64,000 nt of DNA from Squalus acanthias (taxonomy: Eukaryota), in NCBI GenBank assembly GCA_030390025.1, contig CM059432.1, positions 22,694,001 to 22,758,000 of the forward strand, read 5' to 3'. Below are positions 1 through 64,000 of the stretch, in pieces. The number at the start of each line of letters is the position of its first letter. Positions within the stretch are counted from its first letter, which is position 1. The position numbers and the translations under genes are program-made. A model generated the notes under the pieces. That model did no database searches. It was given only the letters and a program-made list of their open reading frames with translations, and was not told where the DNA came from.

Positions 1-2036
1 GTATTATGCAATGAGAAAGGATTAATTAGCAATCTTGTTGTGCGAGGCCCCTTGGGTCGGAGCGATCATAATATGATAGAATTCTTCATTAGGATGGAGA
101 GTGAAGTAGTTGAATCAGAGACTAGGGACCTGAATTTAAATAAAGGAAACTACGATGGCATGTGGTGCGAGTTGGGTAGGATTGATTGGGGATTGTCACT
201 CAAAGGGTTGACTGTGGATAGGCAATGGCAAACATTCAAAGACCGCATGGACGAACTGCAGAATTTGTTCATCCCAGTTTGGCATAAGAATAAAACAAAA
301 AGGGTGACTCAACCATGGCTAACAAGGGAAATTAGGGATAGCATAAGATCTAAGGAGAGGGCATATAAATTAGCCAGAAAAAGCAGTAACCCTGTGGATT
401 GGGAGCAGTTTAAGATTCAACAAAGGAGGACAAAGGGATTAATTAAGAAGGGGTTAATAGAATACGAGAGTAAGCTTGCAGGGAACATAAAAACTGACTG
501 TAAAAGCTTTTATAGATATGTGAAGAGAAAAAGATTAGTGAAATCAAGCATAGGTCCCTTGCAGTCAGAATCAGGGGAACTTATAATGGGGAACAAAGAA
601 ATGTCAGACGAATTAAATACATATTTTGGTTCTGTCTTCACAAAGGAGGACACAAATAACCTCCCAGAGATGTTGGGGAACATAGGGTCTGATGAAAGGG
701 AGGAACTGAAAGAAATCAGTATTTGTAGGGAAATGGGCAAAGTCAACATGGATTTACAAAAGGTAAATCATGCTTGACTAATCTACTGGAATTTTTTGAG
801 GATGTAACTGGTAGAATAGATAAGGGAGAACCAGTAGATATGGTGTATTTGGACTTCCAAAAGGCTTTTGATAAGGTCCCGCATAAGAGATTAGCGTGTA
901 AAGTTAAGGCACATGGGATTGGGGGCAAGGTATTGACTTGGATAGAGAACTGGTTGGCAGACAGAAAGCAAAGAGTTGGAATAAACGGGTCTTTTTCCGA
1001 GTGGCAGGCAGTGACTAGTGGGGTACCGCAGGGATCGGTCCTTGGACCCCAGCTATTCACAATATATATTAATGATCTAGACAAGGGAACTAGATGTAAT
1101 ATCTCCAAGTTTGCAGATGACACAAAACTGGGCTGCGAGGAGGATACCGAGAAACTCCAGGATGATTTGGACAGGTTGGGTGATTGGGCAGAAACATGGC
1201 AGATGCAATATAACGTGGATAAATGCGAGGTTATCCACTTTGGTGTCAAAAACAGAAAGGCAGATTATTATCTGAATGGCAATAGATTGGGAGAAGGGGA
1301 AGTGCAACGAGATCTGGGTGTCCTTGTGCACCAGTCGCTGAAGGTAAGCATGCAGGTGCAGCAGGCGGTTAAGAAGGCAAATGGTATGTTGGCCTTCATA
1401 GCGAGAGGGTTTGAGTACAGGAACAAGGATGTCTTGCTGCAGTTGTACAGGGCCTTGGTGAGACCACACCTTGAGTATTGTGTGCAGTTTTGGTCACCTT
1501 ATCTGAGGAAGGATGTTCTTGCCATGGAAGGAGTTCAGTGAAGATTCACAAGGCTGATACCTGGGATGGCAGGAATGAGGTATGAAGAGAGATTGGGTCG
1601 ATTGGGCTTATACTCGCTGGAGTTTAGAAGAATGAGAGGGGATCTCATTGAAACTAAGAAAATTCTGACAGGACAGGACAAACTAGATGCAGGAAGGATG
1701 TTCCCGATGGTCGGGGAGTCCAGAACCAGGGGTCACAGTCTAAGGATAAGGGGTAAGCCATTTAGGACAGAAATGAGGAGGAATTTCTTCACCCAGAGAG
1801 TGGTGAACCTGTGGAATTCTCTGCCACAGAAGGCAGTAGAGGCCAATTCATTAAATAGATTCAAGAAGGAGTTGGATATATTTCTTAAGGCTAAAGGGAT
1901 CAAGGGATATGGGGAGAAAGCAGGGACAGGGTACTGAATTTGGATGATCAGCCATGATCGCATTGAATGGCGGAGCAGGCTAGAGGGGCCGAATGGCCTA
2001 CTCCTGCTCCTATCTTCTATGATTCTATGATTCTAG
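1..2036 (+). mobile_element. CR1-clade LINE, ORF2 (end of APE endonuclease + RT) and 3' UTR; defective
   Basis: ORFs 40-777, 774-1541 and 1566-1937 carry CR1 ORF2 motifs ([57 protein letters not shown]). A frameshifting internal deletion at ~735 joins EISICREM to GQSQHGF. Premature TGA at 1539. 3' hairpin ggagcagg..cctgctcc (1972-2010) and (ATTCTATG)n tail. Confidence 0.95.
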
Positions 2037-2037
2037 A

Positions 2038-2690
2038 TAGGTCTGCATGTGATGACAGACCCAGCACCAGTGGGCATCCCCATGGCTGAGAGCGTGGGGG
2101 AGTCCACATTCAGCCTCTGCAATGTCATTTTGCATGGCATCACTACTCTAACATCTACCCTGGAGAGTGTGATCACCTCCAGGGAGGCTGCAGCAGGGTT
2201 CTCACAGCAGGAGTCTGTGTTTGCAGCTTTGGTGGAAGCTCAAAAGGTTGACATGCAGATTCTGGGCTCCACAATGGTGAGATCGGTGGATTGAATGGAT
2301 AGAGGCATTGAAGGGGTCACTCATCTTCTGCAATCTGCTCTCCCATGGATCAGTGGAAGTGATGAGTCTCAAACCCAAATGAGTGGCAGTGGTGCGATGG
2401 AAGCAGTGTGTGCTGGCCTCTCTCAGGATGTCAGTACGTCTGCACATCAGTTCATTCTCCCACCCCCTCAATCAATACCGACCACAGTGTCAGCAAGTCA
2501 GCTGGACCAGTCTGCCCCGGCAGCAGCTGAGATGGAGCAGCCTGCGGCCAGGCTCGAGCACCCAGTAGGCACTGGCTAAGAGCATCTCAAGAGTTCCCAC
2601 ATGAGGGACAGCAGCTTTGCTCAAGCCACTAGGGTAGAACATGGTAGGAGTAGTAGATGTAGATAACCATCTATAAAGAAAAGCACTATA
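2038..2690 (+). pseudogene. Decayed last-exon remnant of a Harbinger Myb/SANT-like gene
   Basis: Translation (SVGESTFSL..., SQDVST..., AAAEMEQ) resembles 53200-53959 (SVEESTSNI..., SQDDSI..., AAHAEVVQ) of the Harbinger Myb gene in this window. Confidence 0.55.
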
Positions 2691-3547
2691 TGTTGATCAC
2701 CTGGGTGAGAAGTGAATGGAAGACATTTATGATGCTTGACATTAAATGAATCACCTTTATCACATTTGCCACTATGGTATGTAGTGTAGTTTCATACCAG
2801 CTTCGGAGTCTGCATTGTCAGAATGTCATTGATATAGAAGCTTTCAGAATGATTTAAACATTCTTCAATGCAGGATGAAGAGAATAGGGAGGAATGTCGT
2901 GCAGAGTTTCAGGACAGGGAATTGCTGAGCTATGAGCCGATCCCTGATACCTCTGGCTGCAAGGCGTTAAGGCGGCCCTGCGTCCTCTGCTGCTTCCTCT
3001 CCTTACCCCAGGTCTTCCTAGAACTATAAAATGGGCACTGTACAGCAGGCTGTTGAAGGAACCAAGCCTGCCCTGTAATCCCAAAAGTGTAATGTTACCC
3101 CTTTAATTGCACAAGGATTGAAGGTGCTTATTTTTGTACAACATGCTCAATGCAAACACGAAACCAAATATACTTACATGCATAAACCATAAAGGTATTT
3201 CCTACCAGTTGATTCCTACCTGATTAGTTATATACAGGAAACTTTTGTTTATCCGGCACCCAAATATCCGGAATTCTCGCTTAACCGGCAAAAATCATCC
3301 TCCGAAAACTCCTCTCAAATAACCGGCAATGTTGCCGAGTCGCAGTCGAGTCTCCGCGAATGGCGAGTGCTCCGAAAACTCCTCTCAAATAACCGGCAAT
3401 GTTGCTGATCCCGAGTCCGAGTCCGAGTCCGTGAACGCCGATTTAGTCAGTAGGGGTACTTTTCAAAAGTGTCACTACTCGGCCTCCTGGCGCTGTCGCA
3501 AGTCCGAAACATTGCAGTAGCATGAGTAGATTCTCCCGCGCTGCCTG

Positions 3548-4000
3548 GAGTCTCTTCTGATCGGCCATTTTGCTGGGTGTCATCCACGATGCTGGTAGTC
3601 TCTTCTGATCCACCATTTTGCTGTGTGTCTCCCATGCTGCTGGTACTGTAGTCTCTTCTGATACACCATTTTGCTGTGTGTCTCCCACGCTGCTGGTACT
3701 GTAGTCTCTTCTGATACACCATTTTACTGTGTGTCTGCCACGCTGCTGGTACTGTAGTCTCTTCTGATACACCATTTTGCTGTGTGTCTGCCACGCTGCT
3801 GGTACTGTAGTCTCTTCTGATACACCATTTTGCTGTGTGTCTGCCACGCTGCTGGTACTGTAGTCTCTTCTGATACACCATTTTGCTGTGTGTCTGCCAC
3901 GCTGCTGGTACTGTAGTCTCTTCTGATACACCATTTTGCTGTGTGTCTGCCACGCTGCTGGTAGTCTCTTCCTAGCCACCATTGTTCTGTGTGTCTTTCC
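3548..4000. repeat. 53-bp tandem repeat array inside the Tigger 5' region
   Basis: Unit gtagtctcttctgatacaccattttgctgtgtgtctgccacgctgctggtact starts at 3595, 3648, 3701, 3754, 3807, 3860 and 3913, with degenerate units at ~3548 and 3961. Confidence 0.97.
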
Positions 4001-4035
4001 ATCTTCATCGGCAATTATCTCCTCCATCTTGCATT

Positions 4036-5808
4036 ATGGAATTCCCAAAAGCTGGTCCAAGCAAAAGGAAGAGAGTGGTCTTAACTTTAAAACAGAAAAT
4101 CGAGATATGCCAACGACTAGAAAGGGGAGAGAAGCGTATCAACATTATGAATGAATTCAAAATCGGTTCGTCAACAATCTACGACATCAAATCGCAGAAG
4201 GATAAGCTGCTCAAGTTTTATTCAAGCTCGGAGACATGCAAGAGTGTAGAGAAACGGCGTACGCTTCGTAAGCCTAAGCTTGAAGAGCTGGATACCGTGC
4301 TTTATGAATGGTTTTCTCTTAAGCGTTCAGAGGGTGTTCCAATTTCCGGACCCATGCTAATCGAGAAAGCAAAGGATTTCTACGAAAGGATGGAGCTCAC
4401 TGACAAGTGTGCTTTCTCCGATGGATGGCTAACGTGCTTCAAGTTACGGCACGGGATACGACGACTCGATATTTCCGGGGAGAAGAAATCAGCTGATCAC
4501 GAAGCCGCAGAAGAATACTGCGATTATTTCAATCAGATTGTGCAGCAACATGATTTGTCGCCAGCACAGATCTACAATGCCGATGAAACTGGCTTGTTTT
4601 GGAGGTTTTTGCCAGAATCAACGCTTGCTGGGGCTAGTGAGGCTAATGCTACAGGTTACAAGAAAAATAAAGATCGTGTAACCGTGCTAACATGTGCGAA
4701 CGCCGCTGGATCACACCGGGATAAACTTCTTGTTATCGGGAAGTATAAAAATCCCCGTGCATTTAAAAATGTGAGGCACTTACCTGTTGAGTACAAAGCT
4801 CAAAAAAATGCTTGGATGGATAAGGAAATCTTCTCCGATTGGTTCCATCATATTTTTGTTCCATCTGTGAAGGAACATTTCCGCAGAATAGGGAAACCTG
4901 AAGATAGCAAATGCATTTTATTGCTTGATAATTGCAGAGCCCATCCGCATGAATCCCAGTTGGTTTCGGGAAATATTTTCACCATTTATTTGCCACCAAA
5001 TGTAACTTCTCTCATCCAACCCATGGACCAGGGCGTTATCCAAAATCTGAAGTGTCATTACAAGAAAGACTTCCTACGTAAACTGCTAAGCCAAGATGAG
5101 AATATTCAAGATTTGCAGAAGGAATACAATATTAAAGATGCCATCTATAATGTTGCATGTTCCTGGAAATTGGTGAAAGGTCACACTCTGAGGCAAGCCT
5201 GGCGCAAATTGTGGCCTTCTGTAATGTTTGCTGAAGGTTCTTCTTCAGAGGATGAATTTCATGGGTTCAGTGTTCGTCCGAAGAAGAGTACAATAATGGA
5301 AATGGCTGGAATGGTGAAAAATCCAGGCCCAGCAAACCCTCTACGTCACCTCAGTGAAAGTGATATCGAGCAGTGGGTTAATGCAGATAGAGAAGTTGGT
5401 GTTGTGCATATGCTAAGTGATGATGAAATAATTCAGAATGTTTTGAATCCAAAGAAAGAAAAGGAAAGCGAGATGGAAAGTGAAGAGGATGAGATTTCTG
5501 AAGAAGAGAAGATTTCTTGGGCTAAAGCTACAGAAGGATTTTCTACAATCCTCAAATTTGCTGAAAGGCAGACTTGCTACTCTGCACAAGAAGTTATGCA
5601 ACTCCATATTCTGCATTCCACCTTTCTACAGAAAAGGCAAGAGTCCACTAAGCAAACCGACATCCGCAACATGTTTAAGAAAGCTTCCAAAAGAGTCGCA
5701 GCAGCGGAAGTGCCTGAAGAATCTGTGGCATCGGTGGAACTGCGTGATCCTGATCACCCAGCTGGCACGGATACGGATATTTCTGATGAACCAGATGACT
5801 CGGAATAA
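4036..5808 (+). CDS. Tigger/pogo transposase, 590 aa, uninterrupted
   Basis: ATG at 4036 in ORF 3982-5808. N-terminal HTH and CENP-B-type DNA-binding region ([35 protein letters not shown]). Catalytic [10 protein letters not shown] / LLLDNCRAH / IQPMDQGVI with 32 residues between the 2nd and 3rd Asp. C-terminal QTDIRNMF. Confidence 0.95.
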
Positions 5809-6997
5809 GTGTACAGTCAACTACAGTACTGTAGACAGTCGTTTATAAGTTTTGTTTTACTGTTAAGTAATTAAAGAGTTATGGATTACCCTCAACTGGC
5901 AGTACTGTACTTAATCAAGCATCTTCCACTATCCATTTAACACAACATTCTGTAGGTGAGTACCCAAATACCGTATACTGCACATTTCTTGATTTTTTTA
6001 TGTTAAAAATAGCCTCGGTAGATATAACTCTCCGTTATCCGGTACTTTCGATAAACCGGCACCACGCCGATCCCGTCGATGCCGGATAAACAAAAGTTTC
6101 CCTGTATTTTGTATTCCGTTCCACCCAGCATCAGTTGAACTTATCATTACTTTTACAGGCAGGACAGAAGATTGTAATAGTTATGAAATAAAAATACCAG
6201 AAAATAAATCAGTTCAGAAATATGATGCTGTTTCAGTGGCCGGGGCCAATTTTCTTATGTCTCCACTGAGGATGGGGGGGAGCATGCTAGATCCAAGCCT
6301 GCTGGTTCTACATTGCTCCATTAAGGTACCAGTCCGAGACCAGTATCTGTGGTATAACAAGCCCCCTAGATTCTTTTAGAAGTAACAGTCCAGATGAAGA
6401 AAAATGATTTCAATGCAAATGCGCTATCTCATTTAGTTGAATGGATATTGATTAATCCTATAAAACTATCCATTCTTCACCTATGTAATTAAGGGAGAAG
6501 CAATGCAATTCTAAGCTCCCATTCAGAGTGTATAGACTCAAATTCTAGTCTCAACTATCAATCAAAGCCCATGACAAGTTCAGCGATTATTGCTAGACTG
6601 ATACATGAAGTTAGTAGCACTCTACCTTGGTGGGGGAGAAGAAAATGCGTTGTCAATTATTCTACCCCCAAAAATATTGATCCGTATAAAATAGCACTAG
6701 GCTTGGAGATGTCTCTGACCCAGAGGGTTGTACATTTAAGGATAAAAGGAAATCAGCATGGTAGCAGAAAGGCTGAAAGGAAAAGTTAGTGCAACAAGGA
6801 TGGTTTTCTGCAATAGCTTTCTTTCCTGGCAAACATTGGATTGAAAGTGCATGGACCTAAGCTCGCAAAGGGCATTAAGTGGTGCAGGAAAATAAGACAT
6901 TTAGTGATTACTGATGTAAGATTACTGTGCCTGTTGATTCCCAGATAAGATTTGCCATCGTTTATAAATATGGATGTTATGTTAGCTTGTTTCCAAT

Positions 6998-7937
6998 TGT
7001 GAGTCAGTCAGTAATGACCACTCAGAGTTCTTGGACAAGACACAAATAGGCAGCAGCCAGTATGTTTGAGCAATAGATCAGATTTATTAAGCTTACAGCG
7101 TAATCAATACTTAACATTAGGCGATAGTAACGAATAGCTCGCAGCCCTTGGTTTCTGGAGCCCTTTGGACACAGGCAACGTCGTCACAGGTCTGTTCCTT
7201 ATCTTCGCAGCAAATTTCTGTGTGAAACTGTTCTTTAAATATCGAGGTTTTAACCCATTCCTTATCAACAGTTCAGTTGGCCAGTGTCCATATATGGTCT
7301 TTAACAAAATCACCTTTTTTAATTGGTTCTAATGATCAAAATACCATTGTCACTCAGGTTAAGGCTAGTAACCTGGCCACTTCTTTTCCAGTATATTTCC
7401 ATTAACTCTGTTCTGCTGTCATGTTATCTTGTTTATAGCTTTTCACCCCATTGGAATTTACTTTATCTCTTTCATTTCTAGCTTCAAGCAGCACAAGGCC
7501 TTTCTCTACACCAAGGGCCCAGATCATTTCAGCGCTGTTTCACTAGTCTTGATGTATGCAGACTATCTCACTTTAATCTACCAGATAAATACCTTAACTT
7601 CCATGATCTCTCTCATTTATTGGAATTTATACTAATTATCCTTTAAATATTGTTGCAATTAGTTTTGTTAAGTGGATTCTAAGTTCTAACAGCATTATAA
7701 TATGTTTTTCTTAGCAATTTAATGATTTGACCTTCACTTGCAGTCTGTGGCTGTTTGTTAACAAAGCTTAGTCAAAACTGCTTTTGAACTGTCTGCAGCT
7801 ACATGTTGAACAAGTCTTAGCTTTCTAGTTACCCAGGAGTAATTATGGGTAATATTATTTGGTCAATGGCTACACTTAAAGCTATACATATATGATTCTC
7901 ATCTACTAAATATCTTTAAATATCAGCTTTTCGTACA
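6998..7937 (-). mobile_element. Solo LTR (ERV or Gypsy type), ~940 bp
   Basis: TG...CA termini with a perfect 4-bp TSD CAAT (6994-97 / 7938-41). On the minus strand a TATTTAAA (~7234-41) precedes AATAAA (~7083-88). Confidence 0.7.
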
Positions 7938-8607
7938 CAATCCTGTGCCACCTCACCAGTTCGGGCATGAAATTGGCAAAGCAGCTGTGCCACCCGACTA
8001 AAGCCACCATTGGGAGATCCGAACCATTGTCAAGCTTGGGCCTCATTTGAATGCAGTTGATGAGCAGTGGGCACAAAATGGGAGCTCTGCTGCAGCTTAC
8101 TGGCTCAGGGAGTGGGAGGGGGGAGGGTGGTAATGGAGGAGCTGGTCGGCAGGTAGGGCTTTACGAATGGCTGATCTCGGAGTGGGGGGGGGGTGGGGAG
8201 TCAGCATGGCCCGGCAGCGGGCCATAGTATTTTTGGGAAGCCAGCAGGAGCATTTTTCCTGGCTCGACAAAAATAAAAAGACAAAGATATATTTGGGGCC
8301 CTTTTGTAGAGCGTCCACCAGCAGTCTCGTCAAGGACCACTGGTTCGACCACTCACGCCTGGTAAAAATGGGCAGAGAGTGTGTGGCGCACGCTCATTCA
8401 TTTGTAATTCGAAATAGCAACCAGGGTCTTTAGCCAGCATATGATCCCAATTTGCAAATTTAAAGAACCACCCACCTGAAATAAGCAGACCTGCCATGCA
8501 AGTCCACCTGAAAAAGGGGTGGCCGAGGTTACCCCTTCCCCACCACCCTGATTTTTCTCTGCCAACTGCCCATTTTTCAAGGCAGGCAGCAATTAAAAAT
8601 CCACCTT

Positions 8608-8650
8608 CAGGGTTCTGAAGAAGGGTCATCGACCTGAAACGTTAACTCTG
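8608..8650 (+). ncRNA. Minimal type I hammerhead ribozyme motif
   Basis: Stem I CAGGGUU/AACUCUG (7 bp incl. one GU), core CUGAAGA, stem II GGGUC-AUC-GACCU, GAAA, palindromic ACGU in place of stem III, predicted cleavage after GUU (8643). Confidence 0.7.
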
Positions 8651-8712
8651 TTTCTCTCTCCACAGATGCTGCCCGACCTGCTGAGTATTTCCAGCATTTT
8701 CTGTTTTTATTA
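8608..8712 (+). mobile_element. Penelope-like element terminal fragment
   Basis: Same sequence (gacctgaaacgttaactctgtttctctctccacagatgctgc..tttccagcattttctg) as the terminus attached to the GIY-YIG fragment at 38262-38906. Confidence 0.85.
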
Positions 8713-9839
8713 CTGGCTTCAACTCCTTTACCAAGATGGCGCCTTGCACTAAACGCGGGTTAAACCCGCAGTTCAGCTCAATACCCCACCTTGTCCACCT
8801 CGGAGGATCTTTAGCGCCTGAATGAGCTGCCGAAAATCACCCCCAATCTTCCTGGGGATTTGTTTGTTTTGAGCTCTTTACCTCTGTTAGAATCTTATTC
8901 TCATTGATGTATAAGTTCATAAGTAGGCCTGGAGATACCCCATTTGTGGAGTGCAGGATACTATGGTCTTCTCTAATGAATGTTCTGAAGATTCTTTACA
9001 AATGCTTTCTCCCACCCCATTACAAGAGGTCTGTCTCTCTATAGGCATTCATTTTACCTATTTACTTTGCTCTCTCCAGTAGAAGTTATAACAATTTCAC
9101 CATCTTTTTGGTCACTGTGAAAGTTTCAAACAGCAAAAATGAGTTACTTCACAGAAATCAATGTAGCAATTGTTTTCTTACTTTAGGTTACAGTACACAA
9201 ATAGGACTGACTCATACGACTGCATGTGACATTACTCAGGAGCCTGGAGCAGTGCACTGGAATGCAACCCCATTACATCTGCTCCGAGATTTGTAACAGT
9301 AATTACTTGTTGAAACTGCACCTAAAGCGTGGGTACTCTTAATAAACTGCCACTACAACTATCGATCCTTTTGAAGTTACTGTAATAAACATAATTCATC
9401 TGATGTTTGCAGTACGCGAGAAAATGGGATGCATAATTGTAGATACTTCCGCTGTTTTATAAATTAACGCTTTAAGTACTATTGCAGCATTTCAGTAATA
9501 GGGCATATTTCATGTTATCACTTGATTCAACTAGGAATAAATTGGTCTTTTTATTTTGTTTTTCCGATTATGGAGACTCAAAAATTCAGATATGCCTGAA
9601 GACAGAATTTCAATACTGATTCTGCTGGCTAACCATGAGTATCTCTGAACCTAGGGACATAAACACAGTTTCCCCTCCTCCCAACACTCTGAGAATACAT
9701 GATTAAGATTTCCTCTCACCCTCAATTTATTGAAAGGTGACTTCTAAGCAAATAAAAGTAATGGGAAATAAAAACACATTATTTGCTTTATTGTTCTGCC
9801 TAGATTGGTTTTTGAGCTGTAAGATTCGACTAACAAGCT

Positions 9840-10002
9840 AGGTGGTGAGCCGATCATCGGGAATTTCTTGGAGGTTTTCCCGATCAGCCATTGTAACTTC
9901 TGCAGAAACCCTGCTGACACATCTAATCCGGGCATTCCGCTGAAGTACGGCCGCTGATTGGGAAAACCTCAAAGGAAATTCCCAGCAATCATCTCACCAC
10001 CT
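9840..10002. repeat. Imperfect inverted repeat (MITE-like hairpin)
   Basis: Arm aggtggtgag..gggaatttcttggaggttttcccgatcagc (9840-9889) pairs with gctgattgggaaaacctcaaaggaaattccc..ctcaccacct (9953-10002). Confidence 0.7.
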
Positions 10003-10121
10003 GCTACTTGACCTCAATTGTACTAAACTGCTGACCACCTAATTTCTCTTCGTAGTTCCAGTGCTACCTAACATTGCTAATGGTTCCCTCTCTTCAGCTA
10101 CTGTCCTTCCTTTCAAAACCA

Positions 10122-10450
10122 GTGTCAACCATGACTCAGTGGCACTCTTGCCTCTGAGTCAGAAGGTTGTGGGTTCAAGTCCCACTCCAGAGACTTGAGC
10201 ACAAAATCTAGGCTGACACTCTAGTGTAGTACTGAGGGGGTGCTGCACTGTCAGAGGTGCCGTCTTTCGGATGAGACTGAAAGTTAAACCTCTCTGCCCT
10301 CTCATGTGAATGTAAAAGATCCCATGGCACTATTTCAAAGACTGGTGTCCTGGCTAATATTTATCACTCAACCAATTTCACTAAAACAGATTAGCTGGTC
10401 ATTATTGTATTGCCATTTGTGGGATCTTGCAATATGCAAATTGGCTGCTG
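10122..10450 (+). mobile_element. tRNA-derived Deu-domain SINE (SacSINE1/AmnSINE-like), interrupted
   Basis: B box ggttcaagtcc and central ggtgccgtctttcggatgagac..aaaagatcccatggcactattt. Resumes as cctactttaca at ~10755. Confidence 0.8.
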
Positions 10451-10754
10451 GACCTGTTTCTGGCTGGGACGGAGATCACCTCTTACAGAAGGTAGGTACT
10501 GCAGGGAATTCAGGGCCAGCGGGATCTCCTGGACTAGACTGACCTAGATGGGTCAGAGAGGAATTTCCCAGATTTTTTTCCCCAAATTGGCCTGGGTTTT
10601 TTAGCTGGTTTTTTGCCTCTCCCAGGAGATCACATGGTTTCAGGTGGGGTGGGAGTGTATATATTGTGATACACAAGGTATCGCAATTGTGTGGGACAGG
10701 CTCGATGGACCAGAGGGTCTTTACCTGTCCGTCATTGTTCGTATGTTCGTATGT
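10451..10754 (+). mobile_element. CR1 3' end of a distinct subfamily, inserted into the SINE
   Basis: Starts with DLFLAGTEITSYRR* (like the CR1 ORF2 C-terminus), long 3' UTR, tail gttcgtatgttcgtatgt. Confidence 0.65.
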
Positions 10755-10769
10755 CCTACTTTACAATTG

Positions 10770-11200
10770 CTCCAATCTGTTTCTGTCCATCTCACAACAC
10801 TGAAACGCCAATAAGTAAAGTCACAAACAACATCCTCTGTAACTGCGACCATGCTGCACTAAACCTCCTCGCCCTTATCGACCTCTTTGCTGTTTGACAC
10901 GGTCATCCAGCTTAGTAGGACTGCCCTCGCTTACTTCCAATCTTACCAATCCATTCATATCCAGAGTAGCTCCAGCAAATGTCTTCTTTTCTCGGCCCTG
11001 GACCATTATCTCTAGAGTCCCCCAAGGATCTGTAATTGGCCCCCTCTTCTTCCTCATCTATATGATGCTCTTTGGTGAAGTTATCTACAGACACAGGATC
11101 AACTTCTACATTATTGCTGATAACATCTAGTTTTACCTCTCCACCACATCTCTCGACATTTCCATTGCCTCTGTGTTGTCAGACTGCTTGTCCGACATCC
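10770..11200 (+). mobile_element. L2-clade LINE RT fragment, decayed
   Basis: HNTETPISKVTNNIL, LALIDLFAVFD, RVPQGSVIGPLFFLIYM, IADNI motifs, typical of L2 RT. Confidence 0.75.
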
Positions 11201-11201
11201 A

Positions 11202-11647
11202 GGGGTAGAAATTGACGCATATTGCGCCTATTTTCAGGTGTACAATGGGCACAAAGCATACCAATTTAGCAATGGGGCGGCCTGTGCCCAGCCTGCGCAG
11301 GAGCTGATCCCACTGCCAAATTCATAGGGCCCATTCTTAGGTATCCTGGGCGAACGGCAAAAACAGGCGTTGGGCCCCTTGATTATGTAAATTACAGCCC
11401 CAATTAAAGGACCCCTTTGAGAAATTGGTGACTGATGATCAGGATTCATCAGCGGCCACCAACCAAAGATAAGCAAGTAAAGGTATTTTTACAAATTCCT
11501 TCCTGTGGAGCCAGTTACTTCAAATGGGTTCATGATTCCACTATTTTAGCGGAGGGAGTAAATTCAAATAAGGATGCTCGTATGCTGGCACAATTTCAAG
11601 GCAATGCTTTAGTCTTCTTCCGGCCGGGTTAGGTTAAAATCAGGTCT
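11202..11647. mobile_element. Harbinger-type MITE, decayed
   Basis: Begins ggggtagaaatt (same terminus as 44571) and ends ttaaaatcaggtc. Confidence 0.5.
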
Positions 11648-12516
11648 AAAAAGTCAGACGGCAAAGTGCTGTTGCTATTTCTGATTTGTGTCATTGCTAC
11701 CAGTTTCATAAGTGCCAAGGAAATGTGGTAATCAGAGGGTTAATATATTATTTATAAGTTTAGGGGGAGATCTTGGAACTTGTAGAAGGCAATCATCCAG
11801 CATATAACATGTGAGATGTGTTTACTGTTCTATGTAACTGGTGAAGTGTAAGATTGCTTAAACTGGCAAGACATGTTGTAAACTGGGGCTGAAACTCCAT
11901 TTGTTTAATTAAATACCCATGGAACAAAACAGAATCTGACATTTTCTTGCCAGATGAAAAGATTTTGTGTGATAAATTCGCCTCAAATACCACTGTATTT
12001 TCAGTAGAAATATTTGCTGTTTTCACCGCCTCAGGGACTGAGAATTACTCCTTGAAAATGATTTGGAATTATTTGAATCTTGATAGTGAATTTTAAATCG
12101 GTAACTCTTGGGTCATAGCTGCACAAGCAGCGAACATCCATCAAAAATTGTTATAGCCCTATATCTGCTGCAATGTTATAGCCCGAAATCCATTACCGTG
12201 CTCATTGCTAGTAAAAGTCTGTTCCCAGAGTAAACCCTTGCAAAATCAGGAACTCCTATTGTTTGGAATGGTGAACAGCATAACTCATCATAAAAGGTAT
12301 GAATGCATTGACATCATCCTTTTGATCATGTCTTCCGGGATATATGAGCATATTTCTGCTTACGGGCCTCCAAGTTATGCCTTCCAGTCTTTGTTGTACC
12401 AAACTCCGTCCAATGTTTCCTCATCAGCAGTATGATGACCATCTGTGTACAGAGTGGTAGAAAGACCTATACAGGGCAGCTCAATTGTTCAACACAACCC
12501 AAACCCAACCCCACGC

Positions 12517-13490
12517 ATCATAAAATCATAGAATGATACAGCATAAATGGGTGCCATTCCACCCATCGTGCTCTTTGGTAGAGCTATCCAATAGTCCCAG
12601 TGCACTGCTCTTAACCCCTCGCCCTGTAATTTTATGCCCTTCAAACACTTATCCAATTCCCTTTTGAAAGTTATTATTGAATCTGCCTACACCATCCTTT
12701 CAGGCAGTGCATTCCAGAAGGTTGTGGGTTCAAGTCCCACTCCAGAGACTTAAGCGCAATCATTTAGGCTGACACTCCAGTGTAGTGGGAGTGCTGCACT
12801 GTCGGAGGTGCCGTCTCTCGGATGAGATGTTAAAACGAGGTCCCGTCTGCTCTCTCAGGTGGACGTAAAAGATCCCGTGGCACTATTTTGAAGAAGAGCA
12901 GGGGAGTTAGTCCTGGTGTCCTGGCCAAAATTTATCCCTCAATCAACATTACTAAAACACATCATCTGTTCATTATCACATTGCTGTTTGTGGGAGCTTG
13001 CTGTGTGCATATTGGTTGCCGCATTTCCTACATTACAACAGTGACGACACAAAGTACTTCATTGGCTGTAAAGTGCTTTGGGACGTCCTGAGGTCGTGAA
13101 AGGTGCTATATAAATGCAAGTTTTTTCAAAAAAATTCATAACAACTCGCTGCGTAAAAGAATGTCACCTTTTCTCGCCTTTGGTTCTTTCAGCAATTACC
13201 TTAAATCTGTATCCTCTGGTTACTGACCATTCTGCCACTGGAAACAGTTTCTCCTTATTTACTCTATTCAAACCATTCAAGTTTTTGAACACCTCCATCA
13301 AATCTCCGATTAACCTTCTCTCCTCTAAGGAGAACAACCACAGCTTATCCAGCCTTTCCACATAACATAACTCATCCCTAGAACCATTCCAGTAAATTTC
13401 TTCTGCACCCTCTCTAAGACCTTGACATTCTTCCTAAAGTGTGGGGCCCAGAATTTAACACAATACTCCAGCTGAAGCTGAACAATCAAC
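12517..13490 (-). mobile_element. CR1 3' fragment interrupted by a SINE
   Basis: Minus-strand LEYCVKFWAPHFRK, LFSLEERRLIGDL, RGYRFKV; tail catcataaaatcatagaa at 12517. Confidence 0.85.
12716..13125 (+). mobile_element. Deu-domain SINE
   Basis: B box, Deu core and L2-like tail aaaggtgctatataaatgcaag. Confidence 0.85.
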
Positions 13491-13494
13491 ATAG

Positions 13495-15115
13495 TCACCG
13501 GACATGACAAAGGCCCACCCAGCCCAGTCGACCCTGCAAAGTCCTCCTCACTAAAATCTGCGGATTTGTGCCAAAATTAGGAGAGCTGTCCCACAGACTA
13601 GTCAAGCAACAGCCTGACATAGTCATACTCACAGAATCATACCTTTTAGTCAACATCCCAGACTCCTCCATCACCATCCCTGGGTATGTCCTGTCCCACC
13701 GGCAGGACAGACCCACCGGAGGTGGCGGCACAGTGGTATACAGTTGGGAGGGAGTGGCCCTGGGAGTCCTCAACATTGACTCCGAACCCCATGTGGTCTC
13801 ATGGCATCAGGTCAAATATGGGCAAGAAACCTCCTGCTGATTACCACCTACCGCCCTCCCTCAGCTGATGAATCAGTACTCCTCCACGTTGAACACCACT
13901 TGGAAGAAGCACTGCGGGTAGCAGGGGCACAGAACCTATGCTGGGTGGGGGACTTCAATGTCCATCACCAAGAGTGGCTCATTAGCACCATTACTGAGCG
14001 AATTGGCCGAGTCCTGAAGGATATAGCTCCCAGACTGGGCCTGCGGCAGCTGGTGAGAGAACCAACACGAGGAAAAAACCTACTTGACCTCGTTCTCACC
14101 AATCTACCTGTCGCAGACCCATGACAGTATTGGTAGGACTGACCACTGCACAGTCCTCGTAGAGACGAAGTCCCATCTTCACACTGATGACACCCTCCAT
14201 TGTGTTGTGTGGCACTACCACCATGCTAAATGGGATAAATTCAGAACAGACCTAGCAGCTCAAAACTGGCCATCCATGAGGCGCTGTGGGCCATCAGCAG
14301 CAGCAGAATTGTATTCCACCACAATCTGTAATCTCATGGCCCGGCATATCCCTCACTCTACCATTACCATCAAGCCAGGGGACCAACCTTGGGTCAATGA
14401 GGAGTGCAGAAGAGCAAGCCAGGAGCAGCACCAGGCGCAACTAAAAATGAGGTGCCAACCTGGTGAAGCTGCAACAAAGGACTATATGCGTGCTTAACAG
14501 CGGAAACAGCATGGTATTGACAGAGCTAAGTGATCCCACAACCAATGGATCATATCAAAGCTCTGCAGTTCTGCCACATCCAGTTGATAATGGTGGTGGA
14601 CAATTAAACAACTAACAGGAGGAGGAGGGTCCATGAACATCCTCATCTTCAATGATGGTGGAGCCCAGCATGTGAGTGCAAAAGACAAGGCTGAAGCATT
14701 TGTAACCATCTTCAGCCAGAAATGCCAAGTGGATGATCTATCGCGGCCTCCTCCTAAGGTCCCCACCATCACAGAAGCCAGTCTTCAGCCAATTCGATTC
14801 ACTCCACGTGATGTCAAGAAACAGCTGAGCGCACTCGATATAGCAAAGGCTATGATCCGCAACAAAATCTCGGTTGTCGCGCTGAAGACTTGTGCTTCAG
14901 AACTAGCCGTTCCTCTAGCCAAACTATTTCAGTACAGCTACAACACTGGCATCTACCCGGCAATGTGGAAAATTACCCAGTATATGTCCTGTCCAGAAAA
15001 AGCAGGACAAATCCAATCCGGCCAATTGCCGCCCCATCAGTCTACTCTCAATCATCGGCAAAGTGATGGAAGGCGTCATCGACTGTGTTATCAAGCGGCA
15101 CTAATTCACCAATAA
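13495..15115 (+). mobile_element. Non-LTR retrotransposon of a second family (APE endonuclease + start of RT), frameshifted; clade unresolved
   Basis: PDIVILTESYL, GGGTVVY, TTYRPPS, GDFNVHH, PTRGKNLLDLVLTN, GRTDH, LAVPLAKLFQYS..GIYPAMWK. Confidence 0.85.
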
Positions 15116-15169
15116 CCCCTCATTTTCCTTGTTCGTTTGATGAAAAAAAATCCTTCAGGTGAAAAAGTT

Positions 15170-15578
15170 TTCTCTCACCTCTGAGTCAGAAGGTTGTGGG
15201 TTCAAATCCCATTCCAGGGACTCGAGCACAAAATCTAGGCTGATACTCCAGTGCAGTGCTGAGGGAATGCTGTACTGTTGGAAGTACTGTCTTTCAGATG
15301 AGACGTTAAACCGAGGCCCTGACTGCTCTCTCAGGTGGAAGATCCCATGGCACTAATCTGAAAAAGAATGGAGGAGTTCTCTCAGGTGTCCTGCCCAAAA
15401 TTTATCCCTGAACTAACACATATAAAACAGATTAACTGTTCATTATCACATTGCCGTTTGTGGGAACTTGCTGTGCAACAGTGACTGGCACTTCAAAAGT
15501 ACTTAATTGATTGTAAAGCACTTTGGAATGTCCTGAGATCATGAAAGGCGCTATAAAAATACAAGTTCTATCTTTTTT
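15170..15578 (+). mobile_element. Deu-domain SINE
   Basis: Same head, core and tail as 12716-13125. Confidence 0.85.
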
Positions 15579-17514
15579 AAACTTAACTTCCTCGTTTTTT
15601 AATTTGCATTTGAACCCTTCATCATAGTGGACAATTTGCCTGGATCAACTTTTGTCAATTCCATCTGTAATCTTGGTAACTTCAATTTGGCAATTATCCA
15701 ACACAATATAATAAACAACTAAATGGCAGGCAGGTGCAATCTTATTTTAAAAAGGACAATAGTAGCGTAATTCATTTGAAGGAAATTCTATGCCCCAGTT
15801 TTATTATCAATCGCTCCTACATTAGCATAGCACAGATTAGGCAGACAGTAAGCTTCTTCTATTCAGTTCCAACAATCTGTTTTATCCCCAATGCAGGAAC
15901 ACCTTTTCTCACACCAGCCATCTCTGTGACCTTAGAGATTGTCAATTTTTGGTGACAAATTATGCAGAGTTTTGTGCTGTGGGTTCACGTCGAGTAGTTA
16001 CTGAGGCTGAAGTTATGGAAATTAATTTCACACGGGATTCTTGCCCATCAGTCTGAAGTGGATGAAGGTCCACAGATACTTTAATTTATTATTGAGAGGC
16101 CTAGCTGGTGGACGAAGGCCCGTAATCCTGGACACTACCAAGGTTGAAAAGAGCAGGAGAGATGACAAGTTAAATCCAAAAGCACTGGTATGTTTCACCA
16201 AATCTGGATTTGTAACCGTTCAAAGTTGGAAGGAAGAAGGGAAAATTGAGGGATGTAAGGAATGGGGAAAAGATAACCCAAGGTAACCCAAATATTGCTA
16301 ACCCAATATACCAAAGATCCCATTAACTATGAGGCTTAATTATTTTAGGTGTTATAGTTTCTTCGGGACTCTAACATGCTATTGAATACTGAGACATTAT
16401 AGTGCATAACAGCCCCACCTTGCCTGGGTTTCCTGGTGATCCAAATGCTGAACAGTGTGATACATAGTAATAACTTGGGCACATACTTAATGGCATAAAG
16501 AAATTACAAAATCATAACATTCAGCTGATCAGAGAGAACATCTACATAATGGTGTTTTTATTTTGAATGCATCCAGCTTTCTGTTGCCTCCAGCAGCACA
16601 TTGAAAATCCTAACCATGGACTCTGCGGCTCTTGCATTTAAGGTGAGCAATCAGTACAGTTGTCCTGCAGGTGTGCTTGCAATGCCTATCATAGCAAAAT
16701 ATGTGGGCTGAATCTTATTATCCCACTGTACAGTGTCAAGTTTATCTTTGGCATAAGTTATAAATTTGGCATTTTATTTTAGCAACGGCATTCACTACAG
16801 CGTCGCAGCATAATGCTTAGATCTATCGCTAAAGATCAAAATCCAAGTTAATTGTTCTAAACATTGTATTCACACTTTTAGGACTGATGCAGCATTCATG
16901 CAGCAAAAGGAAAACAACTGTTACGAGGACTTGTTGATCGGCTCAATCCCTGAAACAGTCAAGAATGTCACAGATCAGTTGAACTCTGCTATGTTGGGCA
17001 TTTGGGTAATTTTATGTCACCGATACTCTTGTCTGTTGCATTTCAAGTAAATTGCACTCACCTTTTGTTCCTCTCCTGAATTGTCACGCCGGAAGGTGGT
17101 GACTTCAATGGAAGCGTAAGTTGGGCAGGGTGTAAAATGGGCAGTCAATCCAATACCACCTGTTTTCTGCCCAGTGGTAAGAGTGAACATTCAGCCCAAT
17201 GAGTATTGGTGGGTTATTTGTCCATAAAGAACTCAATCCTGACCTCAACTGACATCCAGAAGTAGGCACTTTCTAACAGCAGTAGCGGGGCAAGATCAAC
17301 TGTAACACCCACAGCACAGCTTTAGCTGAGATCAGCAGACTTAACACACTGAACCATTAGAGATATTGGTTTAAAGCATTTGTATGACATTCCTCCGTCC
17401 ACTGACCCCATTAAAAAGTAGACAGAGGAATGTCACATGAACACATCAAGCATGCACACACTAATATCAGCAACAGTCATTTCTAGGCTACAGTAATATC
17501 TCATTGTACAACCA

Positions 17515-18900
17515 CACCAATAACCTACACACAAACTTTTTCATACTTAAGAGTCTCAGCTTGTGGAATTGACTGCCACCTAGTGCAGTAAATATTAAAT
17601 CCATTAAAACATTCCTAAAAGAACTGGATCCAATTCTGAATTTGCACTGTAGAGATTCGCGTCTCTCTGGTAAACAGGATTGAGTGCAAACCAATATGGT
17701 GGTTATATTGTGTTTAATCGGAGTTTAGGACAGAATATAACACACTAGTAATACAGCAGAAACATACGACTGTGACAAGTAGCTGGTACCGGACCCGATC
17801 GGACAGATGGCGTGAACAACTCTTCTTATTCGTTCTCCTGTTTGTCTCACGTATCTCTCTCTCTCTCTCTCTCTGAACTACCCAAGAGTGTTAGACTAGG
17901 GTCTGCATGTGTCCACTCTCTGAAGAGTGTTAGAACACCAACTCACTCTTGGGAGCCCCTTGCGCCACGGTCTGAGCTAAGAGTTCTTTAGCTCTTCCTT
18001 TTATTCTCTTCTTAGGGGTGGGCCTGAGGTAGAATAATGGACAAGACCATTTAACCTATAGAGGTTCCCCTTAAAACAAGGTGTCCAATGGCATGTCGAG
18101 TTCTTTGTCTTAACTTACTGCCCTCAAGGGGTCTTCACAACCATTGCACATGCTTTCTGTACTTGTCCAATTATGGCCTTATAGTATGTTGAGGACTGTC
18201 TTCCCTTATCTCATCTGGCCCTTTCCTTCCAAAGCAATAGTCTCTTATCTAATCCTGTCTTGTCCCCCCTGGTGCAGCCACTGCGTGTACCAGGCACAGC
18301 TTTGGGCCATTAAATCAGAGGCCCAATCCAGAGCTGTCTTACTCAACCAGCCGCCATCCAAACTATCTTCCCTTACTCTAACAAACTATTCCATCCTGAG
18401 ATGGTACCTTAACTCCCATAAATTCCTTCTATTCTATGTCCTTTATACTAATTAACATTTAATTATCTTTGCAAGCAGTTCTGTTAAACAAACTCCAAAT
18501 TCTACCTTAGTATTATAATATGGTTATTAGTAATAATGGAAGAAACATAGGTTGGGCCTTCATTGGCCAAATTAAAGATACATTAACAAAGTCAAAACCC
18601 TAACTTACAAACAACAGACAGCTAGCCTGGCAGGGCAAGGCCATGCTATGGGCCCCTGTGTGGAATGTTATGCCTCATCTAATCTAACTAACTGAAGACA
18701 TTTTGTCTCTAAGTCTAATATAAGTCTCCAGGAAAACAAAACCTACACAGTTCCAGTAAGGCACAACTTATACATTAACCCCTTACTTGTCTCGAGCAGA
18801 AACATATAATCATTTATTCGGTTTACAGTTTGATTCGCATAACCATATATATTTTTAGGCACCCCTAGTTTCTAACGCACAGAATAAAGGGATATTGGTT
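17515..18900 (+). mobile_element. Old CR1 ORF2 C-terminal remnant split by an LTR
   Basis: LWN*LPPSAVNIKSIKTFLKELDPILNLH at 17560-17647 continues in frame as RIKGY after 18880. Confidence 0.65.
17648..18876 (-). mobile_element. Solo LTR-like insertion, 1229 bp
   Basis: 4-bp TSD GCAC (17644-47 / 18877-80). Termini tgtagaga...tttctaac (right end imperfect). Removing it restores the CR1 reading frame. Minus-strand TATAAA (~18442) and AATAAA (~18000). Confidence 0.7.
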
Positions 18901-19019
18901 TGCTGATGGAGAAGGATCCCAGAGCGCACTGCAAAGAATCAATAGCTCTTTTCAATCTTATATTCTTAAACAAGGGCCCGAATTTCCCTGGACTGCTGCA
19001 GCTCCGCTGCCATAAATTT

Positions 19020-19368
19020 ATCGGACTAGAGGTCATGGACTAATAATCCAGAGACTATGAGTTCAAATCCTGGCATGCCAGTTTGAGAATTTGAATTCAG
19101 TTTAAAAAAAATCTGGAAATAAAAAAGACCGGTATCAGTAAAAGTGACCATGAAGCTGTCAGATTGTCGTTAAAAACCCAACTGGCTCACTAATGTCCTT
19201 CAGGGAAGGAAACCTGTCATCTTTACCCAGTCTGGCCTATATGTGGCTCAAGTCCTAAACCAACGTGGTGGACTCTTAACTGCCCTCCGAAGTCGCCCGG
19301 AAAGTCAGAATGGCAATAAATGCTGACCTTGCCAGTGACGCCCATTTCCCAAGAATGTGTAAAAAAGA
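19020..19368 (+). mobile_element. SINE-like element sharing its 3' tail with the LINE fragments at 25729-26460 and 30213-30440
   Basis: B-box-like gagttcaaatcc (~19059). Tail ggcaataaatgctgaccttgccagtgacgccca matches 26408-26455. Confidence 0.7.
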
Positions 19369-19412
19369 GGATGTATGGTGGAAACCCAGTTTATGCTGGG
19401 AGCAGTTGTGAG

Positions 19413-19586
19413 CAATGTTACCGCTAATTTTTAGGGGGGGTTGCACGGCCCCTTTAAGGGGCTGCGCAACCCATTCACAGTTTTGCGCATGTGTGAAATT
19501 TAACATTGGAAAAGCCAGTCCCGGGCTGCACGGGGCCGGCAAAGAGCTGCACGGCTGCGCGGCCATGCAGTATAGAGGGAATGTTG
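19413..19586. mobile_element. hAT-superfamily MITE, 174 bp
   Basis: Imperfect TIRs caatgttaccgcta / tagagggaatgttg; 8-bp TSD gttgtgag / gtggtgag (1 mismatch). Confidence 0.7.
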
Positions 19587-19594
19587 GTGGTGAG

Positions 19595-19810
19595 GTACCC
19601 TGGCCAACAGTGAGCACTCAACCAACATCACCAATCTGGTCATTATCTGGTCATTATCTCATTGTTATGTGTGGGATCATGCCGTGCACAAATTTATACC
19701 ACAATTACAACAATGACTATACTTCAAAAGTACTTCATTGGGTGTAAGACGCGTTTAGGCATCCTGAGGTTGTGAAAGGTGCTATATAAATGCAAGTTTT
19801 TCTTTCTTTG
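19595..19810 (+). mobile_element. Deu-domain SINE 3' half
   Basis: ctggtcattatc..acttcaaaagtacttcattgg..aaaggtgctatataaatgcaag tail. Confidence 0.75.
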
Positions 19811-20546
19811 ATTCGGTTAGGTACAGAACTGCCCACAATTTGGCTTGAATCTGCCACTGTCAATGACAAAGATTATAGAAATTACTTGAATGAAAAATGG
19901 AGAGAAAAGACTGGTCTACAGGAGTGTGTATCTGAAGTTAAGCTTAAGGTACATTTGTTGTGAAAGAGTATTCGGAGCTTTATTCTGGATGTGGACCATG
20001 GTATACCTGACCCAGGAGTGCTTAATACTGACACTGGATGCAAAGAGTAGAAAAATGTTGCAATCCCAGCACAGACACCCCTCACCTTAATAAGAACCAA
20101 ATGCATAAATATATCTCACTGACTTTACATAGACACTTGTAGTATAAATCCAAATCAATTCACACCTGCTCTTGTGCTCCATTTATTTACTTCTTGTTGT
20201 CTCACATGCAGACATCATCATTCAGGTGAAATCTGGAAGCACTCTGAAAACTCCTTCATCAACAATATAGTCTGTCCCACTGATTTTATCGAACAGAAGG
20301 CAGATTTTCCAGGTGATAAGTTAAAGAATGAGGCTATTCATAATCTCTGCCACTCATACTTGTTATGTGTTTTGTTTATGGCAACATAGAATTTTGGAGG
20401 TTTTTATGACTTATAATTTGGGGCGTGGGTTCTGTAGCTGGTTAGAATGCTATTCTTTGACTTCTCGGATCGAGATTAAATTGCAGCCCAGACTGACGGG
20501 ACTAAAGTCTCCTTACGCTGCACATACGTCAGTAAGTAGTCTCAAT

Positions 20547-21257
20547 GGCCCGAAAATTAAACCTAATACGCGAGAGTACGCACTGTGTACTCTCACGTAT
20601 TAGATACCGAATTGCCGGTTTCCTGCATGCACTGCGCATGCGCGGGAAACCGGCACTTCGTGAATTGCAAAGGGGGCGGTTCCTAAGTGAACCGCGTGCG
20701 TGCTACAGGCTGTGCGCACGCAGTGCACTTAGTTTTTTTTTCAGCTTTGAACGCGCAGGTAAGTGGTGAAGATTTTACACATAAAGAAAGCAGGCGTAGG
20801 ACCCCCTTTTAACAAGGTAAGTAGTTAATTAAGTGTTATTTTAAATTTTTTTCAACAGGTTTGTCATTTTTAGAGACTTTAAAGAAAGGTAAATTTATTT
20901 TTATAATTTTTAAAAAGATTTTAAATTTTTTCAAAAATTTAATTTTTTGTTTAAAGTGGTTAATTTATTTAACTATACTTATTTTATTAATGTGATGGCT
21001 TTTTAAAAAAATTTAATTGAGGTTTAGCTGTTCTTTTGGGGGTTTGTAGCTGCCATTGGCTCTAACTGAATCACGTGATCCCAGAGCTCGCACGAACTAA
21101 TTGCGCCTCTGGGATACGTACACACTGCACGGTTGCAACAAGAAGAGGCTCTGAAACTAAAGTTTGTGTGGGCCCCAAACAAAAAGGTAGGCACGGAGTG
21201 CGATATCGCGGGGAATCCTTACCCCCGCGGGAATCATCCATGTTTAATTTCTGGGCC
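20547..21257 (+). mobile_element. Harbinger-type MITE (GGCC termini, AT-rich core)
   Basis: ggcccgaaaatt...aatttctgggcc, flanked by AAT/ATT. Highly similar copy at 47409-48168. Confidence 0.8.
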
Positions 21258-22236
21258 ATTATATTTCCTATTCAGCACGGGCCCACAGAACAAAGCTGAC
21301 TACAGATTCCTGCAGATTGACACTAACCTCACAATCTCAGTTGGAGAGGTAATAATGACGGCTTGAGGAGAAACCAGGAAAATTTATATCGGGCCATTGA
21401 AAGTCTGTTGACTGTGGGAGAAAGGGAGGACTGAGGGGGGGGGCGGGTAAGGAGATATTAGGGGGGCTGACCAAAAACTTGGTTGAATAGCCTTGCCTAA
21501 AAAAGCCAATTGGAAGACCAAGAATACATTCAGACTATATTGTTTTTCGACAAGAAGTAATCAATATGAAGCCATTAGGATAGGAAGAAAAGAAAAGGAG
21601 CTTAATCAAAATACCAACAGAAGAAAGAATTGAAGTGCCACTGAGGCCTTAACAGGTAGCTTTTGATTCATGAGTGATTTTCGTTTGTCTTGCACATTAT
21701 TGATTTAGCAGCACCACTGTTTGCTAAACTGTTTGGTGATAACATGCTTCTGACCTACTTTATTCCTAAGAGGCTAAAGCTACTTATCAGCCTGTCACTT
21801 TGTGAGTACCAATAGATTACACTATTTTAGGCCCAATTCACAATGGAATCATTTGCCTCAACTTGTAACTGCGATGCCAGTCTGGCTACAAGGCTACACA
21901 GAATTTCTACCCTATTTTAGTCCCCTGCCAATAACTAACTATAGTTTCAGGATATTTGTAAATCAGTAAATAATGCTAAGGCAGTAATACATGAATCTAA
22001 AAAAATGGCTTTACAGCCAAACAAAGAAACAAAAAGGTAATATTTGCATTTACGCAGAGCCTTGCCATGTTATGGAGACATTTCACTCGTTGCAGTACTT
22101 ATTTTGTCATGTTATGTAGGCAAACACAGTAGACATTCTGCACAAACAGCAATGAGACAAATAACCAGTTAATTTGCACATTCCATAAACTTAAGCTTAT
22201 CCACAACTCTGCTGCCTGTATCCTAACTCGAAACAA

Positions 22237-23541
22237 GGGGGGAATTTTGCGGGGGATCAGCGGGCACAATCGGTGGCGGGTCAGGTGGGAAAATGTTTAT
22301 TTTTGACAGAGGGTCGGGACCCCGCTGTCAACCCGCCACCAGGTGCCTTTCCCAAATGTCGGGTCTGTCATCACTGAGCAGACCTGACATGCAGTGGCGG
22401 GGGAGGCAATTCAGGTCAGTATGACCTTGCAAACAGAGGATTAAGAACTATTTTCAGCTCACTTTCAGAGTTTACCAGGGCACCCACGGAGACGACGCTG
22501 CTCAGGGAACAATTCAGGTATGCAGGGCGGGATTGAATGGCCATGGAATCATCACATTACTTGACAATTGCAAATGTGCTATAAAAGCTCCCATCTCACA
22601 GCTGTTCACTTTCCAAGCTCAGAAGCTGTTGCTTACTGCATTTGGAACACAGATTGAGCTTTATGCAGGTTGCAATTGTTTAGAGCAAACTCTCTATCCA
22701 GTGTCACCTCATTGGAACAACCTCTCTCACCATTGACAAATCGCTTCTGTCATCTCAAGTTCACCTGCCATCTATTACATAAGAATGGGTACGGTTTAAA
22801 CTGTCTCAGCTTGGTCCTCAGAATCCCACCACGATCAGCCCTAACACCAGCAGCATCAGGCACACCAGCAGCACCAACAACAACACCAACCTTGTCCGCA
22901 ATCAACTGATGATGCACATGACAGAGGGCATCAGCACCCGACCACATTGCTGCCCAGGAGGCCAGGGATTGCCTCACCATGGCCAGATTTACTTCACTTG
23001 ACACTGTACACCCTGGCTTCCACATGATGCACCAGGTTGGCACCACCCCACACCAACACCATAAAGCATTCCTACAATGACCAAGCCATTCCTTTCACAC
23101 TCATCATCATTGCGGGGGGTACTGTTATGTCTCACCATTCACTGCAACTTACTAAGCCACTTCCAAAGGTGCACACAAATCTGTCCAAGAACACAAAGTG
23201 TTGAAAATAAAGGTTTCAATGTTTGACACCACATTAACAGAAACTTTATATAGACATTGTGTAAAGCACCCAAGTGTCTACCCTTGTGTGTTGTTAGTTG
23301 GTATGATTGCACTAAGATGAGGGTGAGTGTGACGGGTGGCTAGTGAGATGGGGAAGTGATAATGTAAATAGAGAGGGATGGGTGGAGGTGCAAGGTAAGT
23401 TGGTGTGTGTAAGGATGTGCAGGAGTAGGGTAGGGAAGGAGAGTGATGGGGATGTGATGAGTGGCATAACAGGATGAGGTTGAGTGTGGCTTTGTACTAA
23501 CAGTTCGTGATCTACTGAGATCATTGAAAGGGTTGCGCCAC
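22237..23541. mobile_element. Internally deleted Harbinger element inside an L2 remnant
   Basis: Terminus ggggggaatttt. Body shared with 36671-38260. Minus-strand Myb fragment WRNPFNDLSRS at ~23510-23540. L2-like sequence on both sides (22185-22236, 23542-23718). Confidence 0.65.
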
Positions 23542-23718
23542 TCTGGAATTCTCTCCCTAAACCTCTCCACCTCTCTCTCCTCCTTTAAGATGCTCATTAA
23601 AACCAACCTCTTTGATGAAGCTTTTGGTCATTTGTCCTAATGTCTTCTTCTTTTGCTCAATGTCAATTTCTATCTGATTACGATCCTGTGAAGTGGCTTG
23701 GGCCATTTTACCACGTTA

Positions 23719-25728
23719 AGAACATAAGAACATAAGAAATAGGAGCAGGAATAGGCCACTTGGCCCCTCGAGCCTGCTCCGCCATTCAATAGGATCACGG
23801 ATGATCTTGGGCTCAAAGCCACTTCCCAGCCTGCTCCCCATAACCCTTCACTCCCTTATCTTGTAAAAATCTGTCTATCTCCACCTTAAATGTATTTAAT
23901 GACCCAGCCTCCACAGCTCTCTGGGGCAGAGAATTCCACAAATTTACGACCCTCTGAGAGAAGAAATTCCTCCTCATCTCAGTTCTAAAAGGGCGACCCT
24001 TTATTCTGAGACTGTGCCCCCGAGTTCTAGATTTCCCCACAAGGGGAAACATCCTCTCTGCATCTACCCTGTCGAGCCCACTCAGTATCTTATATGTTTC
24101 GATAAGATTACCTCTCATTCTGCTAAATTCCAATGAGTATAGGCCCAGCCTGCTCAACCTTTCCTCATAAGTCAAACCCCTCATCTCTGGAATTAACCTA
24201 GTGAATCGTCTCTGAACTGCCTCCAATGCAAGTATGTCTTTCCTTAAATAAGGAGACCAAAACTGTACGCAGTACTCAAGGTGTGGTCGCACCAATACCT
24301 TGTACAGTTGTAGCAGGACTTCCCTGCTTTTATACTCCAACCCCCTTGAAATAAAGGCCAACATTCCATTTGCCTTTTTGATTACTTGCTGTACCTGCAT
24401 GCTAACTTTTTGTGTTTCATGCACAAGGACCCCCAGGGCCCTCTGAACTGTAGCATTTTGTAATCTCTCGTCATTTAAATAATAGTTTGCTTTTTTATTT
24501 TTCCTGCCAAAGTGGATAACCTCGCACTTTCCCACATTATACTCCATCTGCCAAATGTTTGCCCACTCACCTAGCCTGTCTATATCCCTTTGCAGATTCT
24601 TTGAGTCCTCTGCACAACTTGCTTTCCCACCCATCTTTGTATCATCCGCAAACTTGGCTACATTACACTCGATCCCTTCATCCAAGTCATTAATGTAGAT
24701 TGTAAATAGTTGGGGCCCCAGCACCGATCCTTGTGGCACCCCACTAGTTACCGTTTGCCAACCAGAAAATGACCCATTTATCCTGATTCTCTGCTTTCTG
24801 TTAGTTAGCCAATTCTCTATCCATGCCAACTCCGTGAGCTCTTATCTTATGCAGTAACCCTTTATGTGGCACCTTATCGAATGCCTTCTGGAAATCCAAA
24901 TACACCACATCCACGGGCTCACTCTTGTCCACCCTGCTTGTTACATCCTCAAAGAACTCCAGCAAATTTGTTAAACATGATTTCCCTTTCATAAAACCAT
25001 GCTGACTCTGCTTGACTGCAGTATGTTTTTCTAATTGCCCTGCTGCTGCTTCCTTAATGAAGGACTCCAGCATTTGCCCAACGACAGATGTTAGGCTAAC
25101 TGGTCTATAGTTTCCTGCTTTCTGCCTCCCTCCTTACTTAAATAGGGGTGTTACATTAGCGGTTTTCCAATCCGCTGGGACCTCTCCAGAGTCCAGGGAA
25201 TTTTGGTATATTGCAACCAATGCATCCACTACCTCTGCAGCCACTTCTTTTAAGACCCTGGGATGCAGGCCATCTAGTCCAGGGGACTTGTCGTCTTTTA
25301 GTCCCATTATTTTACCGATTACTATTTCCTTAGTGATAGTGATTGTCTTTAGTTCCCCACTCCCTGTGGCCTCTTGATTATCCATTATTGGGATGTTGTC
25401 AGTGTCTTCTACAGTGAAGACAGATGCAAAATATTTGTTCAGAGTCTCTGCCATTTCACCGTTCCCCATTATTAATTCCCCAATCTCATCCTCTAAGGGA
25501 CCAACTTTTACTTTAGCTACCCTCTTCCTTTTTATATACCTGTAGAAGCTCTTACTATCTGTTTTAATGTTTCTTGCCAGCTTACTCTCATAATTCATCT
25601 TCTCTCTCTTTATTATTTTTTTAGTCATCCTTTGCTGGTTTTTAAAAATTTCCCAATCCTCTGGTCTCCCACCAATCTTGGCAACATTGTATGCCTTTGT
25701 TTTCAATTTGATACCATCCTTTACTTCC
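23719..25728 (-). mobile_element. CR1 LINE, 5'-truncated ORF2 (RT), few disruptions
   Basis: ORFs 25134-25706, 24801-25073 and 23813-24829 with KSPGLDGLHPR, DFQKAFDKVPH, KFADDTK, RPHLEYCVQFWSP; (TTCTTATG)n tail at 23719-23737. Confidence 0.95.
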
Positions 25729-26460
25729 TCAGGAGTTCCTCAGGACAGTGCCCTCGGCCCAACCATCTACAGCTGCTTCATCAATGACCTTCCCTCCATC
25801 AGAAGGTTAGAAGTAGGGATGTTCGCTGATGATTGCACAGTGTTCAGTTCCATTTGCAACTCCTCACATTGTCGAATCGCCCATCATCAACATCCTGGGG
25901 GGTCACCATTGACCAGAAACGTAACTGGACCAGCCACATAAATATAGCTATAAGAGCAGGTCAGAGGCTTGGTGTTCTGTGGCGAGTGACTCACCTTCTG
26001 AGTCCCCAAATTCTTCTTACCATCTACAAGGCACAGGTCAGGAGTGTGATGGAATACTCTCTACTTGCCTGGATGAGTGTCGCTCCAACAACACTCAAAA
26101 AGCTCGCCACCATCCAGGACAAAGATGCACTGCAGCAACTTGCCAAGACTTCTTCGACAGCACCTCCCAAACCCGCGTCGTCTACCACTTACAAGGACAA
26201 GGGCAGCAGGTACATGGGAACACAACCATCTCCAAGTTCCCCTCCAAGTCACACACCATCCTGACTGGGAAATATATCACCATTCCTTCATCGTCGCTGG
26301 GCCAAAATCTTAGAACTCCCTCTCTAATAGCACTGTGGGAGTACCTTCACCATACAGATTGCAGCGGTTCAAGAAGGTGGCTCACCACCATCTTCTCAAT
26401 TAGGGATGGGCAATAAATGCTGGCTTTGCCAGCGACGCCCACATCCCATGAAAGAATATA
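25729..26460 (+). mobile_element. RT/3' fragment of a non-CR1 LINE (probably the family of 13495-15115), with internal deletions
   Basis: GVPQDSALGPTIYSCFINDL, MFADDCT, IYKAQVRSVMEYS; tail gggcaataaatgctggctttgccagcgacgccca. Confidence 0.8.
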
Positions 26461-27351
26461 AGAAAACCTCCCAAGACGAATGTCACCCTCAGAGTGTCGA
26501 CACATCTGCTGGATGAATATCCGGGAGTACCCAGCAGAAATGACCTGGTGAGTAAATGCTCGGGTTTGATTCCCAGTCTGTATTGAGTTGGCTTGCCCAG
26601 AGTTGTACCCTTTGATGAGTAAGGGGTAAAACAAAAGGAAACTGAGCTACTTCTTTTCAGAACTCCCCAAGTCCCTTTCTTATGATTTTAGTGATGAAGG
26701 CAATTTCCTGATCCCTGCCAGTGCTGAGGGCAAAATAGCCTTCCACCCTTGTGACAGAAAAGAAAACTTGCTACATTAACTGTTCAAGGGCTAAAGGCTT
26801 TGATTCATTTACAGCTTTGTATTGGGTGAAATGTTTTTCTGGCCCATTAAGCTCCTTGGAACTGGTGACAATATAAAACAACAACAGTAGGCTCTGCACT
26901 ATCTACTTCCTCATGCTTACAAGGCTACATCTGTTTATAAGATTTCTAAATTGCACTCATCACAAAGAGTTGAAAAGGGTCACGTTACTTACTTAATGAC
27001 ATGCAGACAGAATTGACTGATTACTGCTTTTGTTTAAAGTACAGTACTTATTTATACATTATTCCACTAATGCATGGATGAATCAGTTGGTGTTAATTAG
27101 AGTATATGAGCAATAAATTTCCGAGTTTGCTTTCTTCAGCTGAATATTGCTGTTAATTGAGGAATACTATACCTTCATTTAACCACTGTTTCTGATTTAT
27201 TTTATCTTCCCTCCCATTGTTTTCAACCTTGATGTAATGGGGCCTTAGTCCTTCACCTAAGTTTCTCAATAATGAATAAAATAGTACCCAATCACCAACT
27301 TCTTCAACAGCACCTCCCAAACCTCTACCACCTAGAAGGACAAGAATCATA

Positions 27352-28175
27352 GGGGGAAAAATTCAGTTGGTTGTGCCTCCCGTTAGCGCCTTAAGAGGGC
27401 GCTAATGGGGCGCAAAGCATCTAGCGCCCAGGCGCGGCGAAGTTTGCGCCACTCGCAAAATTAACGAGACATTTTGCGGCGGCGCTAAACACTACCGCCA
27501 CGATCACCTGCGCCGGCAGATCGTGATGTCAGTCGAGTGCGCAACGCCCCGGTATCGCCCCGGAGCGGATATTGAGTGGCGCCCCCTGCCTTACCGCCTG
27601 ACGCTAGCAACGACAGTTTGAGTGGAGCGTTCTGCAGTCATGAAGGGAAAGGGGGAGCGCTATTTAAAGGTGACCGCTTCCTGCCTTTTATTGTTGGTGC
27701 CATTTTTGAACTACGCATTCTGAGAGAGAGAGAGAGAGAGACTTCTGGGGAGTTTCAACGTTGTGTGAAGGAGTTTTGGGTACTGAGCAGCACTTTGCAG
27801 GTTCATTTTGATTTGCCATTCCTTGTATCGATTTAGAAGAGACTGTGGGGGCTGCACTCTGAGCTCTTTGCCTGGTACTCTCCATTGTTCTTTCCAGCAG
27901 ATTTGATGTGCAGGTCTCTCCAGGCCGAGATTCAAGGCTGCAATTAGCAGGATGTGGATGGAAAGTGAGATTAACCATCCCCTTTAAGAACTGGCCCGTG
28001 TCATTGTGTGTGTGCTCCTCGGCCTTTGCGCCTTAAGACAGGTGTGAAGCGCCTGATTTAGCGCTCCAATCACCTCCAGGGGCGATAAAAATCAAGTTTG
28101 CAGTCGGTGGCGATAATTAGTGCCAGGCGCTAATCTTTGCGCCCGGCCGATAATTGCGCCCCAAATGGGGCGATA
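27352..28175 (-). mobile_element. Harbinger-type non-autonomous element (inverted copy of 44571-45463), one end lost
   Basis: Terminus gggggaaaaattcagttgg is the reverse complement of 45440-45463. Near-identical body. Confidence 0.8.
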
Positions 28176-28176
28176 C

Positions 28177-30200
28177 TGTTATACAGCACAGAAAGAGGCC
28201 CTTCGGCCCATCGTCTCCGTGCCGGCCATCAAGCCCTGTCTATTCTAATCCCATTTTCCAGCACTTGGTCCATAGCCTTGTATGCTATGGCATTTCAAGT
28301 GCTCATCTAAATGCTTCTTGAATGTTGTGAGGGTTCCTGCCTCTACCACCCTTTCAGGCAGTGAGTTCCAGATTCCAACCACCCTTTGGGTGAAATTTTT
28401 TTTCCTCAAATCCCCTCTAAACCTCCTGCCCCTTACCTTGAAACTATGCCCCCTGGCTATTGACACCTCTACTAAGGGGAAAAGTTCCTTTCTATCTACC
28501 CTATCTATGCCCCTCATAATTTTGTACACCTCAATCAGGTCCCCCCTCAGCCTTCTCTGCTCTAAGGAAAACAACCCCAGCCTGTCCAGTCTCTCTTCAT
28601 AGCTGAAGCGCTCCAGCCCAGGTAACATCCTGGTGAATCTCCTCTGCACCCTCTCCAATGCAATCACATCCTTCCTATAGTGTGGCGACCAGAACTGCAC
28701 ACAGTATTCCAGCTGTGGCCTAACTAGAATTTTGTACAGCTCCATCATAACCTCCCTGCTCTTATATTCTATACCTCGGCTAATGAAGGCAAGTATCCCA
28801 TATGCCTTTTTAACCACCTTATCTACCTGTCCTGCTGCCTTCAGGGATCTATGTACATGCACACCAAGGTCCCTCTGATCCTCTGTCCTTCCTTGGGTCC
28901 TACCATTCATTGTGTATTCCCTTGCCTTGTTAGTCCTCCCAAAATGCATCACCTCACACTTTTCAGGGTTAACTTCCATTTGCCACTGTTCTGCCCATCT
29001 AACCAACCCGTCTATATCGTCCTGTAGCCTGAGGCTTCCCTCCTCGCTATTTACCACTCCACCAATTTTCATGTCATCTGCGAACTTACTGATCATACCT
29101 CCTACATTCATATCTAACTCATTAATGTACACTACAAACAGCAAAGGACCCAGCACCGATCCCTGTGGTACACCACTGGACACAGGCTTCCAGTCACAAA
29201 AACAACCTTCGACCATCACCCTCTGCCTCCTGCCACTAAGCCAATTCTGGATCCAATGTGCCAAATTGCCCTGGATCCCATGGGCTCTTACCTTCTTGAC
29301 CAGTCTCCCATGTGGGACTTTGTCAAAAGCCTTACTGAAGTCCATGTAGACTACATCAACTGCACTACCCTCATCCACACACCTAGTCACCCCCTTGAAA
29401 AATTCAATCAAATTGGTTAGACATGACCTCCCCCTGACAAAGCCATGCTGACTATCCTTGCCTCTCCAAGTGGAGACTAATTCTGTCCCTCAGAATTTTT
29501 TCCAATAATTTCCCTACCACTGATGTTAGGCTCACTGGCCTGTAATTCCTTTGTTTATCCCTACTACCCTTCTTGAATAATGGTACTACGTTAGCTGTTC
29601 TCCAGTCCTCTGGCACCTCCCCTGTGACCAGAGAGGTTCTGAAAATTTGTGTCAGAGCCCCTGCAATCTCCTCCCTTGCCTCACACAGCAGCCTGGGATA
29701 CATCTCGTCAGGGCCTGGGGATTTATCCACTTTGAAGCCCACTAAAACCTCACCTACATTTTCCGGCTCTACACACAGATTGCCACTTTGGTCCCTAATG
29801 GGCCCTACTCTTTCCCTGGTTATCCGCTTGCCCTTAATATACTTATAAAACACCTTGGGATTTTCCTTTATTTTGCCCATCAGTGTTTTTTCAAGCCCCC
29901 TCTTCGCTCTCCTAATTTCTTTTTTAAGTACCCCCCTGCACTTTCTATACTCCTCTTGGGCTTCCACTGTTTTTAGTCCTTTGTATCTGCCAAAAGCCTC
30001 CCTTTTTTTCCTAATCCATTCTTGTATATCCCTTGACATCCAGGGTTCCCTGGGTTTGTTGGTCCCACCCTTGACCTTTACGGGAACATGTTGGCGTTGT
30101 ACTCTCTCTATTTCCTTTCTGAAAGACTCCCACTGCTCTGATGTGGATTTTCCTCCAAGTAGCTGATTCCAGTCCACTTTGGCCAGATCCTGCCTTATCA
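28177..30200 (-). mobile_element. CR1 LINE ORF2, 5'-truncated, with deletions
   Basis: 388-aa ORF 28245-29411 (MDFSKAFDKVPHGRL, KFADDMK, RPQLEYCVQFWSP) and upstream KSPGPDEMYPR/NYRPVSLTS; tail remnant aatcatag at 27345-52. Confidence 0.95.
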
Positions 30201-30212
30201 TATTAAATATTA

Positions 30213-30440
30213 AAAGGGCAGCAGGTGCATGGGAACACCACCAGGTTCCCCTCCAAGTCACACACACATTGTCATCATTGTTGCTGGGCCAAAATCCAGG
30301 AACTCCCTACCTAACAGTACTGTGGGAATACCTTTATCATATGGACTATATTGATTCAAGAAGTTGGCTCAAGGGCAACTAGGGGTGGGCAATAAATGCT
30401 GCCCTTGCCAGCAATACTCACATCCTGAAAATGAATTAAA
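30213..30440 (+). mobile_element. 3' end of the non-CR1 LINE family (continuation of 27295-27344)
   Basis: cctagaaggacaag (27331-44) joins ggcagcaggtgcatgggaacacc (30217) as in 26190-26225. Confidence 0.7.
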
Positions 30441-31317
30441 GAAAGCTGAGTACTGCATTCCTTGACAGATCAATCTTAAAGGGGAAAAATAGATGACTAA
30501 ATAACGGGTGTAGCATTACAATTAGGCCTCCAGCAGTGTGATGCATGCAGCCTTTTTGGTTTTGTGGGGGCAATACAGAGAGCACCAGATGTACGCACAG
30601 TGGTAATGTCATGGAGCCCTTTGTGAGGTGATGTCTAGTGTTCTGAAGTTAGTCTGTTCCTTGTTTTTGTGTTTGAGAGGATGGTTAGGAGTCAGTTTGC
30701 AACAGGAGACAGAGTTCCTTCTATGATTCCTTACTGTGCCATTGCCTCCTTAAGCAGATCTCTTCTGAAACATCATCAAGGCAGCAGTGTCTATATAGAC
30801 TCTAGTGGAAGGATACCTCCTAACTGACCTTTTCCTTTAGTGTAGCCTTATCCAGCATGTCTCTGTTATTCCTTCCTCTTGCTTCTGTTCTTTCTCCATC
30901 CCGAGGACATATGTGGGAATGCCCAAAGTGAAGCCCATGGTAAGGGCTCCATGACAGAAGGGTGGGAAGAAAATATTTTCCCTGTCTGACACTGCACAGC
31001 TGATAAAAGATATTTTTAATCGCTTCAGTCAAAGCTGATGTGGCAGACCAAGTTTGTGTACATTCAAAGCCTATGCCCTCAACCACTTCCTGGTTTGACG
31101 TGTCATGCTTACTCCTCATTTCTGCAAGCTTAACTTAAGTCAGCTGCAATTCTAGTGTAAATGGTGGAATTTCATGGGCTTCTAGGTTTTGCCCTCATTA
31201 TCCTGTTATTTGCACACTTGGCATCACTTTAAAGGCGGACACATCTTCTGCAATCAGTTAGTTCTATCGGAATTTAACCTGACCTATCTGACTTGCACCT
31301 AAATTCTAGTCTCCCAT

Positions 31318-31640
31318 CCGTCTTTCGGATGAGACGTTAAACCAAGGCCCCATCTGCTCTCTCAGGTGGACGTAAAAGATCCCAAGGCACTATTTCGAAG
31401 AAGAGCAGGGGAGTTCTCCCCGGTGTCCTGGCCAATATTATGCCCTCAATCAGCATAACAAAACAAATTATCTGGTCATTATCGCATTGCTGTCTGTGGG
31501 AGCTTGCTGTGCACAAATTGGCTGCCGCGTTTCCCACATTACAAAGTGACTACACTCCAAAAGTACTTCATTGGCTCTAAAGTGCTTTGAGACATCCGGT
31601 GGTCATGAAAGGTGCTATATAAATGTAAGTCTTTCTTTAA
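31318..31640 (+). mobile_element. Deu-domain SINE, 5'-truncated
   Basis: ccgtctttcggatgagacgttaaacc core and tail. Confidence 0.85.
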
Positions 31641-31927
31641 ATCTTTTTTTTATACCAGAACTTTATTTAAACTTTCCTAGGTTATTTTCTGTATTTTTGC
31701 CTCTTCCAGGAGATTACAAGGCTGCTGGGGGTAGGAAGTGTCTCGACATGATACTCCATGCATCGTACTATAACTTGCCCAAACAGCTAGCTAAAGAAAG
31801 GGCTCCCGGTCACTACCCAGACACCTTTGTTGAAAAGTTGTATCTGTATATGCAGGTGAGATCAGGATTGTGTTTAGCTGTGATGCCACTCACCATTAAA
31901 TGGCCTGCTGATAAAGAAATAATTGAA

Positions 31928-32060
31928 GACAAAAGCAAACTACTGCGGATGCTGGAAATCTGAAATAAAAACAGAAAATGCTGGAAATACTCAGCAGGCC
32001 AGGCAGCATCTGTGGAGAGAGAAACAGAGTTAACGTTTCAGGTCGATGACCTTTCTTCAA
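31928..32060 (-). mobile_element. Penelope terminal fragment with damaged hammerhead core
   Basis: Reverse complement reads ttgaagaaaggtcatcgacctgaaacgttaactctg... Confidence 0.8.
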
Positions 32061-32067
32061 AATAATT

Positions 32068-32595
32068 AAAGACTTGCCTTTCACAACTTCAGGATGTCCC
32101 AAAGTGCTTTACAACCAATGAAGTACTATTGAAGTGTAGCCACTGTTGTCATTTAGCAAAGCAGCAGCCAACTTGCACACAGCAAGCTCCCACATAGAGC
32201 AATGAAATAAATCATCTGTTTTCGGTGTTGGTTGAGGGATACATTTTGGCCAGGACACCAGGAGAACTGCCCTGTTCTTCCGTTGGATAGTCCATATGTA
32301 TCTTTTAGATTCACCTGAGAGAGTCGATCTCTCTCAGGTGAAGACCCACAACCTCTCTGAAAAAGCTGCACCAACATCTCTCTGTAGAATCGATTTATTC
32401 TATTGATTTTAATCAGTGTCTTTGTAGATTTGGCTTAATGTCTCATCTGAAATACGGCACCTCTGATAGGGCAGCACTCTCGTGGTACTGGAGTGGCAGC
32501 CGAGATTATGTGCTCAAGTCTCTGGAGTGGGACTTGAACCCACAACTTTCTGATGCAGAGGCGAGAGTGCTGCCACTGAGGCACAGCTGACACTT
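32068..32595 (-). mobile_element. Deu-domain SINE, decayed, with ~100-bp internal insert
   Basis: Reverse complement of head (gggacttgaacccacaac) and tail. Confidence 0.75.
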
Positions 32596-32759
32596 AGCTT
32601 ATGATACTGATACTCTGTCAAGGTTAAGATGTGAGGAACGGGCTGCTAGGGTGAGCTATCTGAGGCTGCCAGGACCCGTGATACTGGATATGAGATGAAG
32701 AAGGGAGTTTAACTGAAAGGAATTTAGATTCTGTAGCATGAAATATTCATTTTAATGTA

Positions 32760-33172
32760 CAGGAAACTTTCGTTTATCCGGCACCCAAATATCCGGAATT
32801 CTCGCTTAACCGGCAAAAATCATCCTCCGAAAACTCCTCTCAAATAACCGGCAATGTTGCCGAGTCGCAGTCGAGTCTCCGCGAATGCCGAGTGCTCCGA
32901 AAAATCCTCTCAAATAACCGGCAATGTTGCCGATCCCGAGTCCGAGTCCGAGAACGCCGATTTAGTCAGTAGGGGTACTTTTCAAAAGTGCCACTACTCG
33001 GCCTCCTGGCGCAAGTCCGAAACATTGCAGTAGCAGGAGTAGATTCTCCTGTGCTGCTTGGAGTCTCTTTGTTAAAAATAGACTCGGTAGATATAACTCT
33101 CTGTTATCCGGTACTTTCGATAAACCGGCACCACGCCGGTCCCGTCGATGCCGGATAAACAAAAGTTTCCTG
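32760..33172 (+). mobile_element. Non-autonomous 413-bp deletion derivative (MITE) of the Tigger at 3235-6104
   Basis: TA at 32758-59 and 33173-74. Same TIRs. Left part matches 3235-3556, right part matches 6001-6104. Confidence 0.97.
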
Positions 33173-34189
33173 TATTGCAGTATGGCAGAATATGAAGAAA
33201 TTGACAGACAAACACAACGCACAAAGTTATTTGTAGTTGGAGAACCCAATGGAAATCAACGAATACAGCAATATTTTTTAAACACATTCGGTAGTGAATT
33301 CTGAAATCAGACGCTGAACTTTGGTGGATCAGTAAGTAAGCAGCTGCAAATAGCAGATAGCAGACGAGGATTTAGGAATAAATAGGCAGCAAAGGTAACC
33401 AGCCAAAAGCAAAGAGATATGTTAAATAAGATTTTAGAAAAGACTTTCAAACCCACAGCAAGGTTTCCCAGGAAAAGCTAACTCCTCAATTTGTTGGTGC
33501 TGTGATTGTAAAGAAAATTGTCATTGGGAATGATTTCAGCCTAACTGCGTTTTTTAAGACCATAAGAAGAAGCCAAGGATGAGAAAAGACTAGTTGGCCT
33601 ATTGAGTTGCTCCTTTTAATATTTCAACTCACCCGGGCTAATATCCAACCACATCCTGAACTCCCCAAACATTATTAATTTCATTATCTTACCTGGAGGA
33701 TCATCCTAAGCACCTAGCATCCTTTGAGTAAAGACACTGGGGTTAAATTTCCGCCAGGGTTCTCCCGATCGTCTACCGTAACTTTGGCCCGAAGATCCGC
33801 AGAAATCCTGGAGAAATGGTCATTACGTTGTTTCTCGGGGGTTTCCGTGGAACTTCTGTCTAAATTATGGCAGATGGTGGGGGATTCCCCATTGAAATCC
33901 AAGCTCATATTTTTTATGATCTGTTGTAAATTTACATTCCACTAGTTCCACTAATTTAAATTTGTATCCTCTTGTTCTACTGGCCTGACTGACACCAAAA
34001 TAATATTCTGAGTTTACCTCATTCATGCCCTTTCAAGTTGTAATGTTGCCCCTTAACCACCCGTTCTCTGGACTGTGCAGCTTACATTTCTCCAATATTT
34101 CTAAGAATATCGCTGCAGATTTATCCTCCACTGTTCAGACTGTATATCTCAACACTTTGTTTGATATTTCTAAATTGTCATATTGCTTT

Positions 34190-35738
34190 TGGCATCGAAA
34201 GTGACAAGTCTACTGTCAGTTGAAGTAGGACTGGGAATTTAATATTTCAGGTTATAACATTTTGAAGGGAAATACAAAGGGAGTGGGGGCAGTATTAGGA
34301 AAGGATTCTACCATCACATTAAAATGTAAGGATGTTCTAGGAGGTTGCACTTAGACAGAGTCCAGGTGGGTAGAGTTAAGAAATAGGGAGGAAAATGGTA
34401 CAATACTTGGTGTGGATTGCAGGCCAGCAAGATGAGATAAAGATGGAGAAATCTACACAGTTTAAAAAAGGAGATGCATAAGAATAGGACAATAATATTG
34501 GGTGATTTTTAACTATCCCAAGATAGACTGGAATAAAGGGAACGCATGTGGTCAAAATGGGGAAACATTTTTTTGGATTCATCCAAAACTGCTTCCTCTG
34601 TTATGTTTCTAGTACATTAAGAAAAGAAGCATTGTTTGATTTGATCCTGGAAAATCAAATGGGGCAAATAACTGATATGAGATTAGGAGAACAATTGGGG
34701 AACAAAACAACCATAACAGAGCTAGTTGAAATGTGAAAATAGAAAAGGATAATGAAGAGCCATAGATAACAGTGGTAGAATGGGGAAATGAAAAAGGATC
34801 TGGTCCAAATTAACTGGGCAGAAAAATTAGCAAGCAGGAAACAGATAATCTTCACCTGTGAGATAGATAGAGTACAAAATAAATATATTCCTACAAGGTG
34901 AAAAGGGTGTGTATCAAAGATTATAAAGTTCCTGAGATAAATAGAGAGATTAAAACTAGCCTGAAGCTTAAAACAGAGGCATATGATAAAACAAGGGCTA
35001 ACAATGCTGAAACAATCACAAGGAATATAGAAAGTGTCATAGAGAATGAAAAAGGAAATTAGATCGGTTAAAAGGGAATATGAAAAACGTCTATGGATAA
35101 TATAAGAAGAAATAGTACGTGTGTTTAGAAGCAAATAGAAAGCAAAAGAATAATTAAAGGTAAGGTGCGATGAAGGGAAAAATCTACTTGTGGAGATTAA
35201 AGTCATGGCAGAGATATAAATACATATTTTGTGTCAGTGTTTACCAATGATGGAGAAAGCAAGAATGTAGATAAAAATGTGGAAAGATTGCTCGAGATAA
35301 ATATAGAAAAGGATTTATTTCTAAAAAAGAGCAGAGTTCAAAAGTGGATAAATCACTGGGTCCTAATGAGGTGCATCTTAGGCTGTTGAAAGAAGTCAAG
35401 GGGTTAATAAAGGCTCTCACCACAAATAATCAATACTTCTTAGATATTCAAAGTTGTGCCAGGAATTGGAGGGTAGCTAATTTAATACTTCTGTTCAAGA
35501 ACGGAGTGTAAAATAAACCAAGTAACTATAGACTAGTTAATCTAACATCAGTTGTGAGCAAATTCTTAAAATCCTTAATTCAAGATAAAATTAATGAGTA
35601 TTTAGAAATGCATGGGATAACCAAGGAGAGTCAGCATTGATTTTTTAAAGACGTGACATGTTTTGACAAATTTAATAAGTGTTTTTTTTTGAAGAAGTGA
35701 CTGATTGATTGTAAAGACAAAGAGAATGCAGTAGATCT
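34190..35738 (+). mobile_element. Heavily decayed CR1 ORF2 (endonuclease to start of RT)
   Basis: Remnants GDFNYP.IDW, ALFDLILEN, DKSLGPNEVHLRLLKE, KPSNYRLVNLTSVV, SQH.F. Confidence 0.8.
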
Positions 35739-35739
35739 A

Positions 35740-36650
35740 GGGGGTGAAATTCGGTAAGGCCTGAAAACGGGCGCAGGTACCGTGATGCGAGATATTCCCG
35801 CGTCCATTTAGAAAGCGCGGGCAGCACATCAGTTTGGTGCTGCCTGCTAATTACCATGATAGGAGCGCACAGCCTAGCGACTAATACACTGCTGACATGC
35901 TGTGCGCTCAGCAGGGGGCCCAAGTTTGTGTTGCTGGAGCGAGGCTGGCTTTACTTAAAGCTAGCCTGCTCCTTTTCAAGGCAGTCTCTAGCTTTTAAAG
36001 CTGAACTGCCTTCTGACAAAAAAAAATCATTCAGCACTAGGTAGTCTGCAGCTCTGAAAGCTGAACTGCCTTCTGCACGTAAAAAATGCTAAAAGTGCTT
36101 CAGCACTAACACAAATGGCTCAATTGACCAGGGAAAGGGCACCCAGGGTGTCAGACACAGCAGTCCAGCTTTGTGCAGAGGGTCAACACTGGAAGAGAGG
36201 TGCTCTACCTACAGGGGCCAGGAGGCCCTCCAGAAAGAAGGATGTGGGACCAGATCGCTGAGGTGGTCACTGCCAGCAGTGTCGCTCCCAGGACCTGGCA
36301 CCAATGCCCAAAGAATTTTCATGAACTCAAAAGAGTGCTAAAGGTCAGTGAATGCACCTTCACAAGCCGTCTCCTACCAACAGCACCACTAGCCTTACAC
36401 ACTGCTCAATGCATGACCTCCCCCCCATGACTCACCTACCAAAAATCTCTATCAAACACAAGGCACATCTCACATTCCTAGCTTCACCTCACCCCCTTGG
36501 AGGAGATGGTGCTGGCAATTCTTGGCAGGAGCATGGCTGAGCCATTGGCCAGCGGCAAAGCTGAAAGAATACAAAATGCTGGTATCCATGTACGTTATCC
36601 TTCTTCTCACATCCCACTTCCCCCTCATCCCACAATCTCTGCAGTTTGTT
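35740..36650 (+). mobile_element. Harbinger left end with decayed Myb/SANT exon 1
   Basis: Terminus gggggtgaaattcgg; REVLY..MWDQIAEVV..PRTWHQCPKNFHELKRVLK followed by a gtcagt donor. Confidence 0.75.
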
Positions 36651-38261
36651 AGTCATTGACCTGAAACGTTGGGGGGAATTTTTCGGGGGGTCAGCAGGCA
36701 CGTTTGGTGCCCACTGACGGGTAGTGAACCCGCTGTCAACCCACCTCCACGCTTGTCTCCCAGATGTTGGGTCTGTCATCGCTGAACAGATCCAACATCA
36801 GGCGGCAGGGGAGGCAATTTAGATCATTAGAGGCAATTAAACAGTATTTTAAGCTTAGCTTTAGATTTTTAGAGTTCGCCAACGGTTTCCACGGTAAGGA
36901 GGTCGGGTGTTGGGTCAGCGTGTGATGATTTCTTTACTTGACAGCTGCAAATGGTCTATAAAAGCATCCATTTCATAGCTGTTCACTTTCCAAGGTTAGA
37001 AGCTGTTGCTTACTGCATTTGGAAGACAGATTGAGCTTTATGCAGGTTGCAAGTATTTGGAGCAAACTCTCTATCCAGTGTCAACCCATTGGAACAACCT
37101 CTCTCACCATTGACAGATCGCTTCTGTCATCTCAACCTCACCTGCCATCTATTACATCAGCATCGGTGCCCTTAAAAAAATCTCACCTTGGTCCTCAGAA
37201 TCCAACCACGATCAGCCCCAACACGAGCAGCACCAGGCACACCAGCAGCACCAACAACAACACCAACCTTCTCCGCAATCAGCTAGTGTTGCACAGGACA
37301 CAGGGCATCAGCACCCGACCACATTGCTGCCTGGGACGTCAGGGATGGCCTCACCATAGCCAGATTTACTTCACTTGATGCTGTCAAATCATGCACACTT
37401 GCCTTTCCCAATGTCGGGTCTCCCAGTGCTGAGCAGACCTGACCGGCAGTGGCGAGGACCTAATTTAAACAATTATTGGCTTGTTGACAAACCCTTGAGA
37501 GTGAATTTAACCTTACCTTTTGACATTAAGAGCTCACCCACACCTTCCACGCTGCTCCTGGACCCCGTCTGTTAATCTGAGGCGGAAGTTGAGTGGCCAT
37601 TGAATCAGCTGATGAGTGACAGCTTGAAATGTAATATAAAAACTCCCACTTCACACCTGTTCACTTTCCAAGCACAGAGGCTGTTGCTTTCTCCCTTTAG
37701 AACACAAATTGAGCTTTATGCAGGCTACAAGTATTTGGAGCAAACTCTCCAGCCAGTGTCACCTCGTTGGAACAACGTCTCTCGCCATTGACAGATTGCT
37801 TCTGTCATCTCAAGCTCACCTGCCATCTATGACATCAGAATGGGTACAGTTTATACTGTCTCACCTTGGTCCTCAGAATCCCATCACGATCAGCCCCAAC
37901 ACCAGCACCCGACCACATTGCTGCCCAGGAGGCCAGGGATGGCTCACCTTGGCTAGATTTACTTCACTTGACACTGCACACCCTGACTGCCACATAATGC
38001 GCAAGGCTAGCACCACCCCACACCAACACCATAAAGCATCCCTACAATGCCCAAGCCATTCCTTTCACACTCATCACCAATGTGGGGGGTACTGTTATGT
38101 ATCACCATTCACTGCAACTCACTAAGCCACTTCCAAAGGTGCACACAAATCTGTCCAAGAACGCAAAGTGTTGAAAATAAAGATTTCAATACTTGACAGC
38201 ACATTAACAGAAACTTCACATGAACATTGGCTAAAGTACCCGAGTGCCTACCCTTATGTAT

Positions 38262-38906
38262 TAACAACAGAAAACGCTGGAAAAACTCAGCAGGCCAGGC
38301 AGCATCCATGGAGAGAGAAACAGAGTTAACGTTTCAGGTCGAAGACCTTTCATCAGAACTGGAAAAAAGCAGGAAATGAAATAGATTTAAAGTAAGTATA
38401 ATGCTTGGAAAAGGGGGAGGGGATGAAAGAACAAAATGGAAGGTCAGTGGTAGGATAGAAGGCAGGAGAGATTAAGAGACATTGAGAGACATTAAGAGAT
38501 AATCAAGGCAAGAGGAGGTGGTAATGTGACAGGTTGAGGCTAGATGAAGTGTGAAATGCGCTGGCAGAATGAAGGACAGCTGCCAGCTTCTGGGAAGGAA
38601 GAAAAAAAGGCCAAACAAAAGGGTGGATGAAAAAATAAAATAAAAATACAAATATATATGTGATAGGGGCCGGGGTTATGATCTGAAATTGTTGAACTCT
38701 ATATTGAGTCCAGAGGGCTGTAGGGTGCCTAAACAAAAGATGAGGTGCTTTTCCTCGAGCTTACGCTGAGCTTCCCTGGAACAATGCAAGAGGCCGAGGA
38801 CGGTGAGGTCAGAGTGGGAGTAGAGTGGAGAATTAAAGTGACAGGCCACCGGGAGCCCGGGGTCCCCCTTACAGACTGAATGGAGGTGTTCCGCAAAGCG
38901 GAACCC
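38262..38906 (-). mobile_element. Penelope-like element 3' part (GIY-YIG endonuclease C-terminus + terminal repeat)
   Basis: Minus strand ~38906-38678 reads RFAEHLHSVCKGDPGLPVACHFNSP..RKLEEKHLIFCLGTLQPSGLNIEF, typical of Penelope GIY-YIG C-termini. Confidence 0.85.
38321..38362 (-). ncRNA. Minimal type I hammerhead ribozyme motif
   Basis: Minus strand CCAGUU CUGAUGA A AGGUC UUC GACCU GAAAC GUU AACUCUG: canonical core, 5-bp stem II, 4-bp stem I. Confidence 0.7.
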
Positions 38907-39636
38907 TTATGTATTGTTAATTGGTATGATTGGACTAGGTTGCGGGTGAGTGTGAGGGGTGGCTAGTGAGATGGGGATGTGATAATGTAGATAGAGAGGA
39001 ATGGGTGGAGGTGCAAGGTAAGTTAGTGTGAGTAAGGATGTGCAGGAATAGGGTAGGGAAGGCAAAGTGATGGGGAGGTGATGAGTGGCACAGCAGGATG
39101 AGTTTGAGAGTGGCTTTGCAGTAATGTTTCGTGATCTAATGAGATCATTGAAAAGCTTGCGCCACTGCAGCCTGGTCCTCCTAACGACATCCCTGATTGT
39201 GCGCTGTGTAACCAGGCTGTGTTGATCTCCTAGGGAGGTCTCTTCCACCCATGGAAAGAGAAGAGAACCTCCCTGCGTGCTGTGACTCCCTCCAAAAGTA
39301 TATGGAGGGAGTCATGGGAGAGCCATGGTGCAGGCGTGCACCTCTGTGCAGTGCTTGTCAGTGTTTGCAGCACCTCAATGCTGTAGAACACTGACAGCAC
39401 AACTGTCAAAATCAATTTGCGCATGGTCCCTTTAAGGAAACCAGCTGATGACGCATCATCAAGTGATGTCAGCATACCTGCTTCGTTCAATTGGTCGGGA
39501 AACGTGCAGGGCGGACTTAACAAGCCCTATCAATGTAAAATACTTTTCACAGAGCGGACTGGAGCCAGCAGTGGGGTCGTACCCCGTCACCGACCCCGGC
39601 CGCAACGGACCCGCCTCGGTAGGCGAAATCGCGGCT

Positions 39637-39742
39637 GTTAACTCTGTTTCTCTCTCCACAGATGCTGCCTGATCTGCTGAGTATTTCCAGCATTTTCTGT
39701 TTCTACTTCAGATTTCCAGCATCCGCAGTATTTTGCTTTTGT
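39637..39742 (+). mobile_element. Penelope terminal fragment (5' part at 36652-36670)
   Basis: gtcattgacctgaaacgtt | gttaactctgtttctctc reconstitutes the terminus once the Harbinger is removed. Confidence 0.8.
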
Positions 39743-40269
39743 ACCAGTTGTGAAGTGCTCATTTTCACTTTCTACGTGCAGTACTTTGCACTAGTCTGTG
39801 TTAAATTGATCATGCCGCCTAGTTCACCTTGTTAAAAGCTCTGAAATGTTTTCCTTCAGGGCATATTTTACAATCGCATGCTGCCAAAGTGGAAGTGCAT
39901 ATTCGGCCTTCATTTGTGCAGTTACCTATGATTTTAATCAATGGAAAATCAAGTTGGGGGGAGGCGGTGCGTGGGAGGCATGTTTATAAATTCCCCTTAA
40001 TGCACTCTTGATGAACAAGGTGCCATGATAGGATTGTGTATTTTTAGAATTTACCACTTTATGTAAGGAGCACTATAGAAAATAAGATTGTTGTTTTCCA
40101 GCAGTCATGTATTCGTAAAAAATGTCTTTTAAAAAAAGCACTGATTAAGTACAGTCCTGAATAAATAAGCACAACTGTCGCATTTTATATGCATTAATCC
40201 ACGTTGAAGTAGCTACCTCGCAGTCTGTTACACTAGTATTCAATCATAAACCACCCATTAAGTATCAAT

Positions 40270-42345
40270 CTTATGTTTTATGCTACTTTCAGGAGTAGGC
40301 CATTCAGTCAGATCATGGCTGATCTGTACCTCAACTCCATTTACCAACTTTGTTCCATATCCCTTGATACACTTACATAAAAAAACCTATTGACATCGGT
40401 CTTGAAAATTTCAATTGGCCCAACATCCACAGCCTTTTGAGGGAGAGTTCCAGATTTCAACTACGCTTTGTGTGAAAAAGCATTTCCTGATTTCACTCCT
40501 GAATGGTCTAGCTAGAATGAACCCACCAGAGGAAATAGTTTCTTTGTATCTACTTTATCATTCATCATTTTAAACACCTCGATTAGATCACCCCTCAACT
40601 TTATAAACTCAAGTGAATACAAGCCACGTTTATGCAACCTGTCCTCATAACTTAACCCTTTAAACCCCAGTATCACTCTGGTGAATCTGCACTGTACCAA
40701 GGCCAAATTATCCTTCCTGAGGTGCGATGGCCAGAACGGCATGCAGTACTCCAGATGGGGGTCTGACCAATACTTTGTACAACGGATACATAACTGCCCC
40801 ACCTTTGTATTCCAGCCCCCCTGAGCTAAAAGCCAATATTCTATTAGCTTATTTGATTACTTTTTGTACCTGTGCACTAGCTATTAATGATTTGTTTACA
40901 TAGACACATAAGTCCCTTTGCTCCTCCACAGTTCTAAGCCTCTTGCCAGTAAGAAAATATTCCAATTTTTTTTTTTGGATCCAAAGTGGAAGACTTCACA
41001 CTTCCCCACATCGAATTCCATCTGCCACTGTCTTGCTCACTCACTTAATTTGTTTATGTCCCTTTGTAACTTTTTTCTCCCACCTACACAATTTACTGTG
41101 CCTCTCCAAACTTTGAAAAACAACTCTATATTCCTTCATGCAAGTCATTAATATATATGACGAAAAGCTGAAGCCCTAGTATAGATCCCTGTAGAACATC
41201 ACTTGTCATGTCCTGCCAATCAGAGAACAAACCCTTTGTCCCTACTCTCTGTTTCCTATCAGCCAACCAACTACCAACCTGTCACAAGGTTACCTACAAT
41301 TCTATGCGCTTTTATTTTTGCGAATAATCTCTTGAGCTGAAGGTTATGAAATACTTCTGGAAGTCCATATAGATAAAATCCGTAACTACTCCCCTATCCA
41401 CCATGCTAGTGACGTCCTCAAAATATTCAGCTAGATTAGTCAGACACGACGTACCCTTCACAAATCCATGCTGATTCTCTTTGATCAACTGATGCCTGTC
41501 TAAGTGCTCACTCGCTCTGTCTCCGATGATAGATTCCAGAAATGTTCCCGCAATTGATGTTACCTAGTTTCTCTCGCCTGCCCTTTTTAAATAATAAATT
41601 GGCACTTGCAATTTTCAAATCGAAATGCACAAGTCCTCAATCTAAAGAGCTTTGGAAAATTATGACTAATGTATCTGCAATGTCCTCACCTATTTCTTTT
41701 ATTTTCCTTTCATGTAGAACCATCAGGTTCCTCTCCTTGACTTATTTTTAGTTTCCCTTGTACCATTGGTACTTTGTCCTCTTCCTCTACTGTGAAGACA
41801 ATACCAATTACTCGATTAATTCTTTAATTCTTTATTGCTCATTGTAGTCTCACATCTATCTGTCTTTAATGGGCTCACATTCACTGTTACCACTCTTTCT
41901 CTTAATATATTTATAAAAACGATTACTGTTAGTTTTCAAACCCTTTGCAAGTTATTTCATATTCCCATTTTGCACTTTTTAGTATGTTCTTTTTATCCCC
42001 TTGTTGCTTTTTATAGCTCTCCCAGTCTGCGGGATTTACACTTTTTTTTTGCATTTGTGTAAGTCATTTCTTTTAGCTTATATTTTCTCTTACTTCATTT
42101 GTTCGCCATGGTTGCATAACTGACAAGTGAAGCTTTCACCTTTTGGGGTATGTACTGGTTTTATATTGTACCAAATACTCCTTTGAATAGTTCCCACTAT
42201 CTGTAGGTGCACCCATTAATAGCTAAGCCCAGTTTACTGTGATCAAATTATTTCTGATCCCTTTGCCTTATCTACATTTAAAACCTTAGTTTATGACTTT
42301 CTCTTCAAACCTAATTTCAAATTCAATCATATCATTATTAACTAT
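40270..42345 (-). mobile_element. Decayed CR1 ORF2
   Basis: PHLEYCMPFWPSHLRKD, YSLEFIKLRGDLIEVFK, SQHGFVKG remnants on the minus strand; 3' UTR at ~40280-40340. Confidence 0.85.
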
Positions 42346-42349
42346 TCTG

Positions 42350-42790
42350 TGTCAGCCAGTGGCTCAATTGGTAGCACCCTCACCTCTAAACCAGAAAGTT
42401 TTGGGTCAAGTCCCACTCCAGAGACTTGAGCACAAAAAATATAGGCTGACACTCCAGTGCAGTACTGAAGGAATGCTGCAATTTTGGATGAGACGTTAAA
42501 CCGAGGCCCCGTCTGCTCTTTCAGGTGGACATAAAAGATCTCATGGCACTATTTCGAAGAAGAGTGGGGGAGCAATCCCCAGTGTCTTGGCCAATATTTA
42601 TCCCTCAATCAACATCACTAAAACAGATTATCTGGTCTTTATCACATTGCTGTTTGTGGGAGCTTGTTGTGCGCAAGTTGGCTGCCGTTTTTCCTACATT
42701 ACAACAGTGACTACACTTCAATAGCTGTAAAGCGCTTTGGGATGTCCAGTGGTCATGAAAGGTGCTATATGAATGCAAATCTTTCTTTCT
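42350..42790 (+). mobile_element. Deu-domain SINE, nearly full length
   Basis: A-box-like tggctcaattgg, B-box-like gggtcaagtcc, Deu core and tail. Confidence 0.85.
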
Positions 42791-42859
42791 ATTCTGGTTC
42801 TTGCTCATCATGAAATCTAGTATGGCCTGTTCTACAATATATTGACTGAGAAATTCAAT

Positions 42860-44040
42860 CGCAGCTAAAATACTGTCTGCTCACAACTGCAGCCTCCCCT
42901 CCCCGCTTCCCTTCACTCTCCTACAATCACTCCACACACCTGTAGCCCCAATACTCACAATACTCCCCTCCTCGCTTTCCTGCACTCTCCTAGGATCACT
43001 GCGCACATTTCACTCCACCTTCTCTTCCTGCTCACAATCTCGGCACCTCCCACTCTCAGCACCATTGGAATCCTCACTTTTCTAAGTTTCACAATCTTAA
43101 ACACATCTGCACTAGTCGACCCTGACAGGCACATTCTCAAAACAGCTCACAAGGCTATCAATAACACACTCCCTTCTTTCTTGCAGGAGAAGGTGGCACA
43201 CAATATGAGACACAAACAGCAAGTGGAGGAGGCCGAGGCTGCCTACACATCCTTTCTCGACTGGAGGAGCAGGACCATGACCTGATGGGTAGGTGGAAAA
43301 GTCATGGCTGTGGCGAGTGGAAACGCAGGAGGAGACATGCCAAAGGGTTGCTTTACATCTGACCCTCTTTTTCCCTTCTCACTTCTATCTCACCCTACGC
43401 AGTCTGCATGGCCAGCAGCCTCTACTTTCAGGGGCGAATCATCGCCCTCTGATTGCCCTTGACACTAAAATTCAAGCCGTGTCCCTCTGTGTCATTTCAG
43501 GTGAAGAAAATGTTGAGGCCCCTGTACCAGTGCAGGAAGAGAAGGCCAACCTTTCTGATGGAGCAATGCCACTCGATCTGACCCAACAGGCACCAGCTCA
43601 GAAATTGGCACCACACAAACTTTAGAGGGTAGACGAGAGCCTTAACACGATGAATCACCGAGCACGAGTGTGCAGGAGCTAGCTCAAGGAGATCGGATGA
43701 TACAGAGCCAGGTCAACGGAGGACAAGGTTACATCCTAGCCCTGCTGCAGAAGACTGAAGTGTTGACTTACAGGGCCCAGCTTACCGAAGAAAGCTGATG
43801 ACCGTTCACTAGGAAATGGTAAGCACACTGGGCTGAAAGTCAGCAAACTTGCACACTGAGAGCATGAAGGAGTCCAGCTCCAACTTGTGTTCGGGTTTCA
43901 TGCAGCTCACACTTCTGCCATAGAACCTCAAACATCTGCCACCTTGGCTCTGGGGTCCAGCATTTAGAGCATCACATCACTCCTGCTCTCTGTTCTCATA
44001 CCCTTGTCTGTGCCACACAGCCAGCAGGGCCAAATTGCCT
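42860..44040 (+). pseudogene. Harbinger Myb/SANT gene remnant (intron 1, exon 2, exon 3)
   Basis: Acceptor ttcttgcag|EKVAHNMR at ~43187 and gtcatttcag| at 43500, colinear with 52504-53300. Confidence 0.6.
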
Positions 44041-44565
44041 TGTATTCATTGCCCTTACCACTTGATTCACTGTGATACAGCCGAAGTGGGTTTTTTTCAG
44101 GACTCTATCCTATTAATGAGTTGTCTTGGAAAAGGACAGCACAAATGCTGACATAAATGGAAATTGTATTTTATTAAACTCTCTCCAGCAAAAAGCTGCT
44201 GTGGGGCAAATGACCTTCTACATACGTATGTATTAAGGAAATAAAGATCCAAAGATTAAAAAGGAGCACACTGACTGGAATACTCCGTGTATTGAAATTG
44301 CAGAACATAAAGATACCCTGCAGCACCTTGGAAGTTTCTCACTTTGTAAAAAACTTGCTGAATTTTAAATGGAGCTTTTAGCTCATTATGGTTATAATAA
44401 TATTTGCATTCATGGAATGCCTTATCATGCCTCAAACTGTCTGAAGCATATCAGGCAATGAATAATACAGGCACGCCTGCCAGTCATACTCCTCCAATGT
44501 CCCTCAGACAGCCATAATATTAATAACTGCTTTTGATGGTGTTGGCTGAGGGATGAATGTTGGAC

Positions 44566-46597
44566 TCAAGGGGGTAGAAATTAGGTCACGCCCCATTTGG
44601 GGCGCAAATATCGTCTGGACGCAAATATTAGCGCCTGGCGCTAATTATCGGCACTGACTGGAAACTTCACTTTTACCGCCCCGGGAGGTGAGTGGAGCGC
44701 TAAAGCAGGCGCTGCACACCTGTCTTAAGGCGCAAAGGCCAAGGAGTGAGGCGCTAACTCAGAGCGCTGGCGAAGCTCATGTAATGTCAGTCAGCAATGG
44801 AACACACACACAATGGCACGGGCCAGTTCTTAAAGGGGATGGTTAATCTTGCTTTCCATGCACATCCTGTTCATTGCAGCCTTGAATCTCGGCCTGGAGA
44901 GACTTGCACATCAAATGTGCTCGAAAGAACAATGGAGAGTACCAGGCAAAGAGCTCAGAGTGCAGCTCCCACAGTCTCTGCTAAATCGATACAAGGAATG
45001 GCAAATCAAAATGAACCTGCAAAGTGCTGCTCAGTACCCAAAACTCCTTCACACAATGTTGAATCTCTCCAGAAGTCTCTCCCTCTCTCTCTCAGAATGC
45101 GTAGTTCAAAAATGCCACCAACAATAAAAGACAGGAAGAGGCCCCCTTTAAATAGCGCCCCCCCCAGCCCCACAGCGATTGATAGCGTTCCAGTCTTCTG
45201 GTCGTTGGATGCGCCAGGCGGTAAGGCAGGGGGCGCCACTCAATTTCCGCTCCGGGGCGCCACAAGGGCGTTGCACCATGGAATGACGTCACAATCTGCG
45301 CGCGCAGGTGGTCGCAGCGGTAAGTTTTAGCGCCGCCGCACAATGTCAAGTTAAGTTCCCGAGCGGCGCAAACATCGCTGCGCCCGGGCGTTAGCGGCTT
45401 TGCGCCCCATTAGCGCCCTCTTAAGGCACTAACGGGAGGCGCAACCAACTGAATTTTTACCCCAAGGAATTTTTACTAGTCCTAGCCCCTTTAGGGCTAC
45501 CGCGGATCAGGCGTATTCCTCAGATGTTCACTATCAACTAAAGTTTGAGGTAGCCAAATCCTAAAGACGCTTAATTGGGTCTAAAGGTCCGAACTATCTC
45601 TCCCTAAAGGAAAGGAACAACCTGAAGATGTTACTGTCCTCCAGAGAGCACTTTTAATAAGTTTAGCTAGACTGTAACGTTCCGGATATTATGAAGGTCC
45701 GGAAAACTCCCCCAGAATTCTGCAACTCCTCACCAAAGAGTGTACAGAGATTGAGTTTGCGAGTTTGATACAGAAGTATCATGTGAGATAATTCTAAAAA
45801 TATATAGATTTATTAAAGAACTGACATGTAATTTACAGTTGGTGAGTCAATCGCAACATTAACAGTTCCAAAAAGAGGAAACTTACAATTCTATTATCAG
45901 AGAACCTACTCTAAAATCTTAACTTCGCTACAGTTTTACAGTTCTTAGTTTTCTACAGGATATCCACTAAAATCAAATACAGTACCTTTGATCCCCGAGG
46001 TACAAAGAGTTGGAGACTTACAGCGCCATCTCTGAAGCCGAGAATCACTTTGCCCCTTTACAGCGAGTCTACTATCCCATTTGAGAGTTCAATATTTATA
46101 CCCTTTTCCAGTGGTATTTCCTTTAAGGTTTTCTGCTGACGTATGCTAATTATCTCCAGTCATTTTTCTGCTGACCCCTGCAATTCTTACAGTCACCTCA
46201 GCTGGTAGTATTACAGAATTATGTCTCTTCTCTAGGTGATCTATGTTTACCATAAAAAACGGTATAACAGCAGGTGCGGTTTTTACTTGATGTCATTTTT
46301 ACGAAGGCAGATGTTTGTGCTTCTTTACGAAGTGCAAATTAGAACACCTTAACCAGGGTGAACCATTGTCTGATTCCGAAAGGTCAGTCTGTCAGGAGCC
46401 TTTAACATTCTGTTTAAATAAGGTTATTGATTCAGTGTCAACAACTATCTTATCTCTATAGCCAGAATGCTATCACAGCTTTTCCATAGTTAGGTTTCTA
46501 GATTTCCAAACCCAGTTTGTCATGTTTTAATAAGGCCAGAATTCTTTCATAGAATGGTGTATTTTTCTGAATAGGTTTTATGACTTATTCCTTCACA
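44566..46597 (-). mobile_element. Solo LTR (~1.1 kb net), interrupted by a Harbinger MITE, inside a decayed Deu SINE
   Basis: TSD GGAC (44562-65 / 46598-601). Ends tcaaggaat...attccttcaca. Minus-strand TATAAATA (~46092-100) then AATAAA (~45808). SINE continues on both sides. An alternative left end at 45673 (agac|tgta) is possible. Confidence 0.6.
44571..45463 (+). mobile_element. Harbinger-type non-autonomous element, 893 bp, complete
   Basis: TIR ggggtagaaatt / aatttttacccc; TSD AAG (44568-70 / 45464-66). Confidence 0.85.
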
Positions 46598-47408
46598 GGA
46601 CAGGACACTAAAAGAACACCCTGGTCTTTGAAAAATGCCATGGGATCTGTAAAATTGGCACATGCAACTGTATAGAAGTCTCTCAGTCCTGCACTGGAGT
46701 ATTAGCAGGATAAATTGGACCCATTGTACATGTTTTTCGGATGCAGAATGGGGTCAAAAAGCACCAATTTCATGGTGCTGTCTCCCTTGCCCCAAGGGCG
46801 CCGGAAATACGACCACAAATTGGATCGGATGATTTTTTGAGCACCCCTAGTGGCTGCCTAAAACAGGCATTAGGCTTCTTGCATATTTAAATTGATCTAT
46901 CGCTGATTTCAGGTAGTCACTTAGTACGCCTAGAAGCAGTGAGGACCAATATATTTTTTGTACAAATGGGATTTAATATGCCACCACGCAGATTAGATGC
47001 AAGACCTTGTGCACAGAAATTGTTTTCAATTGGTATTGTGCCCGTTTCTACACCCAAAAGCCTGGCAAAACAAATACTCATTTCATTCTCCAAATAACTT
47101 CTGCTGAAAGTGGCCCATACCAAGTGCCAGGGTGCCAGATCAGGCCCACCTGAAAATTGAGTTTGACACCTCTGCTATAGATAGTGGAGAGAGGCATTTA
47201 GGGGTCAGGAGGTGATCCAGTCATCACAAATTACTCAGCCTCTGACCAGTGAACTCTTGTAGCCACATTGTTCATATGGCTGGTCCAGTAAAACTTCTCG
47301 TCTAGCTTCTAATGGTGACCCCCATGATGTCAATGGCCATTGAAGGTCAGGGGTGGTGGTTGGCTATTTGGAGATTTCATTGCCAGCCACTTATGTAGCA
47401 TAAATAAT

Positions 47409-48168
47409 GGCCCAAAAATTCGGCTGAATACGGGAGAGTACGAACTGTGTACTCTCGTGTATTCGGTCCCGAAGTGCCAGTTTCCTGCATGCACTGCGCA
47501 TGCGCGGGAAACCGGCACTTCCGGTATGGCGAAGGGGCGGTTCCTAAGTGAACCGCGTGCGCACTACAGGCTGTGCGCACGCAGCACACTTAGGTTTTTT
47601 TTCAGGTTTCAACGCGAAGGTAAGTATGGAATATTTTACACATGAAGAAAGGAGGCGTAAGACCCCCTTTTAACAAGGTAAGTAGTTAATTAAGTATTTT
47701 AATTTTTTTTCAACAGGTTTATCTTTTTTAGAGACTTTAAAGAAAGGTAAGTTTATTTTTATAACTTTTAGAAAGAATTTAAATTTTTTCAAAAATTTTA
47801 ATTTTTGTTTAAAGTGGTTAATTTATTTAACTATACTTATTTAATTAATGTGATGGGGTTTTTTTAAATTTATTTGAGGTTTAGCTGTTCTTTTGGGGGC
47901 AATTTATATTCATAGTTTTGACAGTTCTCCTGTCAAATCTATGAATGAAAGATAGTGTGCTGCCATTGGCTCTCCATGGCCCACGTGATCCGAGAGGTCG
48001 CATCGAACTAACTGCGCCTCTGGGACACGCACACATTGCGCGCCGGCACCAGGGAGAGGCCCGGGACCAGAAGTTCCTGTGGGCCCAAAACACAACGGCC
48101 GGCGCGGAGTGCGATATCGCGCAAGATCCTTACCCCCGCGGCAAGCCTCCGAGTCAAATTTCTAGGCC
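47409..48168 (+). mobile_element. Harbinger-type MITE (family of 20547-21257)
   Basis: ggcccaaaaatt...aatttctaggcc, flanked by AAT/ATT; inserted in a minus-strand LINE fragment (~47170-48190). Confidence 0.8.
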
Positions 48169-49159
48169 ATTACCTACCACTTGTCAGTTCAAGACTGGAT
48201 GTTCGGGACCTGCTTTATTATTGAAAGAGTCGCAAATGGAGCTGATTACTAAAGAGTCATCAGTGAACTTCTGACCTTACAATGGATGGAATATCTGTCC
48301 CAACCTCAGGATAGCATTCCAATTGCCTCAGTACGATGTTTATATTTTCCACCTCAGCTGTTTTTATGAGTTAGGACTAGGAAGTGAGCCGAGACTGTCT
48401 CATCCCTCTGTGAAATCAGATTAGACATTCCTCCCAGCAGTCTCTCAAAGCTGATAAAGACTTGACCTACTGTGCTAAGCAAACCCAAGGGTGTATTTTT
48501 AGAAGGAAAAAATACATTGGTAGCCACTGTGGGGAGGGGGATGTGCTGAACCTGCAGTATACTTTAATAAACAGGAACATATTGAGTTATCCTATTAAAG
48601 ATGCCACTCAGCTTCTAAAATAGCTTTTAAAAACATTTTGATAATGTAACAACGCTAGGAATCATGATCATGAATTTTTGATCTTACATTATCTACTGTC
48701 AGCTCAGCAGGAGTTGATTATATGCCCTCAGCCAGATTGCAGTTTAAAAATTGACAAGAGTCCGATCTAGCGAGCGGAACCGCACAATCACATTGCAAAG
48801 ATAATGTCACTTCATCAATCTGATACATCTGAATTATGCAGCGACGGGCTGAATCTGAGTTGAGGGGGAGTGGGGGAAATCTATATTTGCCAAGCAAATT
48901 GACTTCCATTATATTGAGCAGATTTTGAGTTATGCTTTGCAGACCTCTGCGCCTTGCCCATTCAGTAAATTAAAGCGCAATGATGAAGCAAAAGCTTAGT
49001 GCTATTGCATTACTGGGGGCTTAACACAGGCATTTCTCAGATCATCTGGAAAAAAGTGATTAAAGTATAAATCTATTTTGATGCAAAGCTGCAAGTTACT
49101 GTGGCATGAGCCATCATGTGCTCAGATCAGTGTAAAATATATGCAGCTTGGGGAGGGAA

Positions 49160-50340
49160 AAGAAAAAAGAATTTGCATTTATATAGCGCTTTTCTTGACC
49201 TCAGGACGTCCCAAGGTGCTTTACATCCAATAAAATATTTTTGAAGTGTAATCACTGTTGTAATGTTGGAAGCACGGCAGCCAATTTACACACTGAGGCC
49301 CCACAAACAGCAATGTGATAATGGCCCGTATTTTCCGATGCTTACGGGTGTGTACAAGGTGTGTACACACCCGTAGGGACATCGGAAATGCCGGTTTCAG
49401 GCATGCGAAGCGCATGCGCTGAAAACCGGCATTTCCGATCTGTCAAGAATCCTCTTGACAGATCGCACGCCTGCCCTGGAGAAGGGCCTCTGTGGGTGGA
49501 GAGTTCCGCTTTCTGCAGAACCTCCACCCGCTGAAATCACTTAGAAATCTTACGCATAAGAGTTTTAAAAAGTTTTTAAAAATTATTTTTTTTCACTCAT
49601 TTATAATTTTAAAATATTTTTTAAAAAGGTAAGTTTATTTTTAGCCCCGTAAAAAACTTTAATTTTTTTTTTCAAAAAATTAAATTTTTGTTTAAAATAT
49701 TAAATTTAATGTAATTTTAACTCATTTTAAAAATGTGATGGTTTTTTAAAAATTTATTTAATGTTTTGATGTGTTTCTGGGGTGATCTCCATTCATACTT
49801 TTGACAGGTCTATCTGTCAAAAATATGAAGGGAGATTCCCTTCGCCTATTGGCTCACCTGGCCCACGTGATCCCAGGGACGCTTGCGAACTGCATGCGCC
49901 CCTGGGATACGTGGGCCCTGCGCATTTCGACTGTGGAGAGACCCAGGATCGGAAGTGTCTGGACCTCGGGAGCCCTCAGGTAAGAACATAGATTTTTTTC
50001 CGATAGGAGGCATCCGCACGCAGGAAGCCTCCTGTCGGAAATTGCGGGCCAATGACTAGGTAATATGTTTTTTTAGTGATGCTGATTGAGGGATAAATAC
50101 TGGCAAGGACACAAGGAGAGCTCCCCTGCTTGTCTTCGAAATAGTGCCATGGGGTCTTTAGCGTCCACCTGAGAGAGCAGACGGGGCCTCGATTTAACAT
50201 CTCATCCGAAAGATAGTGCAGCACTCCCTCGGTACTGCACTGAAGTATCAACCTGGGTTTTGTGCTCAGGTCTCTGGAGTGGAACCCACAACCTTCTGAC
50301 GCAGAGGCGAAATTGCAACCACTGAGCTACAGCTAACACC
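49160..50340 (-). mobile_element. Deu-domain SINE split by a MITE
   Basis: SINE tail at 49160-49322 and body/head at 50051-50340. Confidence 0.85.
49323..50050 (+). mobile_element. Harbinger-type MITE (related subfamily)
   Basis: ggcccgtatttt...aaattgcgggcc; perfect TSD AAT confirmed by restored SINE sequence. Confidence 0.85.
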
Positions 50341-50754
50341 TACGCACATCAGCTCCTCCTGGCCCACAGTGAAACTTATAAAATAAAATTGACTAACCCT
50401 GTCGGCCCTCTCCTGGGCGTCCTGCTCCTTGGCGCCCAGTGTTCCTGGTGAGACCGACACTGGGTGCTGAACGTGCGACTACGTGTTAAAATAACGTTGT
50501 AGCCTGAATAACCTCATCAGATCCTGACTTATGTACTTTAATGCCCCCGAAACCTAGGAGTTAAAAAACAGCCGGCATGAATGCAGAGCCAAGCCGAAGG
50601 GCAGGACGATGCCTCAAGCACAGAGGTTTAAAATCGGGGCTGTTATTTCTGATGGCCGACCCATCAAAGGATATGATTAAGAGGCAGATAGTTAATGCCT
50701 CAATACTAACACGTGCAATATGAGGGAGTTCTTTTGGCATAAAATCACTGCCCT

Positions 50755-51672
50755 GGTTGAGTTTGCTTGTGAAATTAGGTGGCACAGTAAGTAGTGTAGT
50801 GGGAACAGAAAGTTGCAATGGGACATTGATAGATTAAGTGAGTGGGCAAAACTGTGGCAGATGGAGTTCAATATGGGGAAGTGTGAGGTCATCCACTTTG
50901 AACCGAAGAAAGATATATCCGAGTGTTTTCTAAATGGTAAGAAGCTAGGAACTGTGGCGGAGCAGAGAGATTTAGGGGTCCAAGTACAGAATCACTAAAA
51001 GCTGGTGGACAGGTACAAAAGTAATTAAAAAGGCTCAAGGGAGCTGGAATCCAAAAGGGTGGAAGTTATGCTACAGTTGTATAAAGCTTTGGTTAGACCC
51101 CATCTGGAAAACTGTGTTCAGTTCTGGGCACCGCTCCTCAGAAAGGATATATTGGCCTTGGAGGGGATGCAGCACAGATTAACCAGAATGATACCTGGGC
51201 TAAAAGGTTAAATTATGAGGACAGGTTTGTATTCCCTTGAGTATAGAAGATTAAGGGGTGATCTAACCTGAGGTGTTTAAGATGATTAAAGGATTTGAAA
51301 GAGTAGATAGAGAGAAACTATTTCCTCTGTTGGGGGAGTCCAGACCAAGGGGGCTTAACCGTAATATTAGAGCTGGGCCGGTCAGCGGTGATGTCAGGAA
51401 GCACTTCTTCACATAAAGGATTGCGAAAATCTGGAACTCTCTCTTTCAAAAAAGCTGTTGAGGCTAGGTCAATTAAAAAATTAAAAACTGAGATAGATAC
51501 ATTTTTACAACAGCAAAATACTGCGGATGCTGGAAATCTGAAATAAAAACAGAAAATGCTGGAAATACTCAGCAGGTCAGGCAGCATCTGTAGAGAGAGA
51601 GAGAGTTAACGTTTCAGGTCGATGACCCTTCGTCAGATAACTTTTTGTTAGGTAAGGGTATTAAGGGATATG
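50755..51672 (+). mobile_element. Decayed CR1 ORF2 3' part, with a Penelope insert
   Basis: DIDRLSEWAKLWQMEFNMGKCEVIHF, VRPHLE.CVQFW, KGIKGYG (continues after 59146). Confidence 0.85.
51507..51648 (-). mobile_element. Penelope terminal fragment with hammerhead core (CUGACGA)
   Basis: Minus strand tctgacgaagggtcatcgacctgaaacgttaactctc... Confidence 0.8.
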
Positions 51673-52026
51673 GGGGGAGAAATTCATTATAGCCCTGGAA
51701 TGGGCGGTAACTTCAGAAAAGTTAGAGATTTAGTGCCAGGTGCTAATGAATCATGCTGCATGCTAAATTAAGTCTCATCGCTCTAAGAAAGGATGGGAGC
51801 GCTAAATCAAGCGCTAACGGCCTAGCTCAGTGGCGTTACACTCAAAGCGCTAACCAATATCAGGTGCAGTCTAATCGCAAGTCATCATTGCCACAGGCTC
51901 TTTCTAGTTCTTAAAGGGGAGTTTCATTGATGCTGCAGAACCTCACTCTCAGCATTGCTGGCTGTGAACCTGTCAGCAAGCAGAAGAACACCAAGTCCAA
52001 GAAGTCGGACGACTCACCCAGCTCTC

Positions 52027-53959
52027 ATGATGGCAAGTCCACACCCTAGGGAGAGAGCCCGCAGATTCTCAGGCCAAGCATTGGAGGAGTTGGTGTCCAC
52101 TGTGGAGAGACGGAGGACGGAGAGTCCTGTACCCGGCAAGTGGCAGGAGGCCCTTGCTGCAAGTCTTCCGCGCTATGTGGAGGGAGGTTGCCCATCATGT
52201 CTCGGGTAGGACTATGGTCCCCAGGACCCACACACAGTGGAGGAAGAAGTTTAACAACCTCACTCGGGTGGTCAGGGTGAGTCAATGCCTCAATAAATAC
52301 TACATACCACCATCTGAACCACAGGCTGCACACACTGGCCAAAGCACCACATCCCCAGCACTCACCCACCAACAATCTCTACCGACCAATACTCACACCC
52401 ATATCTCACACCTTGCACACAATGACAGCTATTCAACTATGGCAAGCACATCATCCAAACACATTGCTCCACACTCACTTAAACACTTTTCTTTCTCTTG
52501 CAGGTCAAGATGGCTCACAACAGGAGGGACCAGGAGCACACAGGCGGGGGACAAGCTGGCACCCAACCACTGTCGGAGCTGGAAAACAGAGTGTTGGACA
52601 TTATTGGACACCAGGTGGTGGGCGCCGTGGCCACCGGCAACATCGACTCTCTTGGGGACAACAACGGTATGTTCATCCCTACTCCTTCTTCTCACATCCC
52701 ACTTCCCCCTCACCCCACAAACCTTTCGCACCTTCCAGCTAATCTTGCTGTATGCATGCTTTTCTCCCTTCCTGTCCCCCTGCCCTCACCTTAACCCGAC
52801 CCCTGTGCCTTTATGCTTTCAGATAATGATCAAGCACCTGAGCAGCCTGTCCCTGAGGGCACCATAGAGAGTGAGGCGGGAGAAGAGGAGGAGGAACACA
52901 CCACGTCACTGCATCTTTCACCCGCAGGCACCAGCTCAGATACTGGCACTATGTGTTTTTTAGAGGCTTGTATCGTAGCGGGATCTGCATAGGGTGATGT
53001 ACCGGGAACGAGCGGGCTACAGCAAGGCCAGGGAGAAAGGGTAGCTCGGGGGCCAGCTCCTTCGAGGTCGAGTTCGCGCGTGAGTTTTGCTGCACAGACT
53101 CAGATGAGGACCTCAATGGGAGGCCTTTAGAAGAAGGGTGATGGGCGTGCACACGGAGATGATAGGTGCAATGACAAGGGTGCCCGAAGCCTGTCGGCAA
53201 TGATAAGGAGCGTGGAGGAGTCCACCTCCAACATTGCACAAAACTTTGCGCACACCATGGAGCCCATCATTTCCAGTCTGCAAAGGGATGGTAGACTCCC
53301 AGAGAGACCGTGGCAACCCAAACTTTATGCCACGTGTGATGGGTGATCTGGCAGCTTCCATTGCAGCTGTAATGTAGTCTACAGTTGGTGCCATTCAATC
53401 TCAGACTGCTCTCAAGCAGTCTCAGCTTGATGCCACACAAGCTTTGACTGCTGCCATCATGGCTGGGTCATTGTGAGGTGTGGTCTTTTCCCCACAACAG
53501 GGCAGTAACAGCCTCTCTTCGGAGTCGACTGTCAACCAGGGCTTTCACAGTGTCGCAGCAGGCCACCAATCTGTGCTCCAGCAGATTAGTAGTGATGCTG
53601 AGGTGCTGCCCTGGGGGAGTGGCATTGGGTCAGTGGAGCAGGAACCTGCTGTCCTCTCTCAGGATGACAGCATTCCTGCTCCCACCACTGGCACTCCGCC
53701 ATTGCCCTTGTCGCTGTCTGTCATCCAGCCATCCTAGACTGCTGCCGCCCATGCTGAGGTGGTGCAGTCTACAGCCAGGCCTTTCAGGCGCAGAACTGGT
53801 CGAGGGCGTCCTGCAAGGCCAACTGAAGTCTCCCGCACAGACACTCAGCAGCCTTCCACCAGCCGTGTTGCAGCCATTGGGCCAACACTTCGTAGGAGCA
53901 CTAGAGTAGGCATAGGCACAGTAACAAAAGGCACTAAGGGATCGCACAAGGGTGAATAG
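52027..53959 (+). pseudogene. Harbinger Myb/SANT-like DNA-binding protein (NAIF1/MSANTD-like), 3 exons, disrupted
   Basis: RERARRFSGQALEELV..WREVAHHV..RTHTQWRKKFNNL. GT-AG introns 52277-52503 and 52667-52822 join VR|VKMAHNRRDQEHTGGG and an acidic exon 3 in frame. Frameshift in exon 1, stops in exon 3. Confidence 0.85.
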
Positions 53960-54124
53960 TTAATATTGTTTTTGTAAATATGTGTTAATTGATTATTGAT
54001 AAATTTATTAATTCAGTTTGGATTATTTTGTTGTGCGTCTCATTTCAGCTTTGCGCTGTGAAATGGCCTGCGACAGAGATGGAATGATGGGGATGTGGTG
54101 AGCAATGGGGACCTGGGGTTTAAT

Positions 54125-57100
54125 TCATTGGAACCGCAGTCTGATGAGGCGGTCACGGACCGCCCTTTCGGAAGACTAATTGAGTGGCTGCCTCCTCCCT
54201 CGCTCCTGTTCCTCCTCCTCATCATCCTCATCTTCCTTTTCCTCCTCTTCATCCTGGAGCGAGAGCAGCAGCGCTATAAAGAGCATGAGAGGAAGTGGAG
54301 GCAGCAGACCTGGGTGAGACCAGAGCGGGAGCAGAGCGAAAGAGGCAGCGGCTCAACAGAGGCAGAATCCGAAAGAGTGACGTCAGAGTAGAAAAGGTGA
54401 CGTCGGCACAAGGGAAGGAGCTGATTGGTGAGTAGCTGGTGAGTGTTTTTTTTTAAGTTTTAAGTTTATTTCTGCTTAGTTAGTTCTTAGTCTATTAAAT
54501 AAAAGGCATGGCAGGGCAGTTCAGTCCCGTGGAGTGCACATCCTGTGCCACGTGGGATGTCCTGGATGCTTCGCGTAGCCTGGACGACCACATGTGCAGG
54601 AAGTGTCACCAGCTACGGCAGCTGGAGATCCGTGTTTCAGAGCTTGAGCGGCAGCTGGAGTCACTGCGGTGCATCCGCGAGGCTGAGAGTTACGTGGATA
54701 GCACGTTTCTGGAGGTGGTCACCCCGCAGCTTAAGAGTATGCAGGCAGAGAGGCAATGGGTGGCCGCCAGACAGAAGAGGAGGACCAGGCAGGTAGTGCA
54801 GGAGTCCCCGGAGTGCATCTCGCTCTCCAACCAGTATTCTGTTCTGAAAACTGGTGGGGGCGATGGTTCCACCGGGGAGTGCAGCCAGAGACCAGTCCAA
54901 GGCACCACTGGTGGCTCAGCTGCACAGGAGGGGGAAGAAGAAGAGTGGAAGAGCAAAAGTGGTTGGGGATTCGATAGTTAGGGGAGCAGACAGGCATTTC
55001 TGCGGCCGCAGACGTGACTCCAGGATGGTATGTTGCCTCCCTGGTGCCAGGGTCAAGGATGTCACTGAGTGGCTGCAGGACACTCTGAGGGGGGAGGGTG
55101 AACAGCCAGAGGTCGTTGTCCATATCGGTACAAATGACACAGGCAGAAAGAAGGATGAGGTCCTGCAGACAGAGTTTAGGGAGCTAGGAGAGAGATTAAA
55201 AAGCAGGGCCTCAAAGGTAGTAATCTTCGGATTACTCCCAGTGCCACGTGCTAGTGAGTACAGGAATAGCAGGATAGAACAGATGAATGCGTGGCTGGAG
55301 AGATGGTGCACGAGGGAGGGCTTTAGATTCCTGAGGCATTGGGACCGTTTCTGGGGAAGGTGGAACCTGTACAAGCCGAAGGGTTACACCTCAACAGAGC
55401 AGGGACCAATATTCTCGTGGGGAGGTTTGCTAGTGCTGTTGGGGAGGGTTTAAACTAGCTTGGCAGGGGGATGGGCATCAGCATATAGGAGTAGAAAAGA
55501 GAAATAAGGTGCATGAAAGAGTGAGTGTGTTGGATAGTACTAGAGAAGAAAGTAGTACTAGAGCCGGAAGTAGTACCATATTAGATAGTTACAGACTAAG
55601 AAAGACTACGAAAAATTCAAAAATGGGCTTGGAATGCATGTACGTAAACGCACAAAGTGGGGTGAATAAGGTTGGTGAGCTACAAGCACAATTAGCCATG
55701 TGGCAATATGATGTTGTGGCAATAACGGAAACGTGGCTTAAAAACGTTGAGGACTGGGCACTTAATATTCAAGGGTACAAGGTGTTCAGAAAAGATAGGG
55801 AAGGAAAAAAGGGAGGTGGGGTGGCAGTGCTGATTAAGGAAGACATTGTAATGTTGGAAAGGGAGGATGTTCTTGAGGGGACAAGGACAGAATCCATTTG
55901 ATTAGAGTTGAGGAGCAAAAAGGGTTTGATCACGCTATTGGGGGTATTCTATAGGCCTCCAAATAGTAAGAGGGAGGTAGAGGAGAAAATCTGCACGGAA
56001 ATTGCAGAGATATGCAAGAGCTATAGAGTGGTGATATTGGGGGACTTTAATTACCCAAATATCGATTGGGATAATGCTAGGCTAAAGAGAAAGGAGTGAG
56101 AGGAATTTCTGAAATGTGTTCAGGAGAATTTCCTTGACCAGTATGTTCTTGGCCCAACTAGAAAGGAGGCAACGCTGGATCTGGTGCTGGGGAATGAGGT
56201 GGGCCAGCTTGACCAAGTGTCCGTGGGAGAACACTTGGGTGCGAATGATCATCGTATCATAAGATTTAGATTAGCAATGGAGAGGAGCAAGGAACAATCT
56301 GGAGTGGAACTTCTAAACTGGAATAAGGCTAACTTCAATGGGATGCGAAAGGATCTAGCCAGGGTAAAATGGAACCAAAGACTGACAGGAAAAACTGTAG
56401 GAACAATGGGTGATCTTTAAGAAGGAGATGTTCCAAGTACAGGCTAGGTACATTCCAACAAGAGGGAAGGGTAAGGAAAGCAAAGCGAGGGAGATAGAGA
56501 AGATGATGAATCAAAAAAAGAGGGTGCATGATGCATGACAGGTGAATTCTTCAAGGGAGAACCAGACCAAATACAACAAGTTGAGAGGGGAAGTGAAGAT
56601 GAAAATAAGACTGGCAAAGAGAGAATATGAGAGTAGAATGGCGGTTAACATAAAAGGGAACCCAAAAATCTTCTACTGGCATGTAAACGGTAAGCGGGTA
56701 GTAAGAGGCGGGGTGGGGCCTATTAGCGACAAAGAAGGTTTTATATGCTTAGAGGCGCAGGGCAAGGCTAGAATACTCAATGGAACTTTGTATCAGTGTT
56801 TACTAAGGAGGTGGATGCTGACAAAATATCGGTAGCAGTGGAAAAGGTAGAAGCAATGGAAGGGATGAAAATTGATCGACAGGATGTACGAGAAAGGCTG
56901 GGTACGCTTAGAGTGGATAAGTCACCTGGTCCAGATGGCTTGCATCCCAGGTTGCTAAGGGAATTGGGGGAGGAGATAGCGGAAGGGCTTGCCATAATTT
57001 TCCAATCTTCCCTAGATGCGGGGGAGGTGCCTGAGGATTGGGAAGTGGCAAATGTGACTCCATTGTTCAAGAAAGGGTGTAAGGACAATCCTAGTAACTA

Positions 57101-58629
57101 CAGGCCGGTCAGTTTATCATCAGTGGTGGGTAAAGTTTTAGAAACAACAATCAAGGAAAAAATTAATGGGCACTTGGAGAGGTTTCAGCTAATTAAGGAG
57201 AGCCAACACAGATTTGTAAAAGGCAGATCATGTTTGACTAATCTAATTGAATTTTTTGATGCAGTAACAGGGAGGATCGATGAAGGGAATGTAATGGATG
57301 TTGTCTACATGGATTTTAGGAGGGTGTACCACATAGAAGGCTGGTTAACAAAATTGAGGCTCATGGAATAGCTGGATCAGTGGCAGCTTGGATAAGGAAT
57401 CGGCTTAAGAACAGAAAACAGCGAGTTGTGGTAAATGGCTGTTTTTCAGACTGGAGGATGCTACCAGTGGTGTTCCCCAAGGGTCGGTGCTGGGGCCGCT
57501 GCTATTTTTGATATATATAAATGACCTGGATATTGGAATACAGAGTAGAATTTCTAAATTTGCTGATGAAACCAAATTCCTCCTCTCCCTTTTCCTCCTC
57601 CTGAGGTGGTCCTGCAATCCCTGGTGGCAATGGCTGAGCCCTCATGGCCAAATTGTGCAGCGTGCAGCAGACGACAACAAAATGGGACACCCACTCAGCC
57701 TAGTACTGGAGGGCTCCTCCCGCGTGGTCAAGGCAACGGATCAATTGCTTGAGCACCCTGGTGGTCTGCTTGATGATGTTCCTGGTGGCGGCATGGCTCT
57801 CATTATATGATTGCTAGACAGGAGGGTTGGGGTTGCGGAGGGGAGTCATGAGCCAGGTGGAGAGCGGATAGCCCTTGTTTCTGACCAGCCAGCCGCGAAC
57901 TTCATGTGGTGGCTGGAAGAGTGCTGGCACAGCGGTCTGGCACAGGATGAAGGCATCATGGCTGCTGCCAGGATAGCGGGCATTCACATTGAGGATTCAC
58001 TGTCTGTGGTCGCACACCAACTGGACATTAAGTGAGTGGTAGCCTTTGAGGTTATGGATCTCAGGATTGTTACGGAGTGCCCGCAAAACCACATGGGTGC
58101 AGTCAATGGCGCCCTGCACCATGGGGAATCCCGCTATCCTGGCAAAGCCACATGCACGCTCATCCTGCTTCTCTCTGGTGATGGGGAAGGAAATGTAGTC
58201 CCTTCTCCATCTGTAGAGAGCCACTGTGATCTCCCGGATGCAACGATGAATGGCGAACTTTGAGATGTTAGCTACATCTCCTGTTGCAGACTGGAAGGAT
58301 CTGCTGATGAAGAAATTGAGGGTGACGGTGACCTTGACTGCCACAGAGAGCCGTGGGCGCCCTAATCTGAGGCTGGAGGTCTGATTGCAGGAGGTGGAAG
58401 AGTTCTGTCACCACCTCCTTGCTGAAGCGGGGCCTTCTAATACACTGCTCCTCCTTTAATTGGAGGTAGGAGAAGTGCTGTCGAATACCCTCGGAGCGTA
58501 AGGCCTCCTGTTGAGAGCTCTGGTGGCCCTCCTCCTCCCTCTGGCCACATGTTCCAATCTTTTTCGCTGCCTCCGCTCCCTCTGCCATAGATCCTGGAGG
58601 GCGAGGTCGACTGTCAGTACAGCCCCCAT
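54125..58629 (-). pseudogene. HARBI1-like DDE transposase, frameshifted and split by CR1 (pieces 58629-57578 and 54255-54125)
   Basis: [55 protein letters not shown], acidic tail, IRLRFQ*. Confidence 0.9.
54256..57577 (+). mobile_element. CR1 LINE with 5' UTR, ORF1 (Zn finger/coiled coil + SGNH esterase) and ORF2 cut at the RT FADD motif
   Basis: ORF1 from ATG 54508: CTSC..CRKC, leucine heptads, GDSIVR, PGARVKD, HIGTND. ORF2: YVNAQS, AITETWL, YRPPN, GDFNYP, KSPGPDG, ends at KFADETK. Confidence 0.93.
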
Positions 58630-60284
58630 TAATGTAACGAAGTCTAACACTTTGATATGTTGTCAGAATAAATGTAACTAATTTTTAGTAGACACAACAC
58701 TCCGAAGACTAAAGAACCTTTAAATGGCTGAATGAAACTGTTCCACACTGTGAAACTGACAAGGAAGCAGTGAAACAGAACTAACCTGAGAGCTGCGACT
58801 CATTATTCATGATCCCTTTAAGTAGTACCCCTGGAGCTGACATCCGCCTGCTTCATGCCTCCTCTCCCTGTCACTGTCGGGGCGAGGCGCTAAGGCGGGG
58901 GGCGATAATCAATGTGGCAGGTCAGGCGCCCAGTCAGCGTTGCACGCTCACTGACATCACAATCTGCCTGGCACTAAAGTCCCTGCCGTTAACTCGTAGC
59001 AGCAGCACTAGAGGGGGGTGGGGGGGCGCTGAATTTGGCGTGCGGCGCTGAATTCGCCTCGCCCCGGCGTGACTGCCTCTGCGTCCTGTTAGCGCCTCTG
59101 CCAGGCGTTAACTGGAGGCGCCTACCAACCAAATTTCTCCCCCATGGAGCTTAGCCAGTGCTGATTGAAGGGACTGCTGGAGGCCACTTGAAAAACGACA
59201 AGGCAACTTTTTATTCGTTATTTGTGGAGCCCGGAGAAGCAGGAGAACACCTCTTGGTTCCACAAAATATTGCGGGCCGCTGCCAGCCCGGGCTTGCCCC
59301 CTTCGCTTCGCTTTGCCAGCTCCCAGGACTTAATTGCCGGCCAGCTCAGTATCAGAGCTGGTCAGAATCAGACAAGCCCTAACCGGCGAGCTGCATAGGG
59401 ACACCCGATAGGTCCCCAACATGCCTGTTTAATGCAAATGAGGCCCGAGGCTCATTTTCAATCAGGCCTTAGGCCACAGGGGACCAATGCGTGAAGATGC
59501 CACTTTGCCGACCCCAGTTTCTCGATGGACATGTTAAACCACTTTGGACTATTTTTGTTTTTATTGTATTAAGTACGGTGCTACTACTTTCTTGCCGTGT
59601 CTTACTGTTTCTGTGTGTTATCTTATTTGTAAATAAATCTATTAGTTTTAGCCTAAATGCAATTGTCTTTCGGACAGTGTGAGACAATATTGTGGGGTTT
59701 CCACGTAATCTCTGGTGTGTTATGTCGTAAGTCTGGGCAATTATTCGTCTCGTGCTTAGCTGTCTTACTCATGGCACATGTGATGGCTCACGTTTTGGCA
59801 AGAGCGGGAGGAAGCCCAAACTGCTTGTCGTGTAACAGTTCTGTTGCCATGAAACATGATTGAAATATCTGTAACAGTTGAAATGAATGTGCAAGTCGGC
59901 TGCAAAAGCTGCAACTTTCCACCTACACCCCATTTATCTGGAAAAATCAACCTGGGTTCTTGTACGTTCATATTTATGAGGATAGCATGTCCTTTCCACT
60001 AAAGGCAGATGACTCCCTGCAGATGGAGGGAGGCATTACCTTGGCAAGAAATATGTATATGCACTGTTATTCATGTCGTGTGTTTGAAATGGTGTGAGTT
60101 GAATCAATGTTATATGTATGACCTGGCACTGCAGGATATGAATGGCAAATGTTGTCCTCTTGATTTAAAGTGCGACATCTGACTCATCCCTGCATATATA
60201 CAGCTATATCTGTGCACCCCACTTCATTGGCATCATTTACAAAAACAGAATGTTCTGCTGAGTTTAGGCCAGTCAGATTTATAA

Positions 60285-60376
60285 GGGTAAATTTAACCTA
60301 ACCCAGGCAGGGTGTAAAATAGGTGGCCAATCCAATCCTGTCAGTTTCCTGTTGATGGGTTAGGTTAAAATTACCC
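60285..60376. repeat. 92-bp mini-MITE/hairpin
   Basis: 20-bp arms GGGTAAATTTAACCTAACCC / GGGTTAGGTTAAAATTACCC (1 mismatch). Confidence 0.75.
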
Positions 60377-60483
60377 GTAGTATCAGAACCAAAACAAACT
60401 GTACACACGCTAAAAGTTCAGTTACCAGGTGGTGTATAACACAAAGGGATATAAAGAATGGTTGTGAAGAAAATGCCTTCAAT

Positions 60484-63176
60484 GGCCCTGATAATAACTC
60501 GGAGGTGCGTTGGGAGCTGGGGGTGGTGGTCCAATATCGCGTGGATACCCAGGCGTAAGTTCAACGCAGCTGTCTGTGGCATTTTAACGCAGGCAGCTCA
60601 TTATCGTTCTACTTCTGAGCTGTCGTCGATTGCACGGCTGCGCGTGGTGCGGATCCGCAGGACGCGATCTCAACTCCAGTATTTAAAGGGCCAATCCAAA
60701 GATGGAATTTGGAGGAGTTGGGAGTTGGAAGCAAGAGAGCAAAAACTTTGGCAATAGATTCAGGACTATCAAAGGCTGCGCCCCGCTTTAATGAAGCCTC
60801 CCTTGATGTACTGCTGGGGGCAGTGAGGAGCCGCAATGTAAGGAAGAAACCCGCTGCTGCCACAAAGAAGACCTGGCTGGAGGTGGCCCTGGAGGTCAGC
60901 AGTAGGAGCATTGTGCCACGGTCCTGGAAGTCCAGGAAGTGCTTTAATGACCTAAGCAGGTCAGGAAAGGTGAGTACAGTTGTACATTCACCTACATCAT
61001 GCTGTGCGCAGATGGCTGAGTCTCCCCCTTCACAGGTGCAGGTGGGGCAGTCTTTGGCGGGGCCTTCACGGGCTCCAAAACTGAGAGGTCGATGGCCAAG
61101 AGCATCTCCGAGCAGGGATCTGAGCAGCCTGTCTCTACCTCTGCTGAAGCCACAGGGGTTGCACTAAGTAAGAGCGGTAGAAAAAGGAAGATTAAAGCTT
61201 TGTAGTTCACCAAGGGTATGCATGTGGGTGTATGAGAAAATGTTATGTTGTGAAGTGTCCATAACATCACATAAAATTTATCACTTTGCACCACTTTCCC
61301 GTGTTACCTATTCTTGGTTGCTGGGTGGCAACTCACCCTTTCACTTTATTGATGGTGAATGGTGATGGTGAATGGGAAGACATGAATTGATGGGAACCAA
61401 TGGGGGGATATGCAATTGGTGTCTAGTTGTTTGCAGGATTGCTTTGTGTCAGTGGTATTGGGGGGAGGGGGGCATTGCATGTGGTTCTGAATTTGTCCAG
61501 TGGTGGTAACTAACTGAACCTTGCATTAATAAGGGCATCACTGGCATCCCGGGCAGCAATGTGAGCAGCTGGTGCTGCATTGGCATTGTCACCTTCCTCC
61601 TCCTCATCTTCCTCCTCCTACTCCTCGGAATCGTCCAAAGTGGATCTGGGCTCTGCGCCTTGTTCCTCCTGCAGCTCCAAACCTTGCTGCTGCGCAATGT
61701 TGTGCAGAGCGCAGCACACCACAAGCATTCTGGACACCCTGCCTGGGGCATCCTGAAGGGCGCCTCCAGATCTGTCCAGGCACCTTGTTCAATGTCACAT
61801 CAGGTGGTCATCTGGCTTTCCTTGTACCGCTCTTGAACTTCATTGTTTGGGTTTCTCACGGGTGTCATCAGCCAAGTTTGAAGGGGGTATCCCTTGTCTC
61901 CTTGCAACCACCCCTTAAATCTGCTTCGAGGTCCAAAGATGTCAGGAACCTTTGACTGCCACAGGACGAAAGTATCATGGCAGCTCCCCAGGAATCTTGC
62001 GCACACCTGTGTAAATATCTCTTTGTGGTTGAACACAGCTGCACATTAATGGAGTGGAAGCCCTTGCGGTTCAAGAATACTCTTGGTTGATCTGGAGGTG
62101 TATGGATTGCCATGTGTGTGCAGTCGATGACGCCCTGCACCTGTGGGAAGCCAGCCAGAGACGCAAACCTGTGCGCCCGGTCATTCTGACTGGCGTCATC
62201 ACAGGCGAAGTTGACATCATTGCCGGCCCTGGCAAACAACCCATCAGTCACCTGCCTTCTGCATTTGTGAGCTGCCAACTGGGAGATCCTGGCTATGTCT
62301 CCAGCAGCACCCTGGAATGATCCAGAGGCAAAAATGTTGAGGGCGGTGGTCACTTTGACAGCCACTGGTGAGGCTTGGCCACCAGGTCCAGCAGGGAGCA
62401 GGTCTTCTTTTAGCAGGCTGCAGATGGCTGCCACCACCTGACACAACAACCTGAGCCTCCGGAAGCACTGTTGTTCCGACATGTCAAGAAAGCTCAGCCT
62501 CTGCCTGCACACCCTGTGTCGCCGGTAGTGCCTCCAGCGGGCTGCACCCATCTGCTGCTCCCCTCTCTGCTGCTCCCAGCTCTGATATCCAGCTGAAGGT
62601 CTGTCACCAACAGGCTTCCACTGCTAGTGGTCCCCTCTTTGATGCCCGACTGCAGGTCTGTTAACAACAGGCTGTTGCTGCTGCTGGTGCTGTTCACATT
62701 GCTCCTCGTCGAGGTCCAATCTAAGGCAGCCAAGGTGCCACCCCCCATCCTGATCTGTTGTGAAAACCTCCAGTGTAGATAGTAAACTCTCAGCAAAAGT
62801 ACTGTGAACAAACCCTTTCTCACTGATAGGTAAGAAAGCAGCTGTGAGTACTGAGTATTATTGCAGTATTTGTATGAATTTTAATCAGCCCCCCCAATTG
62901 CTGTTGTGTTCTCACTTTGCTTTCAATGGGGAGTATCAGGTTGGATGCAACATTAAAGTTAAAAGTGTGTTGACATTTTTTTTTGAGCGATTAGCATATG
63001 TTAATAGGAAACCCGCCTCTCCTTGGGGAGTATTGTGCAACCAATGTAATGCGCCTGAGTTAAATGCGGAATTCGGTAGGTTGGAGCCAGCTTCCCGATG
63101 CACTCACATTTTTGCTGGCTTTAACCCCTCCGCCCGCACCTAAATCCACCCCCGACTCCATGTTAAAATTTCCCCC
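60484..63176. mobile_element. Second decayed Harbinger element (Myb remnant +, transposase -)
   Basis: AAT on both sides, degenerate TIRs. Myb exon APRFNEASLDVLL..WLEVALEV..RKCFNDLSRSGK|gtgagt (~60700-60970). Confidence 0.75.
61510..62748 (-). pseudogene. HARBI1-like DDE transposase, frameshifted
   Basis: AVKVTTALNIFASGSFQ, FASLAGFPQVQGVIDCTH, NRKGFHSINVQL, GSCHD, GDKGYPLQTWLMTP. Confidence 0.9.
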
Positions 63177-63552
63177 AATGGGTCCTTAAAATTGAGTCAG
63201 TAGTCAAACTGAACATGAGTAAAGGAAAGGGATAATGCTAATTAAGCTATGAAAGCTTATACAAACCAAACATTCCTTGCCAGGGATGGAAAACTAGCCA
63301 TCAAGTCCACAGGCCCAGAGACGACTTGTTAAGGGGGACATAAAGGTGTCCTGCCTTATCTGGAGCTGTCTGTGACCTCTTTGTTAGCAAATACCTGAGT
63401 AAACGAGTGATGTGGCACATCTATGGACTGGTGCTTTATTGATTTGGAGGTTCTGCTGCAGCCATCCTCCATTATCAGCACCCGTTGTCCGAGAAAATGG
63501 GAGCGATGGCTAAGGTTAAGTGAATGTTAAGGCTGGAAGGCTTTAAAGTGCT

Positions 63553-63628
63553 TAATAGAAAGATGAGGTGCTGCTCATCAAGCTTGCGTTGAGCTTTATT
63601 GGAACAGTGTAGGAGGCCAAGGACAGAT
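63553..63628 (-). mobile_element. Penelope GIY-YIG fragment
   Basis: Homologous to ~38730-38805 (aagatgaggtgc..aagcttgcgttgagc..ggaacagtg..gaggccaaggac). Confidence 0.65.
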
Positions 63629-64000
63629 AATCTAATACTATTAACTTGTCAGCTATCTAAGGAGTTTCATTCTAAATTAATCTCAGCAACCTATATCAAT
63701 CTCAGACACTGATCATAACTGTAAATTTATAATCAGCAAGCAGTTAATGCTGAACTATTGATATAGAAGAAAGCCAGATAAATGGAGTTGCATTACAGAT
63801 AAGTGGTGATCTAATTGAATGGCGGAACAGGCGGAAGGGGCGGTGCAATACTGCCGGTGTTGCAATAACTCTCAGGACAAATTTCTATGCCAATTTGTCC
63901 TGCACTGTTATCTAACCATGTGCACTTTCTAGCAGGAGTCACTGGATAAAAGTTAGGAACTGTACCCCTGTATAATTTTGCTGAGGACAGTTGTGTCACG

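Follow-up and report, generated by a model that had tools for sequence, protein, structure and literature searches.

We analyzed a 64,000-nucleotide stretch of DNA, referred to below as the window, which contains a 2,870-bp element at positions 3235 to 6104 (Table 1). The element is a true Tigger transposon (pogo superfamily): it has TA target-site duplications (TSDs) on both sides, short TIRs of 24 and 25 nt (the range given for Tigger in PMC9219625 is 8 to 33 bp), and a single open reading frame (ORF) encoding the CENP-B_N (residues 10 to 61), HTH_Tnp_Tc5 (83 to 143), and DDE_1 (212 to 389) Pfam domains. The catalytic triad, D183/D298/D331, has a spacing of 32 (DD32D), where the criterion applied for Tigger was DD29-36D. 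A structure model of the transposase (pLDDT 88.8, from a 146-sequence alignment) gave CENP-B and Mos1 as the top structural matches. Both TSDs and the 590-codon ORF with its DD32D triad had been recognized in a first-pass annotation made from the sequence, and they hold.

Table 1. Features of the Tigger element and of its MITE derivative (positions in the window)
Feature	Position	Strand	Remark
Left TA target-site duplication	3233..3234	.	
Left TIR, 24 nt	3235..3258	+	
Left 9-nt motif WAWCCGGHA, 5 copies matching the inner TIR (3250, 3265, 3282, 3320, 3390)	3250..3398	+	motif derived from the element
53-bp tandem array, 8 copies, 94% matches	3545..3963	+	5' untranslated region
Transposase ORF, 590 aa	4036..5808	+	CENP-B_N, HTH_Tnp_Tc5, DDE_1, DD32D
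Codon 229, Asp; the four compared runs read Val	4720..4722	+	D in 0/160 homologues
In-frame duplication of 6 nt close to the end of the ORF	5767..5772	+	missing in contigs of all four compared runs
ATTAAA, candidate polyadenylation signal	5870..5875	+	consensus match only
Right subterminal 9-nt motif WAWCCGGHA, 2 copies (6036, 6053)	6036..6061	+	
Right TIR, 25 nt, one surplus C at 6100-6102	6080..6104	-	private allele or assembly error
Right TA target-site duplication	6105..6106	.	
413-bp MITE, element positions 1-322 fused to the last ~103 nt	32760..33172	+	

The TIRs match perfectly over 22 nt (3237 to 3258 against 6080 to 6101). The first-pass annotation's description of near-perfect 24-bp TIRs is fair, but the right end has one C too many, which separates the inner TIR from the terminal TG and sits at the cleavage end. 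A 9-nt motif, WAWCCGGHA, is present in five copies at the left end and three at the right, with none in the ORF. Since the motif was derived from the element, its enrichment (16 of 22 matches in the window fall within the element and its MITE) is not an independent test; the copies are probable transposase binding sites. The 53-bp array and the repeated subterminal motifs are not mentioned in the first-pass annotation.

The observed/expected CpG ratio of the element is 0.76 compared with 0.42 for the window, in agreement with the many CpGs reported earlier, and among 32 bins of 2 kb the highest ratio (0.72) belongs to positions 4001 to 6000, with three other bins at 0.65 to 0.67. The next-longest stop-to-stop frame in the window is a 414-aa RT fragment, and the other elements are fragments, so that the earlier description of them as broken is correct as far as tested. 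The window is rich in CR1 and has a short repeat at 8613 to 8711, a composition which we take to be elasmobranch-like; the genome is probably that of a shark.

The MITE announced by the first-pass annotation was found at its full 413 bp, flanked by TA TSDs. It has 24-nt TIRs with one substitution in the left one, a canonical right end with no surplus C, and ~3% substitutions relative to the element, and it retains all eight copies of the 9-nt motif. Further MITEs were apparent in public sequencing runs, which were used in place of the window's own genome to gauge copy abundance. Of 24 runs listed, 18 contain 0.46 to 0.73 of the words of the ORF; these 18 carry eight organism labels, plus one unlabeled, and stem from nine studies. 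Four of the runs (X1, X2, X7, and X10) were compared over positions 3997 to 8496 of the window. The junction of the window's MITE (position 6001) was also found in X2 and X7, a second junction, at 5857, in all four runs, and a third, at 5827, in two of four; at the latter two, the loose letters resemble the left end of the element by eye. The Tigger family is thus a multi-copy one with several MITE families.

The abundance of the family is best seen in X2, a run from an organism (B) that may differ from the window's species. Over a unique flank with a depth of 17.4, the 12 ORF bins reach 16,700 to 63,000, or 960- to 3,600-fold (median ~2,200), and the bins of the element's 3' end 8,100- to 9,700-fold, ratios that give an order of magnitude and not copy numbers, as 55% of X2 was read and overlapping contigs inflate the sums. 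Contigs covering the ORF differ from the window at 14 of 1,851 letters in X1, 20 of 1,764 in X7, and 33 of 1,853 in X10, which puts the divergence of the family at 0.8 to 1.8% in these three runs. These sequence comparisons support a spread of the family that was recent in sequence terms. To that extent the earlier view of a young, recently active element stands for the family; the intactness of the window copy that went with it is not supported.

We found ten ORF sites at which the window differs from all four runs, seven non-synonymous (R167Q, S206T, V229D, E406D, A430P, D449N, and D574H) and three synonymous; these are the sites among the variant rows listed, and the contig totals permit at most about two more. 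Their dN/dS of ~0.65 shows no departure from neutrality (p = 0.46), with the little power that ten mutations afford, and purifying selection may be present. The chance that the frame would stay open after 10 to 12 random substitutions is 0.61 to 0.55. An open ORF is therefore expected by chance at this divergence.

Among these changes is V229D, in a column where 159 of 160 homologues have a hydrophobic residue and none has Asp; Asp is likewise absent from the 145 sequences of a second, overlapping alignment. In the structure model, residue 229 sits in a hairpin between strands 214 to 222 and 232 to 235 of the catalytic core, and judging from alignment and model the substitution is probably damaging to the transposase. 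In X2, 99.8% of the depth at codon 229 reads Val, and the remaining 27.5, close to the single-copy level, is non-Val; this remainder would fit an organism B that carries the same allele, in which case V229D is real. A contig of X2 spans positions 6083, inside the TIR, to 7025, with 920 nt of flank, seven substitutions, and one gap. The insertion site thus appears to be filled in this second data set too, with the contig holding 22 nt of TIR, below the 31-letter bridging threshold. The unique right flank is covered in X2; its zero cover in X1, X7, and X10 was not taken as evidence for horizontal transfer. The same contig bears on the surplus C. A private surplus base would make it start near 6072; as its start lies at 6083, the end in organism B is probably canonical, and the C in the window may be an assembly error.

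The window copy diverges from its relatives by 0.56 to 0.68%. At the mutation rate of the epaulette shark, 7e-10 per site per generation (CI 1.4 to 14.1e-10; PMC10587355), this corresponds to ~8 to 10 million generations (range roughly 4 to 49 million). Sequence youth does not imply present mobility. That the window copy itself is intact, mobile, and autonomous, as the first-pass annotation had thought possible, could be argued from its open ORF, its intact DD32D triad, all eight motif copies, and both TSDs, and also from the right end, since the junction contig of X2 has one gap and begins where a canonical end would branch. We nevertheless consider it very unlikely: an active element should have a catalytic core free of private damaging changes, and the window copy has V229D, probably a damaging one, together with A430P and five further private changes; the site is also apparently common to the second data set. 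Most likely, the window copy is dead or dying and its frame is open by luck.

The best protein matches to the transposase come from coelacanth (71% identity), followed by turtle (66%) and alligator (64%) and by carpet sharks (64 to 65% over the full length), and are named “jerky homolog” or are unnamed. No protein above 73% identity was present among the best 120 of 1,251 full-length matches, nor one above 67% among the 120 of 410 short matches listed; a near-identical protein was not found among the 150 representatives listed, and the exact protein is absent from the protein collection. Viral contigs gave no protein relative and no TIR match, prokaryote genomes gave no TIR match, and metagenomes gave a best protein identity of 52% among 80 of 385 loci and no close DNA match.

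Among the closest published counterparts are the reptile Tiggers Alsi_1, Almi_2, and Pesi_2 (Diaby et al. 2022, PMC9219625), which likewise have a TA TSD, TIRs of 23 to 27 nt with the same inner 10 nt, and a transposase of 586 to 597 aa. The left TIR of the window element is identical to the TIRs printed for Alsi_1 and Pesi_2 at 18 of 24 positions, including the last 10 of 10 (PMC9219625, Table S1), and the transposase is 63 to 64% identical to alligator and Pelodiscus proteins that have the lengths given there for Alsi_1 (597 aa) and Pesi_2 (586 aa), a link made by length. The reptile elements are reported at 4 to 29 copies with at most one intact (PMC9219625), an abundance far below that of the shark family, which also has several MITEs. 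The TIRs in the three shark Tigger rows of the same source (Caca, Scto, and Chpu) differ from those of the window element. We found no entry for the family in our literature searches or in the TIR text of the supplements to PMC7386202 and PMC9219625, the long cells of which were covered in part; Repbase or Dfam may list it.

Phylogenies were inferred from hand-picked subsets of 56 and 24 of ~166 proteins. In both, the window transposase is sister to a JRK-like protein of whale shark and bamboo shark (XP_048474049.1 and GCC36032.1; 64 to 65% identity, DD32D), with a support of 1.00 (56 proteins) and 96 (24 proteins, IQ-TREE). Mammalian JRK, a Tigger-derived gene (PMC7386202), has turtle Tiggers (0.99 and 99) and another coelacanth family (0.98 and 96) as its nearest relatives in both trees, which makes the window element a cousin of the source of JRK and not its closest living relative. 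In these trees, which hold no pogoR or Passer reference, the window protein groups with JRK and with proteins of Alsi_1 and Pesi_2 length. The deep nodes of the IQ-TREE phylogeny are weak (23 to 68), and neither an order of events nor a donor was inferred. JRK has the same domain set, a DD32D/E triad, and 50 to 59% identity to the window protein; in the two HTH domains, 34 of 52 and 42 of 61 residues are identical in mouse JRK. Unlike the multi-copy window element, JRK exists as one host gene; its reported binding targets include the TIRs of human Tigger15a, its probable source (PMC13538051; see also PMC11601254 and PMC11601247).

The best match, a coelacanth “jerky protein homolog” (XP_064419100.1 and 14 more; 70 to 74% identity, DD32D), shows no specific grouping with the window element in either tree. 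Its 15 proteins lie on several scaffolds and are 92 to 99% identical in pairwise comparisons (mean 95.6%), and on these sequences the cluster is a repeat family; it was nevertheless classed under JRK pseudogenes by Gao et al. 2020 (PMC7386202). The sister position to the Rhincodon/Chiloscyllium protein, and top matches that are all named “jerky protein homolog”, would be expected if the window held a JRK-like host gene that is domesticated or on its way to being so. This is scarcely credible, as the element has complete TIRs and TSDs, a very high relative depth, MITEs, and neutral-looking private changes, its branch length is 0.13 compared with 0.30 for the stem leading to the two carpet sharks, and the coelacanth proteins that top the list are themselves a repeat. 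The carpet-shark protein, with cluster sizes of 2 and 1 and a long stem branch, is unlike the abundant window family. A single domesticated JRK or TIGD gene is ruled out by the multi-copy state, the MITEs, and the TIRs and TSDs; the first-pass annotation had argued the same from TIRs and TSD, and the depth in X2 and the MITEs uphold it.

The reading we favor, with a probability of about 0.72, is that the window holds a full-length, decaying Tigger copy from an abundant family of the shark lineage, belonging to the JRK-related group. In that lineage the family would have multiplied to roughly a thousand long copies or more, along with several MITE families. By analogy with pogo and Tc1-mariner biology, the two N-terminal HTH domains of the transposase would bind the inner-TIR motif and the subterminal repeats; such binding has been demonstrated for Lemi1, a pogo-like element, and for its MITE (PMC1636448). 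The DD32D core would then cut the ends and insert the element at TA, and the MITEs, having kept all motif copies, would be mobilized in trans. The window copy itself would have been resident long enough to gather ~0.6% of private changes, V229D included, that bear no mark of selection. It is probably an ordinary decaying member of a once very successful family.

The family may still be transposing in this shark through intact, polymorphic copies elsewhere, with the window copy compromised; we regard this as possible, though on the unlikely side. It would suit the 709 of 2,549 X2 contigs that match the stretch at 99% identity or more, the near-fixed and conservative majority variants of X2 (D/E, K/R, L/I, and S/N), as in a selected master lineage, and the four runs guessed to be RNA (from two organisms), which contain 0.46 to 0.52 of the words, a fifth containing 0.49. 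However, no polymorphic insertion, empty site, or identical pair of copies was seen in the compared runs, MITE junctions are shared by several organisms, whose split the burst may predate, and even 0.6% translates into the millions of generations given above.

Horizontal spread of the family among the eight organisms is decidedly less likely; horizontal acquisition had been raised for the window element in the first-pass annotation. Its attractions are the small distances of the ORF contigs of X1, X7, and X10 from the window, and the fact that the contigs of organism A lie nearer to the window copy than does the majority type found in B, the organism with the same flank; transfer of Tigger elements has also been reported to be common (PMC9219625). 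Organisms B and F share conservative changes in their majority type, for example Q308E and L351I, and the proximity of the window to A and not to this type implies that subfamilies exist. On the other hand, sharks evolve slowly, and 1 to 2% can cover related species; X1 and X10 also contain pieces of the unrelated repeat at 7021 to 7937 at 86 to 95%, which fits related hosts; and low-coverage or mixed samples would look alike. Among the matches listed, no named taxon has a near-identical protein, and the viral, prokaryote, and metagenome collections hold no close match. Near-identity across the eight organisms fits descent and transfer alike and cannot separate them.

Under the favored reading of an abundant family with a decaying window copy, the earlier proposal of a transposase tool applies to the majority sequence of the family and not to the copy in the window. 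Vertebrate Tiggers are described as having mostly low activity, with at most ~8 intact copies per genome (PMC9219625, section 3.2), so that a shark family with about a thousand long copies at 1 to 2% divergence would rank among the better sources of a working Tigger transposase. It is tempting to go further and suppose that a thousand-copy Tigger family from the group behind human JRK is still active in the shark lineage, and that its majority transposase works in vertebrate cells and recognizes the inner-TIR motif that JRK binds in Tigger15a. We offer this as speculation and think it unlikely; if true, it would provide a Tigger transposase that works, the first of its kind, and a present-day counterpart of the mammalian JRK domestication and of the presumed carpet-shark one, and the near-identical carriers might have exchanged the family horizontally. 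The element type as such is well known, and an active pogo-type tool exists in Passer (DD35D; PMC9976928), a native fish element of a different family that is active in human cells and sets a precedent. JRK itself is of interest for the seizures associated with it in mice and for its overexpression in cancers (PMC7386202), and the results presented here suggest that many of the “jerky homologs” of non-mammalian species are transposon copies and not genes.

One contig from X2, a public DNA sequencing run whose source is coded as organism B, carries an additional change in the Tigger transposase ORF, Y237D at 4744 (contig depth, 27.5). The same Tigger locus is possibly still decaying in organism B.

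Among proteins homologous to the Tigger transposase, a JRK-like protein of 581 to 587 aa is conserved at >90% among the skates and rays Leucoraja, Amblyraja, Rhinoraja, and Mobula (P0049 and P0151-P0158), and it is a candidate for a further domestication. The JRK-like transposases of Pelodiscus and Geotrypetes (P0011 and P0067) contain a fused KRAB domain (Pfam PF01352). Complete Tigger-like elements are also found in metagenome contigs (loci L007, L010, L011, L013, and L028), and their TIRs have a similar TTATCCG motif at the end, though protein identity is only ~40%.

Other repeats and mobile-element remains in the window
Feature	Position	Strand	Remarks
Older repeat, high copy	7021-7937		~10% divergent from X2 contigs
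Short repeat, five copies	8613-8711; 31929-32062; 38258-38359; 39637-39743; 51506-51637		88-96% identity
GC-rich repeats, three, related	20544-21261; 47406-48172; 49300-49911		73-80% alike
ORF resembling Myb/SANT-type helper fragment	52031-52867	+	Reading of sequence
CR1-type element	54499-55453 and 56772-57810	+	GDSL/SGNH-esterase ORF1 fragment, then broken RT
Harbinger-type transposase, broken	61868-62623	-	Weak DDE_Tnp_4 match, under curated cut-off

The three GC-rich repeats are probably non-autonomous DNA transposons; they contain internal inverted motifs, and their ends appear Harbinger-like by eye. The Myb/SANT-like ORF had no Pfam match. The ORF1 fragment of the CR1-type element matched Lipase_GDSL_2 (E = 1.5e-12). 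Pieces of the older repeat are present in two other sequencing runs, X1 and X10, as well. The five-copy short repeat resembles the tail of a SINE or LINE that is common in elasmobranchs.

Follow-up and report, generated by a model that had tools for sequence, protein, structure and literature searches.

The 64-kb window analyzed here, a 64,000-nucleotide stretch of the Squalus acanthias genome, contains five copies of a repeat that carries all or part of a minimal hammerhead ribozyme motif. Judging from sequence, these five motifs are very probably the 3' ends of a single high-copy, Neptune-type family of Penelope-like elements of cartilaginous fishes, and the copies its passive leftovers. The surrounding repeat is 88-96% identical among the five copies (BLAST within the window). 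The original prediction placed the motif at 8.6, 32, 38, and 51 kb, with a split copy in addition, and we recovered it at all five sites. Penelope termini had been named as the carriers, and we identified an endonuclease end, target duplication, and tail, as expected of such elements.

Penelope-like insertions in the window

One copy carries coding sequence. It is a 640-bp, 5'-truncated Penelope-like insertion (38263..38902, minus strand) consisting of an endonuclease end, terminal repeat, hammerhead, and short 3' end. The 640 bp lie between two identical 13-bp sequences (38250..38262 and 38903-38915). A sibling repeat that is uninterrupted at 23034-23542 holds the 13-mer only once (23280-23292), so the 38-kb copy is a genuine insertion that duplicated its target site. 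The hammerhead occurs about 320 nt downstream of the endonuclease stop, on the same strand.

The first 225 bases of the insertion comprise 74 codons and a stop (38676..38900, minus strand), the last part of a GIY-YIG endonuclease. The best protein matches of this 74-aa fragment are from skates and rays (55-67% identity), and it is 63% identical to the end of skate protein P0004. Pfam returned no match for the fragment alone; a weak GIY-YIG match lies upstream of the matched part in 6 of the 10 relatives scanned. In the skate and ray relatives, the region preceding the match contains both a CX4CxxC linker and a GIY-YIG motif. Specifically, a CX2-5CxxC linker is present in P0004, P0018, P0123, and P0139, and the fragment in the window starts after it. 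Longer relatives (P0018, P0123, and P0139; 43-50% identity over the fragment) combine a reverse transcriptase with GIY-YIG. The CX2-5CxxC linker marks Neptune and Nematis elements, and a GIY-YIG domain at the C terminus after this linker, as in the closest relatives of the shark element, is a feature of the Neptune clade (PMC8557442). Since the fragment starts downstream of the linker, the probable assignment to Neptune rests on these relatives; unlike full Neptune elements, the truncated copy lacks both the linker and the reverse transcriptase. No reverse transcriptase and no full-length or tandem element was detected in the 64-kb window.

An older, diverged endonuclease-end fragment of a related element is present at 63514..63630 (minus strand), with no hammerhead match beside it. 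The skate gene model P0009, named neuromedin-U receptor 1, ends in an endonuclease fragment, and P0001, P0004, and P0073 are similar fusions. Such fusions are either gene-model errors or exonized copies.

The other copies are shorter. At 8.6 kb, a 5'-truncated copy (8612..8711, plus strand) has a whole core, with C3 at 8615 and a predicted cut after U17 at 8643; it ends at the short 3' end and has no clear target duplication. The 32-kb copy (31931..32059, minus strand) has a tail, starts at U4, and is missing C3. It is flanked by a 14-bp target duplication with one mismatch (upstream copy 32060..32073, minus strand; second copy 31917-31930). The 51-kb copy (51507..51641, minus strand), inserted in the 3' end of a LINE, also has a tail, with a whole core (C3 at 51636) and a possible 5-bp A-run duplication. 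Overall, target duplications are clear in two of the five copies (13 and 14 bp), weak in one, and ambiguous in two (the 8.6-kb and split copies).

The split copy consists of a 5' piece (36652..36670, plus strand), which begins within stem II, roughly 10 nt past where C3 would be, and runs to U17, and a 3' piece with a tail (39637..39743, plus strand). The pieces are separated by a later, DNA-transposon-like insertion of about 3 kb (36671..39636) that has decayed inverted ends, a duplicated GTT, and contains the 38-kb copy. We infer that this insertion is Harbinger-like. It sits at the predicted cut site of the split copy, which it broke at GTT-AAC, probably only because GTTAAC offers a TTA/TAA-type target. 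The 640-bp copy inserted into it later. The nesting of this copy within an insertion that splits an older one indicates that the family was active both before and after that insertion.

The copies have 3' ends at two points, 65-68 nt past the predicted cut in two copies and 102-104 nt past it in three. The two 3' ends, about 35 nt apart, are the known optional Penelope tail; in an Anolis element, a 30-40-nt tail lies between two priming sites (PMC11167929).

Contigs matching the element and its target duplications (38250-38915, 666 bp) number 32,440 of 51.4 million records in X5, 1,895 in X15, and 2,079 in X17, showing a very high copy number in at least two organisms. This comparison covered four public runs. 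None of the 24 runs listed is recorded as RNA, and X15 and X17 are taken as RNA by guess only. Raw-read run X21 had only 23 diverged reads, out of 10.1 million, on the element stretch.

Several other features of the element were observed. An ATG at 8666 (plus strand), 22 nt after the cut, and at the equivalent site of the other copies, begins a frame that is open through the tail in all three tailed copies and could represent the start of the element. Upstream of it lie a pyrimidine tract and CAG, and downstream another tract with TTTCAG; sense copies in introns could provide cryptic splice acceptors. Three single contigs (joints on 38331-38674) join the region after the stop to the hammerhead, skipping 311-334 nt. 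Such copies are missing the bulk of the terminal repeat and may have arisen by splicing or deletion. One deep contig in each of X15 and X17, which represent two organisms, joins 38816 to 38262 through an identical stretch of 27 letters; this may be an expressed insertion common to both.

Self-matches make up about a third of the window. An apparently whole pogo/Tigger-type DNA transposon (3230-6108) looks young. It has an open frame of 610 codons (3976-5808) with CENP-B_N, HTH_Tnp_Tc5, and DDE_1 domains (Pfam) and a 53-bp tandem array at 3532-3996. An internally deleted copy (32755-33176) is 93-96% identical, and its end matches 3232-3258 in inverted orientation. CR1-type LINE copies occur at 54062-57400 and 729-1937 (plus strand) and at 23813-25739 and 28245-30306 (minus strand); one CR1-type LINE has an esterase-like first frame (GDSL match at 54848-55450).

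Anatomy and variation of the hammerhead motif

The pattern CUGANGA-x-GAAACGU has three exact matches in the window (8615, 38356, and 51636) versus a mean of 0.01 in shuffled windows, none of 100 of which reached three. A looser core pattern had five matches versus 1.57 expected; the extra matches, at 27115 and 37609, were discarded, as neither had a convincing stem II on visual inspection. In RNA order, the motif consists of a stem I strand, CUGANGA, an extra A, stem II, GAAA, C-G-U-U, and the second stem I strand. The type I arrangement of CUGANGA, GAAA, and an NUH site is whole in three of the four core-bearing copies, each of which has all 11 core bases. Stem II has 5 bp and a 3-nt loop, is paired in all cells of the four copies, and is predicted to form with a probability of at least 0.93 in each. 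All four copies have an extra unpaired A between A9 and stem II. The suggestion that stem III is reduced to the palindrome ACGU holds in the same four copies, which have no stem III loop.

The native setting of the motif is found in the 38-kb copy, the sole one with native upstream sequence. Here, the hammerhead (38324..38360, minus strand) has a 4-bp stem I (AGUU/AACU), C3 at 38356, the 5-bp stem II, ACGU, and a cut predicted between 38328 and 38327. The motif follows a pyrimidine tract and CAG. As predicted, the 8.6-kb copy has the longest stem I (7 bp, 8608-8614 with 8644-8650, plus strand), with the outer pairs contributed by flanking DNA. Two of the four core-bearing copies lack stem I, the 32-kb copy having 2 bp and the 51-kb copy 1 bp.

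The 32-kb copy has a U (32060) where the other core-bearing copies have C3, and was originally described as mutated at this position. Position 3 is the last base of the 14-bp target duplication, so C3 was probably never inserted. We favor an insertion junction over mutation at this site, where a C-to-T change could still account for the U. The 32-kb copy is not a complete ribozyme.

Could the motif be a chance or fossil look-alike that is catalytically dead even in the source element? A search of Rfam at E values up to 10 found no hammerhead among eight matches in the window or six in 8560-8760, although a blank is expected for a motif without stem III. No two-sided covariation was seen among the copies: none of nine pairs changed on both sides, in four copies that are too few sequences for such an analysis. 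In predicted folds, the stem I closing pair has a probability of at most 0.035 in all four monomers, and the core strand of the 38-kb and 51-kb monomers pairs with the cleavage site. All of these observations could be read as signs of inactivity. Against this, all 11 core bases are present in three of four copies, in the place where such elements carry the motif, and over thousands of contigs the motif sites that vary, among the 40 of 122 differences listed, are N7 and loop II. Moreover, core mutants abolish cleavage in the Anolis relative (PMC11167929). Overall, we regard a dead source hammerhead as improbable.

The tolerant pattern of variation requires a more careful reading. N7 is A, A, U, or C across the core-bearing copies, loop II is AUC or UUC, and the 10.1-11.1 pair is G-U in two copies and A-U in two, just as was noted at first. 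The freedom at N7 and loop II is real, but it reflects subfamilies of source elements, and on these four copies the core is not more conserved than its flank. The 11 core positions have 1 change in 44 cells versus 11 in 246 for the downstream flank (Fisher p = 0.70, or p = 0.38 if C3 at 32 kb is counted as junction), and four copies are too few to show or exclude selection. N7 is C in 51%, 75%, and 64% of the depth in X5, X15, and X17, respectively. The variation in contigs fits constraint on source elements and is uninformative about dispersed copies; core variants may lie beyond the 40 differences listed.

The long pattern had no loci in a metagenome collection, and scans of viral contigs and of prokaryote contigs also gave none. 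The single locus for the short pattern is a chance match in an apparent bacterial ribosomal-protein region.

5' junctions at the head of the hammerhead

Measured from C3, the 5' junctions of four of the five copies fall close together, at 3 and 5 nt upstream in two and at 1 and about 10 nt downstream in the other two. They group where stem I begins, some 30 nt short of the cut site, and in three of the four short copies stem I or C3 was lost at the junction. The cut site is included in every one of the five copies, with no copy beginning at or beyond it, which indicates that the templates were uncut. Uncut RNA is likewise the insertion substrate of the Anolis element (PMC11167929).

The same hot spot is seen in the public contigs. 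Among the 18 of 936 loose ends listed, 151 contigs of X5 leave the element at 38359, three bases before C3, and none of those listed forms a pile at the cut site. The departures at 38359 lead into unrelated AT-rich sequence (agreement 0.33, median 255 letters). Smaller piles occur at 38355-38361 in X15 and X17. A further 125 contigs leave at 38367 with an agreement of 0.61, consistent with a subfamily that has different upstream sequence, and the drop in depth upstream of the motif therefore overstates truncation.

One possible explanation, which we put forward tentatively, is that the very abundant 100-135-nt shark repeat is a defined product of Penelope replication, primed at the tail sites and ended by run-off at an RNA 5' end or by a fixed stop. 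The native sequence at the hot spot, CCAGTTC, matches the initiator consensus, YYANWYY. The same site is also a pyrimidine tract with CAG, which resembles a 3' splice site. In Drosophila virilis, helix I marks the end of an intron, and the transcription start lies 46 nt upstream of that intron (PMC4209133, PMC2377424). A spliced template with a common first exon is unlikely in the shark, as no sequence is common to the loose ends at 38359 and the target duplication at 32 kb abuts the core. Two further processes account for the pile equally well: arrest of reverse transcriptase at a folded or protein-bound hammerhead, and microhomology between the T-tract and AT-rich targets. If the repeat were nevertheless a defined product, the position of the ribozyme might set the 5' boundary of most insertions without any need for cleavage, an idea that we hold to be doubtful at present. 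The junction would then usually strip the stem I strand, disarming dispersed copies. We found no report of such a 5' hot spot in the literature examined; a coverage figure in PMC11167929 may show one.

We propose the following as the likely route by which the copies arose. The source element carries a minimal hammerhead in a terminal repeat, about 320 nt past the stop codon. Cleavage after GUU would occur only when two tandem copies pair through ACGU and, judging from published relatives, would probably be slow and require help from protein. The element's endonuclease would nick AT-rich DNA, and the reverse transcriptase would presumably prime inside uncut RNA, 65-68 or 102-104 nt past the cut site. 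Reverse transcription would stop early, usually at the head of the hammerhead. Most dispersed copies lost the 5' stem I strand at the junction, have no close partner, and appear to decay like their flanks. We infer that they are neutral.

Related systems and host transcripts

By sequence and context, the shark motif appears to belong to the minimal hammerhead class of Penelope elements. It resembles the minimal hammerheads described by Cervera and De la Pena (2014; PMC4209133) in its type I topology, CUGANGA with an extra base, GAAA, 5-bp stem II (4-8 bp in the class, where stem I has about 3-5 bp), palindromic 15.2-16.2 positions, absence of loop III, short stem I, and U-rich upstream sequence. 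As in that class, the motifs are mostly single and dispersed, derived from truncated elements; coelacanth and Xenopus genomes each contain thousands of them. The extra base after A9 and C-G-U-U at 15.2-17 fit the published consensus, and C-G-U-U recurs in Fig. S3 of the same paper. The consensus G10.1-C11.1 pair (above 80%) is absent from the shark copies, which have R-U instead, although G-U or A-U at this pair also occurs in Xenopus, cichlid, and coelacanth rows of PMC4209133. We saw no cartilaginous fish in Table S1 or Fig. S3 of that paper.

The family is also similar to PAc, a Poseidon element of Anolis carolinensis (Frangieh et al. 2024; PMC11167929), which has a hammerhead near the 3' end, two 3' ends that form the tail, AT-rich targets, and an uncut RNA template. 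Unlike PAc, in which the frame starts at stem II, the first ATG in the shark element is 22 nt past the cut. In addition, relatives of the shark element carry a Neptune-type linker, and the shark family is known only as sequence, distinguishing it from PAc.

Animal non-LTR retrozymes are likewise short, non-coding units with type I hammerheads (bioRxiv 10.64898/2026.07.22.740005; PMC7229834). Their units are related to Penelope terminal repeats, and have been described in one chondrichthyan genome with a mean unit of 363 bp (bioRxiv 10.64898/2026.07.22.740005). Retrozymes are defined by tandem units. In contrast, each of the five copies here stands alone, separated by at least 4.6 kb or nested, and coding sequence is present in one. 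With no tandem units in the window, the copies are not a retrozyme.

It was originally suggested that two sense copies in one long transcript could pair through ACGU and cut host pre-mRNA, a proposal that we now view as highly unlikely. In its favor, the copies are dense (five in 64 kb, three of them on the minus strand), and the element's sequence turns up in two runs taken to be RNA by guess, whose contigs show neither strand nor ends. Given the 7-bp stem I of the 8.6-kb copy, any sense GUU-AACUCUG might in principle be a usable substrate, including the 3' piece of the split copy. However, the 32-kb copy lacks C3 and has only 2 bp of stem I, and stem I at 51 kb is 1 bp. A whole core with at least 4 bp of stem I occurs in just one copy per strand (8.6 kb, plus; 38 kb, minus). 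The partner of the 8.6-kb copy would be the split copy 31 kb away on the plus strand, and on the minus strand the 38-kb copy has partners at distances of 6 and 13 kb.

The predicted energetics are also unfavorable. For all six pairs computed, the active dimer is 6.7-18.5 kcal/mol above the summed monomer folds, in a calculation limited to secondary structure that ignores tertiary contacts and includes no known-active control. Homodimers are 6.7 (8.6-kb copy) and 8.9 kcal/mol (38-kb copy) above the monomer folds, and the three mixed minus-strand pairs are 11.8-16.6 kcal/mol above them. In published relatives, a single minimal motif did not cleave and adjacent dimers cleaved weakly (PMC4209133), eight of nine Xenopus dimers did not cleave (bioRxiv 10.64898/2026.07.22.740005), and the Anolis motif requires the element's protein, with no RNA reads reported to end at its cut site (PMC11167929).

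No host exon was identified among 165 frames scanned with Pfam; the six matches are all to domains usual in transposons (LINE or DNA transposon). The scan covered 165 of the 166 frames of at least 65 codons outside self-repeats; one frame is a pogo-type transposase. Shorter exons would be missed, and the window may yet lie within an intron. Cleavage of host transcripts by dispersed copies would involve tens of thousands of sites, a scenario that nothing here supports. Most copies probably could not cut a host RNA.

We found no study of Penelope hammerheads in sharks, in a search that mostly excluded subscription papers. The observations extend the class published in 2014 to cartilaginous fishes, in which the copies are very numerous, a modest advance. 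What the Penelope hammerhead does is not yet settled in the literature (PMC8557442). The finding that 5' junctions gather at the start of the motif and not at the cut site offers an inexpensive genomic way to approach this question. If the fixed boundary were true, the junctions would show, across the genome, which form of the RNA is reverse transcribed.
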